Shown here piece by piece: positions 1-35,277 of a stretch of DNA of 35,277 nucleotides; within the stretch, counting starts at the first letter, position 1, and every line of letters begins with the position of its first letter. Origin of the DNA: a bacterium (GTDB lineage Bacteria > DYJV01 > JALVYZ01). The notes below the pieces were generated by a model, which was not told the origin of the DNA, ran no database searches, and worked only from the letters and a program-made list of their open reading frames with translations. The position numbers and the translations under genes were made by a program. The stretch lies in NCBI GenBank assembly GCA_027037705.1, contig JALVYZ010000237.1:1-35277 (forward strand). Reading direction: 5' to 3'.

Positions 1-212
1 TCCCCCTCGAGGCTAGCTACCTCTATAGCGTGGAGGCCGACAAGCTCTACGAGGTCCGCATTACCCCTCATCTACGCAGCCTAGTTGAGCACGCTGCTAA
101 GGCGCTAAGAGAGATGCTGGAGAGAGGAGAGCCTCCGAGCAACGTCGTGGTGCCCCGTAGGCGCTGCAGGGTATGCGCTTATCGCCACACATGCCCCTAC
201 TCGAGGGCATAG
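1..212 (+). CDS. cas4: Cas4 RecB-like nuclease, 3' end only (gene begins upstream of the window)
   Basis: The frame of listed ORF 30..212 stays open back to position 3. The C-terminal CRVCAYRHTC is C-x2-C-x5-C, matching the C-terminal Fe-S cysteine triad of Cas4. It lies next to csa3 and a type I-A operon. Confidence 0.65.
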   Translation, partial: PLEASYLYSVEADKLYEVRITPHLRSLVEHAAKALREMLERGEPPSNVVVPRRRCRVCAYRHTCPYSRA

Positions 213-288
213 CTAATAATAGCAGCATCTTCTCCTTGACCTCGTCGTGGTCCCGCCTTGGCTAGTCATTAGGGATCAGTGCTACCGC

Positions 289-960
289 CTAGGCATTTAC
301 ATAGGTCTTCCTCGTCGCCCTGTAGCGTCCGGTAGCAGGGTTGTATTCTGCGAGTCCCTGGGCTGCGAGCTGTCTGAGCTTCTTGTACGCAGTAGATTTA
401 GGTATTCCAAGTAACCGTGCTGCCTCCCCGGGACCTAGTTCAAGGCCTTTCTCGCTATAGCTTATCAGTGCTCTTAGGAGCTCCCGGGACAGCTCATCTA
501 GCTCCACGTTCTCGAGGTTCTCGAGAGGCTCCTCGACGAGGGCGTTAAAGCCCTCGCCCTCTATCCTTAACAACACATTCCTTATGCTGCCTTGTTGTCT
601 TAGCCCAGTGAGGGCATTGTAGAGAGCAATTACCAGGAGCCTTGGTCCACCGGTAAGCGATGCTACTACCTCGTCGTAGCCCCCGAGCTTCTCCCGGAGA
701 ACCCTCTTGAGCATCCATACGAGCTTTGGCAAGGACTCGCCACGGTAGGGTATCCTTACGAGCTCTGCCCGGGCTCCGAGGCTCGAAGAGAAGAGCTGGA
801 GCTGGGTAAAGGCTTTCTCAACACGAGTCCAGGCATCGCCGCCGGTATCGAGCGCTACCACTACCAGCCTACAGGGCCTATGGTCTCCCAGGGCCCTTAG
901 GATGAACTTCTCGTCGAAGCCAAGGCTTGCTAGTAGGAGCTTGTTGCAGTTCTTGCTCAA
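289..960 (-). CDS. csa3: Csa3 CRISPR-associated transcriptional regulator (CARF domain + C-terminal wHTH)
   Basis: 223 aa. N-terminal LGFDEKFILRAL and SLTGGPRLLVIALYNAL resemble the Csa3 CARF motifs (MGFNETFLLRLL / DLTMGMR in Sulfolobus Csa3). C-terminal GEAARLLGIPKSTAYKKLRQLAAQGL is an HTH. Divergent from the I-A operon. Confidence 0.85.
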   Translation of the reverse strand: MSKNCNKLLLASLGFDEKFILRALGDHRPCRLVVVALDTGGDAWTRVEKAFTQLQLFSSSLGARAELVRIPYRGESLPKLVWMLKRVLREKLGGYDEVVASLTGGPRLLVIALYNALTGLRQQGSIRNVLLRIEGEGFNALVEEPLENLENVELDELSRELLRALISYSEKGLELGPGEAARLLGIPKSTAYKKLRQLAAQGLAEYNPATGRYRATRKTYVNA

Positions 961-1101
961 CGCGGCTACAACCCCAGAGTGTTCACGGCTCTGTGTACCT
1001 GGGATAGTTGGTGGTGTTTCTCCTTATTAGGCCTAGCTGGAACGCAATATGCATAACGCTTAACTATAGTACACAATACCTATATGTAGTGGATACTAGC
1101 C
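961..1101. promoter_or_regulatory. Divergent csa3 / type I-A operon control region
   Basis: 141 bp between divergent starts. It contains A/T-rich boxes (ttaactatag, cctatatgtag about 20 nt upstream of the TTG at 1102, implying a near-leaderless mRNA) and an 8-bp palindrome tatgcata at 1048-1055 flanked by aacgc direct repeats. Confidence 0.4.
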
Positions 1102-1467
1102 TTGCAGCTAAAACCCATATGGCTCCCAAGAGTTCTCTCGTACTTCGCCGAGACCAGGCAGTTCGGGGTCCTAGATAGGATAGCAAATGCGCTTGGAGCT
1201 AACCAGGCACTAGCAGCACTATACGATGCCCTACGAGTGTATAGGAGCAACTGCCTCGGAGACAACCCGGACAGGGAGTGTCCCCGTGCAAGGATAAAGC
1301 AGGATGGAGAAGAGCGGGAGCTAGGCCCAGCAGAGCTACTGGAGAAGGCGGAGTACGAGCTCAACAAGATAGCCGAGATGCTGCTAGACAAGGAGCTCGA
1401 GGAGGAAGGACTACGCGTAGCTAGGACGGCGGCTCTCCTAGCCCTCGGGGCGAAGACAAAACAATAG
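1102..1467 (+). CDS. csa5: Csa5-like small subunit of type I-A Cascade
   Basis: 121 aa helical protein directly upstream of csa2/cas7, the diagnostic position of csa5 in type I-A. TTG start. No strong motif was recognised. Confidence 0.55.
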   Translation: MQLKPIWLPRVLSYFAETRQFGVLDRIANALGANQALAALYDALRVYRSNCLGDNPDRECPRARIKQDGEERELGPAELLEKAEYELNKIAEMLLDKELEEEGLRVARTAALLALGAKTKQ

Positions 1468-1487
1468 GTAGGAGGTGGCTCCTCTCC

Positions 1488-2519
1488 TTGCCCGTGTTCT
1501 TCTCGCTCTCAGCCCGGGTACTCATAAACCTAGAAGCCCTAAACATGGCGGAGAGTGTAGGAAATGTTGTAAGGCACCGGAGAGCGCCAGTAGTGCTGCG
1601 CACCGATAAGGGCTTCGTGCTGAGATATGTCCCGGTTATAAGCGGGGAGAGCCTTGCACATCACTACCAAGTCCTACTCGCCGAGATAGCGGGGAAGAAG
1701 GGGCTACCAGTGTGCAGCGCGTGCTCGCAGGGAGTGTTCCTCAAGCACGCTGATAGCAATGTCTTCAAGAAGTACGACGGCATTGACCCGAAGAAGATGT
1801 TCAAGAACGCAGCCGAGGCCGAGAAATACGTCGTGGAGAAATGTGTCGTCGAGGACATAGGTGGCTTCCTCTTCACAGACATGACTACTAAGCGTACATC
1901 GAGGTTCCGAGTAGGCTACATGATACCGGCCCTCGATGCTCTACGAGTCGGGGCTGCTGCTACTGAGGCACAGTTCCATGTGAGGTACTCGCCTGGTGCT
2001 GCTGGCGGCGAGCAAGCAATATACTATGTAGAGGTTGGTAGCGCTGTATACGTGTTCACCTATGCCCTTGATGCCTCCGCGGTAGGAGCCTATAGCATGG
2101 AGAACGCCGGGGCACCGAGAGAGAACCCCTACATCCTAGGCCAGGAGGATAGGAAAAAGAGAGTAGAGACCGCCTTAGACGCGCTCGCAGCACTACTGGG
2201 CGGAATGACCTGGGGAGCGAAGACAACGAGGTTCCAGCCTCACTGGAAAATACTGAGCCTAGTCGCCTCGATAACGGAGCCTATACCGTTCAACGTGTCA
2301 CCGGGCCACGACAAAGGCTACCTAGCCGAGACAGTTACGCGGGCATGCAGCCTATCAAGAGCCCTAGGCGACTTCAGCGCAACAATACTCTACTACGACG
2401 GCGAAGGCCTAGACGAGGCCAGCTGCGAAAAAGGCGAGAGAGTAGAGGTCATAGATAAGAATAGCTACATAGACGTGATAGAGGAGGCGAAGAAGAAAAT
2501 AACAGAGAAACTAGGATAG
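1488..2519 (+). CDS. cas7: Cas7 (Csa2) backbone subunit, type I-A
   Basis: 343 aa. N-terminal SLSARVLINLEALNMAESVGNVVRHRRAPVV is the hallmark Csa2 motif. GGAGGTG lies upstream of the TTG/GTG start. Confidence 0.9.
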   Translation: MPVFFSLSARVLINLEALNMAESVGNVVRHRRAPVVLRTDKGFVLRYVPVISGESLAHHYQVLLAEIAGKKGLPVCSACSQGVFLKHADSNVFKKYDGIDPKKMFKNAAEAEKYVVEKCVVEDIGGFLFTDMTTKRTSRFRVGYMIPALDALRVGAAATEAQFHVRYSPGAAGGEQAIYYVEVGSAVYVFTYALDASAVGAYSMENAGAPRENPYILGQEDRKKRVETALDALAALLGGMTWGAKTTRFQPHWKILSLVASITEPIPFNVSPGHDKGYLAETVTRACSLSRALGDFSATILYYDGEGLDEASCEKGERVEVIDKNSYIDVIEEAKKKITEKLG

Positions 2520-2575
2520 CAGCAAACTAGTCATTTCTACTACTCATCCACTATATCCTCTCGCCTCCTGTTCCT

Positions 2576-3448
2576 TTGCTTACGCGGCTATACATGCTGA
2601 TAGCCGAGGGAGGGCTAGCAAGGGCCTTGAAACCCGTCATGATAGTCAGCAAGGTTGAGCTAGCATGGGGGTTTAGCGTACGCTACGCCGGGTTATCGGC
2701 TGCCCAGCCCTCGCTCCCCCTACCACCACCCACTACCGTGATAGGGTTCTACGCGGAGCCCCTGGCAAGGCTCCTAGGGCTCCCCGAGTACGGCTTAGCG
2801 AAGCACTGTAGCCCCGCAGGCCTCCTTGCCAAGTACACACTTGGTGCTGCTGCCGGGCTTGACCCGGAGAGCCCCGTAGCCATTAGCGCCCATAGCGACG
2901 TGACGCGGGTGTTATCGCTACCCTATCAGAGGAAGAGGCGAGACTGGGAACCATATGCCTGGAGTGTACAAGCCCTGGGAGCAGCCTATGGCCCCGGGGC
3001 TAGGCTGTACCTAGGCATAGTAGTCGATGCCGAGGGCCTTGCAAGGGAAACCGGCGTAGACGCCGAGGAGCTAGCCGAGCCCATAGCGTGGGCGGGTTGG
3101 AGGCTTGGGTCCAAGGAGGGCCTCGTCTCGGTTCTTGAAAGCTTTGTAGGTGAGCCAGAGACCTTGGAGAAAGAATTTCCCTCAATTCTTTACCAGGAAG
3201 GAGACGTAGCAACCCCCCTCACAATGGGATCAGTTAAGACTATTACTATGTGGAGGCCAGAGCTAGGAGTCTTCTGTGGAGAGGTCACCCAGCCTACGTA
3301 TGAGGAGTACTTTGTGCCCACAAGCCCATACTCTACCCAGGTCTTGCTACTTCCTCCAAGCAAGCCTGTAGTATTCAAGCCCCGGGACTCTGTAGCTTAT
3401 TGTCTTGATACTGATAGGGGTTTATGCATAGCTGCTAAAGGTGTCTGA
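2576..3448 (+). CDS. cas5: Cas5a, type I-A
   Basis: 290 aa. QPSLPLPPPTTVIGFYAEPLARLLG matches the Cas5 N-terminal RAMP motif. Sits between cas7 and the large subunit. Confidence 0.8.
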   Translation: MLTRLYMLIAEGGLARALKPVMIVSKVELAWGFSVRYAGLSAAQPSLPLPPPTTVIGFYAEPLARLLGLPEYGLAKHCSPAGLLAKYTLGAAAGLDPESPVAISAHSDVTRVLSLPYQRKRRDWEPYAWSVQALGAAYGPGARLYLGIVVDAEGLARETGVDAEELAEPIAWAGWRLGSKEGLVSVLESFVGEPETLEKEFPSILYQEGDVATPLTMGSVKTITMWRPELGVFCGEVTQPTYEEYFVPTSPYSTQVLLLPPSKPVVFKPRDSVAYCLDTDRGLCIAAKGV

Positions 3449-3451
3449 GCA

Positions 3452-4585
3452 TTGTACAGTGTCGAGCTCTTCCCACCCGGTTGGATGGGTAGAGGTTTCC
3501 AGCTACTAGCGCTTGCAGCGGCTCCACCGTATCTCGTAGAATCAATAGAGTATGATAAGGTAGTATTTGAGGACAAGGATAGCTTCATAGAGGTCCTCTC
3601 AGCTGCTTACAGCATAGCCGCGGGCCTGCTATCCGATAAACTCGTACAGATTCCCCGCATGTTCGGTAACGACTATAAGCCGGTTGAGAAGCTGGCTGGC
3701 AAGAAGCTGTCAAAGAGCGAGAAGAGATGGGACATAGCTACACAGCTGGTAGTTGAACGCTTGGTCTCGGGAGGCCTTGACCCTGATGGGCCACGGGTAG
3801 TGCCGCTAGCCCTCATGAAGCTTAATTTATTCGAGAAAGCACGTACGATGAAGGGTGGTAGGCCTCTTAGCGACCGGGTTGGAAAGGTTAAGCCCTCTTC
3901 CCTTGCACTAGCTCTTGTTGGTGGCTTATTATCTAAGCTCGGGAGAGTAGGCGATAAAGGCGTCTACGTGGTCCCGCTGCCAGACGCCGGGAAAGAGGAT
4001 CTCGAGACAGTTATGGCGCTCTACTCTATAGCTACTATGACCGGCGTCGATACTAGCCTTGAGCCTCTTGGCCGCCTCTTATCGAGGCAGCGGGTAGCCG
4101 AGCTACCTGTCAGTCTTGACGCTCTACTAGTGTTATACGCTGCCGGGCTAGTAGCCGAGCTACTCGATACCAAGCCGGGAGAGCTATGTGGGGCCAGTAG
4201 CGTTCTCGACCAATTACTGTTCGCGAACGTGTCCGAGGCGGGAAACAGACCCATACTCAACGAGTTGTCCCCCTTAGCTCTCTCTGAGCCGTTATGCATC
4301 CTTGGCTCGGCGCCGCTAAGGGTTCTCGGCTCCCTGCTCCGTAGGGCGGTCTCGCAGGGTCTCTGTGGAGGCGAGCAAGACCCCGGTAGGGAGGCTGTCG
4401 GTCACTGTCTTGGCAGGCTCTTCCTCTACACTATTACGGGTGACAATGTGTACCTCTATGACTGTGCCCGGTTACTCCGAGGAGCAGCGGAGAGCAACGC
4501 GTGCGAGAAGACACGGGGCTCGCTCCTCTGGGCGGCGAGGAATGTGGCCGAGGCCGCTACTAGCCAAGTACTGTACGTGGCCTGA
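3452..4585 (+). CDS. cas8a: Putative Cas8a (Csa4/Cas8a2-like) large subunit
   Basis: 377 aa ORF tightly packed between cas5a and cas3' (a 3-nt gap after the cas5a stop). The call is positional only. TTG start. Confidence 0.5.
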   Translation: MYSVELFPPGWMGRGFQLLALAAAPPYLVESIEYDKVVFEDKDSFIEVLSAAYSIAAGLLSDKLVQIPRMFGNDYKPVEKLAGKKLSKSEKRWDIATQLVVERLVSGGLDPDGPRVVPLALMKLNLFEKARTMKGGRPLSDRVGKVKPSSLALALVGGLLSKLGRVGDKGVYVVPLPDAGKEDLETVMALYSIATMTGVDTSLEPLGRLLSRQRVAELPVSLDALLVLYAAGLVAELLDTKPGELCGASSVLDQLLFANVSEAGNRPILNELSPLALSEPLCILGSAPLRVLGSLLRRAVSQGLCGGEQDPGREAVGHCLGRLFLYTITGDNVYLYDCARLLRGAAESNACEKTRGSLLWAARNVAEAATSQVLYVA

Positions 4586-4591
4586 GGAGCC

Positions 4592-6322
4592 TTGAGGAAG
4601 CCCTGGGAGCGCCCCGGCATAGACAAGCTGGTAGAGAGTATTCGTAGGGGCTCTAGCACCGTCTTCGTTGCCCCGACAGGTTATGGGAAGAGCAAGTCGG
4701 TTCCAAGGCTCCTAGAGGAGAGCAGGAGTGCTGGCATCGCGGCCCGTGTAATACACGTGCTTCCACTGAGGGCTCTCGTCGAGCAACAGTTCATGTTCCT
4801 CAGGAGCCTCTTGGGGAGCCGCGTGGGGTTCCTCGCAGGGCTAAGGCTAGGCCACGGGGACTACTCCGGCTTCATGCTCCGCAAAGCAGTTGTCTCAACC
4901 CTTGACAGCTTCTCCCTCAACCTTGCCCGCCTACCCGTGGCGGAGCTCAGTGGCGTACTCCGAGACGTGTTTGAGGGCCACTACGAGCTCCCCCGCGCAG
5001 CTATTTTCTCCTCGCTAACGGTTCTCGACGAGGCCCATCTCTACGCCGAGCCCTGGGCAGAGGAGCCGCCACTATCAAGACTCTTCACGGAGCTAGTGCT
5101 GAGCGTGTTCTCGCGGGCAGGGCTACCAGTAGTGGTTGAGACCGCTACCATGCCCCGAGGCCTAGTGGAGAGAATAGCCAAGAAGACCCGTGGAGACATA
5201 ATCGCTGTCTGTAGGGACTGTTGCCACGACACAAGGTGCACCGCTATCCATGACAAGGAGTACGAGGAGGAGCAAAGCCTTGCTTGGAGAACAAGCCTAG
5301 TAGACAAGACCAGCGCGCTCCATCGGGCAAAGGAGCTAGCCGAGACTGGTAGAAAGGTACTGGTAAGCGTGAACACCGTGGGCTCCGCTATAGAGGCCTA
5401 TAACTACCTTGCCGAGCACCTGGGTAGAGAGGACATCGTGCTCGTGCACGGAAGACTTAGCGCAGCGGATCGCGAAGAAGCGGTCAAGAATATACCCGGG
5501 GCAAGGATCGTTGTGGCTACACAGGTTATAGAGGCAGGTGTAGACGTTGACGCAGAGGCCCTGGTCACCGAGGCGGCTACCCCTAGTAGCCTAGCCCAGA
5601 GAGCTGGGAGGCTATGCAGAGGCAAGGAGACACTCGAGAGGTGTAGAGAGGAGCCACCAGAGGTAATAATCTATGAGCCCGAGAAGCCCCACCCCTACGG
5701 GGATGCAGTCCCAGCTACATTGATCCAGTTAGAGAAACTCAAGCAGGTGGGAGACGGTGTCGAGTGGAGGCTCCTAGACGACCGGGTAGAGGATACTGGG
5801 AGGCTTAGGAGCTTCCGCGTACTAGTAGAGAGCGTTGAGGACAAGGCCTGGGAGAAACAAGTCCTAGGCAGAGAGCAAGTAGCCTACCTCAACCTCCTAT
5901 ACCTAAGCCTAACAAGCATCTCCAGGGCATCACCGAGGCCAGCAAAGCTACTACTCAGCCACTACTGCAGCCTCGTCCGAGACTCATCCCTCGTAACACT
6001 AGCGATCCCTCGGGATAAGGACGGCTACGACTACCTGGATACCAGCTTGGGCCTCCTAGCAAAGAAGGCTGATAAGATACTTGATTGTCGCGGTGATAGG
6101 TGCAGAGTATTGCTCATAGGTTATGGGGACGAGGTAAAGGAGGTAGAGGACACGGCTCCCCGGGAGAAGTTGCTAAGAGCACTACAGAGCTGCTCGTCGT
6201 ACATGAGTCTCTACCCTGGGCTCGTCGCCGAAGCGGCGAGAAGGCATGGGCTCCGAGGATACCAGCTCCTACCAGTCACGAGGCCCGGGGCCTATCTCAG
6301 AGGAATAGGGCTCGTGGCCTGA
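4592..6322 (+). CDS. cas3': Cas3' SF2 helicase
   Basis: 576 aa. Walker A is FVAPTGYGKSK and the DEAH box is VLDEAHLY. Helicase C motifs are VATQVIEAGVDVD and QRAGRLCR. Confidence 0.9.
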   Translation: MRKPWERPGIDKLVESIRRGSSTVFVAPTGYGKSKSVPRLLEESRSAGIAARVIHVLPLRALVEQQFMFLRSLLGSRVGFLAGLRLGHGDYSGFMLRKAVVSTLDSFSLNLARLPVAELSGVLRDVFEGHYELPRAAIFSSLTVLDEAHLYAEPWAEEPPLSRLFTELVLSVFSRAGLPVVVETATMPRGLVERIAKKTRGDIIAVCRDCCHDTRCTAIHDKEYEEEQSLAWRTSLVDKTSALHRAKELAETGRKVLVSVNTVGSAIEAYNYLAEHLGREDIVLVHGRLSAADREEAVKNIPGARIVVATQVIEAGVDVDAEALVTEAATPSSLAQRAGRLCRGKETLERCREEPPEVIIYEPEKPHPYGDAVPATLIQLEKLKQVGDGVEWRLLDDRVEDTGRLRSFRVLVESVEDKAWEKQVLGREQVAYLNLLYLSLTSISRASPRPAKLLLSHYCSLVRDSSLVTLAIPRDKDGYDYLDTSLGLLAKKADKILDCRGDRCRVLLIGYGDEVKEVEDTAPREKLLRALQSCSSYMSLYPGLVAEAARRHGLRGYQLLPVTRPGAYLRGIGLVA

Positions 6323-6327
6323 TAGCC

Positions 6328-7182
6328 ATGGCTCTCTACGCGTGGACCGGGGTAAGGCTTGGAGAGCATAGCTGCAACGTAGCCGGGCTACTACTGGGGC
6401 TCTTCGGCGAAGAACTAGGAGTGGTTGCTAGAAGGCTCGGCGTAAACACTGACCACTTACTTGTAGCAGCGGGGACAGCTGCACTCCTCCACGACGCTGG
6501 CAAGGCAGCGAAAAAGTTCCAAGAAACACTACGCAGCAGGAGACCGAGCTTCGTCTGCCACGAGCTAGTAGCCGGGAGCCTAGTCTACAACACCACCCAT
6601 GCACTACTAGCCGGGCTCGATGCAGGAAAGGAGGAGCTACTAGCAACAATAGCCAGCATAGCAGCGCTACGACACCACCACGCCATGAGGACCCTCGGCG
6701 AGTGCATAGACCTGGCAAAGAAGCAGAGAGTACCGGGCTTAAGCACAGAGGAAGTGATAGAGCTAGCAGCCGAGATAGAGGAGGCATGCCCCGAGGCAAC
6801 GACCCTAGCACTCGTGCTCCAAAGACTAGCCAGAGACTATACTCCCCTAGAAGGAGCCTCAGTAACAAGAAACGCTATACAAAGCCTCGAAGAAACACAC
6901 CACGTGAGCAAAGAACTACTCTCACTAGCAGCCTCAGCACTAACCGGGCTACTAAGCCTAGCAGACTACCTAGCAGCAACAACACTAGACAAACGAGCCC
7001 ATGATCCCAAGCCACAAGGATACACAAAACAAGTACTCAAAGAACTACAATACCTAATAACACCAGTACAGGGAACAACCCATCTAACCACAAAACTCCA
7101 AACAATAGCGCTCGAGGGGAGAAAGAAACTCGTACAACTACTCGAAGAAGCACTACAGGAAACCATTCTATTCCACTACTAG
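6328..7182 (+). CDS. cas3'': Cas3'' HD nuclease
   Basis: ATG at 6328 lies 5 nt after the cas3' stop. It has an HD-domain motif (ALLHDAGKAAKKFQ) and downstream His residues (ALRHHHAM). The listed ORF 6100..7182 is its unrealistic upstream extension into cas3'. Confidence 0.85.
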   Translation: MALYAWTGVRLGEHSCNVAGLLLGLFGEELGVVARRLGVNTDHLLVAAGTAALLHDAGKAAKKFQETLRSRRPSFVCHELVAGSLVYNTTHALLAGLDAGKEELLATIASIAALRHHHAMRTLGECIDLAKKQRVPGLSTEEVIELAAEIEEACPEATTLALVLQRLARDYTPLEGASVTRNAIQSLEETHHVSKELLSLAASALTGLLSLADYLAATTLDKRAHDPKPQGYTKQVLKELQYLITPVQGTTHLTTKLQTIALEGRKKLVQLLEEALQETILFHY

Positions 7183-7548
7183 GCCCCTATAACACAGCCA
7201 CAAAGCACCACAAAAACACACCATATAATCAGCACGACAAAACACGCCTACACAATACATATTTAGCTAAATCATCATTATAAAAATAGTACATGTTTTT
7301 ATAGATAAGTAAAGAATATAACGAAAAATAACCTAAATCAGCGCTACAAAACTTTCTTTTCTCTTGGGAACACTCCGTGGATGAATTTGAATGCTTCCTT
7401 GGGAACAACGTTTCGAATCCATACGAATCCATAGGAACACCTTCAGGGTCTCAGAATGCTCGATACACGGGAATTAGAGATGTGCCTAATAGCTTAAATA
7501 ACAAACTCATGCAGAGGCCTCATACAGACCCAAAAGGGAACCATACCA
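7183..7548 (+). promoter_or_regulatory. CRISPR leader 1
   Basis: The A/T-rich segment 7255-7340 is followed by about 188 nt (7361-7548) homologous to the other two leaders. A TATA-like ttaaataa at 7494-7501 sits about 48 nt upstream of repeat 1, and the conserved ...aaaagggaaccatacca abuts the first repeat. Confidence 0.75.
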
Positions 7549-8065
7549 GACATACTCAAAAGAGAACTGAAAGAATTTTATCAGCAAAGTCTTGTACTCT
7601 CTTTACTAGCTCGCTTCTGACATACTCAAAAGAGAACTGAAAGTAGTAATGACTCTCAACGGGTTCATGAGCCTAAGTATATCGCATGACGAGACATACT
7701 CAAAAGAGAACTGAAAGTATACCGAGCAAGAAAGCAACAATGTAGGGATTAGTAAGCGCCCGACATACTCAAAAGAGAACTGAAAGTCGAGGTACACGAT
7801 GAGCTTCATACCCGACTCTTTTACCTTTAGACATACTCAAAAGAGAACTGAAAGGGAACAGGGACGCGGGGCTTGCGGCCTCGTCGAGTGCGGAGCCCGA
7901 CATACTCAAAAGAGAACTGAAAGGTAGTATCTGGCCGATGGCGGCTCCTGGTAGATAGTCGGTGCCGAATGACATACTCAAAAGAGAACTGAAAGCATCA
8001 CTGTAGTTCTCCGTGCCCCTCTTCTTACATATCTCCAGCGACATACTCAATAGAGAAGTGAAGGT
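7549..8065 (+). CRISPR. CRISPR array 1: 8 x 25-nt repeats GACATACTCAAAAGAGAACTGAAAG, 7 spacers of 43-49 nt
   Basis: Repeats are at 7549, 7619, 7693, 7762, 7830, 7899, 7971 and 8041. The last (8041-8065) has 3 mismatches, so it is the degenerate distal repeat. With the leader on the 5' side and the repeat ending in GAAAG, transcription is on the plus strand. Confidence 0.97.
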
Positions 8066-8427
8066 CACCGTTGGGTTGACTTTGCTGGTATTCCTGGCAT
8101 CTTTCTTGGACATGTCTATGTTTGATTCAGTAAGGAATTTAAAGAAGTAAATACGGGAACAAGATTTGCGTGTCGAGTACTATTATTCGGTCAAGGTGCC
8201 TGGAAGAGGATTGTAAGGCTTGGCTCTGCTGGATTCTATAGCGTGTCGGTCTTACTGAGCTAAGTTTACGAATGCGGAGAAGGGGACGAGCAGGGCGGGA
8301 TAGGAGTTTAATTATGGGGAAATCTGTAGGGGGCTTGTGTAGATAGATGTTGGTTTGGGGAGTAATGCTGAGGAACTGGGGGATAAGGGGTATTGGTGGC
8401 GCTGAGGAGTTCGTGTGCGACCGTTAT

Positions 8428-9861
8428 CTATATTATCTTTATCTTTATATTGTCTGTGTTTTCTGCGAGGCCTATGGCGAAGGGGTAGACTGTTTGTGAG
8501 GCTCCCTGTAGCAGGGCGCAGACTTGCTCTCCTCTGTTCTCCGGGGCTCTATTGATGTGTTCTGCGACTTGTTTCCCCATGTACTCGTTTAGGTAGGGGT
8601 CGCTGTGTGTTAGGGGGAATATGTAGTAGTTCTTGCCCCTGTTCTTATTCTTTTTATTCATTATATCTACTGTGTTCTGGAGGTTTAGGAGCGTGTACGG
8701 CGTCCAAGCGATGTATAGTGGTTTTTCTCCGCCCAGTATCCTCCAGAGTAGCTCAACCACGTAGCCCGATGACTGACCCGTGAGCGTTATTACGGGGATG
8801 CATTTGTCCTCAACTATGTCGCCTAGTCCCTGTACGATGATGCTTAGTCTCCCGATAAGGGGCTCAGTCCTAATATCCTGTACTTGGAAATCCCTTACTC
8901 CGAGGAAATCGAGTACTTGTTTGTATATTGTCTTCTCGATTTCTAGTAGCTTGTTCTTAAGTTCTTCTAGCGAGTGCGTGGTCTTCTTTAGTACCTTTAG
9001 TACTTCCTTGGGGTTCCCGCCTCTATCTATTAGTGGTATTTCTTCTAGTATTTCTGAGAGATGCGAATACATCGATGTCATAGAATACATGTGCTCTAGG
9101 TATTTTGCTGCATCTAGATTCTCAGGCTGGATATCAGTAGGCGCTTCATCTCTTTTATCGAGTAGTTGTCTGATAGGGTCCGCGGCTATGCTGTGTAGTA
9201 GCTCGCCGCCTAGTGTCCCTCCCCACTTATAATGGAGTATGTTCACTAGGTAGTAGGTGACAAGGTCTATGAATAGGGCCATAATGCCCTTGGCGGCGGC
9301 ATCTACACTTACTTCTCCTAACATGTAGCCAGCTACTAGGTTCTGAGCAGCTGCTGCGTGGAGCTCGAAGCCTTGCCGGGTTAGGCCGGAGAGCAGGGCT
9401 GTTGCGAGAAGGGCTGCTGGGGGATCGCCGCCTAGCTCACTGGTACAGGTCTCCAGGGCAGCGCTGATACTCTTTCTGCGTATAGCTGCTAGGTTCTTCT
9501 GCACAGATAGGTGAGCCATAGCCATGTATCGCGGGTCATAAATTATATCGAGGGGTTTAGAGATAATATTCGCTATCACCGTGTCGCTAGGCAACGGTGA
9601 GAGAGGATAAGCCCGAAGATATAGTAAGGCCCTATTAAGAGCTATGGCGCCGGAGCCCTTTTCCCTGTGGCCTAGCCTTAGGCCGAGTAGCCTAGCAATC
9701 CTCGAGCCAAGGGCGATATGACCAATGTAGATAGCATCATCACTGCTATCCTTGTATCCTAGGTTATACCTCGTATAGCTGAGATACTTTAACAAGTACC
9801 CGAAGAAGTTTCCTCCACTACTGGGCTTGATTTCCAGGAGAAGCTGCTCCAACGCGACCAC
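8428..9861 (-). CDS. Hypothetical protein A (477 aa): helical N-terminal two-thirds, Rossmann/CARF-like C-terminal third
   Basis: Long ORF with a GGAGG 13 nt after the stop of the upstream gene. The antisense ORF is Ser-rich junk. The C-terminus has a beta-alpha pattern (VITLTGQSSG ... YYIFPLT ... VCALLQGASQTV) and an internal TRQGFELH (Rx5H). No confident family was assigned. Confidence 0.7.
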   Translation of the reverse strand: MVALEQLLLEIKPSSGGNFFGYLLKYLSYTRYNLGYKDSSDDAIYIGHIALGSRIARLLGLRLGHREKGSGAIALNRALLYLRAYPLSPLPSDTVIANIISKPLDIIYDPRYMAMAHLSVQKNLAAIRRKSISAALETCTSELGGDPPAALLATALLSGLTRQGFELHAAAAQNLVAGYMLGEVSVDAAAKGIMALFIDLVTYYLVNILHYKWGGTLGGELLHSIAADPIRQLLDKRDEAPTDIQPENLDAAKYLEHMYSMTSMYSHLSEILEEIPLIDRGGNPKEVLKVLKKTTHSLEELKNKLLEIEKTIYKQVLDFLGVRDFQVQDIRTEPLIGRLSIIVQGLGDIVEDKCIPVITLTGQSSGYVVELLWRILGGEKPLYIAWTPYTLLNLQNTVDIMNKKNKNRGKNYYIFPLTHSDPYLNEYMGKQVAEHINRAPENRGEQVCALLQGASQTVYPFAIGLAENTDNIKIKII

Positions 9862-9874
9862 ACCTCCCGGTTTA

Positions 9875-11197
9875 TTATTTACAGGAAGCGATTCTTCGCA
9901 AGGCGTCGCTGTCGCGGCCTAGACACCTAATGTACAAATGGTACGAGGTGTCCTGGGGTACTCTGAGCCGTCCTTCCTCGTCAACTACCTTTTTTACGTA
10001 GTTAGACGCCTTCATTGACTCAAACATCTTTCCTATATTGTTATTTTTAGTGTTTTTGTTGCTCGTTCTACTTAGTGCTATGAGGGTCTCGGGTATAAGT
10101 ACGAAGCATATATGCTCTATCCCCTGTATCCTCGTCAGGGTGCATATAATATTGTTTAGGAGTTGCTTGGAGTAGTCGTAGAGGGGTAGGAGATACACTG
10201 TCCTCGGCTTATAACCTGCTATAAGATCTCCTAGCTTGTCTTCCCTGTACTCTGAATCGATATTGGCAATGCATGCCTCCATATGGTGTCTATTTCTTAG
10301 CTCGGACTCTATTGTCTCCGATGACTCTTTTATGAGCTCGTTAGAGGCTATGAGTATCCTTAATACTCTTAGTGCTTTCGCCAGCCTAGCCGCCACGTCT
10401 ACTGCTTTGTGTATGGGTTTTTCCTCCGCAGATTTTTCCTCTGTGGATGACTGAGCAGCGGCTCTACGGTACTGTGGCAAAACCACTAGCACTCCTTCAT
10501 CAGCCTTGCTGATTTGCTTGGCCTCCTCGACAGCGTCTTGGATGAAATCGCTGGGTATGCACTCGTGGAGCCTGAGAGGATCCTTGCATGCCTTGTCGCC
10601 TTGGCCTCCTCGTTGACCAGACCGGAGTATCTCGGCTAAGTCACTCATAGCGCGCTCAGAGAGCTCGCTATTACTGAATAACAGCATGTAGTGTAGCGCG
10701 TTGACTAGCTCCGGGCAGCACTTGGCTTCCTCGAAGAACTGGTTTACGAGGGCTTTTTCCAGCCCCCCCTGCCCACTACTGTTTTCTTGTAGGCAGCACT
10801 TAAGGAGCTGCTCGAAGGAGTCGGCTGGCAGCCTTACCGGGGTTCCTAGGGGCAGCTGCTTATTGAAAGCATCTCTGTGCTCACTCTTGAGCATGTAGAC
10901 CGGGCTAAGCCCTAGGTCGGGGTCGCGTGCCGCAACCTTCCGTGTCTCATTAGCTCCGCTGACCTCTTCTACTAGCAAGTAGGTGTGAAATCCGTTCCCG
11001 CAGTCAAGCTCTACTATTAGGTCTATTTCGCGTAGTGCCTCGCTGAGAATATAGGCGAGCTGGGGAGGAAAGACGTTCACAGATGGTGCGCAGTAGGTTA
11101 CTTTGTACCCCAGTATAGTGCAGTCACTATTCGAGGTAGACAACGCTCTGCAGCCTCTCTTCCTATACCCCTGGTCAAAAATATAAATACTTTCCAC
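9875..11197 (-). CDS. Hypothetical protein B (up to 440 aa)
   Basis: Long ORF co-oriented with protein A, 13 nt apart. The GTG at 11197 is doubtful because a TATA-like gtatttatattttt (11177-11190) lies inside its first codons. An in-frame TTG at 11143 is a plausible real start. No family was recognised. Confidence 0.65.
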   Translation of the reverse strand: MESIYIFDQGYRKRGCRALSTSNSDCTILGYKVTYCAPSVNVFPPQLAYILSEALREIDLIVELDCGNGFHTYLLVEEVSGANETRKVAARDPDLGLSPVYMLKSEHRDAFNKQLPLGTPVRLPADSFEQLLKCCLQENSSGQGGLEKALVNQFFEEAKCCPELVNALHYMLLFSNSELSERAMSDLAEILRSGQRGGQGDKACKDPLRLHECIPSDFIQDAVEEAKQISKADEGVLVVLPQYRRAAAQSSTEEKSAEEKPIHKAVDVAARLAKALRVLRILIASNELIKESSETIESELRNRHHMEACIANIDSEYREDKLGDLIAGYKPRTVYLLPLYDYSKQLLNNIICTLTRIQGIEHICFVLIPETLIALSRTSNKNTKNNNIGKMFESMKASNYVKKVVDEEGRLRVPQDTSYHLYIRCLGRDSDALRRIASCK

Positions 11198-11227
11198 TCT
11201 CTTCTAGATACCTTTCTCGGTGCAGGT

Positions 11228-11656
11228 GTGAGCGAAGTGCCAAAGGCAATAGTTATTGGAAGGCATAGGATGATGCCAGCCCAGGTAGAGGAGCTCCGAG
11301 AGAAAGGCATAGACGCGATCGAGCAGGTAGCGAAGATAGAAGAGGACGAAATACCGCAGCTCGTGGAGACGTGGGCCAGGAACGATGTGAGATACGTAGT
11401 TATCCAGGCACTACCACTAGCACTCCTATACAAGCTGTTCCGGGAGGCAAGGAAAGCAGGCATAGATCTAATAATAGCTTGGATGGATACAGTCGCGGTA
11501 ACAGAGGACGAGGAAGAAGCAAGGAAACTAGTCCAGGAAAAACCTGATAGGAGAACTTACCTCAAAGCACCAGGCGACAAAGCCATAAGAGTCATCGAGC
11601 ACAGGAAATGGATGAAGATAAAAAGGCTAGAAGTAGAGCTAGAACCCCTACAATAG
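11228..11656 (+). CDS. Hypothetical protein C (142 aa), small alpha/beta protein
   Basis: E/K/R-rich, coding-like composition, whereas the antisense ORF 11098..11463 is Ser-rich junk. Divergent from B and convergent with D (5-nt gap). aaaatataaatac at 11177-11190 lies about 40 nt upstream. Confidence 0.6.
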   Translation: MSEVPKAIVIGRHRMMPAQVEELREKGIDAIEQVAKIEEDEIPQLVETWARNDVRYVVIQALPLALLYKLFREARKAGIDLIIAWMDTVAVTEDEEEARKLVQEKPDRRTYLKAPGDKAIRVIEHRKWMKIKRLEVELEPLQ

Positions 11657-11661
11657 GACAA

Positions 11662-12363
11662 CTAATCATCGGCAAAAACAACGCAAACCGGGCCAACATC
11701 GCTGCCTAGCTCGATATACTTAACCCCACCATTCTCTTCCATTATGCTGCTACACAGCGAGCCCTCCCTATCACAGAAAAGGGCTACACTGATACCAGCA
11801 CGGAGCCTCCCATACATGTTTCTGAGCCCATCCACTATACACTCTATAGCGCTGATAACTCGTTGGCACTTGTCGCTATGCCTAGCTCCCCTATAGCACC
11901 GCTGAACCATGTTGACGAGATCCCTGCACTTGATACGAGGGTTAAACAAGCAAATAGTATTCTCCTTTATAACGAATTCCCCTAGCAGGGACACTACTCT
12001 TCCAATGAACCCTAGTTCATCCGGATAAGTTTTGCATATATATTGGACTCTCTCGAGACAGCGAGCCGCCAGCTTAGCGGACGAAGCAGCTTCTCCAAGA
12101 TTAGGGAAAATTATTGCAGCACCATAGCCTCTAGGAGACCCTGCAGTATATGCCTGGGTCACTTTTACCAGTTTCCATAAACCTTTTGACCAGTCTTTGC
12201 CGCTGAATATTTTGTTAAGTGATTCGCAGGCTTCACGAGCATAGTTCTTATCAATCCTGCAGTCCTGTGCTGAGGGGTCGCTGTGCTTGTTGCACAGGTT
12301 AAACACATCTAGGTCAATGATGTAGACGTAGTTCTCGGTAATGTCTCTATTGGGGTTGGTCAA
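11662..12363 (-). CDS. Hypothetical Cys-rich protein D (233 aa), last gene of a three-gene overlapping operon
   Basis: Start overlaps the ATPase gene by 17 nt. It has 13 Cys. N-terminal YVYIIDLDVFNLCNKH and downstream VKVTQAYTAGSPRGYGAAIIF weakly resemble a palm/cyclase fold (see findings). Confidence 0.65.
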   Translation of the reverse strand: MTNPNRDITENYVYIIDLDVFNLCNKHSDPSAQDCRIDKNYAREACESLNKIFSGKDWSKGLWKLVKVTQAYTAGSPRGYGAAIIFPNLGEAASSAKLAARCLERVQYICKTYPDELGFIGRVVSLLGEFVIKENTICLFNPRIKCRDLVNMVQRCYRGARHSDKCQRVISAIECIVDGLRNMYGRLRAGISVALFCDREGSLCSSIMEENGGVKYIELGSDVGPVCVVFADD

Positions 12364-13531
12364 AGCTCTTTTCCTCCGAGGAATGCTGCGAGAGGGCTAG
12401 TGCCTCGGCGAGAGCAAAGGCGGCATAGGGCCTCTGCTCGTAGCGGAAGGCCCTCTTTGCGCGGCTGAAGCGAGCGTAGTACACTGTAGCGTTGAAGCGG
12501 GATGCACCGCTAACAATGTAGGGCGAATGGGTAGTTAGGACAACCTTAACTTCCTTCCCGTTGCCTTGTAGTAGCCTTATGTATCTGCCAAGGATATATG
12601 CGAATAGGAATTGTTGCGGGGGAGAAAATGCTTCCTCGGGCTCCTCTATAACCGCGACTATTGTATTCTCCCTCTGCGCGAAGACATAGGGCAGAATGCC
12701 TAGCAGCAAGTAGGACGCCACCGACGAGGAAACCACGTCCGGGGGCACCGTGGCTGTAAGCCTATTGTCTTGTACTAGGAGAGCTAGGCTCCCGAGATCT
12801 ATTGATAGCGCGGGTTTTCCTACGTGGCCCGTATCCGATATGGTTACGTCGACGCTTAGGGGGATAAGGTCCTCTGCGGATATTTTCTCATCAATGTCTC
12901 CCAGTAGCTCGTTAAGTGCGTCCACTGCTCTTTCGATGCTCTCTTCTTGGGCATCTAAGAGCTTCTTCAGTAGCCATGGGTTGGCCCTAGCCTTGTATAT
13001 TAGTGCCTCGGCTAGTAGTGGGTGCATGAAGCCCCGGAGAACATTACCATGGTTCTTGATGTGTTGCTGCAGGTCTTTGCAAAGCTCTTTGAGTTCCTGC
13101 ATCCTGTTTGATTCTTCCTCGGGTATGTACACGGATAAGGAGTCAATCATATTACACAACGTGCCGACATCTTGCTCTATTCCCTCAATGCTCTCACTGA
13201 TGCTTTTCTCGAGGACAAGGCTCTGGCGCAGCACTATGCGGTAATCAGGCGCCATATATGCTACAATATCGCTTCCCAAATCCCCCCTAATTTCCCCGCC
13301 CGCGTAGCATAGGTTGCCGCGCGATGCATGTAGGCATACAGAGGCATTGTCTTTCCGCCATAGTCTATCGAGTTCGTTTACATCCCGGCTGGCAAGAGCA
13401 TATATTGTTCTAGCTATTATAGACTTACCTGTGGAGTTGAAGCCAGCAATCACTGTATAATCGTCCACCTCTAGTTTGAAGTCATCGCCGAAAAGCTTAG
13501 AGCCCGTTACTTCAAGCAACCATTTACCCAT
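12347..13531 (-). CDS. ABC-type (AAA_21/AAA_15-like, SMC/RecF-class) ATPase, protein E
   Basis: 394 aa. Walker A is AGFNSTGKS (aa 29-37), with a helical insert after it. It has a signature-like VSSSVASY, Walker B VAVIEEPEEAF and an H-loop VLTTHSPYI. Confidence 0.8.
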   Translation of the reverse strand: MGKWLLEVTGSKLFGDDFKLEVDDYTVIAGFNSTGKSIIARTIYALASRDVNELDRLWRKDNASVCLHASRGNLCYAGGEIRGDLGSDIVAYMAPDYRIVLRQSLVLEKSISESIEGIEQDVGTLCNMIDSLSVYIPEEESNRMQELKELCKDLQQHIKNHGNVLRGFMHPLLAEALIYKARANPWLLKKLLDAQEESIERAVDALNELLGDIDEKISAEDLIPLSVDVTISDTGHVGKPALSIDLGSLALLVQDNRLTATVPPDVVSSSVASYLLLGILPYVFAQRENTIVAVIEEPEEAFSPPQQFLFAYILGRYIRLLQGNGKEVKVVLTTHSPYIVSGASRFNATVYYARFSRAKRAFRYEQRPYAAFALAEALALSQHSSEEKSFDQPQ

Positions 13532-14028
13532 ACTCCTCTTCCTCGGGGAAACCAGGGAATAACTAGCGGGGAAAGAATAAATACATCTCCAAGGAGTCCC
13601 TCGTTGAGAAAGATGCTGTGTACAATCTGGTGAAGCATCATATCCCTCGCTAGCTCTATCGATGCAGTAAAGCAGCCCCTTCTACGCTTTACCGAGAACC
13701 TCCTACCACCCTCTAGCACACCGTATGCCCTGGTACAGAGGACTAGGCTACTGCACCCAAGCACTATACTCCTCACGCTGGTCTCTGGGCAACGTGAAGG
13801 CTCCGTAAAGACTATCAAGCCTAGTTCTCTACTAGGGCCACACACCCACGTGCTAGGCATGAGAGGAGAGACCCCGGCCTCGATAAGCCTCAGTACAAGC
13901 TCTACGAGGCTCTCTAATCTACTGCATCCAAGTATTGTGAGCCCCCGCTTTACCTCTATGCTGCACTCTGCGAGATGTCTCCCTATGGCTTTGGGCTCTT
14001 CTACGCGGCCGTATACGAGTAGGGGCAC
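13507..14028 (-). CDS. Hypothetical protein F (173 aa), first gene of the F-E-D operon
   Basis: GTG start. The 3' end overlaps the ATPase start by 25 nt. No motif was recognised. Confidence 0.5.
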   Translation of the reverse strand: MPLLVYGRVEEPKAIGRHLAECSIEVKRGLTILGCSRLESLVELVLRLIEAGVSPLMPSTWVCGPSRELGLIVFTEPSRCPETSVRSIVLGCSSLVLCTRAYGVLEGGRRFSVKRRRGCFTASIELARDMMLHQIVHSIFLNEGLLGDVFILSPLVIPWFPRGRGVWVNGCLK

Positions 14029-14130
14029 CGAGTCCTTGTTCTCTATTCCTATCCCCGCTATCTTGGCCCCTATTATAGACCACCATGAAGTATAAATATT
14101 TATACTCTGGATAAAGACTATAAAGTAGCG
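14029..14130. promoter_or_regulatory. Divergent promoter region with palindromic TATA element
   Basis: A perfect 16-bp palindrome gtataaatatttatac lies at 14090-14105, between the divergent F-E-D operon (start 14028) and the type III operon (GTG 14131, about 30 nt downstream, consistent with a leaderless mRNA). A second box, ctataaag, is at 14118-14125. Confidence 0.55.
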
Positions 14131-14586
14131 GTGCCTCCGTCCTTGGCCTCAACTACTAGAGCCATAGATTATTACTCGGCGCGGTCCTGCAGGAGCCTCT
14201 GGCTCGATAGAACTGTACAGTACCTTAGCAGTAGTAATGTCAATGAGGTTAATCTGGTTGAGTACGTTCTAAGGGGGCGGTTAACCAATATAGCTAGCTC
14301 GCCCTCAGCTGCCCGCAGGATACATGAGGCTGCTATTAGTATTCTTGACCGTATCGCGCAGGGGAGGTATGGCAGCGAGATATTCGCTGAGCTCGCTGGT
14401 CTCGAGGTCTTTGCCCGTTACCAGGCCGAGCGCAAGCAAATCGATAAATGCCTAGCCGACATCGTCGCTGATGTTGTAAGAATGCTTGCCGAGCTAATAC
14501 GCAGCGGCGATCCTAGTGTTAAGCGTGTTGCGCGGAGGGCTCGTCTCGTCTTCGATTCCCTAATAGTGGGTGTAAGGCCGCGCTAA
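14131..14586 (+). CDS. Putative type III small subunit (Csm2/Cas11-like)
   Basis: 151 aa, predicted helical C-terminal half, first gene of the Csm-like operon. The call rests on size and position only. Confidence 0.35.
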   Translation: MPPSLASTTRAIDYYSARSCRSLWLDRTVQYLSSSNVNEVNLVEYVLRGRLTNIASSPSAARRIHEAAISILDRIAQGRYGSEIFAELAGLEVFARYQAERKQIDKCLADIVADVVRMLAELIRSGDPSVKRVARRARLVFDSLIVGVRPR

Positions 14587-14600
14587 GAATAGCAAGAGGG

Positions 14601-15593
14601 GTGTGTTGCCCCGTGAGCCAGTCTGAGTTCTTCTCTCTGAAGAGGCGTCTCCTGGGCTTCTACGAGTTCGAGCTAAGTGTTAGGGTTAGGACGGGTCTCC
14701 TTATTCGCAAGCCTAGCCAGGCCCAGCTAAGTATAGGCGGCGCCGATGTATGGCCTATGAGTATTGAGCGCTACTATGAGTGCGGCAACGAGAGGCTTGG
14801 TGTAGAGGTGCCGTATATACCTGGCTCGAGCCTGAAGGGGCGTATGAGGAGTCTCTTGGAGCAAGCTCTTGGAACGGAGTACGTCACTACTGATGGTAAG
14901 ATATTCCAGCATGTCCGTAGCATTGATGCATTCTTCCGTAGCTATGTTGATGAAGTAGAGGCGCGCCACAAGTTCATGGAGGATGTCTTGAATAGGTGCC
15001 CGGTTGACGAGGTCTTTGGCTATGCAAGCTTTAACTACTTGCAGCACCTCCGGGGCAAACTACAGCTAGAAGAGAATAGTGCCAAGAAGCTAATGGAGTA
15101 TCTTGCCCCGACACGTCTCTATGTCGAGGACCTCTACCCGGATGAGGGCTATGTGTGCAAGCTCTATAAGCGCCTTGAGCGCCAGGTTTATCTAAGTGAC
15201 TTCTTGGAGGAGAAGCCCGAGAACAGAATCGATAGGTTGACTGCTGCAGCGGATCCTCGTCTCTCTGTCCGCGTTAAGCCCGGTGTAGTGTTCAGGGGGC
15301 GTATACAGCTACTAGTCTATGATAACGACTGCGAGGCTTGTCCCAGCGAGGAGCAGCTATGCGTCGAGAGGAACCTGGGCCTCGTTATCCATGGGCTTAG
15401 GCTCGTTGAGTCCCTGGGCCTCGGTGCTGCTACTAGCCGTGGCTACGGTAGGGTCGGGATTAGTGTAGAGCGGCTAGTGTTCTACGAGGCTCCTGGTCTC
15501 GAGGGGAGAGAGCTACTAGGCAAGCCAACGCCCGTCACCGAGCTAGAGCCCAGTAGCGAGATTGTTGCAGCTGCATGCCCTAGTAAAGGGTAG
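14601..15593 (+). CDS. csm3: Csm3-like Cas7-family RAMP (type III backbone)
   Basis: 330 aa. It has VPYIPGSSLKGRMRSLLEQ, EVFG, ENRIDRLTAAADP and a G-rich loop LGLGAATSRGYGRV. A candidate catalytic Asp is in SIGGADVWP. Confidence 0.85.
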   Translation: MCCPVSQSEFFSLKRRLLGFYEFELSVRVRTGLLIRKPSQAQLSIGGADVWPMSIERYYECGNERLGVEVPYIPGSSLKGRMRSLLEQALGTEYVTTDGKIFQHVRSIDAFFRSYVDEVEARHKFMEDVLNRCPVDEVFGYASFNYLQHLRGKLQLEENSAKKLMEYLAPTRLYVEDLYPDEGYVCKLYKRLERQVYLSDFLEEKPENRIDRLTAAADPRLSVRVKPGVVFRGRIQLLVYDNDCEACPSEEQLCVERNLGLVIHGLRLVESLGLGAATSRGYGRVGISVERLVFYEAPGLEGRELLGKPTPVTELEPSSEIVAAACPSKG

Positions 15594-15601
15594 TTGAGGC
15601 C

Positions 15602-16609
15602 TTGAGCACATCTTCTCCGCCGACGAGGCGCTACCTATACGTTGTGGTTGAGTTTAGGTCCCAGTTTAGTAGCTATTCTCCGAGCCTTGCCGAGGGCTAC
15701 ATAGGCTCGACGAGCCTGCATGCAGCCGTAATGGCTGCTGTAGCTATGCTGGGCCACGGCATTAGTGATGGGCTGGCCGAGGCGAGGTTTTCCTCCCTGC
15801 TACCAGTGGCCCGGGGTAGTAGCGGCTACGTTGCTCTCTTTCCCCCGCTACGGCTACCTAGCTATGGCAAGGTTCCCCGCGGCTTCTGGACGCCCCGTGC
15901 AGTATCCCTGGTACTGTCCGTGCTTAGTAGTTGCTCGGGGAGAGGCGCCGATATCGTCCTGGAGAGAGGCGGGGATAACTATGTTGTAAGGTGTATGGAT
16001 GGGGGCGAGTCCCGGGAACTGGTATACTCTCGGGAGACCGGGGTCTTCGCGGCGCCTGGCGAGCAGCTAGATTTTAGGCCACCGGGGTTCCGTAGCGATA
16101 GGCATAGGCTCGTTATCAGCAGGGTTACTTACAGCGCTACGCCCTTCATGATACCAGTTGTTGAGCCTAGGAGCCCGTACTGGTTCGTAGCAGAGCTACG
16201 GAGCGAGCAGCTATGCGGCACCGTGGTAGAGGCGCTGAGGCTAGCCGAGCACCTCGGAATGGGGGCTCATAGGAGCATAGGGCTCGGGAGAATAAGGATA
16301 ATTAGCTATGAGTGCACAGAGTCGCCGCCAAGCTTCCTAGCAGGTAGCCGGGGAGGCGGCATCGGGGTATCACTGGGCCTCCTCTACCCCGAGCAGGGGA
16401 GCTGTAGTGTCTACTACGGCGAGACTGCCTTGTTCGGTGCTTATCGGGGCTACGGCGGTGTGGTGATTAGCTTCCGGAGGCCCCTGGTAAGGGCACTTGC
16501 CCCCGGCAGTATTGTTGGAACCGATTGCAGGGGGCGGGTCATTAGGGGCAATGGTTATCCCTACGTGTATTCGTTCAATCCCATTGTGTATCCGGTTGCC
16601 CCTGTGTAG
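15602..16609 (+). CDS. csm4: Csm4/Csx10-like Cas5-family RAMP (type III)
   Basis: 335 aa. N-terminal YLYVVVEFRS...IGSTSLHAAVMAAVAMLG resembles the Csm4 SDTLFSAL region. The C-terminal G-rich loop is EHLGMGAHRSIGLGRIRI. Confidence 0.7.
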   Translation: MSTSSPPTRRYLYVVVEFRSQFSSYSPSLAEGYIGSTSLHAAVMAAVAMLGHGISDGLAEARFSSLLPVARGSSGYVALFPPLRLPSYGKVPRGFWTPRAVSLVLSVLSSCSGRGADIVLERGGDNYVVRCMDGGESRELVYSRETGVFAAPGEQLDFRPPGFRSDRHRLVISRVTYSATPFMIPVVEPRSPYWFVAELRSEQLCGTVVEALRLAEHLGMGAHRSIGLGRIRIISYECTESPPSFLAGSRGGGIGVSLGLLYPEQGSCSVYYGETALFGAYRGYGGVVISFRRPLVRALAPGSIVGTDCRGRVIRGNGYPYVYSFNPIVYPVAPV

Positions 16610-16624
16610 CGAGGCATAGGAGCC

Positions 16625-17746
16625 ATGGAGCAGAGTAGTTATAGGCTATTGCTGAGACCCCGTACACCGCTCCACGTAGCCTCCGGGGAGAAGACGGTCA
16701 TAGGCATAGACTCGGTGATACACTACGGGAAGCTCTACGTAGTGGACGTTGAGTGCACTGCGAGAATATATGCAAAGCTCTACGGCGCCGAGGCCCTCCT
16801 AGCCAGTAACGCCCGAGCCATAGACCTCTTTAGAAGAGTTCTCGGCCGATACAGGCCCGGGGTTCTTAGCTGCACCCCCTACCGCCTAGTAGTCGGGCTA
16901 AGAACGAGAACGCCACCCCGTGGCGCCGAGGTCTCGCTTCCACAGAGCACCCTAGTACCGGGCTCGAGCATTAAGGGCGCTCTACGCACGGCACTACTCT
17001 ACGCCCTCGTGGACGCCGAGCCTAGGGAAGCCTTGGAGAGGATTAGGAAAGGGGTATCCAGGATAGTCCCGGGCCAGCCCCGAAGCCTACTAGGAGCCGC
17101 TGACCCCGTGGAACAGCTCCTAAAAGGCTCAAAGCCCCACGGCAGGGGTAGGTTCATCTACGATGCTGCCCGCCTCCTCGCAGTTAGCGACCCCCTGCGC
17201 CACAGGGCCTCCCTAGGGCTCTACGCTTTTCGGACGATACACGTTAACGACGGCCGCCCGGTTAGCCTAGAGTACGTCGTCGCCCTGGACCCCGGCGCGG
17301 AGATAGAGTATGAGCTGAGGCTCTACAAGCCCTCCTACAACACGCCTGTGAAGCAGCCTTGGATAAAAAGCCTACAGGAAAAAGACAAGACAATAAGCAT
17401 CGATACCCTGCTCCGGGGCCTCGCCCTGTTCTCGGAGACCCAGATAGCGAGCGAGCTCGAGAGAATAGGTGAGCGCTTCCCGCGGTACAAGAGCTTCCTA
17501 GAAGACCTGGGGAAAATGAGAAGCAGGAACTGTTTTCCACTACGCCTCGGCTACGGCGCAGGCCATGCATCGAAGACCCTCCTACCATGGCTGAGGCGAC
17601 GCGACCCCGGGCTCGCCAAGCGGCTCGAGGAGCTACTCTCGCGGCACTATGGCCGCGTATGGGATAGTCTCACAGATACCTTCACCGATCACAACGGCTC
17701 CCTCCTCGGCGTGGGCTGGGCCACACTCTGCATAGAGGAGAGGTGA
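16625..17746 (+). CDS. csm5: Csm5-like RAMP (type III)
   Basis: 373 aa. It has LLLRPRTPLHVASGE, LVPGSSIKGALRTALLYAL and a G-rich RLGYGAGHASKT. Its stop overlaps an ATG (tgATGa) at 17744-17748. Confidence 0.75.
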   Translation: MEQSSYRLLLRPRTPLHVASGEKTVIGIDSVIHYGKLYVVDVECTARIYAKLYGAEALLASNARAIDLFRRVLGRYRPGVLSCTPYRLVVGLRTRTPPRGAEVSLPQSTLVPGSSIKGALRTALLYALVDAEPREALERIRKGVSRIVPGQPRSLLGAADPVEQLLKGSKPHGRGRFIYDAARLLAVSDPLRHRASLGLYAFRTIHVNDGRPVSLEYVVALDPGAEIEYELRLYKPSYNTPVKQPWIKSLQEKDKTISIDTLLRGLALFSETQIASELERIGERFPRYKSFLEDLGKMRSRNCFPLRLGYGAGHASKTLLPWLRRRDPGLAKRLEELLSRHYGRVWDSLTDTFTDHNGSLLGVGWATLCIEER

Positions 17747-17749
17747 TGA

Positions 17750-20700
17750 GCCCTGGTTGGCAGGATTGAGGAGGTAGCGCTACACGGCCTACTACACGAT
17801 ATCCATAAACCCCTTGCTAGGCTGCTTCAAGTCTATAGAGGATGCGACATAGGAGAAATAGCTAAGAGGATAGCTGAAACGGCGCGGGGCTATGAGCTAG
17901 GAGACGAAGATATAGAGGGCTTCAAGGACTACGTAATCAAAGTCCTAGAGAAGGTTGAGGAGAATGGCCACGGGCTGCGCAGAAGCCTCGTCAACGAGTT
18001 CGCCAAGGATTCGAGCGAGCCTAGGGACTTGATAGAGGTCGCTATAAGGCTTGCCGACGAGGAGTCGGGGCTAGAGGACATAACGACCAGGATTGCGAAC
18101 TCCTCGCTAGAACCGCATCTCACTCCATTCCTCAACCCTCTCGCCCTGCTATTCGCCTCCGGGTTCTCCAGCCACGACGTTGCCGAGCTAAACCTAGATG
18201 ACGCCAGCATAGTGATGAGTAGTGATAAGCGTAAGTGCCTATTAATGACTAGCCAGTGGTGCAGGCAGAGACTACAAGAGTTCCTAGAAAGGGTTGAGAG
18301 AAGCGATACAGCGGCACTAAGAAGCATCCTTGGCGGCAATCACTGGCACCCAGTGAGGCCGCTTAGGTGGAAAGAGCCTAGCAGAGCCGAGGAGATCTCA
18401 GCGCTCTACGGTGCCCGAGGCTATAGGGAGGCAATCGTGGACTACACTAGTGTCGCGGCAAGCTTGTTGGCGGGGCTCTATAGGCTCAGAGCTGCTACGA
18501 GGAGCCTAGGCAACCGCCTCGACACTGTTAGGTCGCTGCTAGGGGTGCTCCGTCGCAGCCTCCTCCTGGTACCCTCGAGTATCCGTAAGGGCTCCTCGGG
18601 GCTAGCCCTGCCAGAGATAAGCCTCTATGCCCATAGCCGCGTAGTGGCTGGCTTCGCCTCCGCCATAGCTGCTACTGGGAGGAGCCCGGGCTGCTACAGG
18701 CTTGTACTTCTAGACATAAACGGTATACAGCGCTACATAACTAGGCACCGCGTAGTAAGCGCAGCGGTGAAGGCTTTTCGTGGCAGAAGCCTCCTAGTAG
18801 AGCTCGCCCAGAGAGCCGCTGCGAACTTCGTCTTATCGAGACTGGGTCTTGCCTGGAGCAGTGTCTACACATACGAGGGAGGCACGGTATCGATAATAGC
18901 GCCGTGCACCGAGAAGCTCGAAGAAGTACTAGGAGAGCTCGAGGAGAGGTTCAGCGAGGAGTTCGGGGGATACCTCGGAGTAACAGCTGTTGCTAGCCGG
19001 GAGCTAGAGGTAGGGCCGGGCACGTATAGCTCGAGGTACAGGTTCCGCCCCGAGGACGAGAACAGCTTTGCCCACGTCCTCTCGGAGACGCAGCGCATGC
19101 TCTCAGCCAGGAAGCTCAAGAGACAGACACATAGCCTAGAACAACTAGGGCCCGAGGAGCTCGAGTACGACCCCCTCGTGGAGGAAAACACGCCCCGGAG
19201 AGAATACGTGGGAGTAAGCGGTGAGCTAGGCGCTGAGTACTGGAGACTAGTCTCAAGCGACGACGCGGCAGCAGCCATAGTCGAGCACGGCGGGGTTTCA
19301 AGGGATACTCATAGAGCCCTCGTAGCTGGCAGTAGCGCCCCAAACCTGTTCATGATAATAGAGCTCTACTTGAGCGGCGATGGCTGCGAGAAAGCCATCG
19401 AGGAACTAGCAGGGAGGGTAGCTGAGGCACTACTCGGCTCCAAGGAGAGACGCTACGATATAATCCCTATTCATCGCGGCCAGGAGCTAAGAATAGGGAT
19501 TATAGAGCTACCAAAACTATGCACGGTATACATACTGTTAGCGTTGCACACGCTTAGCCCGGAGCAGAGCATTGACTGGAGACTCGTGGAGACAATCATG
19601 GGTATGCTGGCTGAGAAGCCCCTAGATGGTAAGGAGCTAGGGATAGAGGAGGCGCTCATAGTGTTCTCGTCGGTGAACATTGTTGAGGAGTTCCTACCCA
19701 GCGAGGAGACGGTGAGAAACCTGGATAACCATGTAAGGAGCTGGCTGAGAGGAACTAGGTACAGGATAGGCTTCGACTGGGTAGCAATCAATACACGCTA
19801 CCCCCTAGTGCAGGGAGAACACCGGGTCCAGATAAGGAGCCTAGACGAGGCAGCAGAGGCCACCGGGCTCATAGCCCTAGTCAAGCTCGATGCAGACAAC
19901 GTGGGCAACACCGTATTCTACATGGCATCCTCTCCCTCGAGGCTAGCAACGCTAAGCGAGATCCTAGCAACTACCTTCGGGCTCCTAAGCTACAAGCTAC
20001 TAGACCTAAGCAGCAACTACAACGACAGTGTATACGTCGTGTTCATAGGAGGCGACGACGCAGCCTACTTCGGCGAACTAGTAGCAGCAATGCAGTACGC
20101 CACGGACATAACGCGCCTAGCAAACTCGATGCTCCCAGGACTCACGATAAGCGGGGCAATAAGCATAGAGGAGCCAAAGCTCCCCCTTTATCTAGCTTAT
20201 TACCACGCACTAGAGCGCCTAGAAAAAGCAAAGAACGAGCCAATAATAGTACTAGGAGGCAACGAGCCAAGAGGCATAGTAGCAATAACCCAGATGACAA
20301 AGCCAATAACACTCTGCCTCAGAGAAGACGACACAAAGAAACCCGTAAAGATAGAGACAATAAGCTGGCAAACACTAGAAAACACACTACGAGAACACCA
20401 ATCAATAAGCGACGAGACCCTATGGAAGAGGACAGCAAAGCTAGTAACCCTAGTAGCGGACACGCTCGCAGAGATAATGAAGAAGCAAAAATGCAGCCTC
20501 ACCGGCACAGAGACAGCTAGAACCCTAATAGCGTATACATACTGGCGCGAAAGAATAGGCCAAGCACCAGGCCAAGAAGAAAACAACGTAGACAAAATAC
20601 TAGAGAAAATAACGGGCACCAGGCCGAGATACCCACCAAGCCAGCCAAACAACACCAAGGAACGATACAGGCTCTACACAATACTACAACTAGCCAGAAA

Positions 20701-20752
20701 CCCGCTCAACATAATATACCAGCTCCTAAGACTCCGCAGACAAACAACTTAG
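17750..20752 (+). CDS. cas10: Cas10 (HD + two Palm domains, GGDD cyclase motif); start unresolved
   Basis: The frame is open from 17750. An HD motif ALHGLLHDIHKP is present (HD codons 17795-17800). Palm1 is LLDINGIQRYI...FRGRSLL, Palm2 is LVKLDADNVGN, and GGDD is at 20048-20059. The first canonical in-frame start is only the TTG at 18029, and the ATG at 17746 is in another frame (see findings). Confidence 0.85.
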   Translation, partial: ALVGRIEEVALHGLLHDIHKPLARLLQVYRGCDIGEIAKRIAETARGYELGDEDIEGFKDYVIKVLEKVEENGHGLRRSLVNEFAKDSSEPRDLIEVAIRLADEESGLEDITTRIANSSLEPHLTPFLNPLALLFASGFSSHDVAELNLDDASIVMSSDKRKCLLMTSQWCRQRLQEFLERVERSDTAALRSILGGNHWHPVRPLRWKEPSRAEEISALYGARGYREAIVDYTSVAASLLAGLYRLRAATRSLGNRLDTVRSLLGVLRRSLLLVPSSIRKGSSGLALPEISLYAHSRVVAGFASAIAATGRSPGCYRLVLLDINGIQRYITRHRVVSAAVKAFRGRSLLVELAQRAAANFVLSRLGLAWSSVYTYEGGTVSIIAPCTEKLEEVLGELEERFSEEFGGYLGVTAVASRELEVGPGTYSSRYRFRPEDENSFAHVLSETQRMLSARKLKRQTHSLEQLGPEELEYDPLVEENTPRREYVGVSGELGAEYWRLVSSDDAAAAIVEHGGVSRDTHRALVAGSSAPNLFMIIELYLSGDGCEKAIEELAGRVAEALLGSKERRYDIIPIHRGQELRIGIIELPKLCTVYILLALHTLSPEQSIDWRLVETIMGMLAEKPLDGKELGIEEALIVFSSVNIVEEFLPSEETVRNLDNHVRSWLRGTRYRIGFDWVAINTRYPLVQGEHRVQIRSLDEAAEATGLIALVKLDADNVGNTVFYMASSPSRLATLSEILATTFGLLSYKLLDLSSNYNDSVYVVFIGGDDAAYFGELVAAMQYATDITRLANSMLPGLTISGAISIEEPKLPLYLAYYHALERLEKAKNEPIIVLGGNEPRGIVAITQMTKPITLCLREDDTKKPVKIETISWQTLENTLREHQSISDETLWKRTAKLVTLVADTLAEIMKKQKCSLTGTETARTLIAYTYWRERIGQAPGQEENNVDKILEKITGTRPRYPPSQPNNTKERYRLYTILQLARNPLNIIYQLLRLRRQTT

Positions 20753-20870
20753 ATAAAACACATTGTACAAAAATATTTAATTTCCTAAGTTTCGAGAGTT
20801 TAATACATTACACAACCCGAACCCCTCAAATACATCTCTATATACATCTCTATAGATGATTATTTCAGCC

Positions 20871-21578
20871 CCCTCAATTCTTTATTGAGTTAATCTCACC
20901 AACCCGCTCATCCACTACCCAGAGCCAAGTCTTGTTAACCTTACAATTCTCTATTGAGTTAAGCCCAGTACACTAGAGACCCTGTCCTGCGACAAGATAG
21001 CTTACAATTCTCTTTTGAGTTAAGCGCGTGCGCGGGGCTGTACGGATAGGGATGGAGCCAGGCGTACCTTTCAGTTCTCTTTTGAGTTAAGCTCGTCGAT
21101 GTTGGTCCCGATGATTATCGGTTATTCCGGAATAGCTTTCAGTTCTCTTTTGAGTTAAGCCGTTTCGGAGCTGAAGCTGATCTAGAAATATATCCAAAGA
21201 TGAAAGCTTTCAGTTCTCTTTTGAGTTAAGCGGGAGGAAACCATGTTCGGGAACATAGATTGGAAGAGCTTTGTGATCTTTCAGTTCTCTTTTGAGTTAA
21301 GCAAAGCTGTAAAGGTGTATGCAAAGTATCTCGATTGCTATATTTACTTTCAGTTCTCTTTTGAGTTAAGCACGAGAACGTAGCTCACGATCTAGCATTC
21401 ATGGCTGGGTATGCTTTCAGTTCTCTTTTGAGTTAAGCTCTATCCTAATCGTAGACCGTGCTTCCACAACCTGATACCATCCTTTCAGTTCTCTTTTGAG
21501 TTAAGCTCAGCTATCTCCGATAATCTGTTCTCTAGTGCTATTCTGTCTAGGAACTTTCAGTTCTCTTTTGAGTTAAGC
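20871..21578 (-). CRISPR. CRISPR array 2: 11 x 25-nt repeats (minus-strand GCTTAACTCAAAAGAGAACTGAAAG), 10 spacers of 36-47 nt
   Basis: Repeats (plus-strand ctttcagttctcttttgagttaagc) are at 21068, 21136, 21207, 21278, 21347, 21414, 21482 and 21554. The distal variant cttacaattctct(t/a)ttgagttaagc is at 20940 and 21001, and a degenerate repeat is at 20871. The leader is on the high-coordinate side, so transcription is on the minus strand. Confidence 0.97.
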
Positions 21579-21829
21579 TGGTATGGTTTCCTTTTGGATC
21601 CGAATAGTAACTGGTTTGAGGCAATTATTTATGCTTATCGGAACGAGTCTAATTCCCATGCATCAAGCCCTCCGAGACCCTCAAGGCGTTCCCATGGATT
21701 CGCATGGATTCGAAACAATGTTCCCAAGGAGCCTTGCAACTCCACCCACGATGTGTTCCCAAGGGAACCGAAAGAGGAGTTTAAAGGTTAAGACAAACAA
21801 GGCAAACAAGCAATCGGAGAGAATAGTGA
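21579..21829 (-). promoter_or_regulatory. CRISPR leader 2
   Basis: 21579-21788 is the reverse complement of 23435-23644 with about 3 mismatches. The TATA-like ataaataa (minus strand) is at 21625-21632. Homology resumes at 21812-21829 after a 23-nt substituted block. Confidence 0.8.
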
Positions 21830-22170
21830 TTAGAGCAATGAGGGACGTCGCGGCTAAAGCAGGAAGGGTGGTATATGGGCTGCATTATGGGTTATATGTG
21901 TACCCCTTGTATTTGTGAGGCATATTGTTATTGGTCTTGAGCCCTAGTCTACCATGTATCTTACAAATATGTCTCCTACGTGGATGTCGAAGGTGTCTTC
22001 GAATCCTCTTGGCTCCATTTGTGTCGTAGTCTCTGAGAGGCGCTGGATCCGTTGATAAGTGCTCTAGTAGCTCTGGGACCCGGAGCCCATAATGTGCTAG
22101 GAGGTGCTCTAGGGGCTCGTCGCCTAATCTTTACGCTGAAAACGCTAGGGGTCTTGAGCCCTTCTCATCC

Positions 22171-22404
22171 CTAGCTTCTCTCTAGCAGGGTCTTCTTAAC
22201 CTCGTCCAAGTCCACTATCTCGTCGCTCGTCCTTATGGCCTCGGCCTCGTCGGGGAGGGGCTTATCTCCCTCAACGTGTCTCTCAATAATGAGGCGCAGC
22301 ATGGTCTCCAGCTTCTCAAGTCCCTTCTTAATCTCCGTCTCTGCCCGGGTCTCGGAGCTAGACAAGAAAGCAGTCACCCTTCCCTCTGGGTCCTCCGGTC
22401 TCAT
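22171..22404 (-). CDS. Hypothetical small acidic protein (77 aa)
   Basis: ORF with charged, helical composition lying between the two inverted leaders. No family was recognised. Confidence 0.4.
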   Translation of the reverse strand: MRPEDPEGRVTAFLSSSETRAETEIKKGLEKLETMLRLIIERHVEGDKPLPDEAEAIRTSDEIVDLDEVKKTLLERS

Positions 22405-22709
22405 CTATATTATCTCAATATTCCCTAAAGAGAACCAAGTGCTCCCCAGTCTCTTTGTAGTGGTGGTGTAAGCGTACTAGGCCTTGTATGTGCCGGATAG
22501 GCCAGAGCTTAGGGAATGAACGCGATTTTGTCTCTATTCGTGCTTGCTAGCGCTATCATTAATTTGGTTATTATCGGATAAGGGAGGGATACGGAGGGCT
22601 ATTCTTCCTCTCTGCTTTGGTTATTTCCTCCTCCGGTCTCCTCTCTCATCTCACGTATAACATGCCTAGGGCCTTTGAGATAACTAGTTGAATGCCTAGG
22701 CCCCTGGGA

Positions 22710-23240
22710 TTAGGGTAGCTGGTGTTGCCTGGCTTTCTTCCTTATCCAGTCTGTTAGCTCCAGTACCCTCTCTTTTGCTCCCTCCTCGGTCAAGGGGACA
22801 GTGTCGGGGCCGTGGTAGAACCATAGGTGGAGCAGTATTGCCTCGGCCAGTCCCTGGTAAATCTCCTTATCGTTTACTGCCTCCGCGGCGAGGCGCGCTA
22901 CCTCCTCTAGCTTTTGCCTAGCCGAGGGCACTAGGAAGCCTGTCTGGATCCACCACTCTAGCTCCTTTTCCGCCTTCTCCGGGCCCCTCTGCTCCCATGT
23001 CCTCCTTATCCTCTCCTCTATGAGCTGGATCCCGCGGGTAGCCAGTATTAGGCCCAGTAGGGCCCTGTAGGCAGCCCAAGCCTTCTCAGCAGCATCCCGT
23101 ACATCTCCTCTCGAGACTAGGCGGAGCGCCTCCTCGGTGAAGAGTTCGAGATTATCCTTACTCACCTTCTCAGCTAGCCTAGCAGCCGTCCTAAGCCTAG
23201 CAAGTAGATCCCTCAGAGAAACAGACATGGTAGCCAACAA
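22710..23240 (-). CDS. PaREP1-family (HEPN-like) protein
   Basis: 176 aa, all-helical. RDAAEKAWAAYRALLGLILATRG and AILLHLWFYHG resemble the conserved PaREP1/PaREP8 blocks (EK.WGA... and LH..FY) of crenarchaeal multicopy PaREP1 proteins. Confidence 0.55.
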   Translation of the reverse strand: MLATMSVSLRDLLARLRTAARLAEKVSKDNLELFTEEALRLVSRGDVRDAAEKAWAAYRALLGLILATRGIQLIEERIRRTWEQRGPEKAEKELEWWIQTGFLVPSARQKLEEVARLAAEAVNDKEIYQGLAEAILLHLWFYHGPDTVPLTEEGAKERVLELTDWIRKKARQHQLP

Positions 23241-23394
23241 GCACTCCCCAGGGATCCTCTAGGGCACCAAGACTATTAAGAAATTCGATAGGAATAAGAC
23301 AACCATGTAAAGAAGAGCACCCTACCATCCTCAATCACCTGGAGAAATGCATACCACAACCGGGAAGACAGTAACAATAGCAACACGTCTTTAA

Positions 23395-23644
23395 CACTAT
23401 TCTCTCCGATTATATAATGAGCCCGAATACCTTGACCTTTAAACTCCTCTTTCGGTTCCCTTGGGAACACATCGTGGGTGGAGTTGCAAGGCTCCTTGGG
23501 AACATTGTTTCGAATCCATGCGAATCCATAGGAACACCTTCAGGGTCTCGGAGGGCTTGATGCATGGGAATTAGACTCGTTCCGATAAGCATAAATAATT
23601 GCCTCAAACCAGTTACTATTCGGATCCAAAAGGAAACCATACCA
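23395..23644 (+). promoter_or_regulatory. CRISPR leader 3
   Basis: Inverted copy of leader 2 and homologous to leader 1. ataaataa at 23591-23598 lies 47 nt upstream of repeat 1. An extra ttatataat box is at 23410-23418. Confidence 0.8.
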
Positions 23645-24169
23645 GCTTAACTCAAAAGAGAATTGTAAGCGTATGAGAACCTAGACCACGTCCCGGAACT
23701 ACTAGAGGCACAGCTTAACTCAAAAGAGAATTGTAAGTGACAGTATAGCAGCCTTGAAGTGACTCTTTGAAAATCCTAGCCTAGCTTAACTCAAAAGAGA
23801 ATTGTAAGTACAAGTGTGGGCGGTCGGGGAGAGTGCTGGTGACTACATCTCGCTTAACTCAAAAGAGAATTGTAAGGTTATCCATTTATCCACGTCTTCC
23901 CCGAAGCTAGTGTTTGGTAGTATCTGCAAATACTCAAAAGAGAATTGTAAGCGAGCTCTGGCTCGTATACCGGCGTCTCGAGGAAGACGTGTAGGACATA
24001 CTCAAAAAAGAATTGTAAGCCGGGTACACCAACTTATCCTTGCAGATGATGCTGCCATCGACGAGTGACATACTCAAAAGAGAATTGTAAGCTTGCACAA
24101 TGCTCGCATGCTCAGTTGATTCCGCTATCTTGTTCCCGTGCTTGGCTTAACTCAAAAGAGAATTAAAAG
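23645..24169 (+). CRISPR. CRISPR array 3: 8 x 25-nt repeats GCTTAACTCAAAAGAGAATTGTAAG, 7 spacers of 43-53 nt
   Basis: Repeats are at 23645, 23713, 23784 and 23852 (GCTTAA type), 23927 (cAaATA variant), 23995 and 24067 (GACATA 5' half), and 24145 (degenerate, ...aattaaaag, followed by a slipped partial copy agagaatta). Confidence 0.95.
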
Positions 24170-24347
24170 AGAATTATAGGTAATTAATTATATCTAGTTG
24201 CTTGGTTACTATATTGTTCTATGAGAATAAGTTTGGTGAAGAATTGTTAAGTGATGGATTGCCGTTCTCCCGGGGGGTTTTTGTCCCTCTTGGATCCTGG
24301 GCTAGTGATACTTATTGTATTTGTGGCTCCCGAGGGGTGGTTTGTGG

Positions 24348-24722
24348 ATGAGGGTTTGTAGGCTTGTTGTTGGGCTTAATGCTGCCGTGACGTTGTTTAT
24401 TGGGCTAGGGTTGCTCGGGTACTATGGCCTGGTTGGTGCTCTTAGGGTTCTCTTTGTCTCTTTGTTCCCTGTCTCGCTTGTTTTTGGCTCTTTTACGCTC
24501 CTCGGGCTGGTCTGTGTCCCGGTTCTCTCTGCTACATGTCTTCTCTCTGAGCGCTGGTGTAGGGGGCTGCGCCTAGTGCTCCTACTGTATATTATTGGTC
24601 TCCTTGGGTGGCTCCCCGGCGCCTTCTCCAGCGATGTACTGGGTGCCGTGGTGCTGGGGCTCCTTGTCACGGGCTTGGCTGCTGCGAGTGCTTGGTGCCT
24701 ACGCGAGGTAAGGAGAAGATAG
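24348..24722 (+). CDS. Possible small polytopic membrane protein (124 aa from ATG 24348)
   Basis: It has 3-4 hydrophobic segments, but the DNA here is strongly G+T-rich. That composition alone generates V/L/G/F/C-rich pseudo-membrane ORFs, so coding status is uncertain. Confidence 0.3.
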   Translation: MRVCRLVVGLNAAVTLFIGLGLLGYYGLVGALRVLFVSLFPVSLVFGSFTLLGLVCVPVLSATCLLSERWCRGLRLVLLLYIIGLLGWLPGAFSSDVLGAVVLGLLVTGLAAASAWCLREVRRR

Positions 24723-24747
24723 CATCGCTGGGGGCTTTCTCCCTTGG

Positions 24748-25188
24748 CTATAGTTCTAGCGGGTTTAGTGACGTTATGATTATGCATGCCTTCTTCGGTT
24801 TGTCGTGCACTGCTCCGCCTTGGCTAGTAGTTCCTCGGGTAGCTCCGGTACAGTTGCCTCGGCCGTGGTTGGTGCTCGTGGACTGCTGTAGCGTATCTCG
24901 CGCCGTGTCCCGGGCCGGAGGTGTACTGTGTGGGGTCTTAGCACTAGCTTCCTCTTGGCTGAGTAGCGCTTCCGCGCCGAGGACCTCTAGTAGTGTTCCA
25001 AGCACCTCTAGGCCTACCCTGCTCGACTCGCCTTTCTCGAGCAATATGTCGTAGGCGGTGGGGCTTGCTAGCCATCGCTGGGCTAGGAGGAGCCTCTGCC
25101 TCTCATCCGGCTCGCCTTTGAGTGCCTTCCTTAGCGCGCTCAGGGGTATTGGGAATAGGAAGGGCGTGGCTCTCCTACCTCCCCTCGG
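24748..25188 (-). CDS. Open frame with Xre-like HTH pattern, no canonical start upstream of the HTH
   Basis: The frame is open from 25188. LSALRKALKGEPDERQRLLLAQRWLASPTAYDILLEKGESSRVGLEVLGTLLEVLG fits an Xre-type HTH pattern. The only listed start (TTG 25044) would truncate it. The frame is the same as that of the upstream 204-aa ORF. Confidence 0.3.
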   Translation of the reverse strand, partial: PRGGRRATPFLFPIPLSALRKALKGEPDERQRLLLAQRWLASPTAYDILLEKGESSRVGLEVLGTLLEVLGAEALLSQEEASAKTPHSTPPARDTARDTLQQSTSTNHGRGNCTGATRGTTSQGGAVHDKPKKACIIITSLNPLEL

Positions 25189-25194
25189 CTACTC

Positions 25195-25809
25195 CTACTC
25201 GGGTTGCGCGATGCACGGCCCCTTCTCGGACAGGTACACTACTACTCCGTCAACGTTGATCATGCCGGGGTGCTCCAGGTACTCGTCGAATACCCGGAGC
25301 CCCTCCTCAGGCCCATACGCCTCCACTAGCAGGTCTAGTACCTCGCTTATACCCTCCCCGGGGTCTAGGCATCGCTCCTCTCCACGTGTCTTCTCCTCGA
25401 GGCTTTTGCCGCTGAGTAGTAGCGAGGCAGCGTCGAGGCCAGCTATTATGGCTTCCCTTATCCTGCTTGCCGCCTGGGTTACACCTACCTGGTCACGGAG
25501 GAGGCCAGGCTCTACACAGGTCTCTACAAGTACCCTGGCCTCCTCTCCGCTGCTCACCATCTCCCCGGTTACCCTAGCCCCGGGCCTCTCGGCGCGGATG
25601 AGCAGCGCAACAGCCTCGGCGCCGCCTATGACTGCCTTGATCTCTGCGCAGGCGAGGGGCCCCTGTGTCTTAGTGCTTCTGAGGACTAGTTTCTTGAGCA
25701 CTAGTGGCCGTGGGAGTCTCTTCTCCCTAGCCATCGAGGCTATTGCGAGCAGGGCTGCCTCCAAGAGCTCTCCGCTACGGGTCTTCTCCAAGACTGGCAC
25801 CGCCTCCAC
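25195..25809 (-). CDS. Hypothetical protein (204 aa)
   Basis: Protein-like composition, whereas the antisense 255-aa ORF is Ser/Pro-rich junk. No family was recognised. Confidence 0.55.
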   Translation of the reverse strand: MEAVPVLEKTRSGELLEAALLAIASMAREKRLPRPLVLKKLVLRSTKTQGPLACAEIKAVIGGAEAVALLIRAERPGARVTGEMVSSGEEARVLVETCVEPGLLRDQVGVTQAASRIREAIIAGLDAASLLLSGKSLEEKTRGEERCLDPGEGISEVLDLLVEAYGPEEGLRVFDEYLEHPGMINVDGVVVYLSEKGPCIAQPE

Positions 25810-26247
25810 GGTTACTAACCAATAGGGAAATATATAAGATTTATTGAAACCATATATCGAGCTAGACTAGGCGAGCCGAGCCAGGCAGCCCAGCCAAAAC
25901 AAGAAACAAGGAAACAAAACACAAACAACACGATAAATAAGAAAACCCAGCCAGAGCATAGGAAGCAGATGAAACAAGGAAGGCATAAAACACAGCATAA
26001 GCCAAGAAACACTCCACTCAGCAAAACTGATCCCTAAGACATCCCAAGCAACCCCCAGGCTCAGAGAATTAGGAACTCCATTGCCGCCTCCTTGCACGAA
26101 CTAGCAGCTACGCCTAAGAAGATACCTGGCTCGGCGACATATTGGCTACCTAGCACCCATTCATGTAGTGCCTAACACGGGCTGGGCGAATAACAAAACG
26201 GCTCTCCAAGGTACGAGCTTCTTGCACCAAGTTCTCGTGTACTTGTT

Positions 26248-26679
26248 CTAGGGCTTCACGGGTACACCTAGCTGTTTGGCCTTACGCCTTAGTCTCTGAT
26301 CGAAGGTTGCGAGTACAGCGTTGTACTGAATAGCTACCACGAGTATGATGGCGTCGTTGAGTTCTCTGGGCTGCATGTACCCCTTCTCCAATAGGCCTAG
26401 CGCCTTATTAATGACACCTAGTGGCTCCGCGACGTATCTTGTACGTGGATTCTCTAGGTACTCATTTATCTTGGCTGCAACGAAGCCAGCCGGGACTCCT
26501 AGCTTGCGTATCATTACCCACATGTACTCGTGTAGCACTATTGGTACGACTAGTATCTCCCCAGCAGAGTCTATGAGCTCAGCGGCTTCTATGTGATGAG
26601 AGCTATCCTCAACAGTCTCGTAGACGAGTACATTGGTGTCAGGGAGCAGTGGCTTCCTCGAGGAACTCCTCAACGGCAC
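26248..26679 (-). CDS. vapC: VapC PIN-domain toxin
   Basis: 143 aa. The PIN acidic residues are in LLPDTNVLVYE, VLHEY, DAIILVVA and LATFDQRL. It overlaps the upstream antitoxin gene. Confidence 0.85.
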   Translation of the reverse strand: MPLRSSSRKPLLPDTNVLVYETVEDSSHHIEAAELIDSAGEILVVPIVLHEYMWVMIRKLGVPAGFVAAKINEYLENPRTRYVAEPLGVINKALGLLEKGYMQPRELNDAIILVVAIQYNAVLATFDQRLRRKAKQLGVPVKP

Positions 26680-26884
26680 TCTCTATCTCCTCAACCGATA
26701 TACTCCTGCCAAGTCTTATGGTTAGCCTTCTGCGACGCCTAGGAATAATCTTGATAACGCCCTCTTCCTCGTCATATAGTACCTCGACTATGTCTCCCTC
26801 TCTCAGTCCGGCTTCATCTCTTACCGGAGCAGGTATTGTTACCTGATAGTTACGGGTCACCTTCACTAAGACTCCTCTAGCCAA
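26639..26884 (-). CDS. vapB: VapB antitoxin, AbrB/SpoVT-type
   Basis: VKVTRNYQVTIPAPVRDEAGLREGDIVEVLYDEEEGVIKIIP is an AbrB swapped-hairpin motif. The start is placed at TTG 26884 (or GTG 26866) because tttatata at about 26935-26942 (minus strand) lies inside the listed longer ORF. Confidence 0.75.
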   Translation of the reverse strand: MARGVLVKVTRNYQVTIPAPVRDEAGLREGDIVEVLYDEEEGVIKIIPRRRRRLTIRLGRSISVEEIESAVEEFLEEATAP

Positions 26885-27043
26885 TAGAAGGCCCCCCCAC
26901 AACCAATAATAGTAAAATTTCCGTACTACTAGTATATAAATTTTCCTAGTAGGAATCATGGAACAAGCTGCCCAGATACTAAAATCCTAGCGTTGATAAT
27001 CACTGTAAGGGTCTTCACCAGTGCACTTGGAGGATGACGGACT

Positions 27044-27580
27044 GTGCCTAGTCATGGCTCCGCATTCGTTAGCGGTAGTCTTGACTCAGTGGTGCTTGTT
27101 TTGGCTGGCGTAGCGCTAGTGTTTGCCGGGGTTGACGCTGCCAGGATTGTTGCGGGCTTTGTGCTCGGGGTAGTGCTGGCGATTATGTTCTACGTGGCTG
27201 GGTTAGGCTTTGGCGTTGCTGCGGCCCTGTTGCTGGGGCTACTGGGCTTCATTATCGGCTTTGCTATGGGGTTTGTGGTGCTCCGGGTAGCGGTATCCCT
27301 CGTGGGTGGGTTCCTCCTAGCAGATATCCTTGTAGGACTGCTCCCTGCTAGGCATCTCAGCGGCCTAGCAATCCTCGTCCTAGGCATTGTTCTCGCAGCT
27401 GTGCTATACGTTGTAGCCGAGTACGTGATAGCAGCCGCCGTCGTGGCCACCGGCTCGATAATAACCTACGCTGGGCTCACGTACTGGTTCCCTACAAGCA
27501 TTGCCGCTCTAGCAGCCCTAGCTCTCTTCGTCGCCGGATTGGCTCATAACTGGTCGAGAATCAGGGCTAGAAAGGACTAG
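27044..27580 (+). CDS. Polytopic membrane protein (178 aa)
   Basis: About 6 hydrophobic helices rich in G/A/V/L, with a basic C-terminal tail. GTG start. Confidence 0.6.
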   Translation: MPSHGSAFVSGSLDSVVLVLAGVALVFAGVDAARIVAGFVLGVVLAIMFYVAGLGFGVAAALLLGLLGFIIGFAMGFVVLRVAVSLVGGFLLADILVGLLPARHLSGLAILVLGIVLAAVLYVVAEYVIAAAVVATGSIITYAGLTYWFPTSIAALAALALFVAGLAHNWSRIRARKD

Positions 27581-27657
27581 GGAGCAATAAGGGATCACTT
27601 GTTTCGAGAACTAGGCGTATTCGCGGAAACTGCTATGCTGTATTTGAGGCCAAGGTA

Positions 27658-28099
27658 CTAATCGTAGTTATCGCTATTGCCTAGCGTGGGCTTATTGCTT
27701 ATCACTCTTATGCCCATCCTCGCTACTAGATCCTTCTCGTCTATTACGTCTTTATCGAATGTAGCGAAGTACCTTGCTCCTAATAGCTTGCTTGCCGCTA
27801 TGTGTAGTAGGTCTAGTGTTCGGAGCCTTAGCTCGGCTTAGAGCCGGAAAGCCAGTGACAACGCGTCGTTGAAGTCCACCTCAGCTAGATGCACCCCTGT
27901 TTCCTCGATAAGTAAAGCGCGAGGGCCAGGGGATCCTCTAGCCCGCTCTAGAGTACACCGATGCTAGCTCAAGTAGCGCTAGTCTTGATGTTACTAGTTT
28001 TTCTCCCCAGAGGCTTTGGATTAGCCTAACCGCTCTACTATGGTTAGCGTCGGCCTCGTCCATGTAGGATACTATGATGCCCGTGTCTATGTAGATCAA
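27658..28099 (-). pseudogene. vapC: Decayed VapC PIN-domain toxin gene (frameshift plus in-frame TAA)
   Basis: My manual minus-strand translation gives LIYIDTGIIVSYMDEADANHSRAVRLIQSLWGEKLVTSRLALLELASVYSRAG, ending at a TAG at 27940-27938. It continues in another frame as ...EVDFNDALSLAFRL, then a TAA at 27840-27838, then AELRLRTLDLLHIAASKLLGARYFATFDKDVI..., ending at 27658. The TTG start (28099) overlaps the RHH gene stop (TTGA). Confidence 0.7.
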
Positions 28100-28347
28100 C
28101 GTGACCGCTCCTCCTCAAGGAGCTTGGTGAGGCCACCGTGCCTTATCCGGTACCCCTTCTTCTTGTACTCCTCTGTTTTCCGGTACACCTCTTCCCAGAA
28201 CATTACCTCTCTACGCACACTCTCTAGCCCCTTCTCGATCATTATGTTGAATGCATGCGACCTACTCCTAGCTATACCGTACCTAACCATCTTGTCCGCT
28301 AGCTCCACTAGCTCTCTCCTAACCTTGATAGACACAGTAACCGACAA
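28096..28347 (-). CDS. Ribbon-helix-helix (CopG-like) antitoxin
   Basis: 83 aa. VSIKVRRELVELADKMVRYGIARSRSHAFNIMIEKGL has the RHH beta-alpha-alpha pattern. It lies directly upstream of the decayed PIN gene. Confidence 0.7.
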   Translation of the reverse strand: MSVTVSIKVRRELVELADKMVRYGIARSRSHAFNIMIEKGLESVRREVMFWEEVYRKTEEYKKKGYRIRHGGLTKLLEEERSR

Positions 28348-28502
28348 GCCCAGATACCCTAGTAGACTAGGTATACCTAGGTATACTATATGGTTTCTCT
28401 AAACGAAGGCCTTGTGCCTCGGGGCTCACAGGAGTAAATGGGTGAGCAGAAGCAGTGCCTTAGAGGCTCCTCGCGAAGTGTATACGGTAAGTTCTTGTTA
28501 TG

Positions 28503-28841
28503 CTATATTGTTTCTAGGCCGAAGTCTCTTAGCACCTTGCTTAGTCTCCTAAGCTCTCTTAGCAGTACTTGCCCCTTCTCTGTCAGCTTGTAGCCCCTCT
28601 GCTCATCGCCTACCAGTTCTATTATTCCTCTTTGCTCTAGCTTGGCTAGTATCGGTGCTAGGCGGTTATAGGCCATGTTGGTGTAGAGTGCTATGCGTGT
28701 GGGTGGCTGGCCCGGGTGCCTATTTATCGCCTCTAGCACGTCTATGAGTATCTCTATCCTTGTTCTCCGGGGCAACTCGGGGCTATCCTCGCCTAGTTGT
28801 CGCGGCGTAGCTGGCTGCGAGGAGCGAGGCCGTGGTTGCAC
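28503..28841 (-). CDS. Winged-helix transcriptional regulator (COG3432-like)
   Basis: 112 aa. RTRIEILIDVLEAI...PTRIALYTNMAYNRLAPILAKLEQRGIIEL...GYKLTEKG is a typical archaeal wHTH pattern. Confidence 0.7.
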   Translation of the reverse strand: MQPRPRSSQPATPRQLGEDSPELPRRTRIEILIDVLEAINRHPGQPPTRIALYTNMAYNRLAPILAKLEQRGIIELVGDEQRGYKLTEKGQVLLRELRRLSKVLRDFGLETI

Positions 28842-29379
28842 GTAGTAGCTCCGCTACGAGTAGGAGCGTTGCACCCATGGGCTGGGTTGTTGCGAGGACC
28901 CCTACTGCTCTCAAGGCGAAGGCCGCGCCTATGACGCCTACGAGCCACTTAGCGGGTCCCTGGAACTCCTTGGAGGCATAGATAGCTGCAGCAGCCGCTG
29001 CAGCGTCGAATCCAGCTGGTATGGCCACCAGGGTTACCATGTAGAGCCCGTGTCTCTTGCCTGGGAGGGCGAGTAGCAGGAAGCCTGCTGCCGCGAAGCT
29101 AGCTGTTGCCGTGTAGGCTGTGTAGGCTAGTCTTGGGCCGCTGAGCAGCATTAGTGGCGTCCAGGCATGGCTCATGGCTAGTAATAGGAACCCGGCCACG
29201 TACTCCGGCCTAGTCGCGCCCAGCCTCGCTAGCCTCGCGAGCAACGCAGCTATATAGGCGAAGGCTGCCAAGCCCACGACGCCCGTGGCTAGTAGTACTG
29301 CCTGGTAGGCTAGTGCCAGCTCCCCGGCCAAGACCTCTCTATCCCCTTGCTCAGCGATGACGGGTCTCTGGGCGAGCAA
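28783..29379 (-). CDS. Polytopic membrane protein (198 aa)
   Basis: 5-6 hydrophobic helices, in an operon with flanking minus-strand genes (29-nt and 59-nt overlaps). Confidence 0.55.
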   Translation of the reverse strand: MLAQRPVIAEQGDREVLAGELALAYQAVLLATGVVGLAAFAYIAALLARLARLGATRPEYVAGFLLLAMSHAWTPLMLLSGPRLAYTAYTATASFAAAGFLLLALPGKRHGLYMVTLVAIPAGFDAAAAAAAIYASKEFQGPAKWLVGVIGAAFALRAVGVLATTQPMGATLLLVAELLRATTASLLAASYAATTRRG

Positions 29380-29836
29380 TGGGGACGTGATGGAAACAAG
29401 GCCTAATCGCTACGAGCCTTCCATCTACCCGGATAGCGCGGGGCTTAACAACCAGGCCGTGCGGCGTCTCGTAGACGTGGCCGATGACCACGACGTGTTT
29501 CCCGAGCAGCTTCTCCGCGACAAACCCTAGGGGGAGAGGCTTATCGCCTACAAGCACGCAGTGGGGGAGGACAACGATTACCCTCTCCCCGTGAGCCCCC
29601 TTCATTATTACGCCGTGGGGGGAGGCGACAACAACTACTCCGCTGACGCCGCGGAAGCCCCGGTAATAATGGCTGTGGCGAAGCACCTCGACAAAGAGTA
29701 GTGCATTCTGGGGCTTCTCCTCAGCAACCATGTTACCTACTGGCGCCTCCCCAGGGTACATCGAGTAGGCTAGCAACGGCCCAGCAGCAGCGACTAGTAG
29801 CATAGCGACTAGTAGCGCTAGCCTAGTAGGGCTCAT
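29351..29836 (-). CDS. Secreted or membrane-anchored hypothetical protein (161 aa)
   Basis: N-terminal signal-like MSPTRLALLVAMLLVAAAGPLLAYS, followed by a beta-rich body. Confidence 0.55.
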   Translation of the reverse strand: MSPTRLALLVAMLLVAAAGPLLAYSMYPGEAPVGNMVAEEKPQNALLFVEVLRHSHYYRGFRGVSGVVVVASPHGVIMKGAHGERVIVVLPHCVLVGDKPLPLGFVAEKLLGKHVVVIGHVYETPHGLVVKPRAIRVDGRLVAIRPCFHHVPIARPETRHR

Positions 29837-29927
29837 AGCCTAGACCCCATCCACGGGGCAGGGTAAGTGCGTAGCTTTTGGGTAAAAACATGGTCGGGCA
29901 GAGTACCTGGTCATTGATGCCTCGGGC

Positions 29928-30431
29928 TTAGCCTTGGCTCCAGACCCTTGTCTCGTGCTCAACTATCTTTACTACCTTGTTATTGACCAGGTCTACCACT
30001 ACTAGTGCTGCTCCATGTGTGTTCCCGTTCTTCTCCCTTAGTACTACTATTGCCTTAACGGCGTGCAGCGTCACTGTGCCGTCGCCCTCGACAACTCCCT
30101 GTATCACCGGCTTTATCGCGGTGATGTTGTAGCCCTCGTTGAGCAGCGCGGCGGTGCGGTTGTCGCTCATGAGTATCTCTAGCACGTGTTGCTTGAACTC
30201 ATCGCTTAGCACTAGGCGTGGCCCATGATGCTTTGCCCAGGGCTCGTGCCTCGGCGGATGGGCTGCTTGGCCGTGGTGCCAAGGCCCTGGTCGGTGATGC
30301 GTTGGGATCATTGGTGACCAGGTGTTTGCTGCTTTTCCTGGCTTTGTTGCTGCTGTGTACGCGTACGCTGCTACCCCGAAGGCAACTAGTGCAGCCACAG
30401 CTATTGCTGCGAGGAGTACGTGTCTCTCCAT
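29928..30431 (-). CDS. Membrane-anchored protein with His/Pro-rich linker (167 aa from ATG 30431)
   Basis: MERHVLLAAIAVAALVAFGVAAYAY forms a TM anchor. It is followed by HHRPGPWHHGQAAHPPRHEPWAKHHGP and a beta-rich C-terminal domain. The listed start at 30500 is probably too far upstream. Confidence 0.55.
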   Translation of the reverse strand: MERHVLLAAIAVAALVAFGVAAYAYTAATKPGKAANTWSPMIPTHHRPGPWHHGQAAHPPRHEPWAKHHGPRLVLSDEFKQHVLEILMSDNRTAALLNEGYNITAIKPVIQGVVEGDGTVTLHAVKAIVVLREKNGNTHGAALVVVDLVNNKVVKIVEHETRVWSQG

Positions 30432-30675
30432 ACCCGGGCTCACCTTTCTGCCTCTGCTCGTGTATACTCTGATCGGCGCGGCTATAAGCTGGGGACTCAC
30501 TAGTGGTGCGCAAAGAATAAAAGGAGAAGGTGTGGAGCGATGCGTTCGAGATAATTATGGCTCTTTTGGCCCCGGTTATCCTGGAGCGTGGCTCTCCTTG
30601 GGTAACGGGTTGTGGGAGAGACTGGTCTACGCTGCTAAAAGGCTTATTGGCCTGCGTAAACCCGTTACGAGGGAT

Positions 30676-31644
30676 ATGTTTGAGCGCCGCCTCTATCTCT
30701 GGCCACAGGATTTCCGCGTAACGGAGCTAGGAGGCCGCGAGCCATATGCTGCTTTCAACCCTGGCGCTATCCTTGAGCGCGACGAGCTGCTAGTCTTCCC
30801 CCGGCTCGTGACTGGCTACTTCTGGTACACCTCTGTGATAGGGTTCGTGCGCCTCGGGCTCAGCGAGGTCCTCGAGGCCCGTGTCGAGAAGCCGTTGTGG
30901 ACGAGGATAGTTGTGCACCCCTCTACGAGACGCGACCTAGCTGGGTGCGAGGACCCAAGGGTTAGTAGAATCAGGGACAAGTACTATGTCCTATACACAG
31001 CGCTGGAGCCTTATCGTGACCGGCTACACGCGATCAACGCTTACTCTGCTCAGGGAGTAGCAGTGCTCAGCGAGAACCTAGCCCTGGAGGAGAAGCACGT
31101 CATAGACATAGTTGATGAGAAGGGTAACCGCCACCCCGTCGACGAGGTCAAGGACTCGGCCCTACTAGGCGAGGAGAGAAATGGTTTCTGGATGCTAACG
31201 AGGCCAGTAATAGGGGGCGTGGCTGCCTCGTGGCGCGGCTTCCTGGACACGGAGCAGTGGATTATCCGGGCCGAGACGTTGGAGCCCGTGCTGCTCCCCG
31301 AGCCCTGGGAGTACAAGACCGGGTGGTCGACGAACGCGGTCAGGATAGGGAGTGATGAGTACCTGGTGGCGTGGCATGGTGTTGGCAGGGACCTAGTATA
31401 CCGGACCGGGTTCGCCGTCGTGGATAAGGAGGGCTCGCTGAGAGCGATAACCGATTACCTATTAGAGCCTAGGACTGTGCAGGAGTTCTCCGGCGAGAGA
31501 CCCGGGGTAATCTTTGGCTGTGGCCTAGTAAGGCACAGCGAACTACTATTATTCATTGGTGGTGTCGCTGATACCGGGATAGGGGTCTACGTAGCCGAGA
31601 TAGACAAGGTAATGGAGAACATGAAGTGGCTACAGAGAAGCTAG
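30676..31644 (+). CDS. GH130-family glycoside phosphorylase/hydrolase (beta-mannoside type)
   Basis: It has PYAAFNPGAILERDELLVFPRLV and GCEDPRVSRIRDKYYVLYTA motifs. The ATG at 30676 gives 322 aa, and the GTG at 30532 (preceded by aaggag) is an alternative start. The listed start at 30322 overlaps the opposite-strand gene. Confidence 0.75.
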   Translation: MFERRLYLWPQDFRVTELGGREPYAAFNPGAILERDELLVFPRLVTGYFWYTSVIGFVRLGLSEVLEARVEKPLWTRIVVHPSTRRDLAGCEDPRVSRIRDKYYVLYTALEPYRDRLHAINAYSAQGVAVLSENLALEEKHVIDIVDEKGNRHPVDEVKDSALLGEERNGFWMLTRPVIGGVAASWRGFLDTEQWIIRAETLEPVLLPEPWEYKTGWSTNAVRIGSDEYLVAWHGVGRDLVYRTGFAVVDKEGSLRAITDYLLEPRTVQEFSGERPGVIFGCGLVRHSELLLFIGGVADTGIGVYVAEIDKVMENMKWLQRS

Positions 31645-34600
31645 CAAGGAGTTAACAAAATCGTCTTGAGCTCCAGGGGCCTAAACCGCAGAAGCATTTC
31701 TCCCCTTCTCGTCTCCAGGGGTTCTTGCTCCTCCTCCAAGAGGTTCGATACACTAGCCCCGCATAGCTGCGCGGCGCGGAGCCCTACCCTGATGGTCTTT
31801 GTCACCGGGTAGGGGTTGAAGAGGCGGAGGACGACATGGTTACCCCTCTCTGCTTTCTTGAACCCACCAAGTACTAGGGGCTCGCTGAGCCATAGGAACT
31901 GCTCTTCTCGGCCAGGTATACCCCCTCTCAGCACTATGGGGGCATGGATCTGCTCCTCGGCAACCAGGGGCACTTGTGCCTCCTCGTAGCCCCCTCTATG
32001 AGGGTAGAGATAGTACGTTGTCGCGAGGTCTCCGAGATCGCTCCAAGGATTAGGGAAGACGGGTGACTTGACTATGCTTAGTCCTACCCGGTCAGAGAGG
32101 ACGCTGTAGCCGTGCCTACTACGCGACACTAGGGCCAGCCCAGCACGGCCATTGCTGGTATCCATCCAGTGCAGGGCAGGCGCCTCATACATGGCTTCAC
32201 GGGGCTCACGGATAGCTAACCCATAGGGGGCCTCGGCTACGTAGCGCTCGATCCTCCAGGCGGGGTAGAACCAGGCCTTGGCTATGACTCCCTTGTCTCT
32301 CCACCCCAGCTTGGTCTCGAAGCTCAGCAGCCTAGACCCCTTTGCCAGGCAGACTCGTTGCGCGATACGGGAGCCCGAGTACTGGTAGGAGTACTCGATG
32401 CAGCTGAGCACCGCCCCGCTTAGCGTGATCCTCGGCTCCTCCTCGAGCCAGGGCTCCCAGTTCTTGGAGAGGAACCGCTTGTCAAGATCCCAGGCATCCC
32501 AGAGCCCTGGTTTATCAGGGTGAACCAGCACCCTGTTAGAGGGTGCTGCGAGTACCTCTCCGAGGCCCTTGACCTGGAGAGAGTGTAGGAGGGCGTCTCG
32601 TCGCCCTATCTTGGCTCGGAGGTACTCGTTCTCGAGTACAATGTGGTCACTTGCCTCGTAGACGCGTACCCCGTTGCGGGGCTCAGCGCAGCCCCTTGTC
32701 ACGCGGTAGGAGCGATACCCTAGCCCAGGGGCCTCTACGAGGAAGAGCTTCTCCTCGCCAGCCTCCTGGCACTCAGCTAGCTCAGCGCCATAGGCTAGCC
32801 CCTCTACGCCGCGGAGAGCTATTACTGCTCTCCTCCTCCACGGCAATGTGTTAAACACTGTTAGTGCGTCGCCCTCGCCTACTAGCTTGCTGAGGGCCTC
32901 CAGAAGGACACTTGACGCGTGCCTAGTAGCGCTGAGTAGCTCCTCCCTGGCCTCCTCGTATACTTCGCGGATAGAGGAGCCAGGCAATATATCGTGGAAA
33001 GCGTTCAGTAATACCCTTTCCCATTCCATCCCTAGCCCAGAGTACTGCTTAGCCCCTCTGAGCCATGCGAGCGTAGCCACTATCTCTGTCTCGACTAGCC
33101 TCGTCTCGGCCTCCGCGAACAACTCCTTTATCTCGAGGTTAGTGGTGTAGGTGCCCCGGTGCTTCTCTAGGTAGAGCTCACCCCTCCATACTGGTAGCTT
33201 GTCCATAATCGCTACGAGCTGGCCAAGGTACCTCTGCTCCTCGAAGCTCTCTATACGGGGCATTGTTGGCAGCTCCTTGGCTAGGCTTAGCTGCTCCAGC
33301 ATCTCTGGGGTAGGGCCTCCGCCGCCATCGCCGTAGCCGTAGAGGTAGAGACGGGGCGCTTTGTCGCCGCCAGAGTACCTTGCTAGGGACATCGGGGTGC
33401 CGGGCTCGTGATAGCTAGGTACCAGTTCAACGGCTATCCTGCTTCCATCGCTTCCTTCCCAGACGAAGACGCGGTAAGGGAACCTATTGGTATCGTTCCA
33501 TTCGAGCTTGTGTATAACCAGGGCCCTTATCCCGGCCTGGCTCAGCAACTGTGGGAGCCCAGCACTATAGCCGAAAGAGTCCGGTAACCAGCCTATGTGC
33601 GCATATCTCCCAAAGCGCTCGCGTAGATAAAGCTGGCCATAGAGAAGCTGCCTAGCCAGCGTCTCTCCCGAGACAAGGTTAGTATCGGTCTCGACAAGCA
33701 TGCCGCCAACGGGTACCCAGCGCCCAGCACCCACGAGCCTCCTTATCTTTTCGAAGAGACTAGGAGAGGCCTCCTCAACCCACTTGTAGTAGAGTGTGCT
33801 GCTCTGCACGAAGACGGCCCAGTCATACTCCTCGAGAAGATTGGTCATTGTTGAGAAGACGCGTAGAACCTTCTCCTTGGTCTCGGTGAGGGGCCATAGC
33901 CAGGCAGCGTCTATGTGGCTATGCCCAGTGATAAACACTAGGGCCTCTCTATTACTGCTAGGTAGCTTCCCGGCTACTAGGCGAATTAATTGCTCCAGCT
34001 CCTCGGCGAGCTTGTCAGGGTTAACTAGGTGCTTATACCTAGCGCGGAGGCCCTTGTTGAGGGCTTGCCAGCCGTAGCGATTAGCAAGGAACCCGTACAT
34101 AGCGGGAATACGGGGCACATCTACGCGGCCTAGGCAGAACCCGCCTAGGCACAGTCTCTGCCCAAGAAGCCTAGCAGCCATGGCTACTTGTTGCAGAGAG
34201 GGGACACCCCTAACTATCTCGAGGAGGTGCTCCTCTAGCTCCCGTAGCGCCTCCCGGGCCCATGGCTCCTTCAAGCCAGCTAGGTACTCTATGAATCCGA
34301 GAAGCCTCGTAGCAGCGGAGTAGAGGCGCCAGTTAAGCCTAGCGAGATAGGCCTCACCTATGACTATAAGGGGCTCGTATAGGCCGAAGAACGTTAGCGG
34401 CGAGACGCGTAGAGAGACGAGGTGCCTGCCTGGCGGGATAAATGCGTAGGGATGTGTCTCGTCCAGGCCCCACCAGGGCTCATTATCTAGTAGGAGGAGG
34501 GCGCTCCCGTTAAGCCCTACGTAGAGTAGCCAGCGATAGCCCTGGGGCAGCTCCTCTACATCAATAACCGTACTGGCCTCAAGTAGCTCGCCGGGGTCAA

Positions 34601-34724
34601 GCCTCGCAGTATAGGGGAGCCTAGTCCTCGCTCCGTTTACTCTCCAGGTGTCCACGGGTCTTGTCTCGGTTATGGAGTAAGCTAGTGCCTCGAAGCCTAG
34701 CCGGGCTAGCTCCTCGAGACCCAA
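31641..34724 (-). CDS. GH38 alpha-mannosidase
   Basis: 1027 aa. It carries the GH38 signature FITGHSHIDAAWLWP, and its size is typical of archaeal GH38 enzymes. Confidence 0.85.
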   Translation of the reverse strand: MGLEELARLGFEALAYSITETRPVDTWRVNGARTRLPYTARLDPGELLEASTVIDVEELPQGYRWLLYVGLNGSALLLLDNEPWWGLDETHPYAFIPPGRHLVSLRVSPLTFFGLYEPLIVIGEAYLARLNWRLYSAATRLLGFIEYLAGLKEPWAREALRELEEHLLEIVRGVPSLQQVAMAARLLGQRLCLGGFCLGRVDVPRIPAMYGFLANRYGWQALNKGLRARYKHLVNPDKLAEELEQLIRLVAGKLPSSNREALVFITGHSHIDAAWLWPLTETKEKVLRVFSTMTNLLEEYDWAVFVQSSTLYYKWVEEASPSLFEKIRRLVGAGRWVPVGGMLVETDTNLVSGETLARQLLYGQLYLRERFGRYAHIGWLPDSFGYSAGLPQLLSQAGIRALVIHKLEWNDTNRFPYRVFVWEGSDGSRIAVELVPSYHEPGTPMSLARYSGGDKAPRLYLYGYGDGGGGPTPEMLEQLSLAKELPTMPRIESFEEQRYLGQLVAIMDKLPVWRGELYLEKHRGTYTTNLEIKELFAEAETRLVETEIVATLAWLRGAKQYSGLGMEWERVLLNAFHDILPGSSIREVYEEAREELLSATRHASSVLLEALSKLVGEGDALTVFNTLPWRRRAVIALRGVEGLAYGAELAECQEAGEEKLFLVEAPGLGYRSYRVTRGCAEPRNGVRVYEASDHIVLENEYLRAKIGRRDALLHSLQVKGLGEVLAAPSNRVLVHPDKPGLWDAWDLDKRFLSKNWEPWLEEEPRITLSGAVLSCIEYSYQYSGSRIAQRVCLAKGSRLLSFETKLGWRDKGVIAKAWFYPAWRIERYVAEAPYGLAIREPREAMYEAPALHWMDTSNGRAGLALVSRSRHGYSVLSDRVGLSIVKSPVFPNPWSDLGDLATTYYLYPHRGGYEEAQVPLVAEEQIHAPIVLRGGIPGREEQFLWLSEPLVLGGFKKAERGNHVVLRLFNPYPVTKTIRVGLRAAQLCGASVSNLLEEEQEPLETRRGEMLLRFRPLELKTILLTPC

Positions 34725-34751
34725 GCCTGCTGCTCCCCTATGCCGTGGAGG

Positions 34752-35277
34752 CTAGGATATCTCTGTCCTTATTCTCGGGTTGAATAGCTCGTCGACAGCG
34801 TAGGAGAATAGTAGGAGGCCTAGCTGGAGCCCGACTATCGCGCCTATAGGTGCTAGTATGTAGTGAATTGTCTCTAGGCTCTGGTGAGCCCCCGCCTGGG
34901 CGTAGGCCATGTTGAGCATTATTCCCCAGTTAAACGCCGTGAACGGGAGTATCCCGAGGAAGTATAGGCCCACGGAGCCATATATCGCGCCTATCGTTGC
35001 GAATATGAAGTTCACCGCTATGAAGCTCATAAGGTTCGGCATTATCTCGCGGAACACTATGTGCCACATAGGCAGCCCTAGTGCCTGCGCAGCCTCAACG
35101 AACTCCGTGTGCTTGAGTGCCAGCACAGCTGACCTTATGCTACGCGCCAGCCCTGTCCACGCATTTATGCTGAGCATGAGGCCTATCACGAAGGGGCTCG
35201 ATGTACGAATAATCGTTGCCAAGACTATTAGCAAGGGGAGACCAGGTATAGTCATGAGTATATCTGTTATCCCCATG
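34752..35277 (-). CDS. ABC transporter permease (DppC/OppC-like), 3' part; gene continues beyond the window
   Basis: EAA-loop region TEFVEAAQALGLPMWHIVFREIMPN, with multiple TM helices. The ORF is open to the window edge. Confidence 0.8.
   Translation of the reverse strand, partial: MGITDILMTIPGLPLLIVLATIIRTSSPFVIGLMLSINAWTGLARSIRSAVLALKHTEFVEAAQALGLPMWHIVFREIMPNLMSFIAVNFIFATIGAIYGSVGLYFLGILPFTAFNWGIMLNMAYAQAGAHQSLETIHYILAPIGAIVGLQLGLLLFSYAVDELFNPRIRTEIS

Follow-up and report, generated by a model that had tools for sequence, protein, structure and literature searches.

Cas_RecF, an ATPase of about 330 aa with a RecF domain, is encoded beside type III cassettes of crenarchaea and was described as "always associated" with the RFas proteins, which have about 160 to 180 aa and no database matches (PMC3973734 Table 5; PMC6546367 clusters 17, 83, 84, and 108). 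Both are the subject of Vestergaard et al. (2014, RNA Biol 11:156) and Shah et al. (2019, RNA Biol 16:530), and RFas clusters had the highest Cas-association scores in the earlier surveys of complete genomes. Combinations of an ABC-type ATPase and a small partner also occur in PARIS, Septu, Gabija, and OLD, which are free-standing systems.

Here, we compare with these systems a six-gene island in the window, by which we mean the whole stretch of 35,277 nt that was analyzed. An earlier note, made from the sequence alone, had treated the island as one horizontally acquired cassette of CRISPR ancillary or other defense genes, located between a type I-A array and a type III operon. We propose, with a probability of roughly 60%, that the island consists of two independent type III CRISPR-Cas accessory modules lying side by side. 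The features are as follows.

1102 to 8067, forward strand: upstream context, type I-A interference genes (csa5 at 1102-1467, cas7, cas5, cas8a, cas3′, and cas3″) and array 1
7549 to 8067: CRISPR array 1, 8 repeats
8428 to 11656: module 2 (C / B-A)
8428 to 9861, reverse strand: gene A, 477-aa open reading frame
9875 to 11143, reverse strand: gene B, TTG 11143 start giving 422 aa (the open reading frame to 11197 gives 440 aa)
11144 to 11227: B/C intergenic region, 84 bp, with the A/T box CAAAAATATAAATA at 11176-11189 as read from the sequence; putative bidirectional archaeal promoter
11228 to 11656, forward strand: gene C, 142 aa, small Rossmann-like protein, divergent from B
11662 to 14028: module 1 (F-E-D), transcribed divergently from csm2
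11662 to 12363, reverse strand: gene D, 233 aa, small RFas-type protein paired with the ATPase
12347 to 13531, reverse strand: gene E, 394 aa, Cas_RecF-type ABC ATPase
13507 to 14028, reverse strand: gene F, 173 aa, small protein of this lineage
14029 to 14130: divergent F/csm2 intergenic region with A/T boxes, TATAAATATTTATA at 14092-14105; putative promoter
14131 to 20752, forward strand: downstream context, type III-A-like operon csm2-csm3-csm4-csm5-cas10

All six open reading frames were found at the coordinates and with the sizes that the earlier note had listed (477, 440, 142, 233, 394, and 173 aa for A to F). Its description of the layout was also right: the stop of B and the start of A are 13 nt apart on the same strand, with GGGAGGTG within the gap, B and C are divergent, and F, E, and D overlap (E overlaps D by 17 nt and F by 25 nt). 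The start of B was set at TTG 11143 on the basis of homologues and gene calls, and A probably starts at TTG 9852, giving 474 aa. The order of all six genes is kept in one related metagenome contig (L004) and part of it in three others (L001, L003, and L006), and the dN/dS values of all six genes are below 1 (C, 0.07; E, 0.13; D, 0.22; A, 0.31; B, 0.42; F, 0.47), which points to purifying selection. Given this synteny and these dN/dS values, we regard A to F as true genes and not as chance open reading frames. That the island has array 1 on one side and the type III operon on the other holds for the window but not for L001 and L004, in which no array lies between A and cas3″.

A csa3 gene is also present among the cas genes upstream of the island. 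In the type III operon, the Cas10 cyclase motif GGDD (residue 674) is intact. Because no CARF or SAVED effector is recognizable on the 35-kb contig apart from the regulator Csa3, the island genes are the only candidate ancillary effectors nearby.

The two halves of the island differ in distribution: A, B, and C are missing from every other locus that carries the E-D pair, and a single six-gene cassette, as first proposed, is not upheld. The E-D half is already known, in that its features agree with the descriptions of the Cas_RecF/RFas accessory pair in the literature (PMC3973734, PMC6546367).

E is the only one of the six proteins that belongs to a nameable family, as the earlier note had seen; it matches Pfam AAA_15 (5e−13) and AAA_21 (8e−9), and the other five match no named family. 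E has a Walker A motif (G30-FNSTG-K36-S37), a Walker B motif (V-I-E296-E-P-E-E300), a signature-like S268-SSVAS, P304-PQQ, an H-loop (T333-THSPY), and a helical insertion at residues ~100 to 260. In an alignment of 17 family members of 322 to 394 aa, GxNxTxKS, EEPEE, PxQQ, and TTHSPY are conserved. Judged from these motifs, E is a RecF/SMC/OLD-type ABC ATPase that retains the predicted catalytic Lys, Glu, and His. Cluster names for this pair were limited to "hypothetical protein," "AAA family ATPase," and "OLD family." No member of the D family has a Pfam or PDB match in profile searches; its conserved residues D17, C24, H162, C175, and C197 are a candidate metal site.

To describe the surroundings of E-like genes, we used loci that had been gathered by homology alone and that carry 1 kb or more of flanking sequence upstream (n = 25, the window not counted). 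E-like genes, 22 to 45% identical, adjoin the csm2 end of the type III operon in all 25 of these loci and are followed there by a D-like gene, a regularity that is partly due to co-inheritance of the cassette, since loci related by descent share their context. The distance to the csm2-like gene is 30 to 666 bp throughout, and the two genes are divergent in 24 cases and co-directional in one. Both III-A-like cassettes and a III-D-like cassette (L005) are represented, and the earlier suggestion that the island holds CRISPR-linked accessory or defense genes is thereby borne out for E-D. A D-like gene, recognized with the family HMM, directly follows the E-like gene in 29 loci, and 17 loci carry a second small gene as well.

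These loci resemble the published pair in the type and size of the ATPase (RecF/SMC type, 322 to 394 aa), in its position directly beside crenarchaeal type III cassettes, in the one or two small proteins (150 to 230 aa) without database matches that always follow it, and in a link that holds across type III subtypes. The identification relies on the descriptions, not the sequences, of P186_0874/0873, VMUT_1481/1493, TTX_1229, and Pcal_0278. The pair in the window differs in several respects and represents a divergent branch, with E just 25 to 37% identical to the other sampled lineages. The P-loop of its E is a canonical GxxxxGKS, while most relatives have GxNxTLKS; its D is ~60 aa longer than a typical RFas; and the usual second RFas gene is absent after D, and upstream of E there is instead a small unrelated gene, F.

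For the A-B-C trio, we found no prior description in the literature. Its order is kept in L001, L003, and L004, and, on an unrelated contig (L034), a homologous trio A′, B′, and C′ lies inside a type III-B cassette, between cmr2-cmr3 and a 257-aa gene without a family match. The CRISPR link claimed for the whole island thus has one independent occurrence in its favor for this half, which brings the independent lineages in which the trio accompanies type III genes to no more than two. A is large and mostly helical, with a conserved C-terminal alpha/beta domain (TLTGQxxG, YTLLNL, CAxLxGAxxTxYP). With A, only 3 proteins were retrieved at E ≤ 1e−3 from 5.8 billion clusters, and Pfam, NCBIfam, PADLOC, and PDB searches gave no match; A aligns with the 563-aa gene beside cmr2-cmr3 in L034 (BLASTP 5e−28, 26% identity, 493 columns). 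With B, only 4 proteins were retrieved from the 5.8 billion clusters, and its similarity to a 561-aa gene of L034 is weak and collinear (BLASTP 2e−4 and 1e−3; jackhmmer 3e−30 after iteration). The AlphaFold2 model of B is unusable (pLDDT 33), and no fold was detected for A, B, D, or F. Profile searches detected no CARF sensor domain and no HEPN or other effector domain in A or B (no Pfam, NCBIfam, or PADLOC match at E ≤ 1; none among PDB profiles). By eye alone, the C-terminal motifs TLTGQxxG and LxGAxxT of A resemble CARF loops.

C is 60% identical to its L034 counterpart. Its family (GRHxLLPxQ) comprises ~50 clusters at 50% identity among 1.84 billion representatives; in the alignment, R12-H13 is invariant and Q19, L62-P63, and A98 are nearly so, and none of 43 members has a Pfam match. 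The AlphaFold2 model is confident (pLDDT 95.5, pTM 0.85) and predicts a Rossmann-like fold. No close fold was found in the PDB (best TM ≤ 0.44), and BFVD yielded matches at E 7e−10 and 2e−7 (TM 0.70 to 0.76). ATSV_A144 of Acidianus tailed spindle virus and ALG97006 of Sulfolobus monocaudavirus SMV3 score ~70 bits against the C-family profile, and C matches phrog_31280 at 4e−5. One homologue (L038) has a PLD-family nuclease as its neighbor within a DUF499/methyltransferase/PD-(D/E)xK defense island in which no cas genes are visible, and virus-like contigs that lack both A and B carry further homologues. These occurrences indicate that C can be independent of A, B, and CRISPR.

C recalls the ring nucleases Crn1, Crn2/AcrIII-1 (DUF1874), Crn3/Csx3, and Crn4 in being small (142 aa), highly conserved, and stand-alone, in being encoded alongside type III cassettes but also, as a lone gene, by viruses of the same host group, and in combining a predicted fold of nucleotide-binding type with an invariant basic/His pair. 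In contrast to these families, C matches none of them in sequence, and some of its homologues are in non-CRISPR defense islands. Its structural likeness to CARF proteins is marginal: the best CARF-type matches are cA4-bound Cam1 (8t65; E 1.6e−3, TM 0.38) and Sso2081 (rank 49, TM 0.35). We accordingly did not assign C to the CARF, DUF1874, Csx3, or Crn4 fold or to a known ring nuclease class. A second parallel is offered by viral homologues of host antitoxins or regulators that serve as anti-defense genes, such as SMV1 gp44, whose Phd-like family (ADG.17/arCOG10132) pairs with Doc toxins (PMC11065993). There, too, a small host protein beside a putative effector has a stand-alone homologue in Bicaudaviridae, but C has another fold and other partners than the Phd-like family.

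The distribution of C also bears on a different explanation, that both halves are autonomous, CRISPR-independent systems piled up in a defense island, with E-D a PARIS-, Septu-, or OLD-like abortive-infection pair and C/B-A a toxin-antitoxin-like unit. The L038 homologue beside a nuclease would fit this explanation, as would the documented capture of host antitoxin homologues by Sulfolobales viruses (PMC11065993). On the E-D side, the best PADLOC match of E is AriA (1e−13), followed by PD-T4-4_A, GajA, and PtuA; one E-family member is annotated as "ATP-dependent endonuclease of OLD family"; and E-D shares with PARIS, Septu, Gabija, and OLD an overlapping operon in which a small partner accompanies an AAA_15/AAA_21 ATPase that has a helical insertion. 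The model matches, however, fall mainly on the C-terminal half of E and far under the family cut-offs, and none of the effector domains of PARIS (DUF4435/TOPRIM), Septu (HNH), or Gabija (TOPRIM and UvrD) is detectable in D or F. PARIS (AriA/AriB) was rejected because D and F have no Pfam or PADLOC match at E ≤ 1 and a DUF4435/TOPRIM partner is absent, as it is from the D family as a whole. For Septu (PtuA/PtuB), E reaches 17.9 bits with NCBIfam PtuA, against a cut-off of 500, and neither D nor F matches HNH. For Gabija (GajA/GajB), E ends past the ATPase H-loop region, GajA models match residues 287 to 360 only, and the island has no helicase. Given that E-like genes collected by homology are always at the csm2 end of type III operons, usually sharing the promoter region, and that RFas clusters rank so high in Cas association, E-D is strictly linked to type III operons, and we consider autonomous systems unlikely.

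Within module 1, F is confined to this genus-level lineage and is the least secure of the six genes. It could be an annotation artifact, a chance open reading frame over a long divergent promoter or leader between E and csm2: it was absent from the gene calls on L006, it has no family or profile match, its dN/dS is the highest of the six, and it is absent at distant E-like loci, where a 30- to 280-bp E/csm2 intergenic region takes its place. Its similarity to the "third gene" family extends over 20 columns only (hhalign E 0.011 to 0.013). However, the 522-nt open reading frame is free of indels in all three lineages at 87% nucleotide identity (80 to 82% amino acid identity in L004 and L006), synonymous changes are most common in the F frame, dN/dS is well under 1, and the 25-nt overlap of its end with the start of E resembles that in a translationally coupled operon. 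We judge an artifact to be decidedly improbable.

The island is A/T-richer than its flanks, as the earlier note had estimated by eye. Its GC content is 0.496, compared with 0.534 for the contig and 0.53 to 0.60 for the flanking cas genes, a deficit of ~4 to 8 points relative to the latter, and its GC3 is 0.51 to 0.57 versus 0.59 to 0.70 for most flanking cas genes (exceptions are cas3″, 0.50, and csm2, 0.54). The difference is real and modest. Between the window and L004, dS is mosaic (0.24 to 0.30 for A, B, C, F, and csm3 versus 1.1 to 1.4 for cas8a and cas3′), which points to recombination or module exchange. Horizontal acquisition, as the earlier note had it, is only weakly indicated by the lower GC and the mosaic dS, with no integrase, transposase, or att-like feature noted. 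That the island, or at least A-B-C, was left behind by an integrated virus or plasmid and is carried passively between two cas modules, without an immune role, is very improbable: the low GC and GC3, the mosaic dS, the C homologues in ATSV, SMV3, and virus-like contigs, and the near lack of relatives of A and B would agree with it, but all island genes are under purifying selection, the trio recurs within a type III-B cassette at 26 to 60% identity, four related contigs keep the island-cas synteny, and no integrase, transposase, tRNA gene, or att-like repeat was noticed on casual inspection of the island.

Returning to two type III accessory modules, the likeness of E-D to two-gene ABC-ATPase systems leads to a sensor-plus-effector working model for the biochemical roles that we infer. 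By analogy with PARIS, Septu, Gabija, and OLD, a dimer or oligomer of E would be an ATP-dependent sensor or clamp that holds or activates the effector subunit D. The E-D complex would be co-expressed with the Csm complex and share its target, which could be nucleic acid at the transcribed protospacer or an inhibitor that a virus directs against the Csm complex. It would in this way assist or back up type III immunity, and F may be an extra small subunit of module 1 in this genus-level lineage only. In module 2, B and A would be co-transcribed into a heteromeric ancillary effector, with C expressed from the opposite strand of the B/A promoter region. C might be a nucleotide-binding or -degrading regulator of the B-A effector, ring-nuclease-like or antitoxin-like, and its bicaudavirus homologues may be stand-alone anti-defense genes. 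More speculatively, and with long odds against it, C would represent a new class of proteins that degrade or sequester cyclic nucleotides, resetting a novel two-subunit type III effector B-A in cells and used by bicaudaviruses against CRISPR or other defenses, and Cas_RecF/RFas would be a guard that is driven by ATP and triggered upon engagement or inhibition of the Csm complex.

Cas_RecF/RFas was first described more than 10 years ago and ranks among the gene sets most strongly associated with CRISPR in published surveys. The window and the ~30 collected loci provide a broader Cas_RecF/RFas alignment, the catalytic residues of the ATPase, and, in the D protein, an Asp and a Cys/His/Cys/Cys set that can be mutated. 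The A-B-C trio may be a new ancillary module of type III systems in which a Csx1/Csm6 effector is lacking. Because C has a confident model without a close solved relative and is shared with Sulfolobales/Acidianus viruses, it is a concrete and cheap candidate, worth testing as a new ring nuclease, a nucleotide sponge, or an anti-defense protein.

On the window, a complete contig of 35,277 nt, all six ORFs that the earlier note had claimed (A to F) were found at their places between a type I-A interference set and a type III operon, as follows.

Features of the island and its flanks, in order along the contig
Upstream of the island: type I-A interference set (csa3, csa5/cas11a, cas7, cas5, cas8a, cas3′, cas3″)
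7549-8067: CRISPR array 1, 8 repeats, after the type I-A set and before the island
8428-9861, minus strand: ORF A
9875-11197, minus strand: ORF B
11228-11656, plus strand: ORF C
11662-12363, minus strand: ORF D
12347-13531, minus strand: ORF E
13507-14028, minus strand: ORF F
Downstream of the island: csm2-csm3-csm4-csm5-cas10, then two more CRISPR arrays

The compact layout that the note had described was likewise recovered: 13 nt, containing GGGAGGTG, separate the stop of B from the start of A, 84 bp, including CAAAAATATAAATA, lie between the divergent B and C, and the E-D and F-E overlaps are 17 and 25 nt. Based on homologues and gene calls, the start of B moves to the TTG at 11143 (422 aa) and that of A probably to the TTG at 9852 (474 aa). 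The GC content of the island, judged by eye to be low, is 0.496, compared with 0.534 for the contig and 0.53-0.60 for the flanking cas genes; GC3 is 0.51-0.57, compared with 0.59-0.70 in most flanking genes. Profile searches of all six proteins (Pfam, NCBIfam, PADLOC) match E alone, which was also the only family that could be named from the sequence, and an Rfam search of the whole window gave no match. The island is not the single cassette first proposed but two modules, F-E-D and C with the divergent B-A, and A, B, and C are missing from all other E-D loci.

E matches AAA_15 (5e−13) and AAA_21 (8e−9), and in PADLOC AriA, PD-T4-4_A, GajA, and PtuA; sequence and profile searches of the PDB gave nothing meaningful. 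Distant homologues share 35% (P0012) and 27% (P0013) identity with E, and a metagenome scan with the E family alignment revealed 26 further loci. In all 25 loci where the sequence extends 1 kb or more beyond the E-like gene on its upstream side, a csm2-like gene heading a csm2-csm3-csm4-csm5-cas10 operon lies 30-666 bp from it, divergently oriented in 24 (the exception, L008, reads E-D-csm2 on one strand). Because one of the cassettes (L005) is III-D-like, the link of E-D to type III is not limited to a single subtype. In 29 loci a D-like gene comes directly after the E-like gene, either overlapping it or separated by a short gap, and in 17 another small gene, marked by the motif ELWLSC, follows D. 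Members of this small family lie at 903-1403 of contig L014 and 773-1273 of contig L016. Besides its csm2-adjacent gene, L014 carries a partial second Cas_RecF-type gene at the far end beyond cas10 (the two E-like genes of L014 are at 2-253 and 9980-10942).

These features agree with a published description by Vestergaard et al. (PMC3973734). In the catalogue of Shah et al. 2019 (PMC6546367), cluster 17 is Cas_RecF, an SMC ATPase of ~330 aa, grouped with clusters 83, 84, and 108 (cas_RFas), and the top Cas-association score of all belongs to cluster 83. Cas_RecF/RFas are assigned no function in either paper, and our literature search found no later work on them. We conclude, with a probability of about 0.85, that E-D are type III accessories of the Cas_RecF/RFas type, matched to the named members by description through three defining features. 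The E-D half of the island is already catalogued, though uncharacterised.

The E family keeps GxNxTxKS, a helical insertion, a signature-like SxxxA, EEPEE, PxQQ, and TTHSPY, and its members are therefore probably active ATPases. All collected E-family proteins have EEPEE as Walker B, in place of DEPE. The second glycine of Walker A is replaced by Leu (or Ala) in most Cas_RecF-type proteins of the collected loci (GxNxTLKS), and E of the window lineage has the canonical GFNSTGKS (residues 30-37). Conserved in the D family are C24, H162, C175, C197, and Asp17, which closes the first hydrophobic strand, a set that looks like a candidate metal site. Searches of Pfam and of PDB sequences with the D and ELWLSC families gave no match for any member. 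By eye, the N-terminal "hhhDLLxL" strand of D suggested a PIN-like nuclease, an idea that was dropped, as no search backed it.

In the second module, A has three and B four relatives among 5.8 billion protein clusters. Neither matched Pfam, NCBIfam, or PADLOC, and sequence and profile searches with A, B, and the A family found no meaningful PDB match. On contig L034, cmr2-cmr3 are followed by genes for a 563-aa and a 561-aa protein on the opposite strand, a divergent C-like gene, and a 257-aa gene that matched no family. The 563-aa protein (A′) is homologous to A (BLASTP 5e−28, 26% identity over 493 columns), with which it has a well conserved C-terminal alpha/beta domain in common. The 561-aa protein (B′) matches B weakly and collinearly (BLASTP 2e−4 and 1e−3), reaching 3e−30 after one jackhmmer iteration; A′ and B′ have no Pfam match. 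Given these homologues, the trio recurs in the same arrangement inside a type III-B cassette. Whether A and B are paralogues was also considered and rejected (BLASTP not significant), and the AF2 model of B, built on a 4-sequence alignment, is unusable (pLDDT 33). We put the odds that A-B-C form a functional type III accessory module at about even.

An exhaustive HMMER search placed C in 50 clusters of ~140-aa proteins, in which R12-H13 are invariant and Q19, L62-P63, and A98 nearly so; its closest relative is the L034 protein (P0014, 60% identity). None of 43 members matched Pfam, and no relation to the ELWLSC family was found. The AF2 model (pLDDT 95.5, pTM 0.85) shows a predicted Rossmann-like core of beta-alpha type, in which beta4 is long, and a hairpin at the C-terminus. 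Among solved structures, Foldseek found no close match (best TM ≤0.44), and most hits were lobes of a generic Rossmann or periplasmic-binding kind; Cam1 in its cA4-bound form scored E 1.6e−3 (TM 0.38), and Sso2081, a ring nuclease, ranked 49. Two viral structure models match C with E 7e−10 and 2e−7 and TM 0.70-0.76.

Against the C family profile, two proteins of genuine viruses, ATSV_A144 and SMV3 ALG97006, reach ~70 bits each, and C homologues also lie on two putatively viral or mobile contigs (L036/L037 and L039). In tblastn searches of phage records, window C and the family member P0024 had no match, and another family member, P0020, was the only one to match ATSV and SMV3; single-protein scans of viral contigs with C and P0024 found nothing. 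The record of the circular Acidianus tailed spindle virus genome (KU645528) opens with a cluster of annotated stem-loops, and the first forward gene beyond it is ATSV_A144 (979-1413). This position could be an origin or early region, which would make it interesting should the protein be an early factor against host defence. The viral copies of C may be anti-defence genes, a proposal made by analogy with viral antitoxin homologues, Crn2/AcrIII-1, and Crn4. The idea that ADG.17 (PMC11065993) is the C family was rejected: ADG.17 is Phd-like, and the ATSV and SMV3 accessions are missing from that paper's supplements.

The modules could instead be autonomous defence systems merely co-located with cas genes. 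For E-D, this is hard to reconcile with a type III neighbour in 25 of 25 loci; for C it is possible, given a homologue on contig L038. There (8823-10414), the C-family gene is divergent from a gene for a PLD-family (PLDc_2) nuclease, a layout like that of the window, where a small C gene is divergent from a putative effector; this non-CRISPR defence island, where zero cas genes are in view, also holds a PD-(D/E)xK protein, DUF499, and an N6/N4 methyltransferase. The guilt-by-association reading of the earlier note was right in substance. E-D lie strictly beside type III, and A-B-C recur beside a second type III subtype.

The complete arrangement (csm4-csm3-csm2, F-E-D, C, B-A, cas3″-cas3′-cas8a-cas5-cas7) is found on L004, from a MAG labelled Pyrodictiaceae archaeon, and parts of it on the related contigs L001, L003, and L006. 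By these sequence comparisons, the island genes are real and conserved, within a narrow lineage only. Between the window and L004, dN/dS is 0.07 for C, 0.13 for E, 0.22 for D, 0.31 for A, 0.42 for B, and 0.47 for F. Across positions 1-21000, dS is strongly mosaic: cas8a and cas3′ have values of 1.1-1.4; D, E, and csm2 of 0.5-0.64; and A, B, C, F, and csm3 of 0.24-0.30. This mosaic suggests that the I-A module has had a history separate from that of the island/type III part, via recombination or module exchange. Compared with L001 and L004, array 1, between cas3″ and A, is present on this contig only; the ~570 bp in its place (L001 2371-2941, L004 7739-8316) hold zero copies of the repeat core. 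At least three copies of this core, ACTCAAAAGAGAA, lie downstream of the D-like gene on L005. The dS mosaic, the lower GC, and the viral relatives of C would also fit a passive mobile-element remnant, but the genes are under purifying selection, the A-B-C trio recurs, and no integration or mobility gene was noticed. F could be a spurious ORF filling the spacer between E and csm2 (598 bp in the window lineage, 30-280 bp elsewhere), but it has zero indels over 522 nt in three lineages, with synonymous changes commonest in its own frame, and is probably a gene, the weakest of the six. F has no detectable relation to the ELWLSC (second RFas) family (hhalign E 0.011-0.013 over 20 columns only) or the D family (E 0.51).

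The GGDD cyclase motif of Cas10 (18029-20752) is intact (residue 674), and residues 50-51 may be an HD motif. No Csx1, Csm6, CARF, or SAVED effector was recognisable on the 35-kb contig, where the regulator Csa3 (289-960) is the sole CARF protein, and no cas6 or cas1/cas2/cas4 was found on it. The two downstream arrays (20875-21600 and 23645-24175) are in opposite orientation, with slightly different repeats: …GAGTTAAGC (reverse complement GCTTAACTC…) and GACATACTC…. Between them lies a PaREP1-family gene (22710-23240, Pfam 2e−13); this family is characteristic of Thermoproteales, whereas the closest MAG carries the label Pyrodictiaceae. A 106-aa ORF (26639-26959) precedes and overlaps a VapC-like gene with a PIN domain (26248-26679), and the two likely form a VapBC toxin-antitoxin pair. 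Several ORFs in 24608-25825 and 27044-30500 matched no family.

We propose that E may act as an ATP-dependent sensor or clamp, by analogy with the ABC ATPases of the PARIS, Septu, Gabija, and OLD systems, with D as the effector subunit that binds metal. The E-D complex would be expressed from a promoter region common with csm2 and would serve type III interference as an auxiliary arm. B-A may be a heteromeric ancillary effector, with C as its nucleotide-binding or nucleotide-degrading regulator. The specific mechanisms for both modules are tentative, and we give them a low probability. As far as we found, the A-B-C trio and the C family shared with viruses are undescribed, and they are the part of the island that deserves follow-up.

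Follow-up and report, generated by a model that had tools for sequence, protein, structure and literature searches.

A three-gene ABC ATPase block beside a type III-A-like CRISPR-Cas operon, probably a local version of an archaeal type III accessory module

Three overlapping genes, here called F, E and D, are located next to a type III CRISPR-Cas operon and transcribed away from it on a contig of a Pyrodictiaceae-like or Desulfurococcales-like lineage (the window, meaning the whole stretch of 35,277 nucleotides that was analysed). As E shows the motifs of an ABC ATPase, the locus raises the question whether the block is a defence system of its own, of the kind where such an ATPase is paired with a small effector, or whether it belongs to the CRISPR-Cas system beside it. 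Type III CRISPR systems act by signal molecules made by Cas10 and by effectors with CARF or SAVED domains. ABC-ATPase modules are accessory to archaeal type III loci and have been listed since 2014, and to our knowledge they have never been tested.

Gene layout and the divergent control region

All three genes are open reading frames on the minus strand. F is located at 13507–14028 (173 aa, GTG start), E at 12347–13531 (394 aa, ATG start) and D at 11662–12363 (233 aa, TTG start). F and E overlap by 25 nt (13507–13531) and E and D by 17 nt (12347–12363), so that the overlaps given by an earlier, sequence-only reading of the window are borne out by the coordinates. On the plus strand, positions 14131–20752 constitute the type III-A-like interference operon that is the partner of F-E-D. 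It begins with a small subunit gene (14131–14586), followed by a Csm3-like RAMP (14601–15593), Csm4 (15602–16609) and Csm5 (16625–17746), with Pfam RAMP matches in the operon and NCBIfam matches for Csm4 and Csm5, and ends with Cas10 (18029–20752), which matches NCBIfam Cas10/Csm1 and has the GGDD motif, seen as FIGGDDA in the translation. A CRISPR array with 11 repeats is found by repeat search directly downstream of cas10, at 20875–21581, and two more arrays are located at 7549–8066 and 23643–24169. Searches with G440, H477 and X142 gave no relatives outside the window lineage among PDB sequences and all the loci examined.

The start of F (14028) and the first type III gene (14131) are separated by a spacer of exactly 102 bp, positions 14029–14130. 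A palindromic AT-rich box, TATAAATATTTATA, is present at 14091–14104, and a second TATA-like element, CTATAATA, is found in the spacer on the minus strand. The spacer is 91% identical across five contigs in which the synonymous divergence of the coding regions is dS 0.2–0.6. The control region that F-E-D and the type III operon had been proposed to share is thus real and highly conserved, and it may be expected to act as a bidirectional promoter for both.

The ATPase E and its family

The translation of E contains the Walker A motif GFNSTGKS (residues 30–37, nt 13421–13444), the Walker B motif VIEEPE (residues 294–299, nt 12635–12652) and the H-loop TTHSP (residues 333–337, nt 12521–12535), all three of which had been pointed out before, and in addition a signature-like SSSVAS (nt 12713–12730) and a PPQQ (nt 12611–12622). 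The Pfam matches are AAA_15 (5e-13) and AAA_21 (8e-9), and the best PADLOC match is AriA (1e-13), the others being PD-T4-4_A, GajA and PtuA, all of them partial and confined to the C-terminal ATPase motifs. The OLD nuclease 6p74 is the only match among PDB sequences (3e-4). An AlphaFold2 model of E (pLDDT 86, pTM 0.81) has its top Foldseek matches, with E-values from 1e-10 to 1e-7, among the heads of SMC, cohesin, Rad50 and RecN, the retron-IA PtuA-type ATPase, AriA (8v46) and OLD. The model shows a helical insertion (residues 97–210, about 115 in all) and no long coiled coil or hinge. E is thus an ABC ATPase head of the SMC/Rad50/OLD-like type that carries a helical arm, and Pfam, PADLOC and Foldseek agree with the earlier placement in the AAA_21-like class. 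A CARF or SAVED sensor domain was not detected in any of the three proteins E, D and F.

E is under strong purifying selection (dN/dS 0.12–0.16), and K36, E296/E297 and H335 are invariant in its family. In most members the second glycine of Walker A is replaced by Leu, Phe or Met, giving a P-loop of the form GxNxx[L/F/M]KS, and ordinary ATP binding is therefore questioned for these proteins, whereas the window E keeps the canonical motif. The family is small, with about 45 clusters at 50% identity. A profile search gave 50 representatives at E<=1e-10, the full-length ones being 320–390 aa, and beneath them come generic ATPases of at least 400 aa, indicating a discrete family. A scan of viral contigs gave no full-length homologue of E, only generic matches to C-terminal motifs.

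The genes next to E could be followed in 14 lineages of heat-loving archaea, covering all the related contigs whose upstream sequence is long enough (the window type, L003/L006, L005/L008, L010, L011/L017, L012, L013/L018/L020, L014, L019, L021/L022, L023, Thermofilum pendens L094, L142 and L143). They include T. pendens Hrk5, Desulfurococcales MAGs and a Nitrososphaerota MAG, and type III RAMP or Cas10 genes adjoin E in all 14. Most of the homologues are flanked by a csm-type operon like that of the window, and L003, L006 and L142 have a different, HD-Cas10 cassette. E is in most loci divergent from the type III operon, with a spacer of 44–280 bp, and the adjacency is kept in several archaeal orders and down to 21–27% identity with the window E.

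It might be argued that E is a housekeeping DNA-repair ATPase, like RecF, RecN or Rad50, that is located here by chance, since SMC, cohesin, RecN and Rad50 heads are its top structural matches and the earlier literature named the ATPase after RecF. However, none of the NCBIfam equivalogs for RecF, Rad50 and SMC matches E, the short helical insertion contrasts with a long coiled coil and hinge, and E falls outside the housekeeping SMC, RecF and transporter ATPases, in its own family of 320–390-aa proteins. This family is tiny, patchy and CRISPR-adjacent in all lineages examined, a distribution that already contradicts the housekeeping reading and makes it highly implausible.

The sequence-only reading had proposed the block as a candidate defence module built on the ATPase class of OLD/Gabija, PARIS and Septu. 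In an autonomous abortive-infection system of the Septu, PARIS or Gabija kind the ABC ATPase would guard or license a small toxic effector independently of Csm, and would merely be co-located with it in a defence island. The PADLOC matches to AriA, PD-T4-4_A, GajA and PtuA, the retron-IA and AriA structures among the Foldseek matches, and the overlapping two- or three-gene architecture that is typical of these systems all fit with this. It nevertheless appears unlikely, as a type III operon is directly beside E in each of the 14 lineages, and this linkage is kept at an identity where the neighbours in a defence island, which shuffle far faster, should have been exchanged. Moreover, the PADLOC matches cover just the C-terminal ATPase motifs, and none of the partners has a match to PtuB, AriB or Toprim. 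The claim of an independent system is not supported, and F-E-D is instead probably the form taken in this lineage by an accessory module devoted to archaeal type III (Csm-type) CRISPR-Cas, matching the genes published as Cas_RecF and RFas.

The small partners D, F and T

As defined here, the module consists of three parts, namely the ATPase E, its partner D and a third subunit, T. With the D HMM, a D-like ORF of 160–233 aa is found after E, at a distance of -26 to +20 nt, in 13 of the 14 lineages, the exception being L142, in which another ORF, located before E, is the partner. D is under moderate purifying selection (dN/dS 0.21–0.23), and the window protein has an insertion, about 60 aa long, that is specific to its lineage. 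The N-terminal motif YIIDLDVFNLCNKH (nt 12283–12321) holds Asp17 and Cys24, which are invariant in the alignment of the family. These two residues are on an N-terminal strand-helix, and D also has beta and alpha elements in alternation and, behind a later "hhhC" strand, an acidic position that is semi-conserved; the suggestion made below of a metal-dependent nuclease is built on these features. No match to D was found in Pfam, NCBIfam, PADLOC or PDB sequences. Sixteen D-like proteins run against Pfam at E<=10 gave noise with no RRM, Toprim, HNH or DUF4435 signature, the D and T profiles gave noise against PDB sequences, and a profile search with a fused E+D+T alignment returned window-lineage proteins only. 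An AlphaFold model of D from a six-sequence alignment has a pLDDT of 37.5 and no usable fold. A PIN-like assignment is not claimed, the motif pattern being its sole basis. To call D a nuclease is a guess, as neither a fold nor a catalytic motif can be assigned from the model or from the Pfam and PDB searches.

F is present only in contigs that are 75–99% identical to the window. It is open over 173 codons in five contigs, and has the start codon GTG in the window but GCG at this position in two of five close relatives (L004 and L015). The dN/dS of F is 0.35–0.49, which is a far weaker constraint than on E or D, and does not separate the F frame from its antisense frame as the coding one, since both frames share wobble positions. 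The F frame is preferred because it is the only one with no internal stops in all five contigs, and its coding signature is weak. No match to F was found in PADLOC, Pfam or NCBIfam. The observation that the partners of E have no Toprim, HNH or DUF4435 motifs accordingly stands for both D and F.

In most of the other lineages T is a protein of 150–185 aa with no Pfam or PDB match, with the invariants Cys26, Glu40, Trp42 and Cys45 and a C-terminal R..KP...PP. The T HMM matches the ORF next after D in L008, L011, L012, L014, L017, L019, L021, L022, L094 and L143, and in L010 and L013 T is found at another place of the same locus. The window lineage has no T and instead has F upstream of E. Among the window ORFs, F comes at E=3.3 with the T HMM and is not detected, and hhalign of F against T gives probabilities of 7.6 and 8.3%, and of 16% in a permissive run that is collinear over 142 columns. 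This evidence for homology is suggestive only, and F is kept apart from T here, although it might be a strongly diverged form of the third subunit or a replacement for it. The F-E-D triplet is hence not conserved as a unit, F being confined to the window lineage and others carrying T downstream of D, and the third subunit is exchangeable between lineages. The proposed pairing of an ATPase with a small effector holds in so far as E and D form a tight pair in 13 of 14 lineages, but the pair is linked to CRISPR and of a known kind.

Proposed action and comparison with known systems

The tight or overlapping junctions of E and D suggest translational coupling, from which we infer that the two proteins form one complex. 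As ABC ATPases in general do, E would be expected to form an ATP-engaged dimer within it, with E working as a nucleotide-driven clamp or switch and D as the output subunit, perhaps a metal-dependent nuclease. Made together with the Csm effector from the common promoter, the complex could extend or modulate type III interference where Csm has marked a nucleic acid, in a way modelled on PtuA-PtuB and AriA-AriB, where an ABC ATPase likewise has a small effector.

The same module could also assist or regulate the type III complex, as an ATP-driven factor for assembly or for crRNA loading, as a remodeller by which Csm gains access to its target or clears it, or as an off-switch that limits signalling. 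One conserved bidirectional promoter suggests co-regulation, and in the speculation of Shah et al. the energy for target cleavage comes from the ATPase (PMC6546367). Furthermore, a conventional CARF effector is usually also present at the E loci, as with Csx1 in L010, L142 and L143, so that an extra nuclease is not obviously needed, and D has no recognizable nuclease motif. Many type III-A systems, however, function without such a factor, and SMC/Rad50-like heads with small partners have so far been known mainly as nucleic-acid clamps and effector scaffolds, and we regard the helper role as less likely.

A bolder form of the accessory module would be an effector arm, E-D with T or F, that has no need of a CARF or SAVED sensor. 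The SMC-like head, which in most family members has the non-canonical P-loop, would be coupled directly to the activity of Csm, by sensing the ATP depletion caused by Cas10, by binding the Cas10 product or by docking on target-bound Csm, and would then release D, with a fold and chemistry new to defence systems. We consider this improbable; should the module turn out to be an effector, type III immunity would gain an output branch of a non-CARF kind. New effector chemistry is possible, but the evidence does not point to a new system, since this kind is already published as the Cas_RecF and RFas accessory genes (PMC3973734, PMC6546367).

The heads of SMC, Rad50 and RecN, the top structural neighbours of E, have the same fold with an antiparallel helical insertion between two lobes, but E has neither a long coiled coil nor a hinge or zinc hook, there is no partner of the Mre11, kleisin or ScpA type, and the distribution is not that of a housekeeping gene. 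In Septu and retron Ec78 PtuA-PtuB, overlapping genes likewise encode an ABC ATPase of the AAA_15 type, which has a helical arm, and a small effector, and the chains of the retron-IA ATPase rank with the best structural matches of E. PtuB is however an HNH nuclease, for which D and F show no match, Septu is not linked to CRISPR, and the PtuA HMM matches to E are partial and at 1e-6 or weaker, with 17.9 bits for NCBIfam PtuA against a cut-off of 500. PARIS is similar in its ATPase scaffold with a small partner, with AriA being both the best PADLOC match and a structural match, but the AriA HMM covers just residues 184–340 of E, the DUF4435/Toprim nuclease of AriB is absent from D and F, and PARIS has no CRISPR link. 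OLD and Gabija GajA belong to the same ATPase subfamily by sequence, OLD 6p74 being the sole PDB sequence match, but have a C-terminal Toprim nuclease fused where the 394-aa E ends after the ATPase head, and the GajA HMM matches span just about 60 residues around the H-loop.

The closest counterparts are found among the accessory genes of crenarchaeal CRISPR-Cas. One is the pair of a Cas ABC ATPase and sRRM, e.g. YN1551_2137/2138, located near type III and some type I cassettes and always with a partner of about 150 aa that is defined by its RRM fold (Vestergaard 2014, Table 5, PMC3973734). Compared by description only, it has the same combination of an ABC ATPase at type III cassettes and a small partner, and fits about as well as the other counterpart, Cas_RecF with RFas (RecF-associated small proteins). 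The latter are uncharacterised accessory genes of crenarchaeal type III systems, mostly III-A (Vestergaard 2014, PMC3973734; Shah 2018, PMC6546367), and correspond to clusters 17 and 83/84/108 (PMC6546367). Cas_RecF has about 330 aa with a RecF/SMC-type ABC domain and is always found with small proteins of about 160–180 aa that have no database matches, often together with a Csx1/CARF gene. The published clusters come from Sulfolobales and Thermoproteales, with VMUT_1481 and P186_0874 as named members and VMUT_1493, TTX_1229, Pcal_0278 and P186_0873 as partners (PMC3973734, PMC6546367). F-E-D was compared with these genes by description and layout, and matches them in both. It differs from them in that the window E is longer (394 aa) with a canonical Walker A, D has the insertion of about 60 aa, T is replaced by the unrelated-looking upstream F, and the lineage is Pyrodictiaceae/Desulfurococcales-like. 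In common are the 320–390-aa size of the E family and its SMC/RecF-type ABC domain as seen with Pfam, AlphaFold and Foldseek, the type III cassette beside E in all 14 lineages, with the csm operon just 102 bp away in the window, and the small partners, D-like in 13 of them and T-like in most, neither with a Pfam or PDB match. Tpen_1359, near the E-family locus of T. pendens Hrk5, is a type III accessory gene in Shah et al. (PMC6546367), and this cultured crenarchaeon has a clear member of the E family in the same layout and carries the canonical version of the module.

Organisation of the module and its surroundings

The genes F (13507–14028, 173 aa), E (12347–13531, 394 aa) and D (11662–12363, 233 aa) were called as ORFs on the minus strand, with overlaps of 25 nt between F and E and 17 nt between E and D. 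The start of F lies exactly 102 bp from a divergent type III operon encoding a small subunit, a Csm3-like RAMP, Csm4, Csm5 and a Cas10 that retains its GGDD motif. The coordinates, overlaps and spacer of the sequence-only reading were thus reproduced, as were the motifs it had listed for the ATPase E, namely GFNSTGKS (residues 30–37), VIEEPE (294–299) and TTHSP (333–337). The divergent intergenic region (14029–14130), a putative promoter region, is 91% identical across five contigs and better conserved than the synonymous sites of the flanking genes, which have diverged by 0.2–0.6, and it contains the palindromic TATAAATATTTATA and, just upstream of F, a conserved GATAGCGGGGATAGGAATAGAGAAC stretch.

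Taken as a whole, the window forms a CRISPR super-locus, with a type I-A cassette including csa3 (289–7182) and three CRISPR arrays (7549–8066, 20875–21581 and 23643–24169), the second inverted relative to the first and third. Array 3 mixes two repeat 5' variants, GACATACTC... and GCTTAACTC..., and array 2 holds two repeat 3' variants, and this mixing suggests recombination between arrays. A PaREP1-family gene is located between arrays 2 and 3 (22710–23240, minus strand), and Thermofilum pendens has one within a few kb of its related module (locus L094, 13310–13831, minus strand).

Three orphan genes sit between the type I-A and type III cassettes. X142 (11228–11656, plus strand, 142 aa) is convergent on D, with the two stop codons 5 bp apart, and is the most constrained gene nearby, with 96% amino acid identity to the related contig L001 and a dN/dS of 0.09 against 0.12–0.49 in its neighbours. 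It is found in the window lineage only, and has no match in Pfam, NCBIfam, PADLOC or PDB. The other two, of 477 aa (8428–9861, minus) and 440 aa (9875–11197, minus), are kept only in the closest relatives (L001 and L007), show no library match and no detectable similarity to one another, and fill the slot of the Csx1/CARF effector in other loci of the E family.

The ATPase family of E

None of E, D and F has an NCBIfam equivalog. E clears the Pfam cut-offs of both AAA_15 (5e-13) and AAA_21 (8e-9), and PADLOC gives only partial ATPase matches for it, to AriA (1e-13) and then PD-T4-4_A, GajA and PtuA, with no match for D or F. A confident AlphaFold2 model from 44 family sequences (pLDDT 86, pTM 0.81) predicts an ABC head into which four helices are inserted (residues 97–210). 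In a Foldseek search of this model against PDB several groups are similarly significant (1e-10 to 1e-7, TM about 0.4): SMC, cohesin and condensin heads with RecN and Rad50; the ATPase of the retron-IA (PtuA-type) complex; AriA; and OLD nuclease. By sequence, OLD nuclease 6p74 is the sole solved relative. These matches place E, as modelled, among the ABC ATPases of the SMC/Rad50/OLD class, with no nuclease fused to it, in agreement with its earlier placement in the OLD/PARIS/Septu-type class.

A search of 1.84 billion representative proteins with a profile built from E and the first homologues recovers 50 representatives at E<=1e-10, the full-length ones being 320–390 aa; generic AAA_15 ATPases, 400 aa or longer, come next, from about 1e-9 upwards. 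By this measure the family is small, discrete and non-housekeeping. Its members hardly vary in Walker B (EEPE), in the P..QQ that comes after it (Q-rich loop) or in the H-loop (TTHSPY). Unexpectedly, the second Walker A glycine is Leu, Phe or Met in about three quarters of them (alignment A9), giving GxN[AS][TS]-[L/F/M]-KS, where a bulky hydrophobic residue replaces the normally invariant Gly before Lys; proteins of the window lineage keep the Gly.

Conserved linkage to type III operons and the small partners

Flanking DNA of E homologues was collected by exact-protein look-ups and by scans of GTDB species genomes, metagenomes and viral contigs, the last holding no full-length E homologue, and was searched by tblastn with the window Cas proteins and with HMMs of E, D and T, the second small protein that follows D in most lineages. 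Type III genes directly adjoin E in all 14 lineages (each <=37% identical to the window ATPase), mostly in divergent orientation with a spacer of 44–280 bp. The lineages comprise the window type (nearest genome the Pyrodictiaceae MAG JALVKZ01, E 87% identical), five Desulfurococcales MAGs, hot-spring and vent metagenome contigs, a Nitrososphaerota MAG (L143), a distant Crenarchaeota MAG (L142), and the cultured T. pendens Hrk5 (ABL78763.1; CP000505 around 1.322 Mb). A Csx1 (CARF-HEPN) gene is also present at L010, L142 and L143. The genomic coupling to type III operons is strict, and its invariance makes it unlikely that the module works alone in the manner of Septu or PARIS.

A D-like ORF of 160–233 aa follows E with a gap of -26 to +20 nt in 13 of the 14 lineages, and E and D are under purifying selection. 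A housekeeping repair role for E is effectively excluded. Common to the D-like ORFs is the motif hhhDhhxhxxCxHP, in which Asp17 and Cys24 never vary; the secondary-structure pattern of D is beta-alpha...beta-alpha...beta. Profile searches of D against Pfam and PDB sequences gave no match backing any fold or function, and its AlphaFold model (pLDDT 37.5) is too poor for use; the pattern and the invariant Asp are in keeping with a small alpha/beta nuclease, PIN-like or of another type. T (150–185 aa) has invariant Cys26, Glu40, Trp42 and Cys45 and a C-terminal R..KP...PP, and stands in a tight operon with E and D. In two lineages it has moved off the 3' side of D to the opposite strand of the same locus (L013, 861–1313, minus; L010, 1994–2464, minus), which shows that this third subunit is positionally mobile. 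At L142, in place of the D-like ORF, the partner is a 238-aa ORF 5' of E (9237–9953, plus), on which the HMMs of D and F give no hit. The N-terminus of this ORF (VVVIVDPQII) looks PIN-like; the E homologue there (P0052) is the most distant, with its partner upstream as F is in the window, and the adjacent type III cassette is of a different subtype with HD-Cas10.

The F-E-D triplet, previously proposed as the unit, is not conserved as such: F is present only in contigs 75–99% identical to the window, and the conserved unit appears from these comparisons to be E-D(-T). The F frame is open in five of five close contigs, the wobble-sharing antisense frame having a stop in four of them; its dN/dS of 0.35–0.49 exceeds the values for E, D and the adjacent RAMP gene two- to fourfold, and L004 and L015 have GCG where the window has its GTG start. 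F is probably a real, fast-evolving and lineage-specific gene. Homology of F to T is not established by the T HMM (E=3.3 against F) or by profile-profile comparison (probability 8–16%). The permissive alignment is collinear all the same, and pairs '..hhxCxxhxxhhxxhxxhhxxG' and a C-terminal 'hLxPxxIP', both first spotted by eye. F is probably a substitute for T or a very diverged T.

Possible function and relation to catalogued accessory genes

E would form an ATP-engaged dimer that binds D through translationally coupled synthesis, with D as the output subunit, and the complex, co-expressed with Csm, would extend or modulate interference. Neither E nor D nor F has a recognisable sensor of the CARF or SAVED type, and coupling to Csm could be direct, through nucleotide levels, or absent; in the last case the module could be a helper or regulator of type III.

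An ATPase named Cas_RecF was catalogued by Vestergaard et al. 2014 (PMC3973734, Table 5) with RFas, diverse small proteins of about 170 aa, and a second pair there is 'Cas ABC ATPase + sRRM'. In Shah et al. 2018 (PMC6546367) Cas_RecF is cluster 17, an SMC ATPase of 330 aa, 'invariably' adjoined beside type III-A cassettes by cluster 83 (160 aa), to which cluster 84 is close in size and weakly similar; cluster 108 (180 aa) has a hydrophobic N-terminus. These small proteins have no database matches and no known function, a CARF gene is often alongside, and Tpen_1359, near the T. pendens module, is given as a type III accessory gene (PMC6546367). Our literature search found Cas_RecF named only in these two papers, and no experimental work. 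The earlier reading is partly supported: it is upheld for a defence-class ATPase with a small partner, but the conserved unit is E-D(-T), linked to type III and of a catalogued kind. The interest lies in the function of the ATPase-partner pair and the unusual P-loop of the family, and not in a newly discovered system.

The E-D-T layout, with a canonical copy in the cultured crenarchaeon T. pendens, fits the published description of Cas_RecF + RFas in each feature; 'Cas ABC ATPase + sRRM' is an equally catalogued alternative label. By description, F-E-D is a new and somewhat aberrant member of this kind of accessory module, catalogued for type III CRISPR systems but uncharacterised, from which it differs in having F in place of T, an enlarged D, and a P-loop (E residues 30–37) that keeps the canonical Gly.
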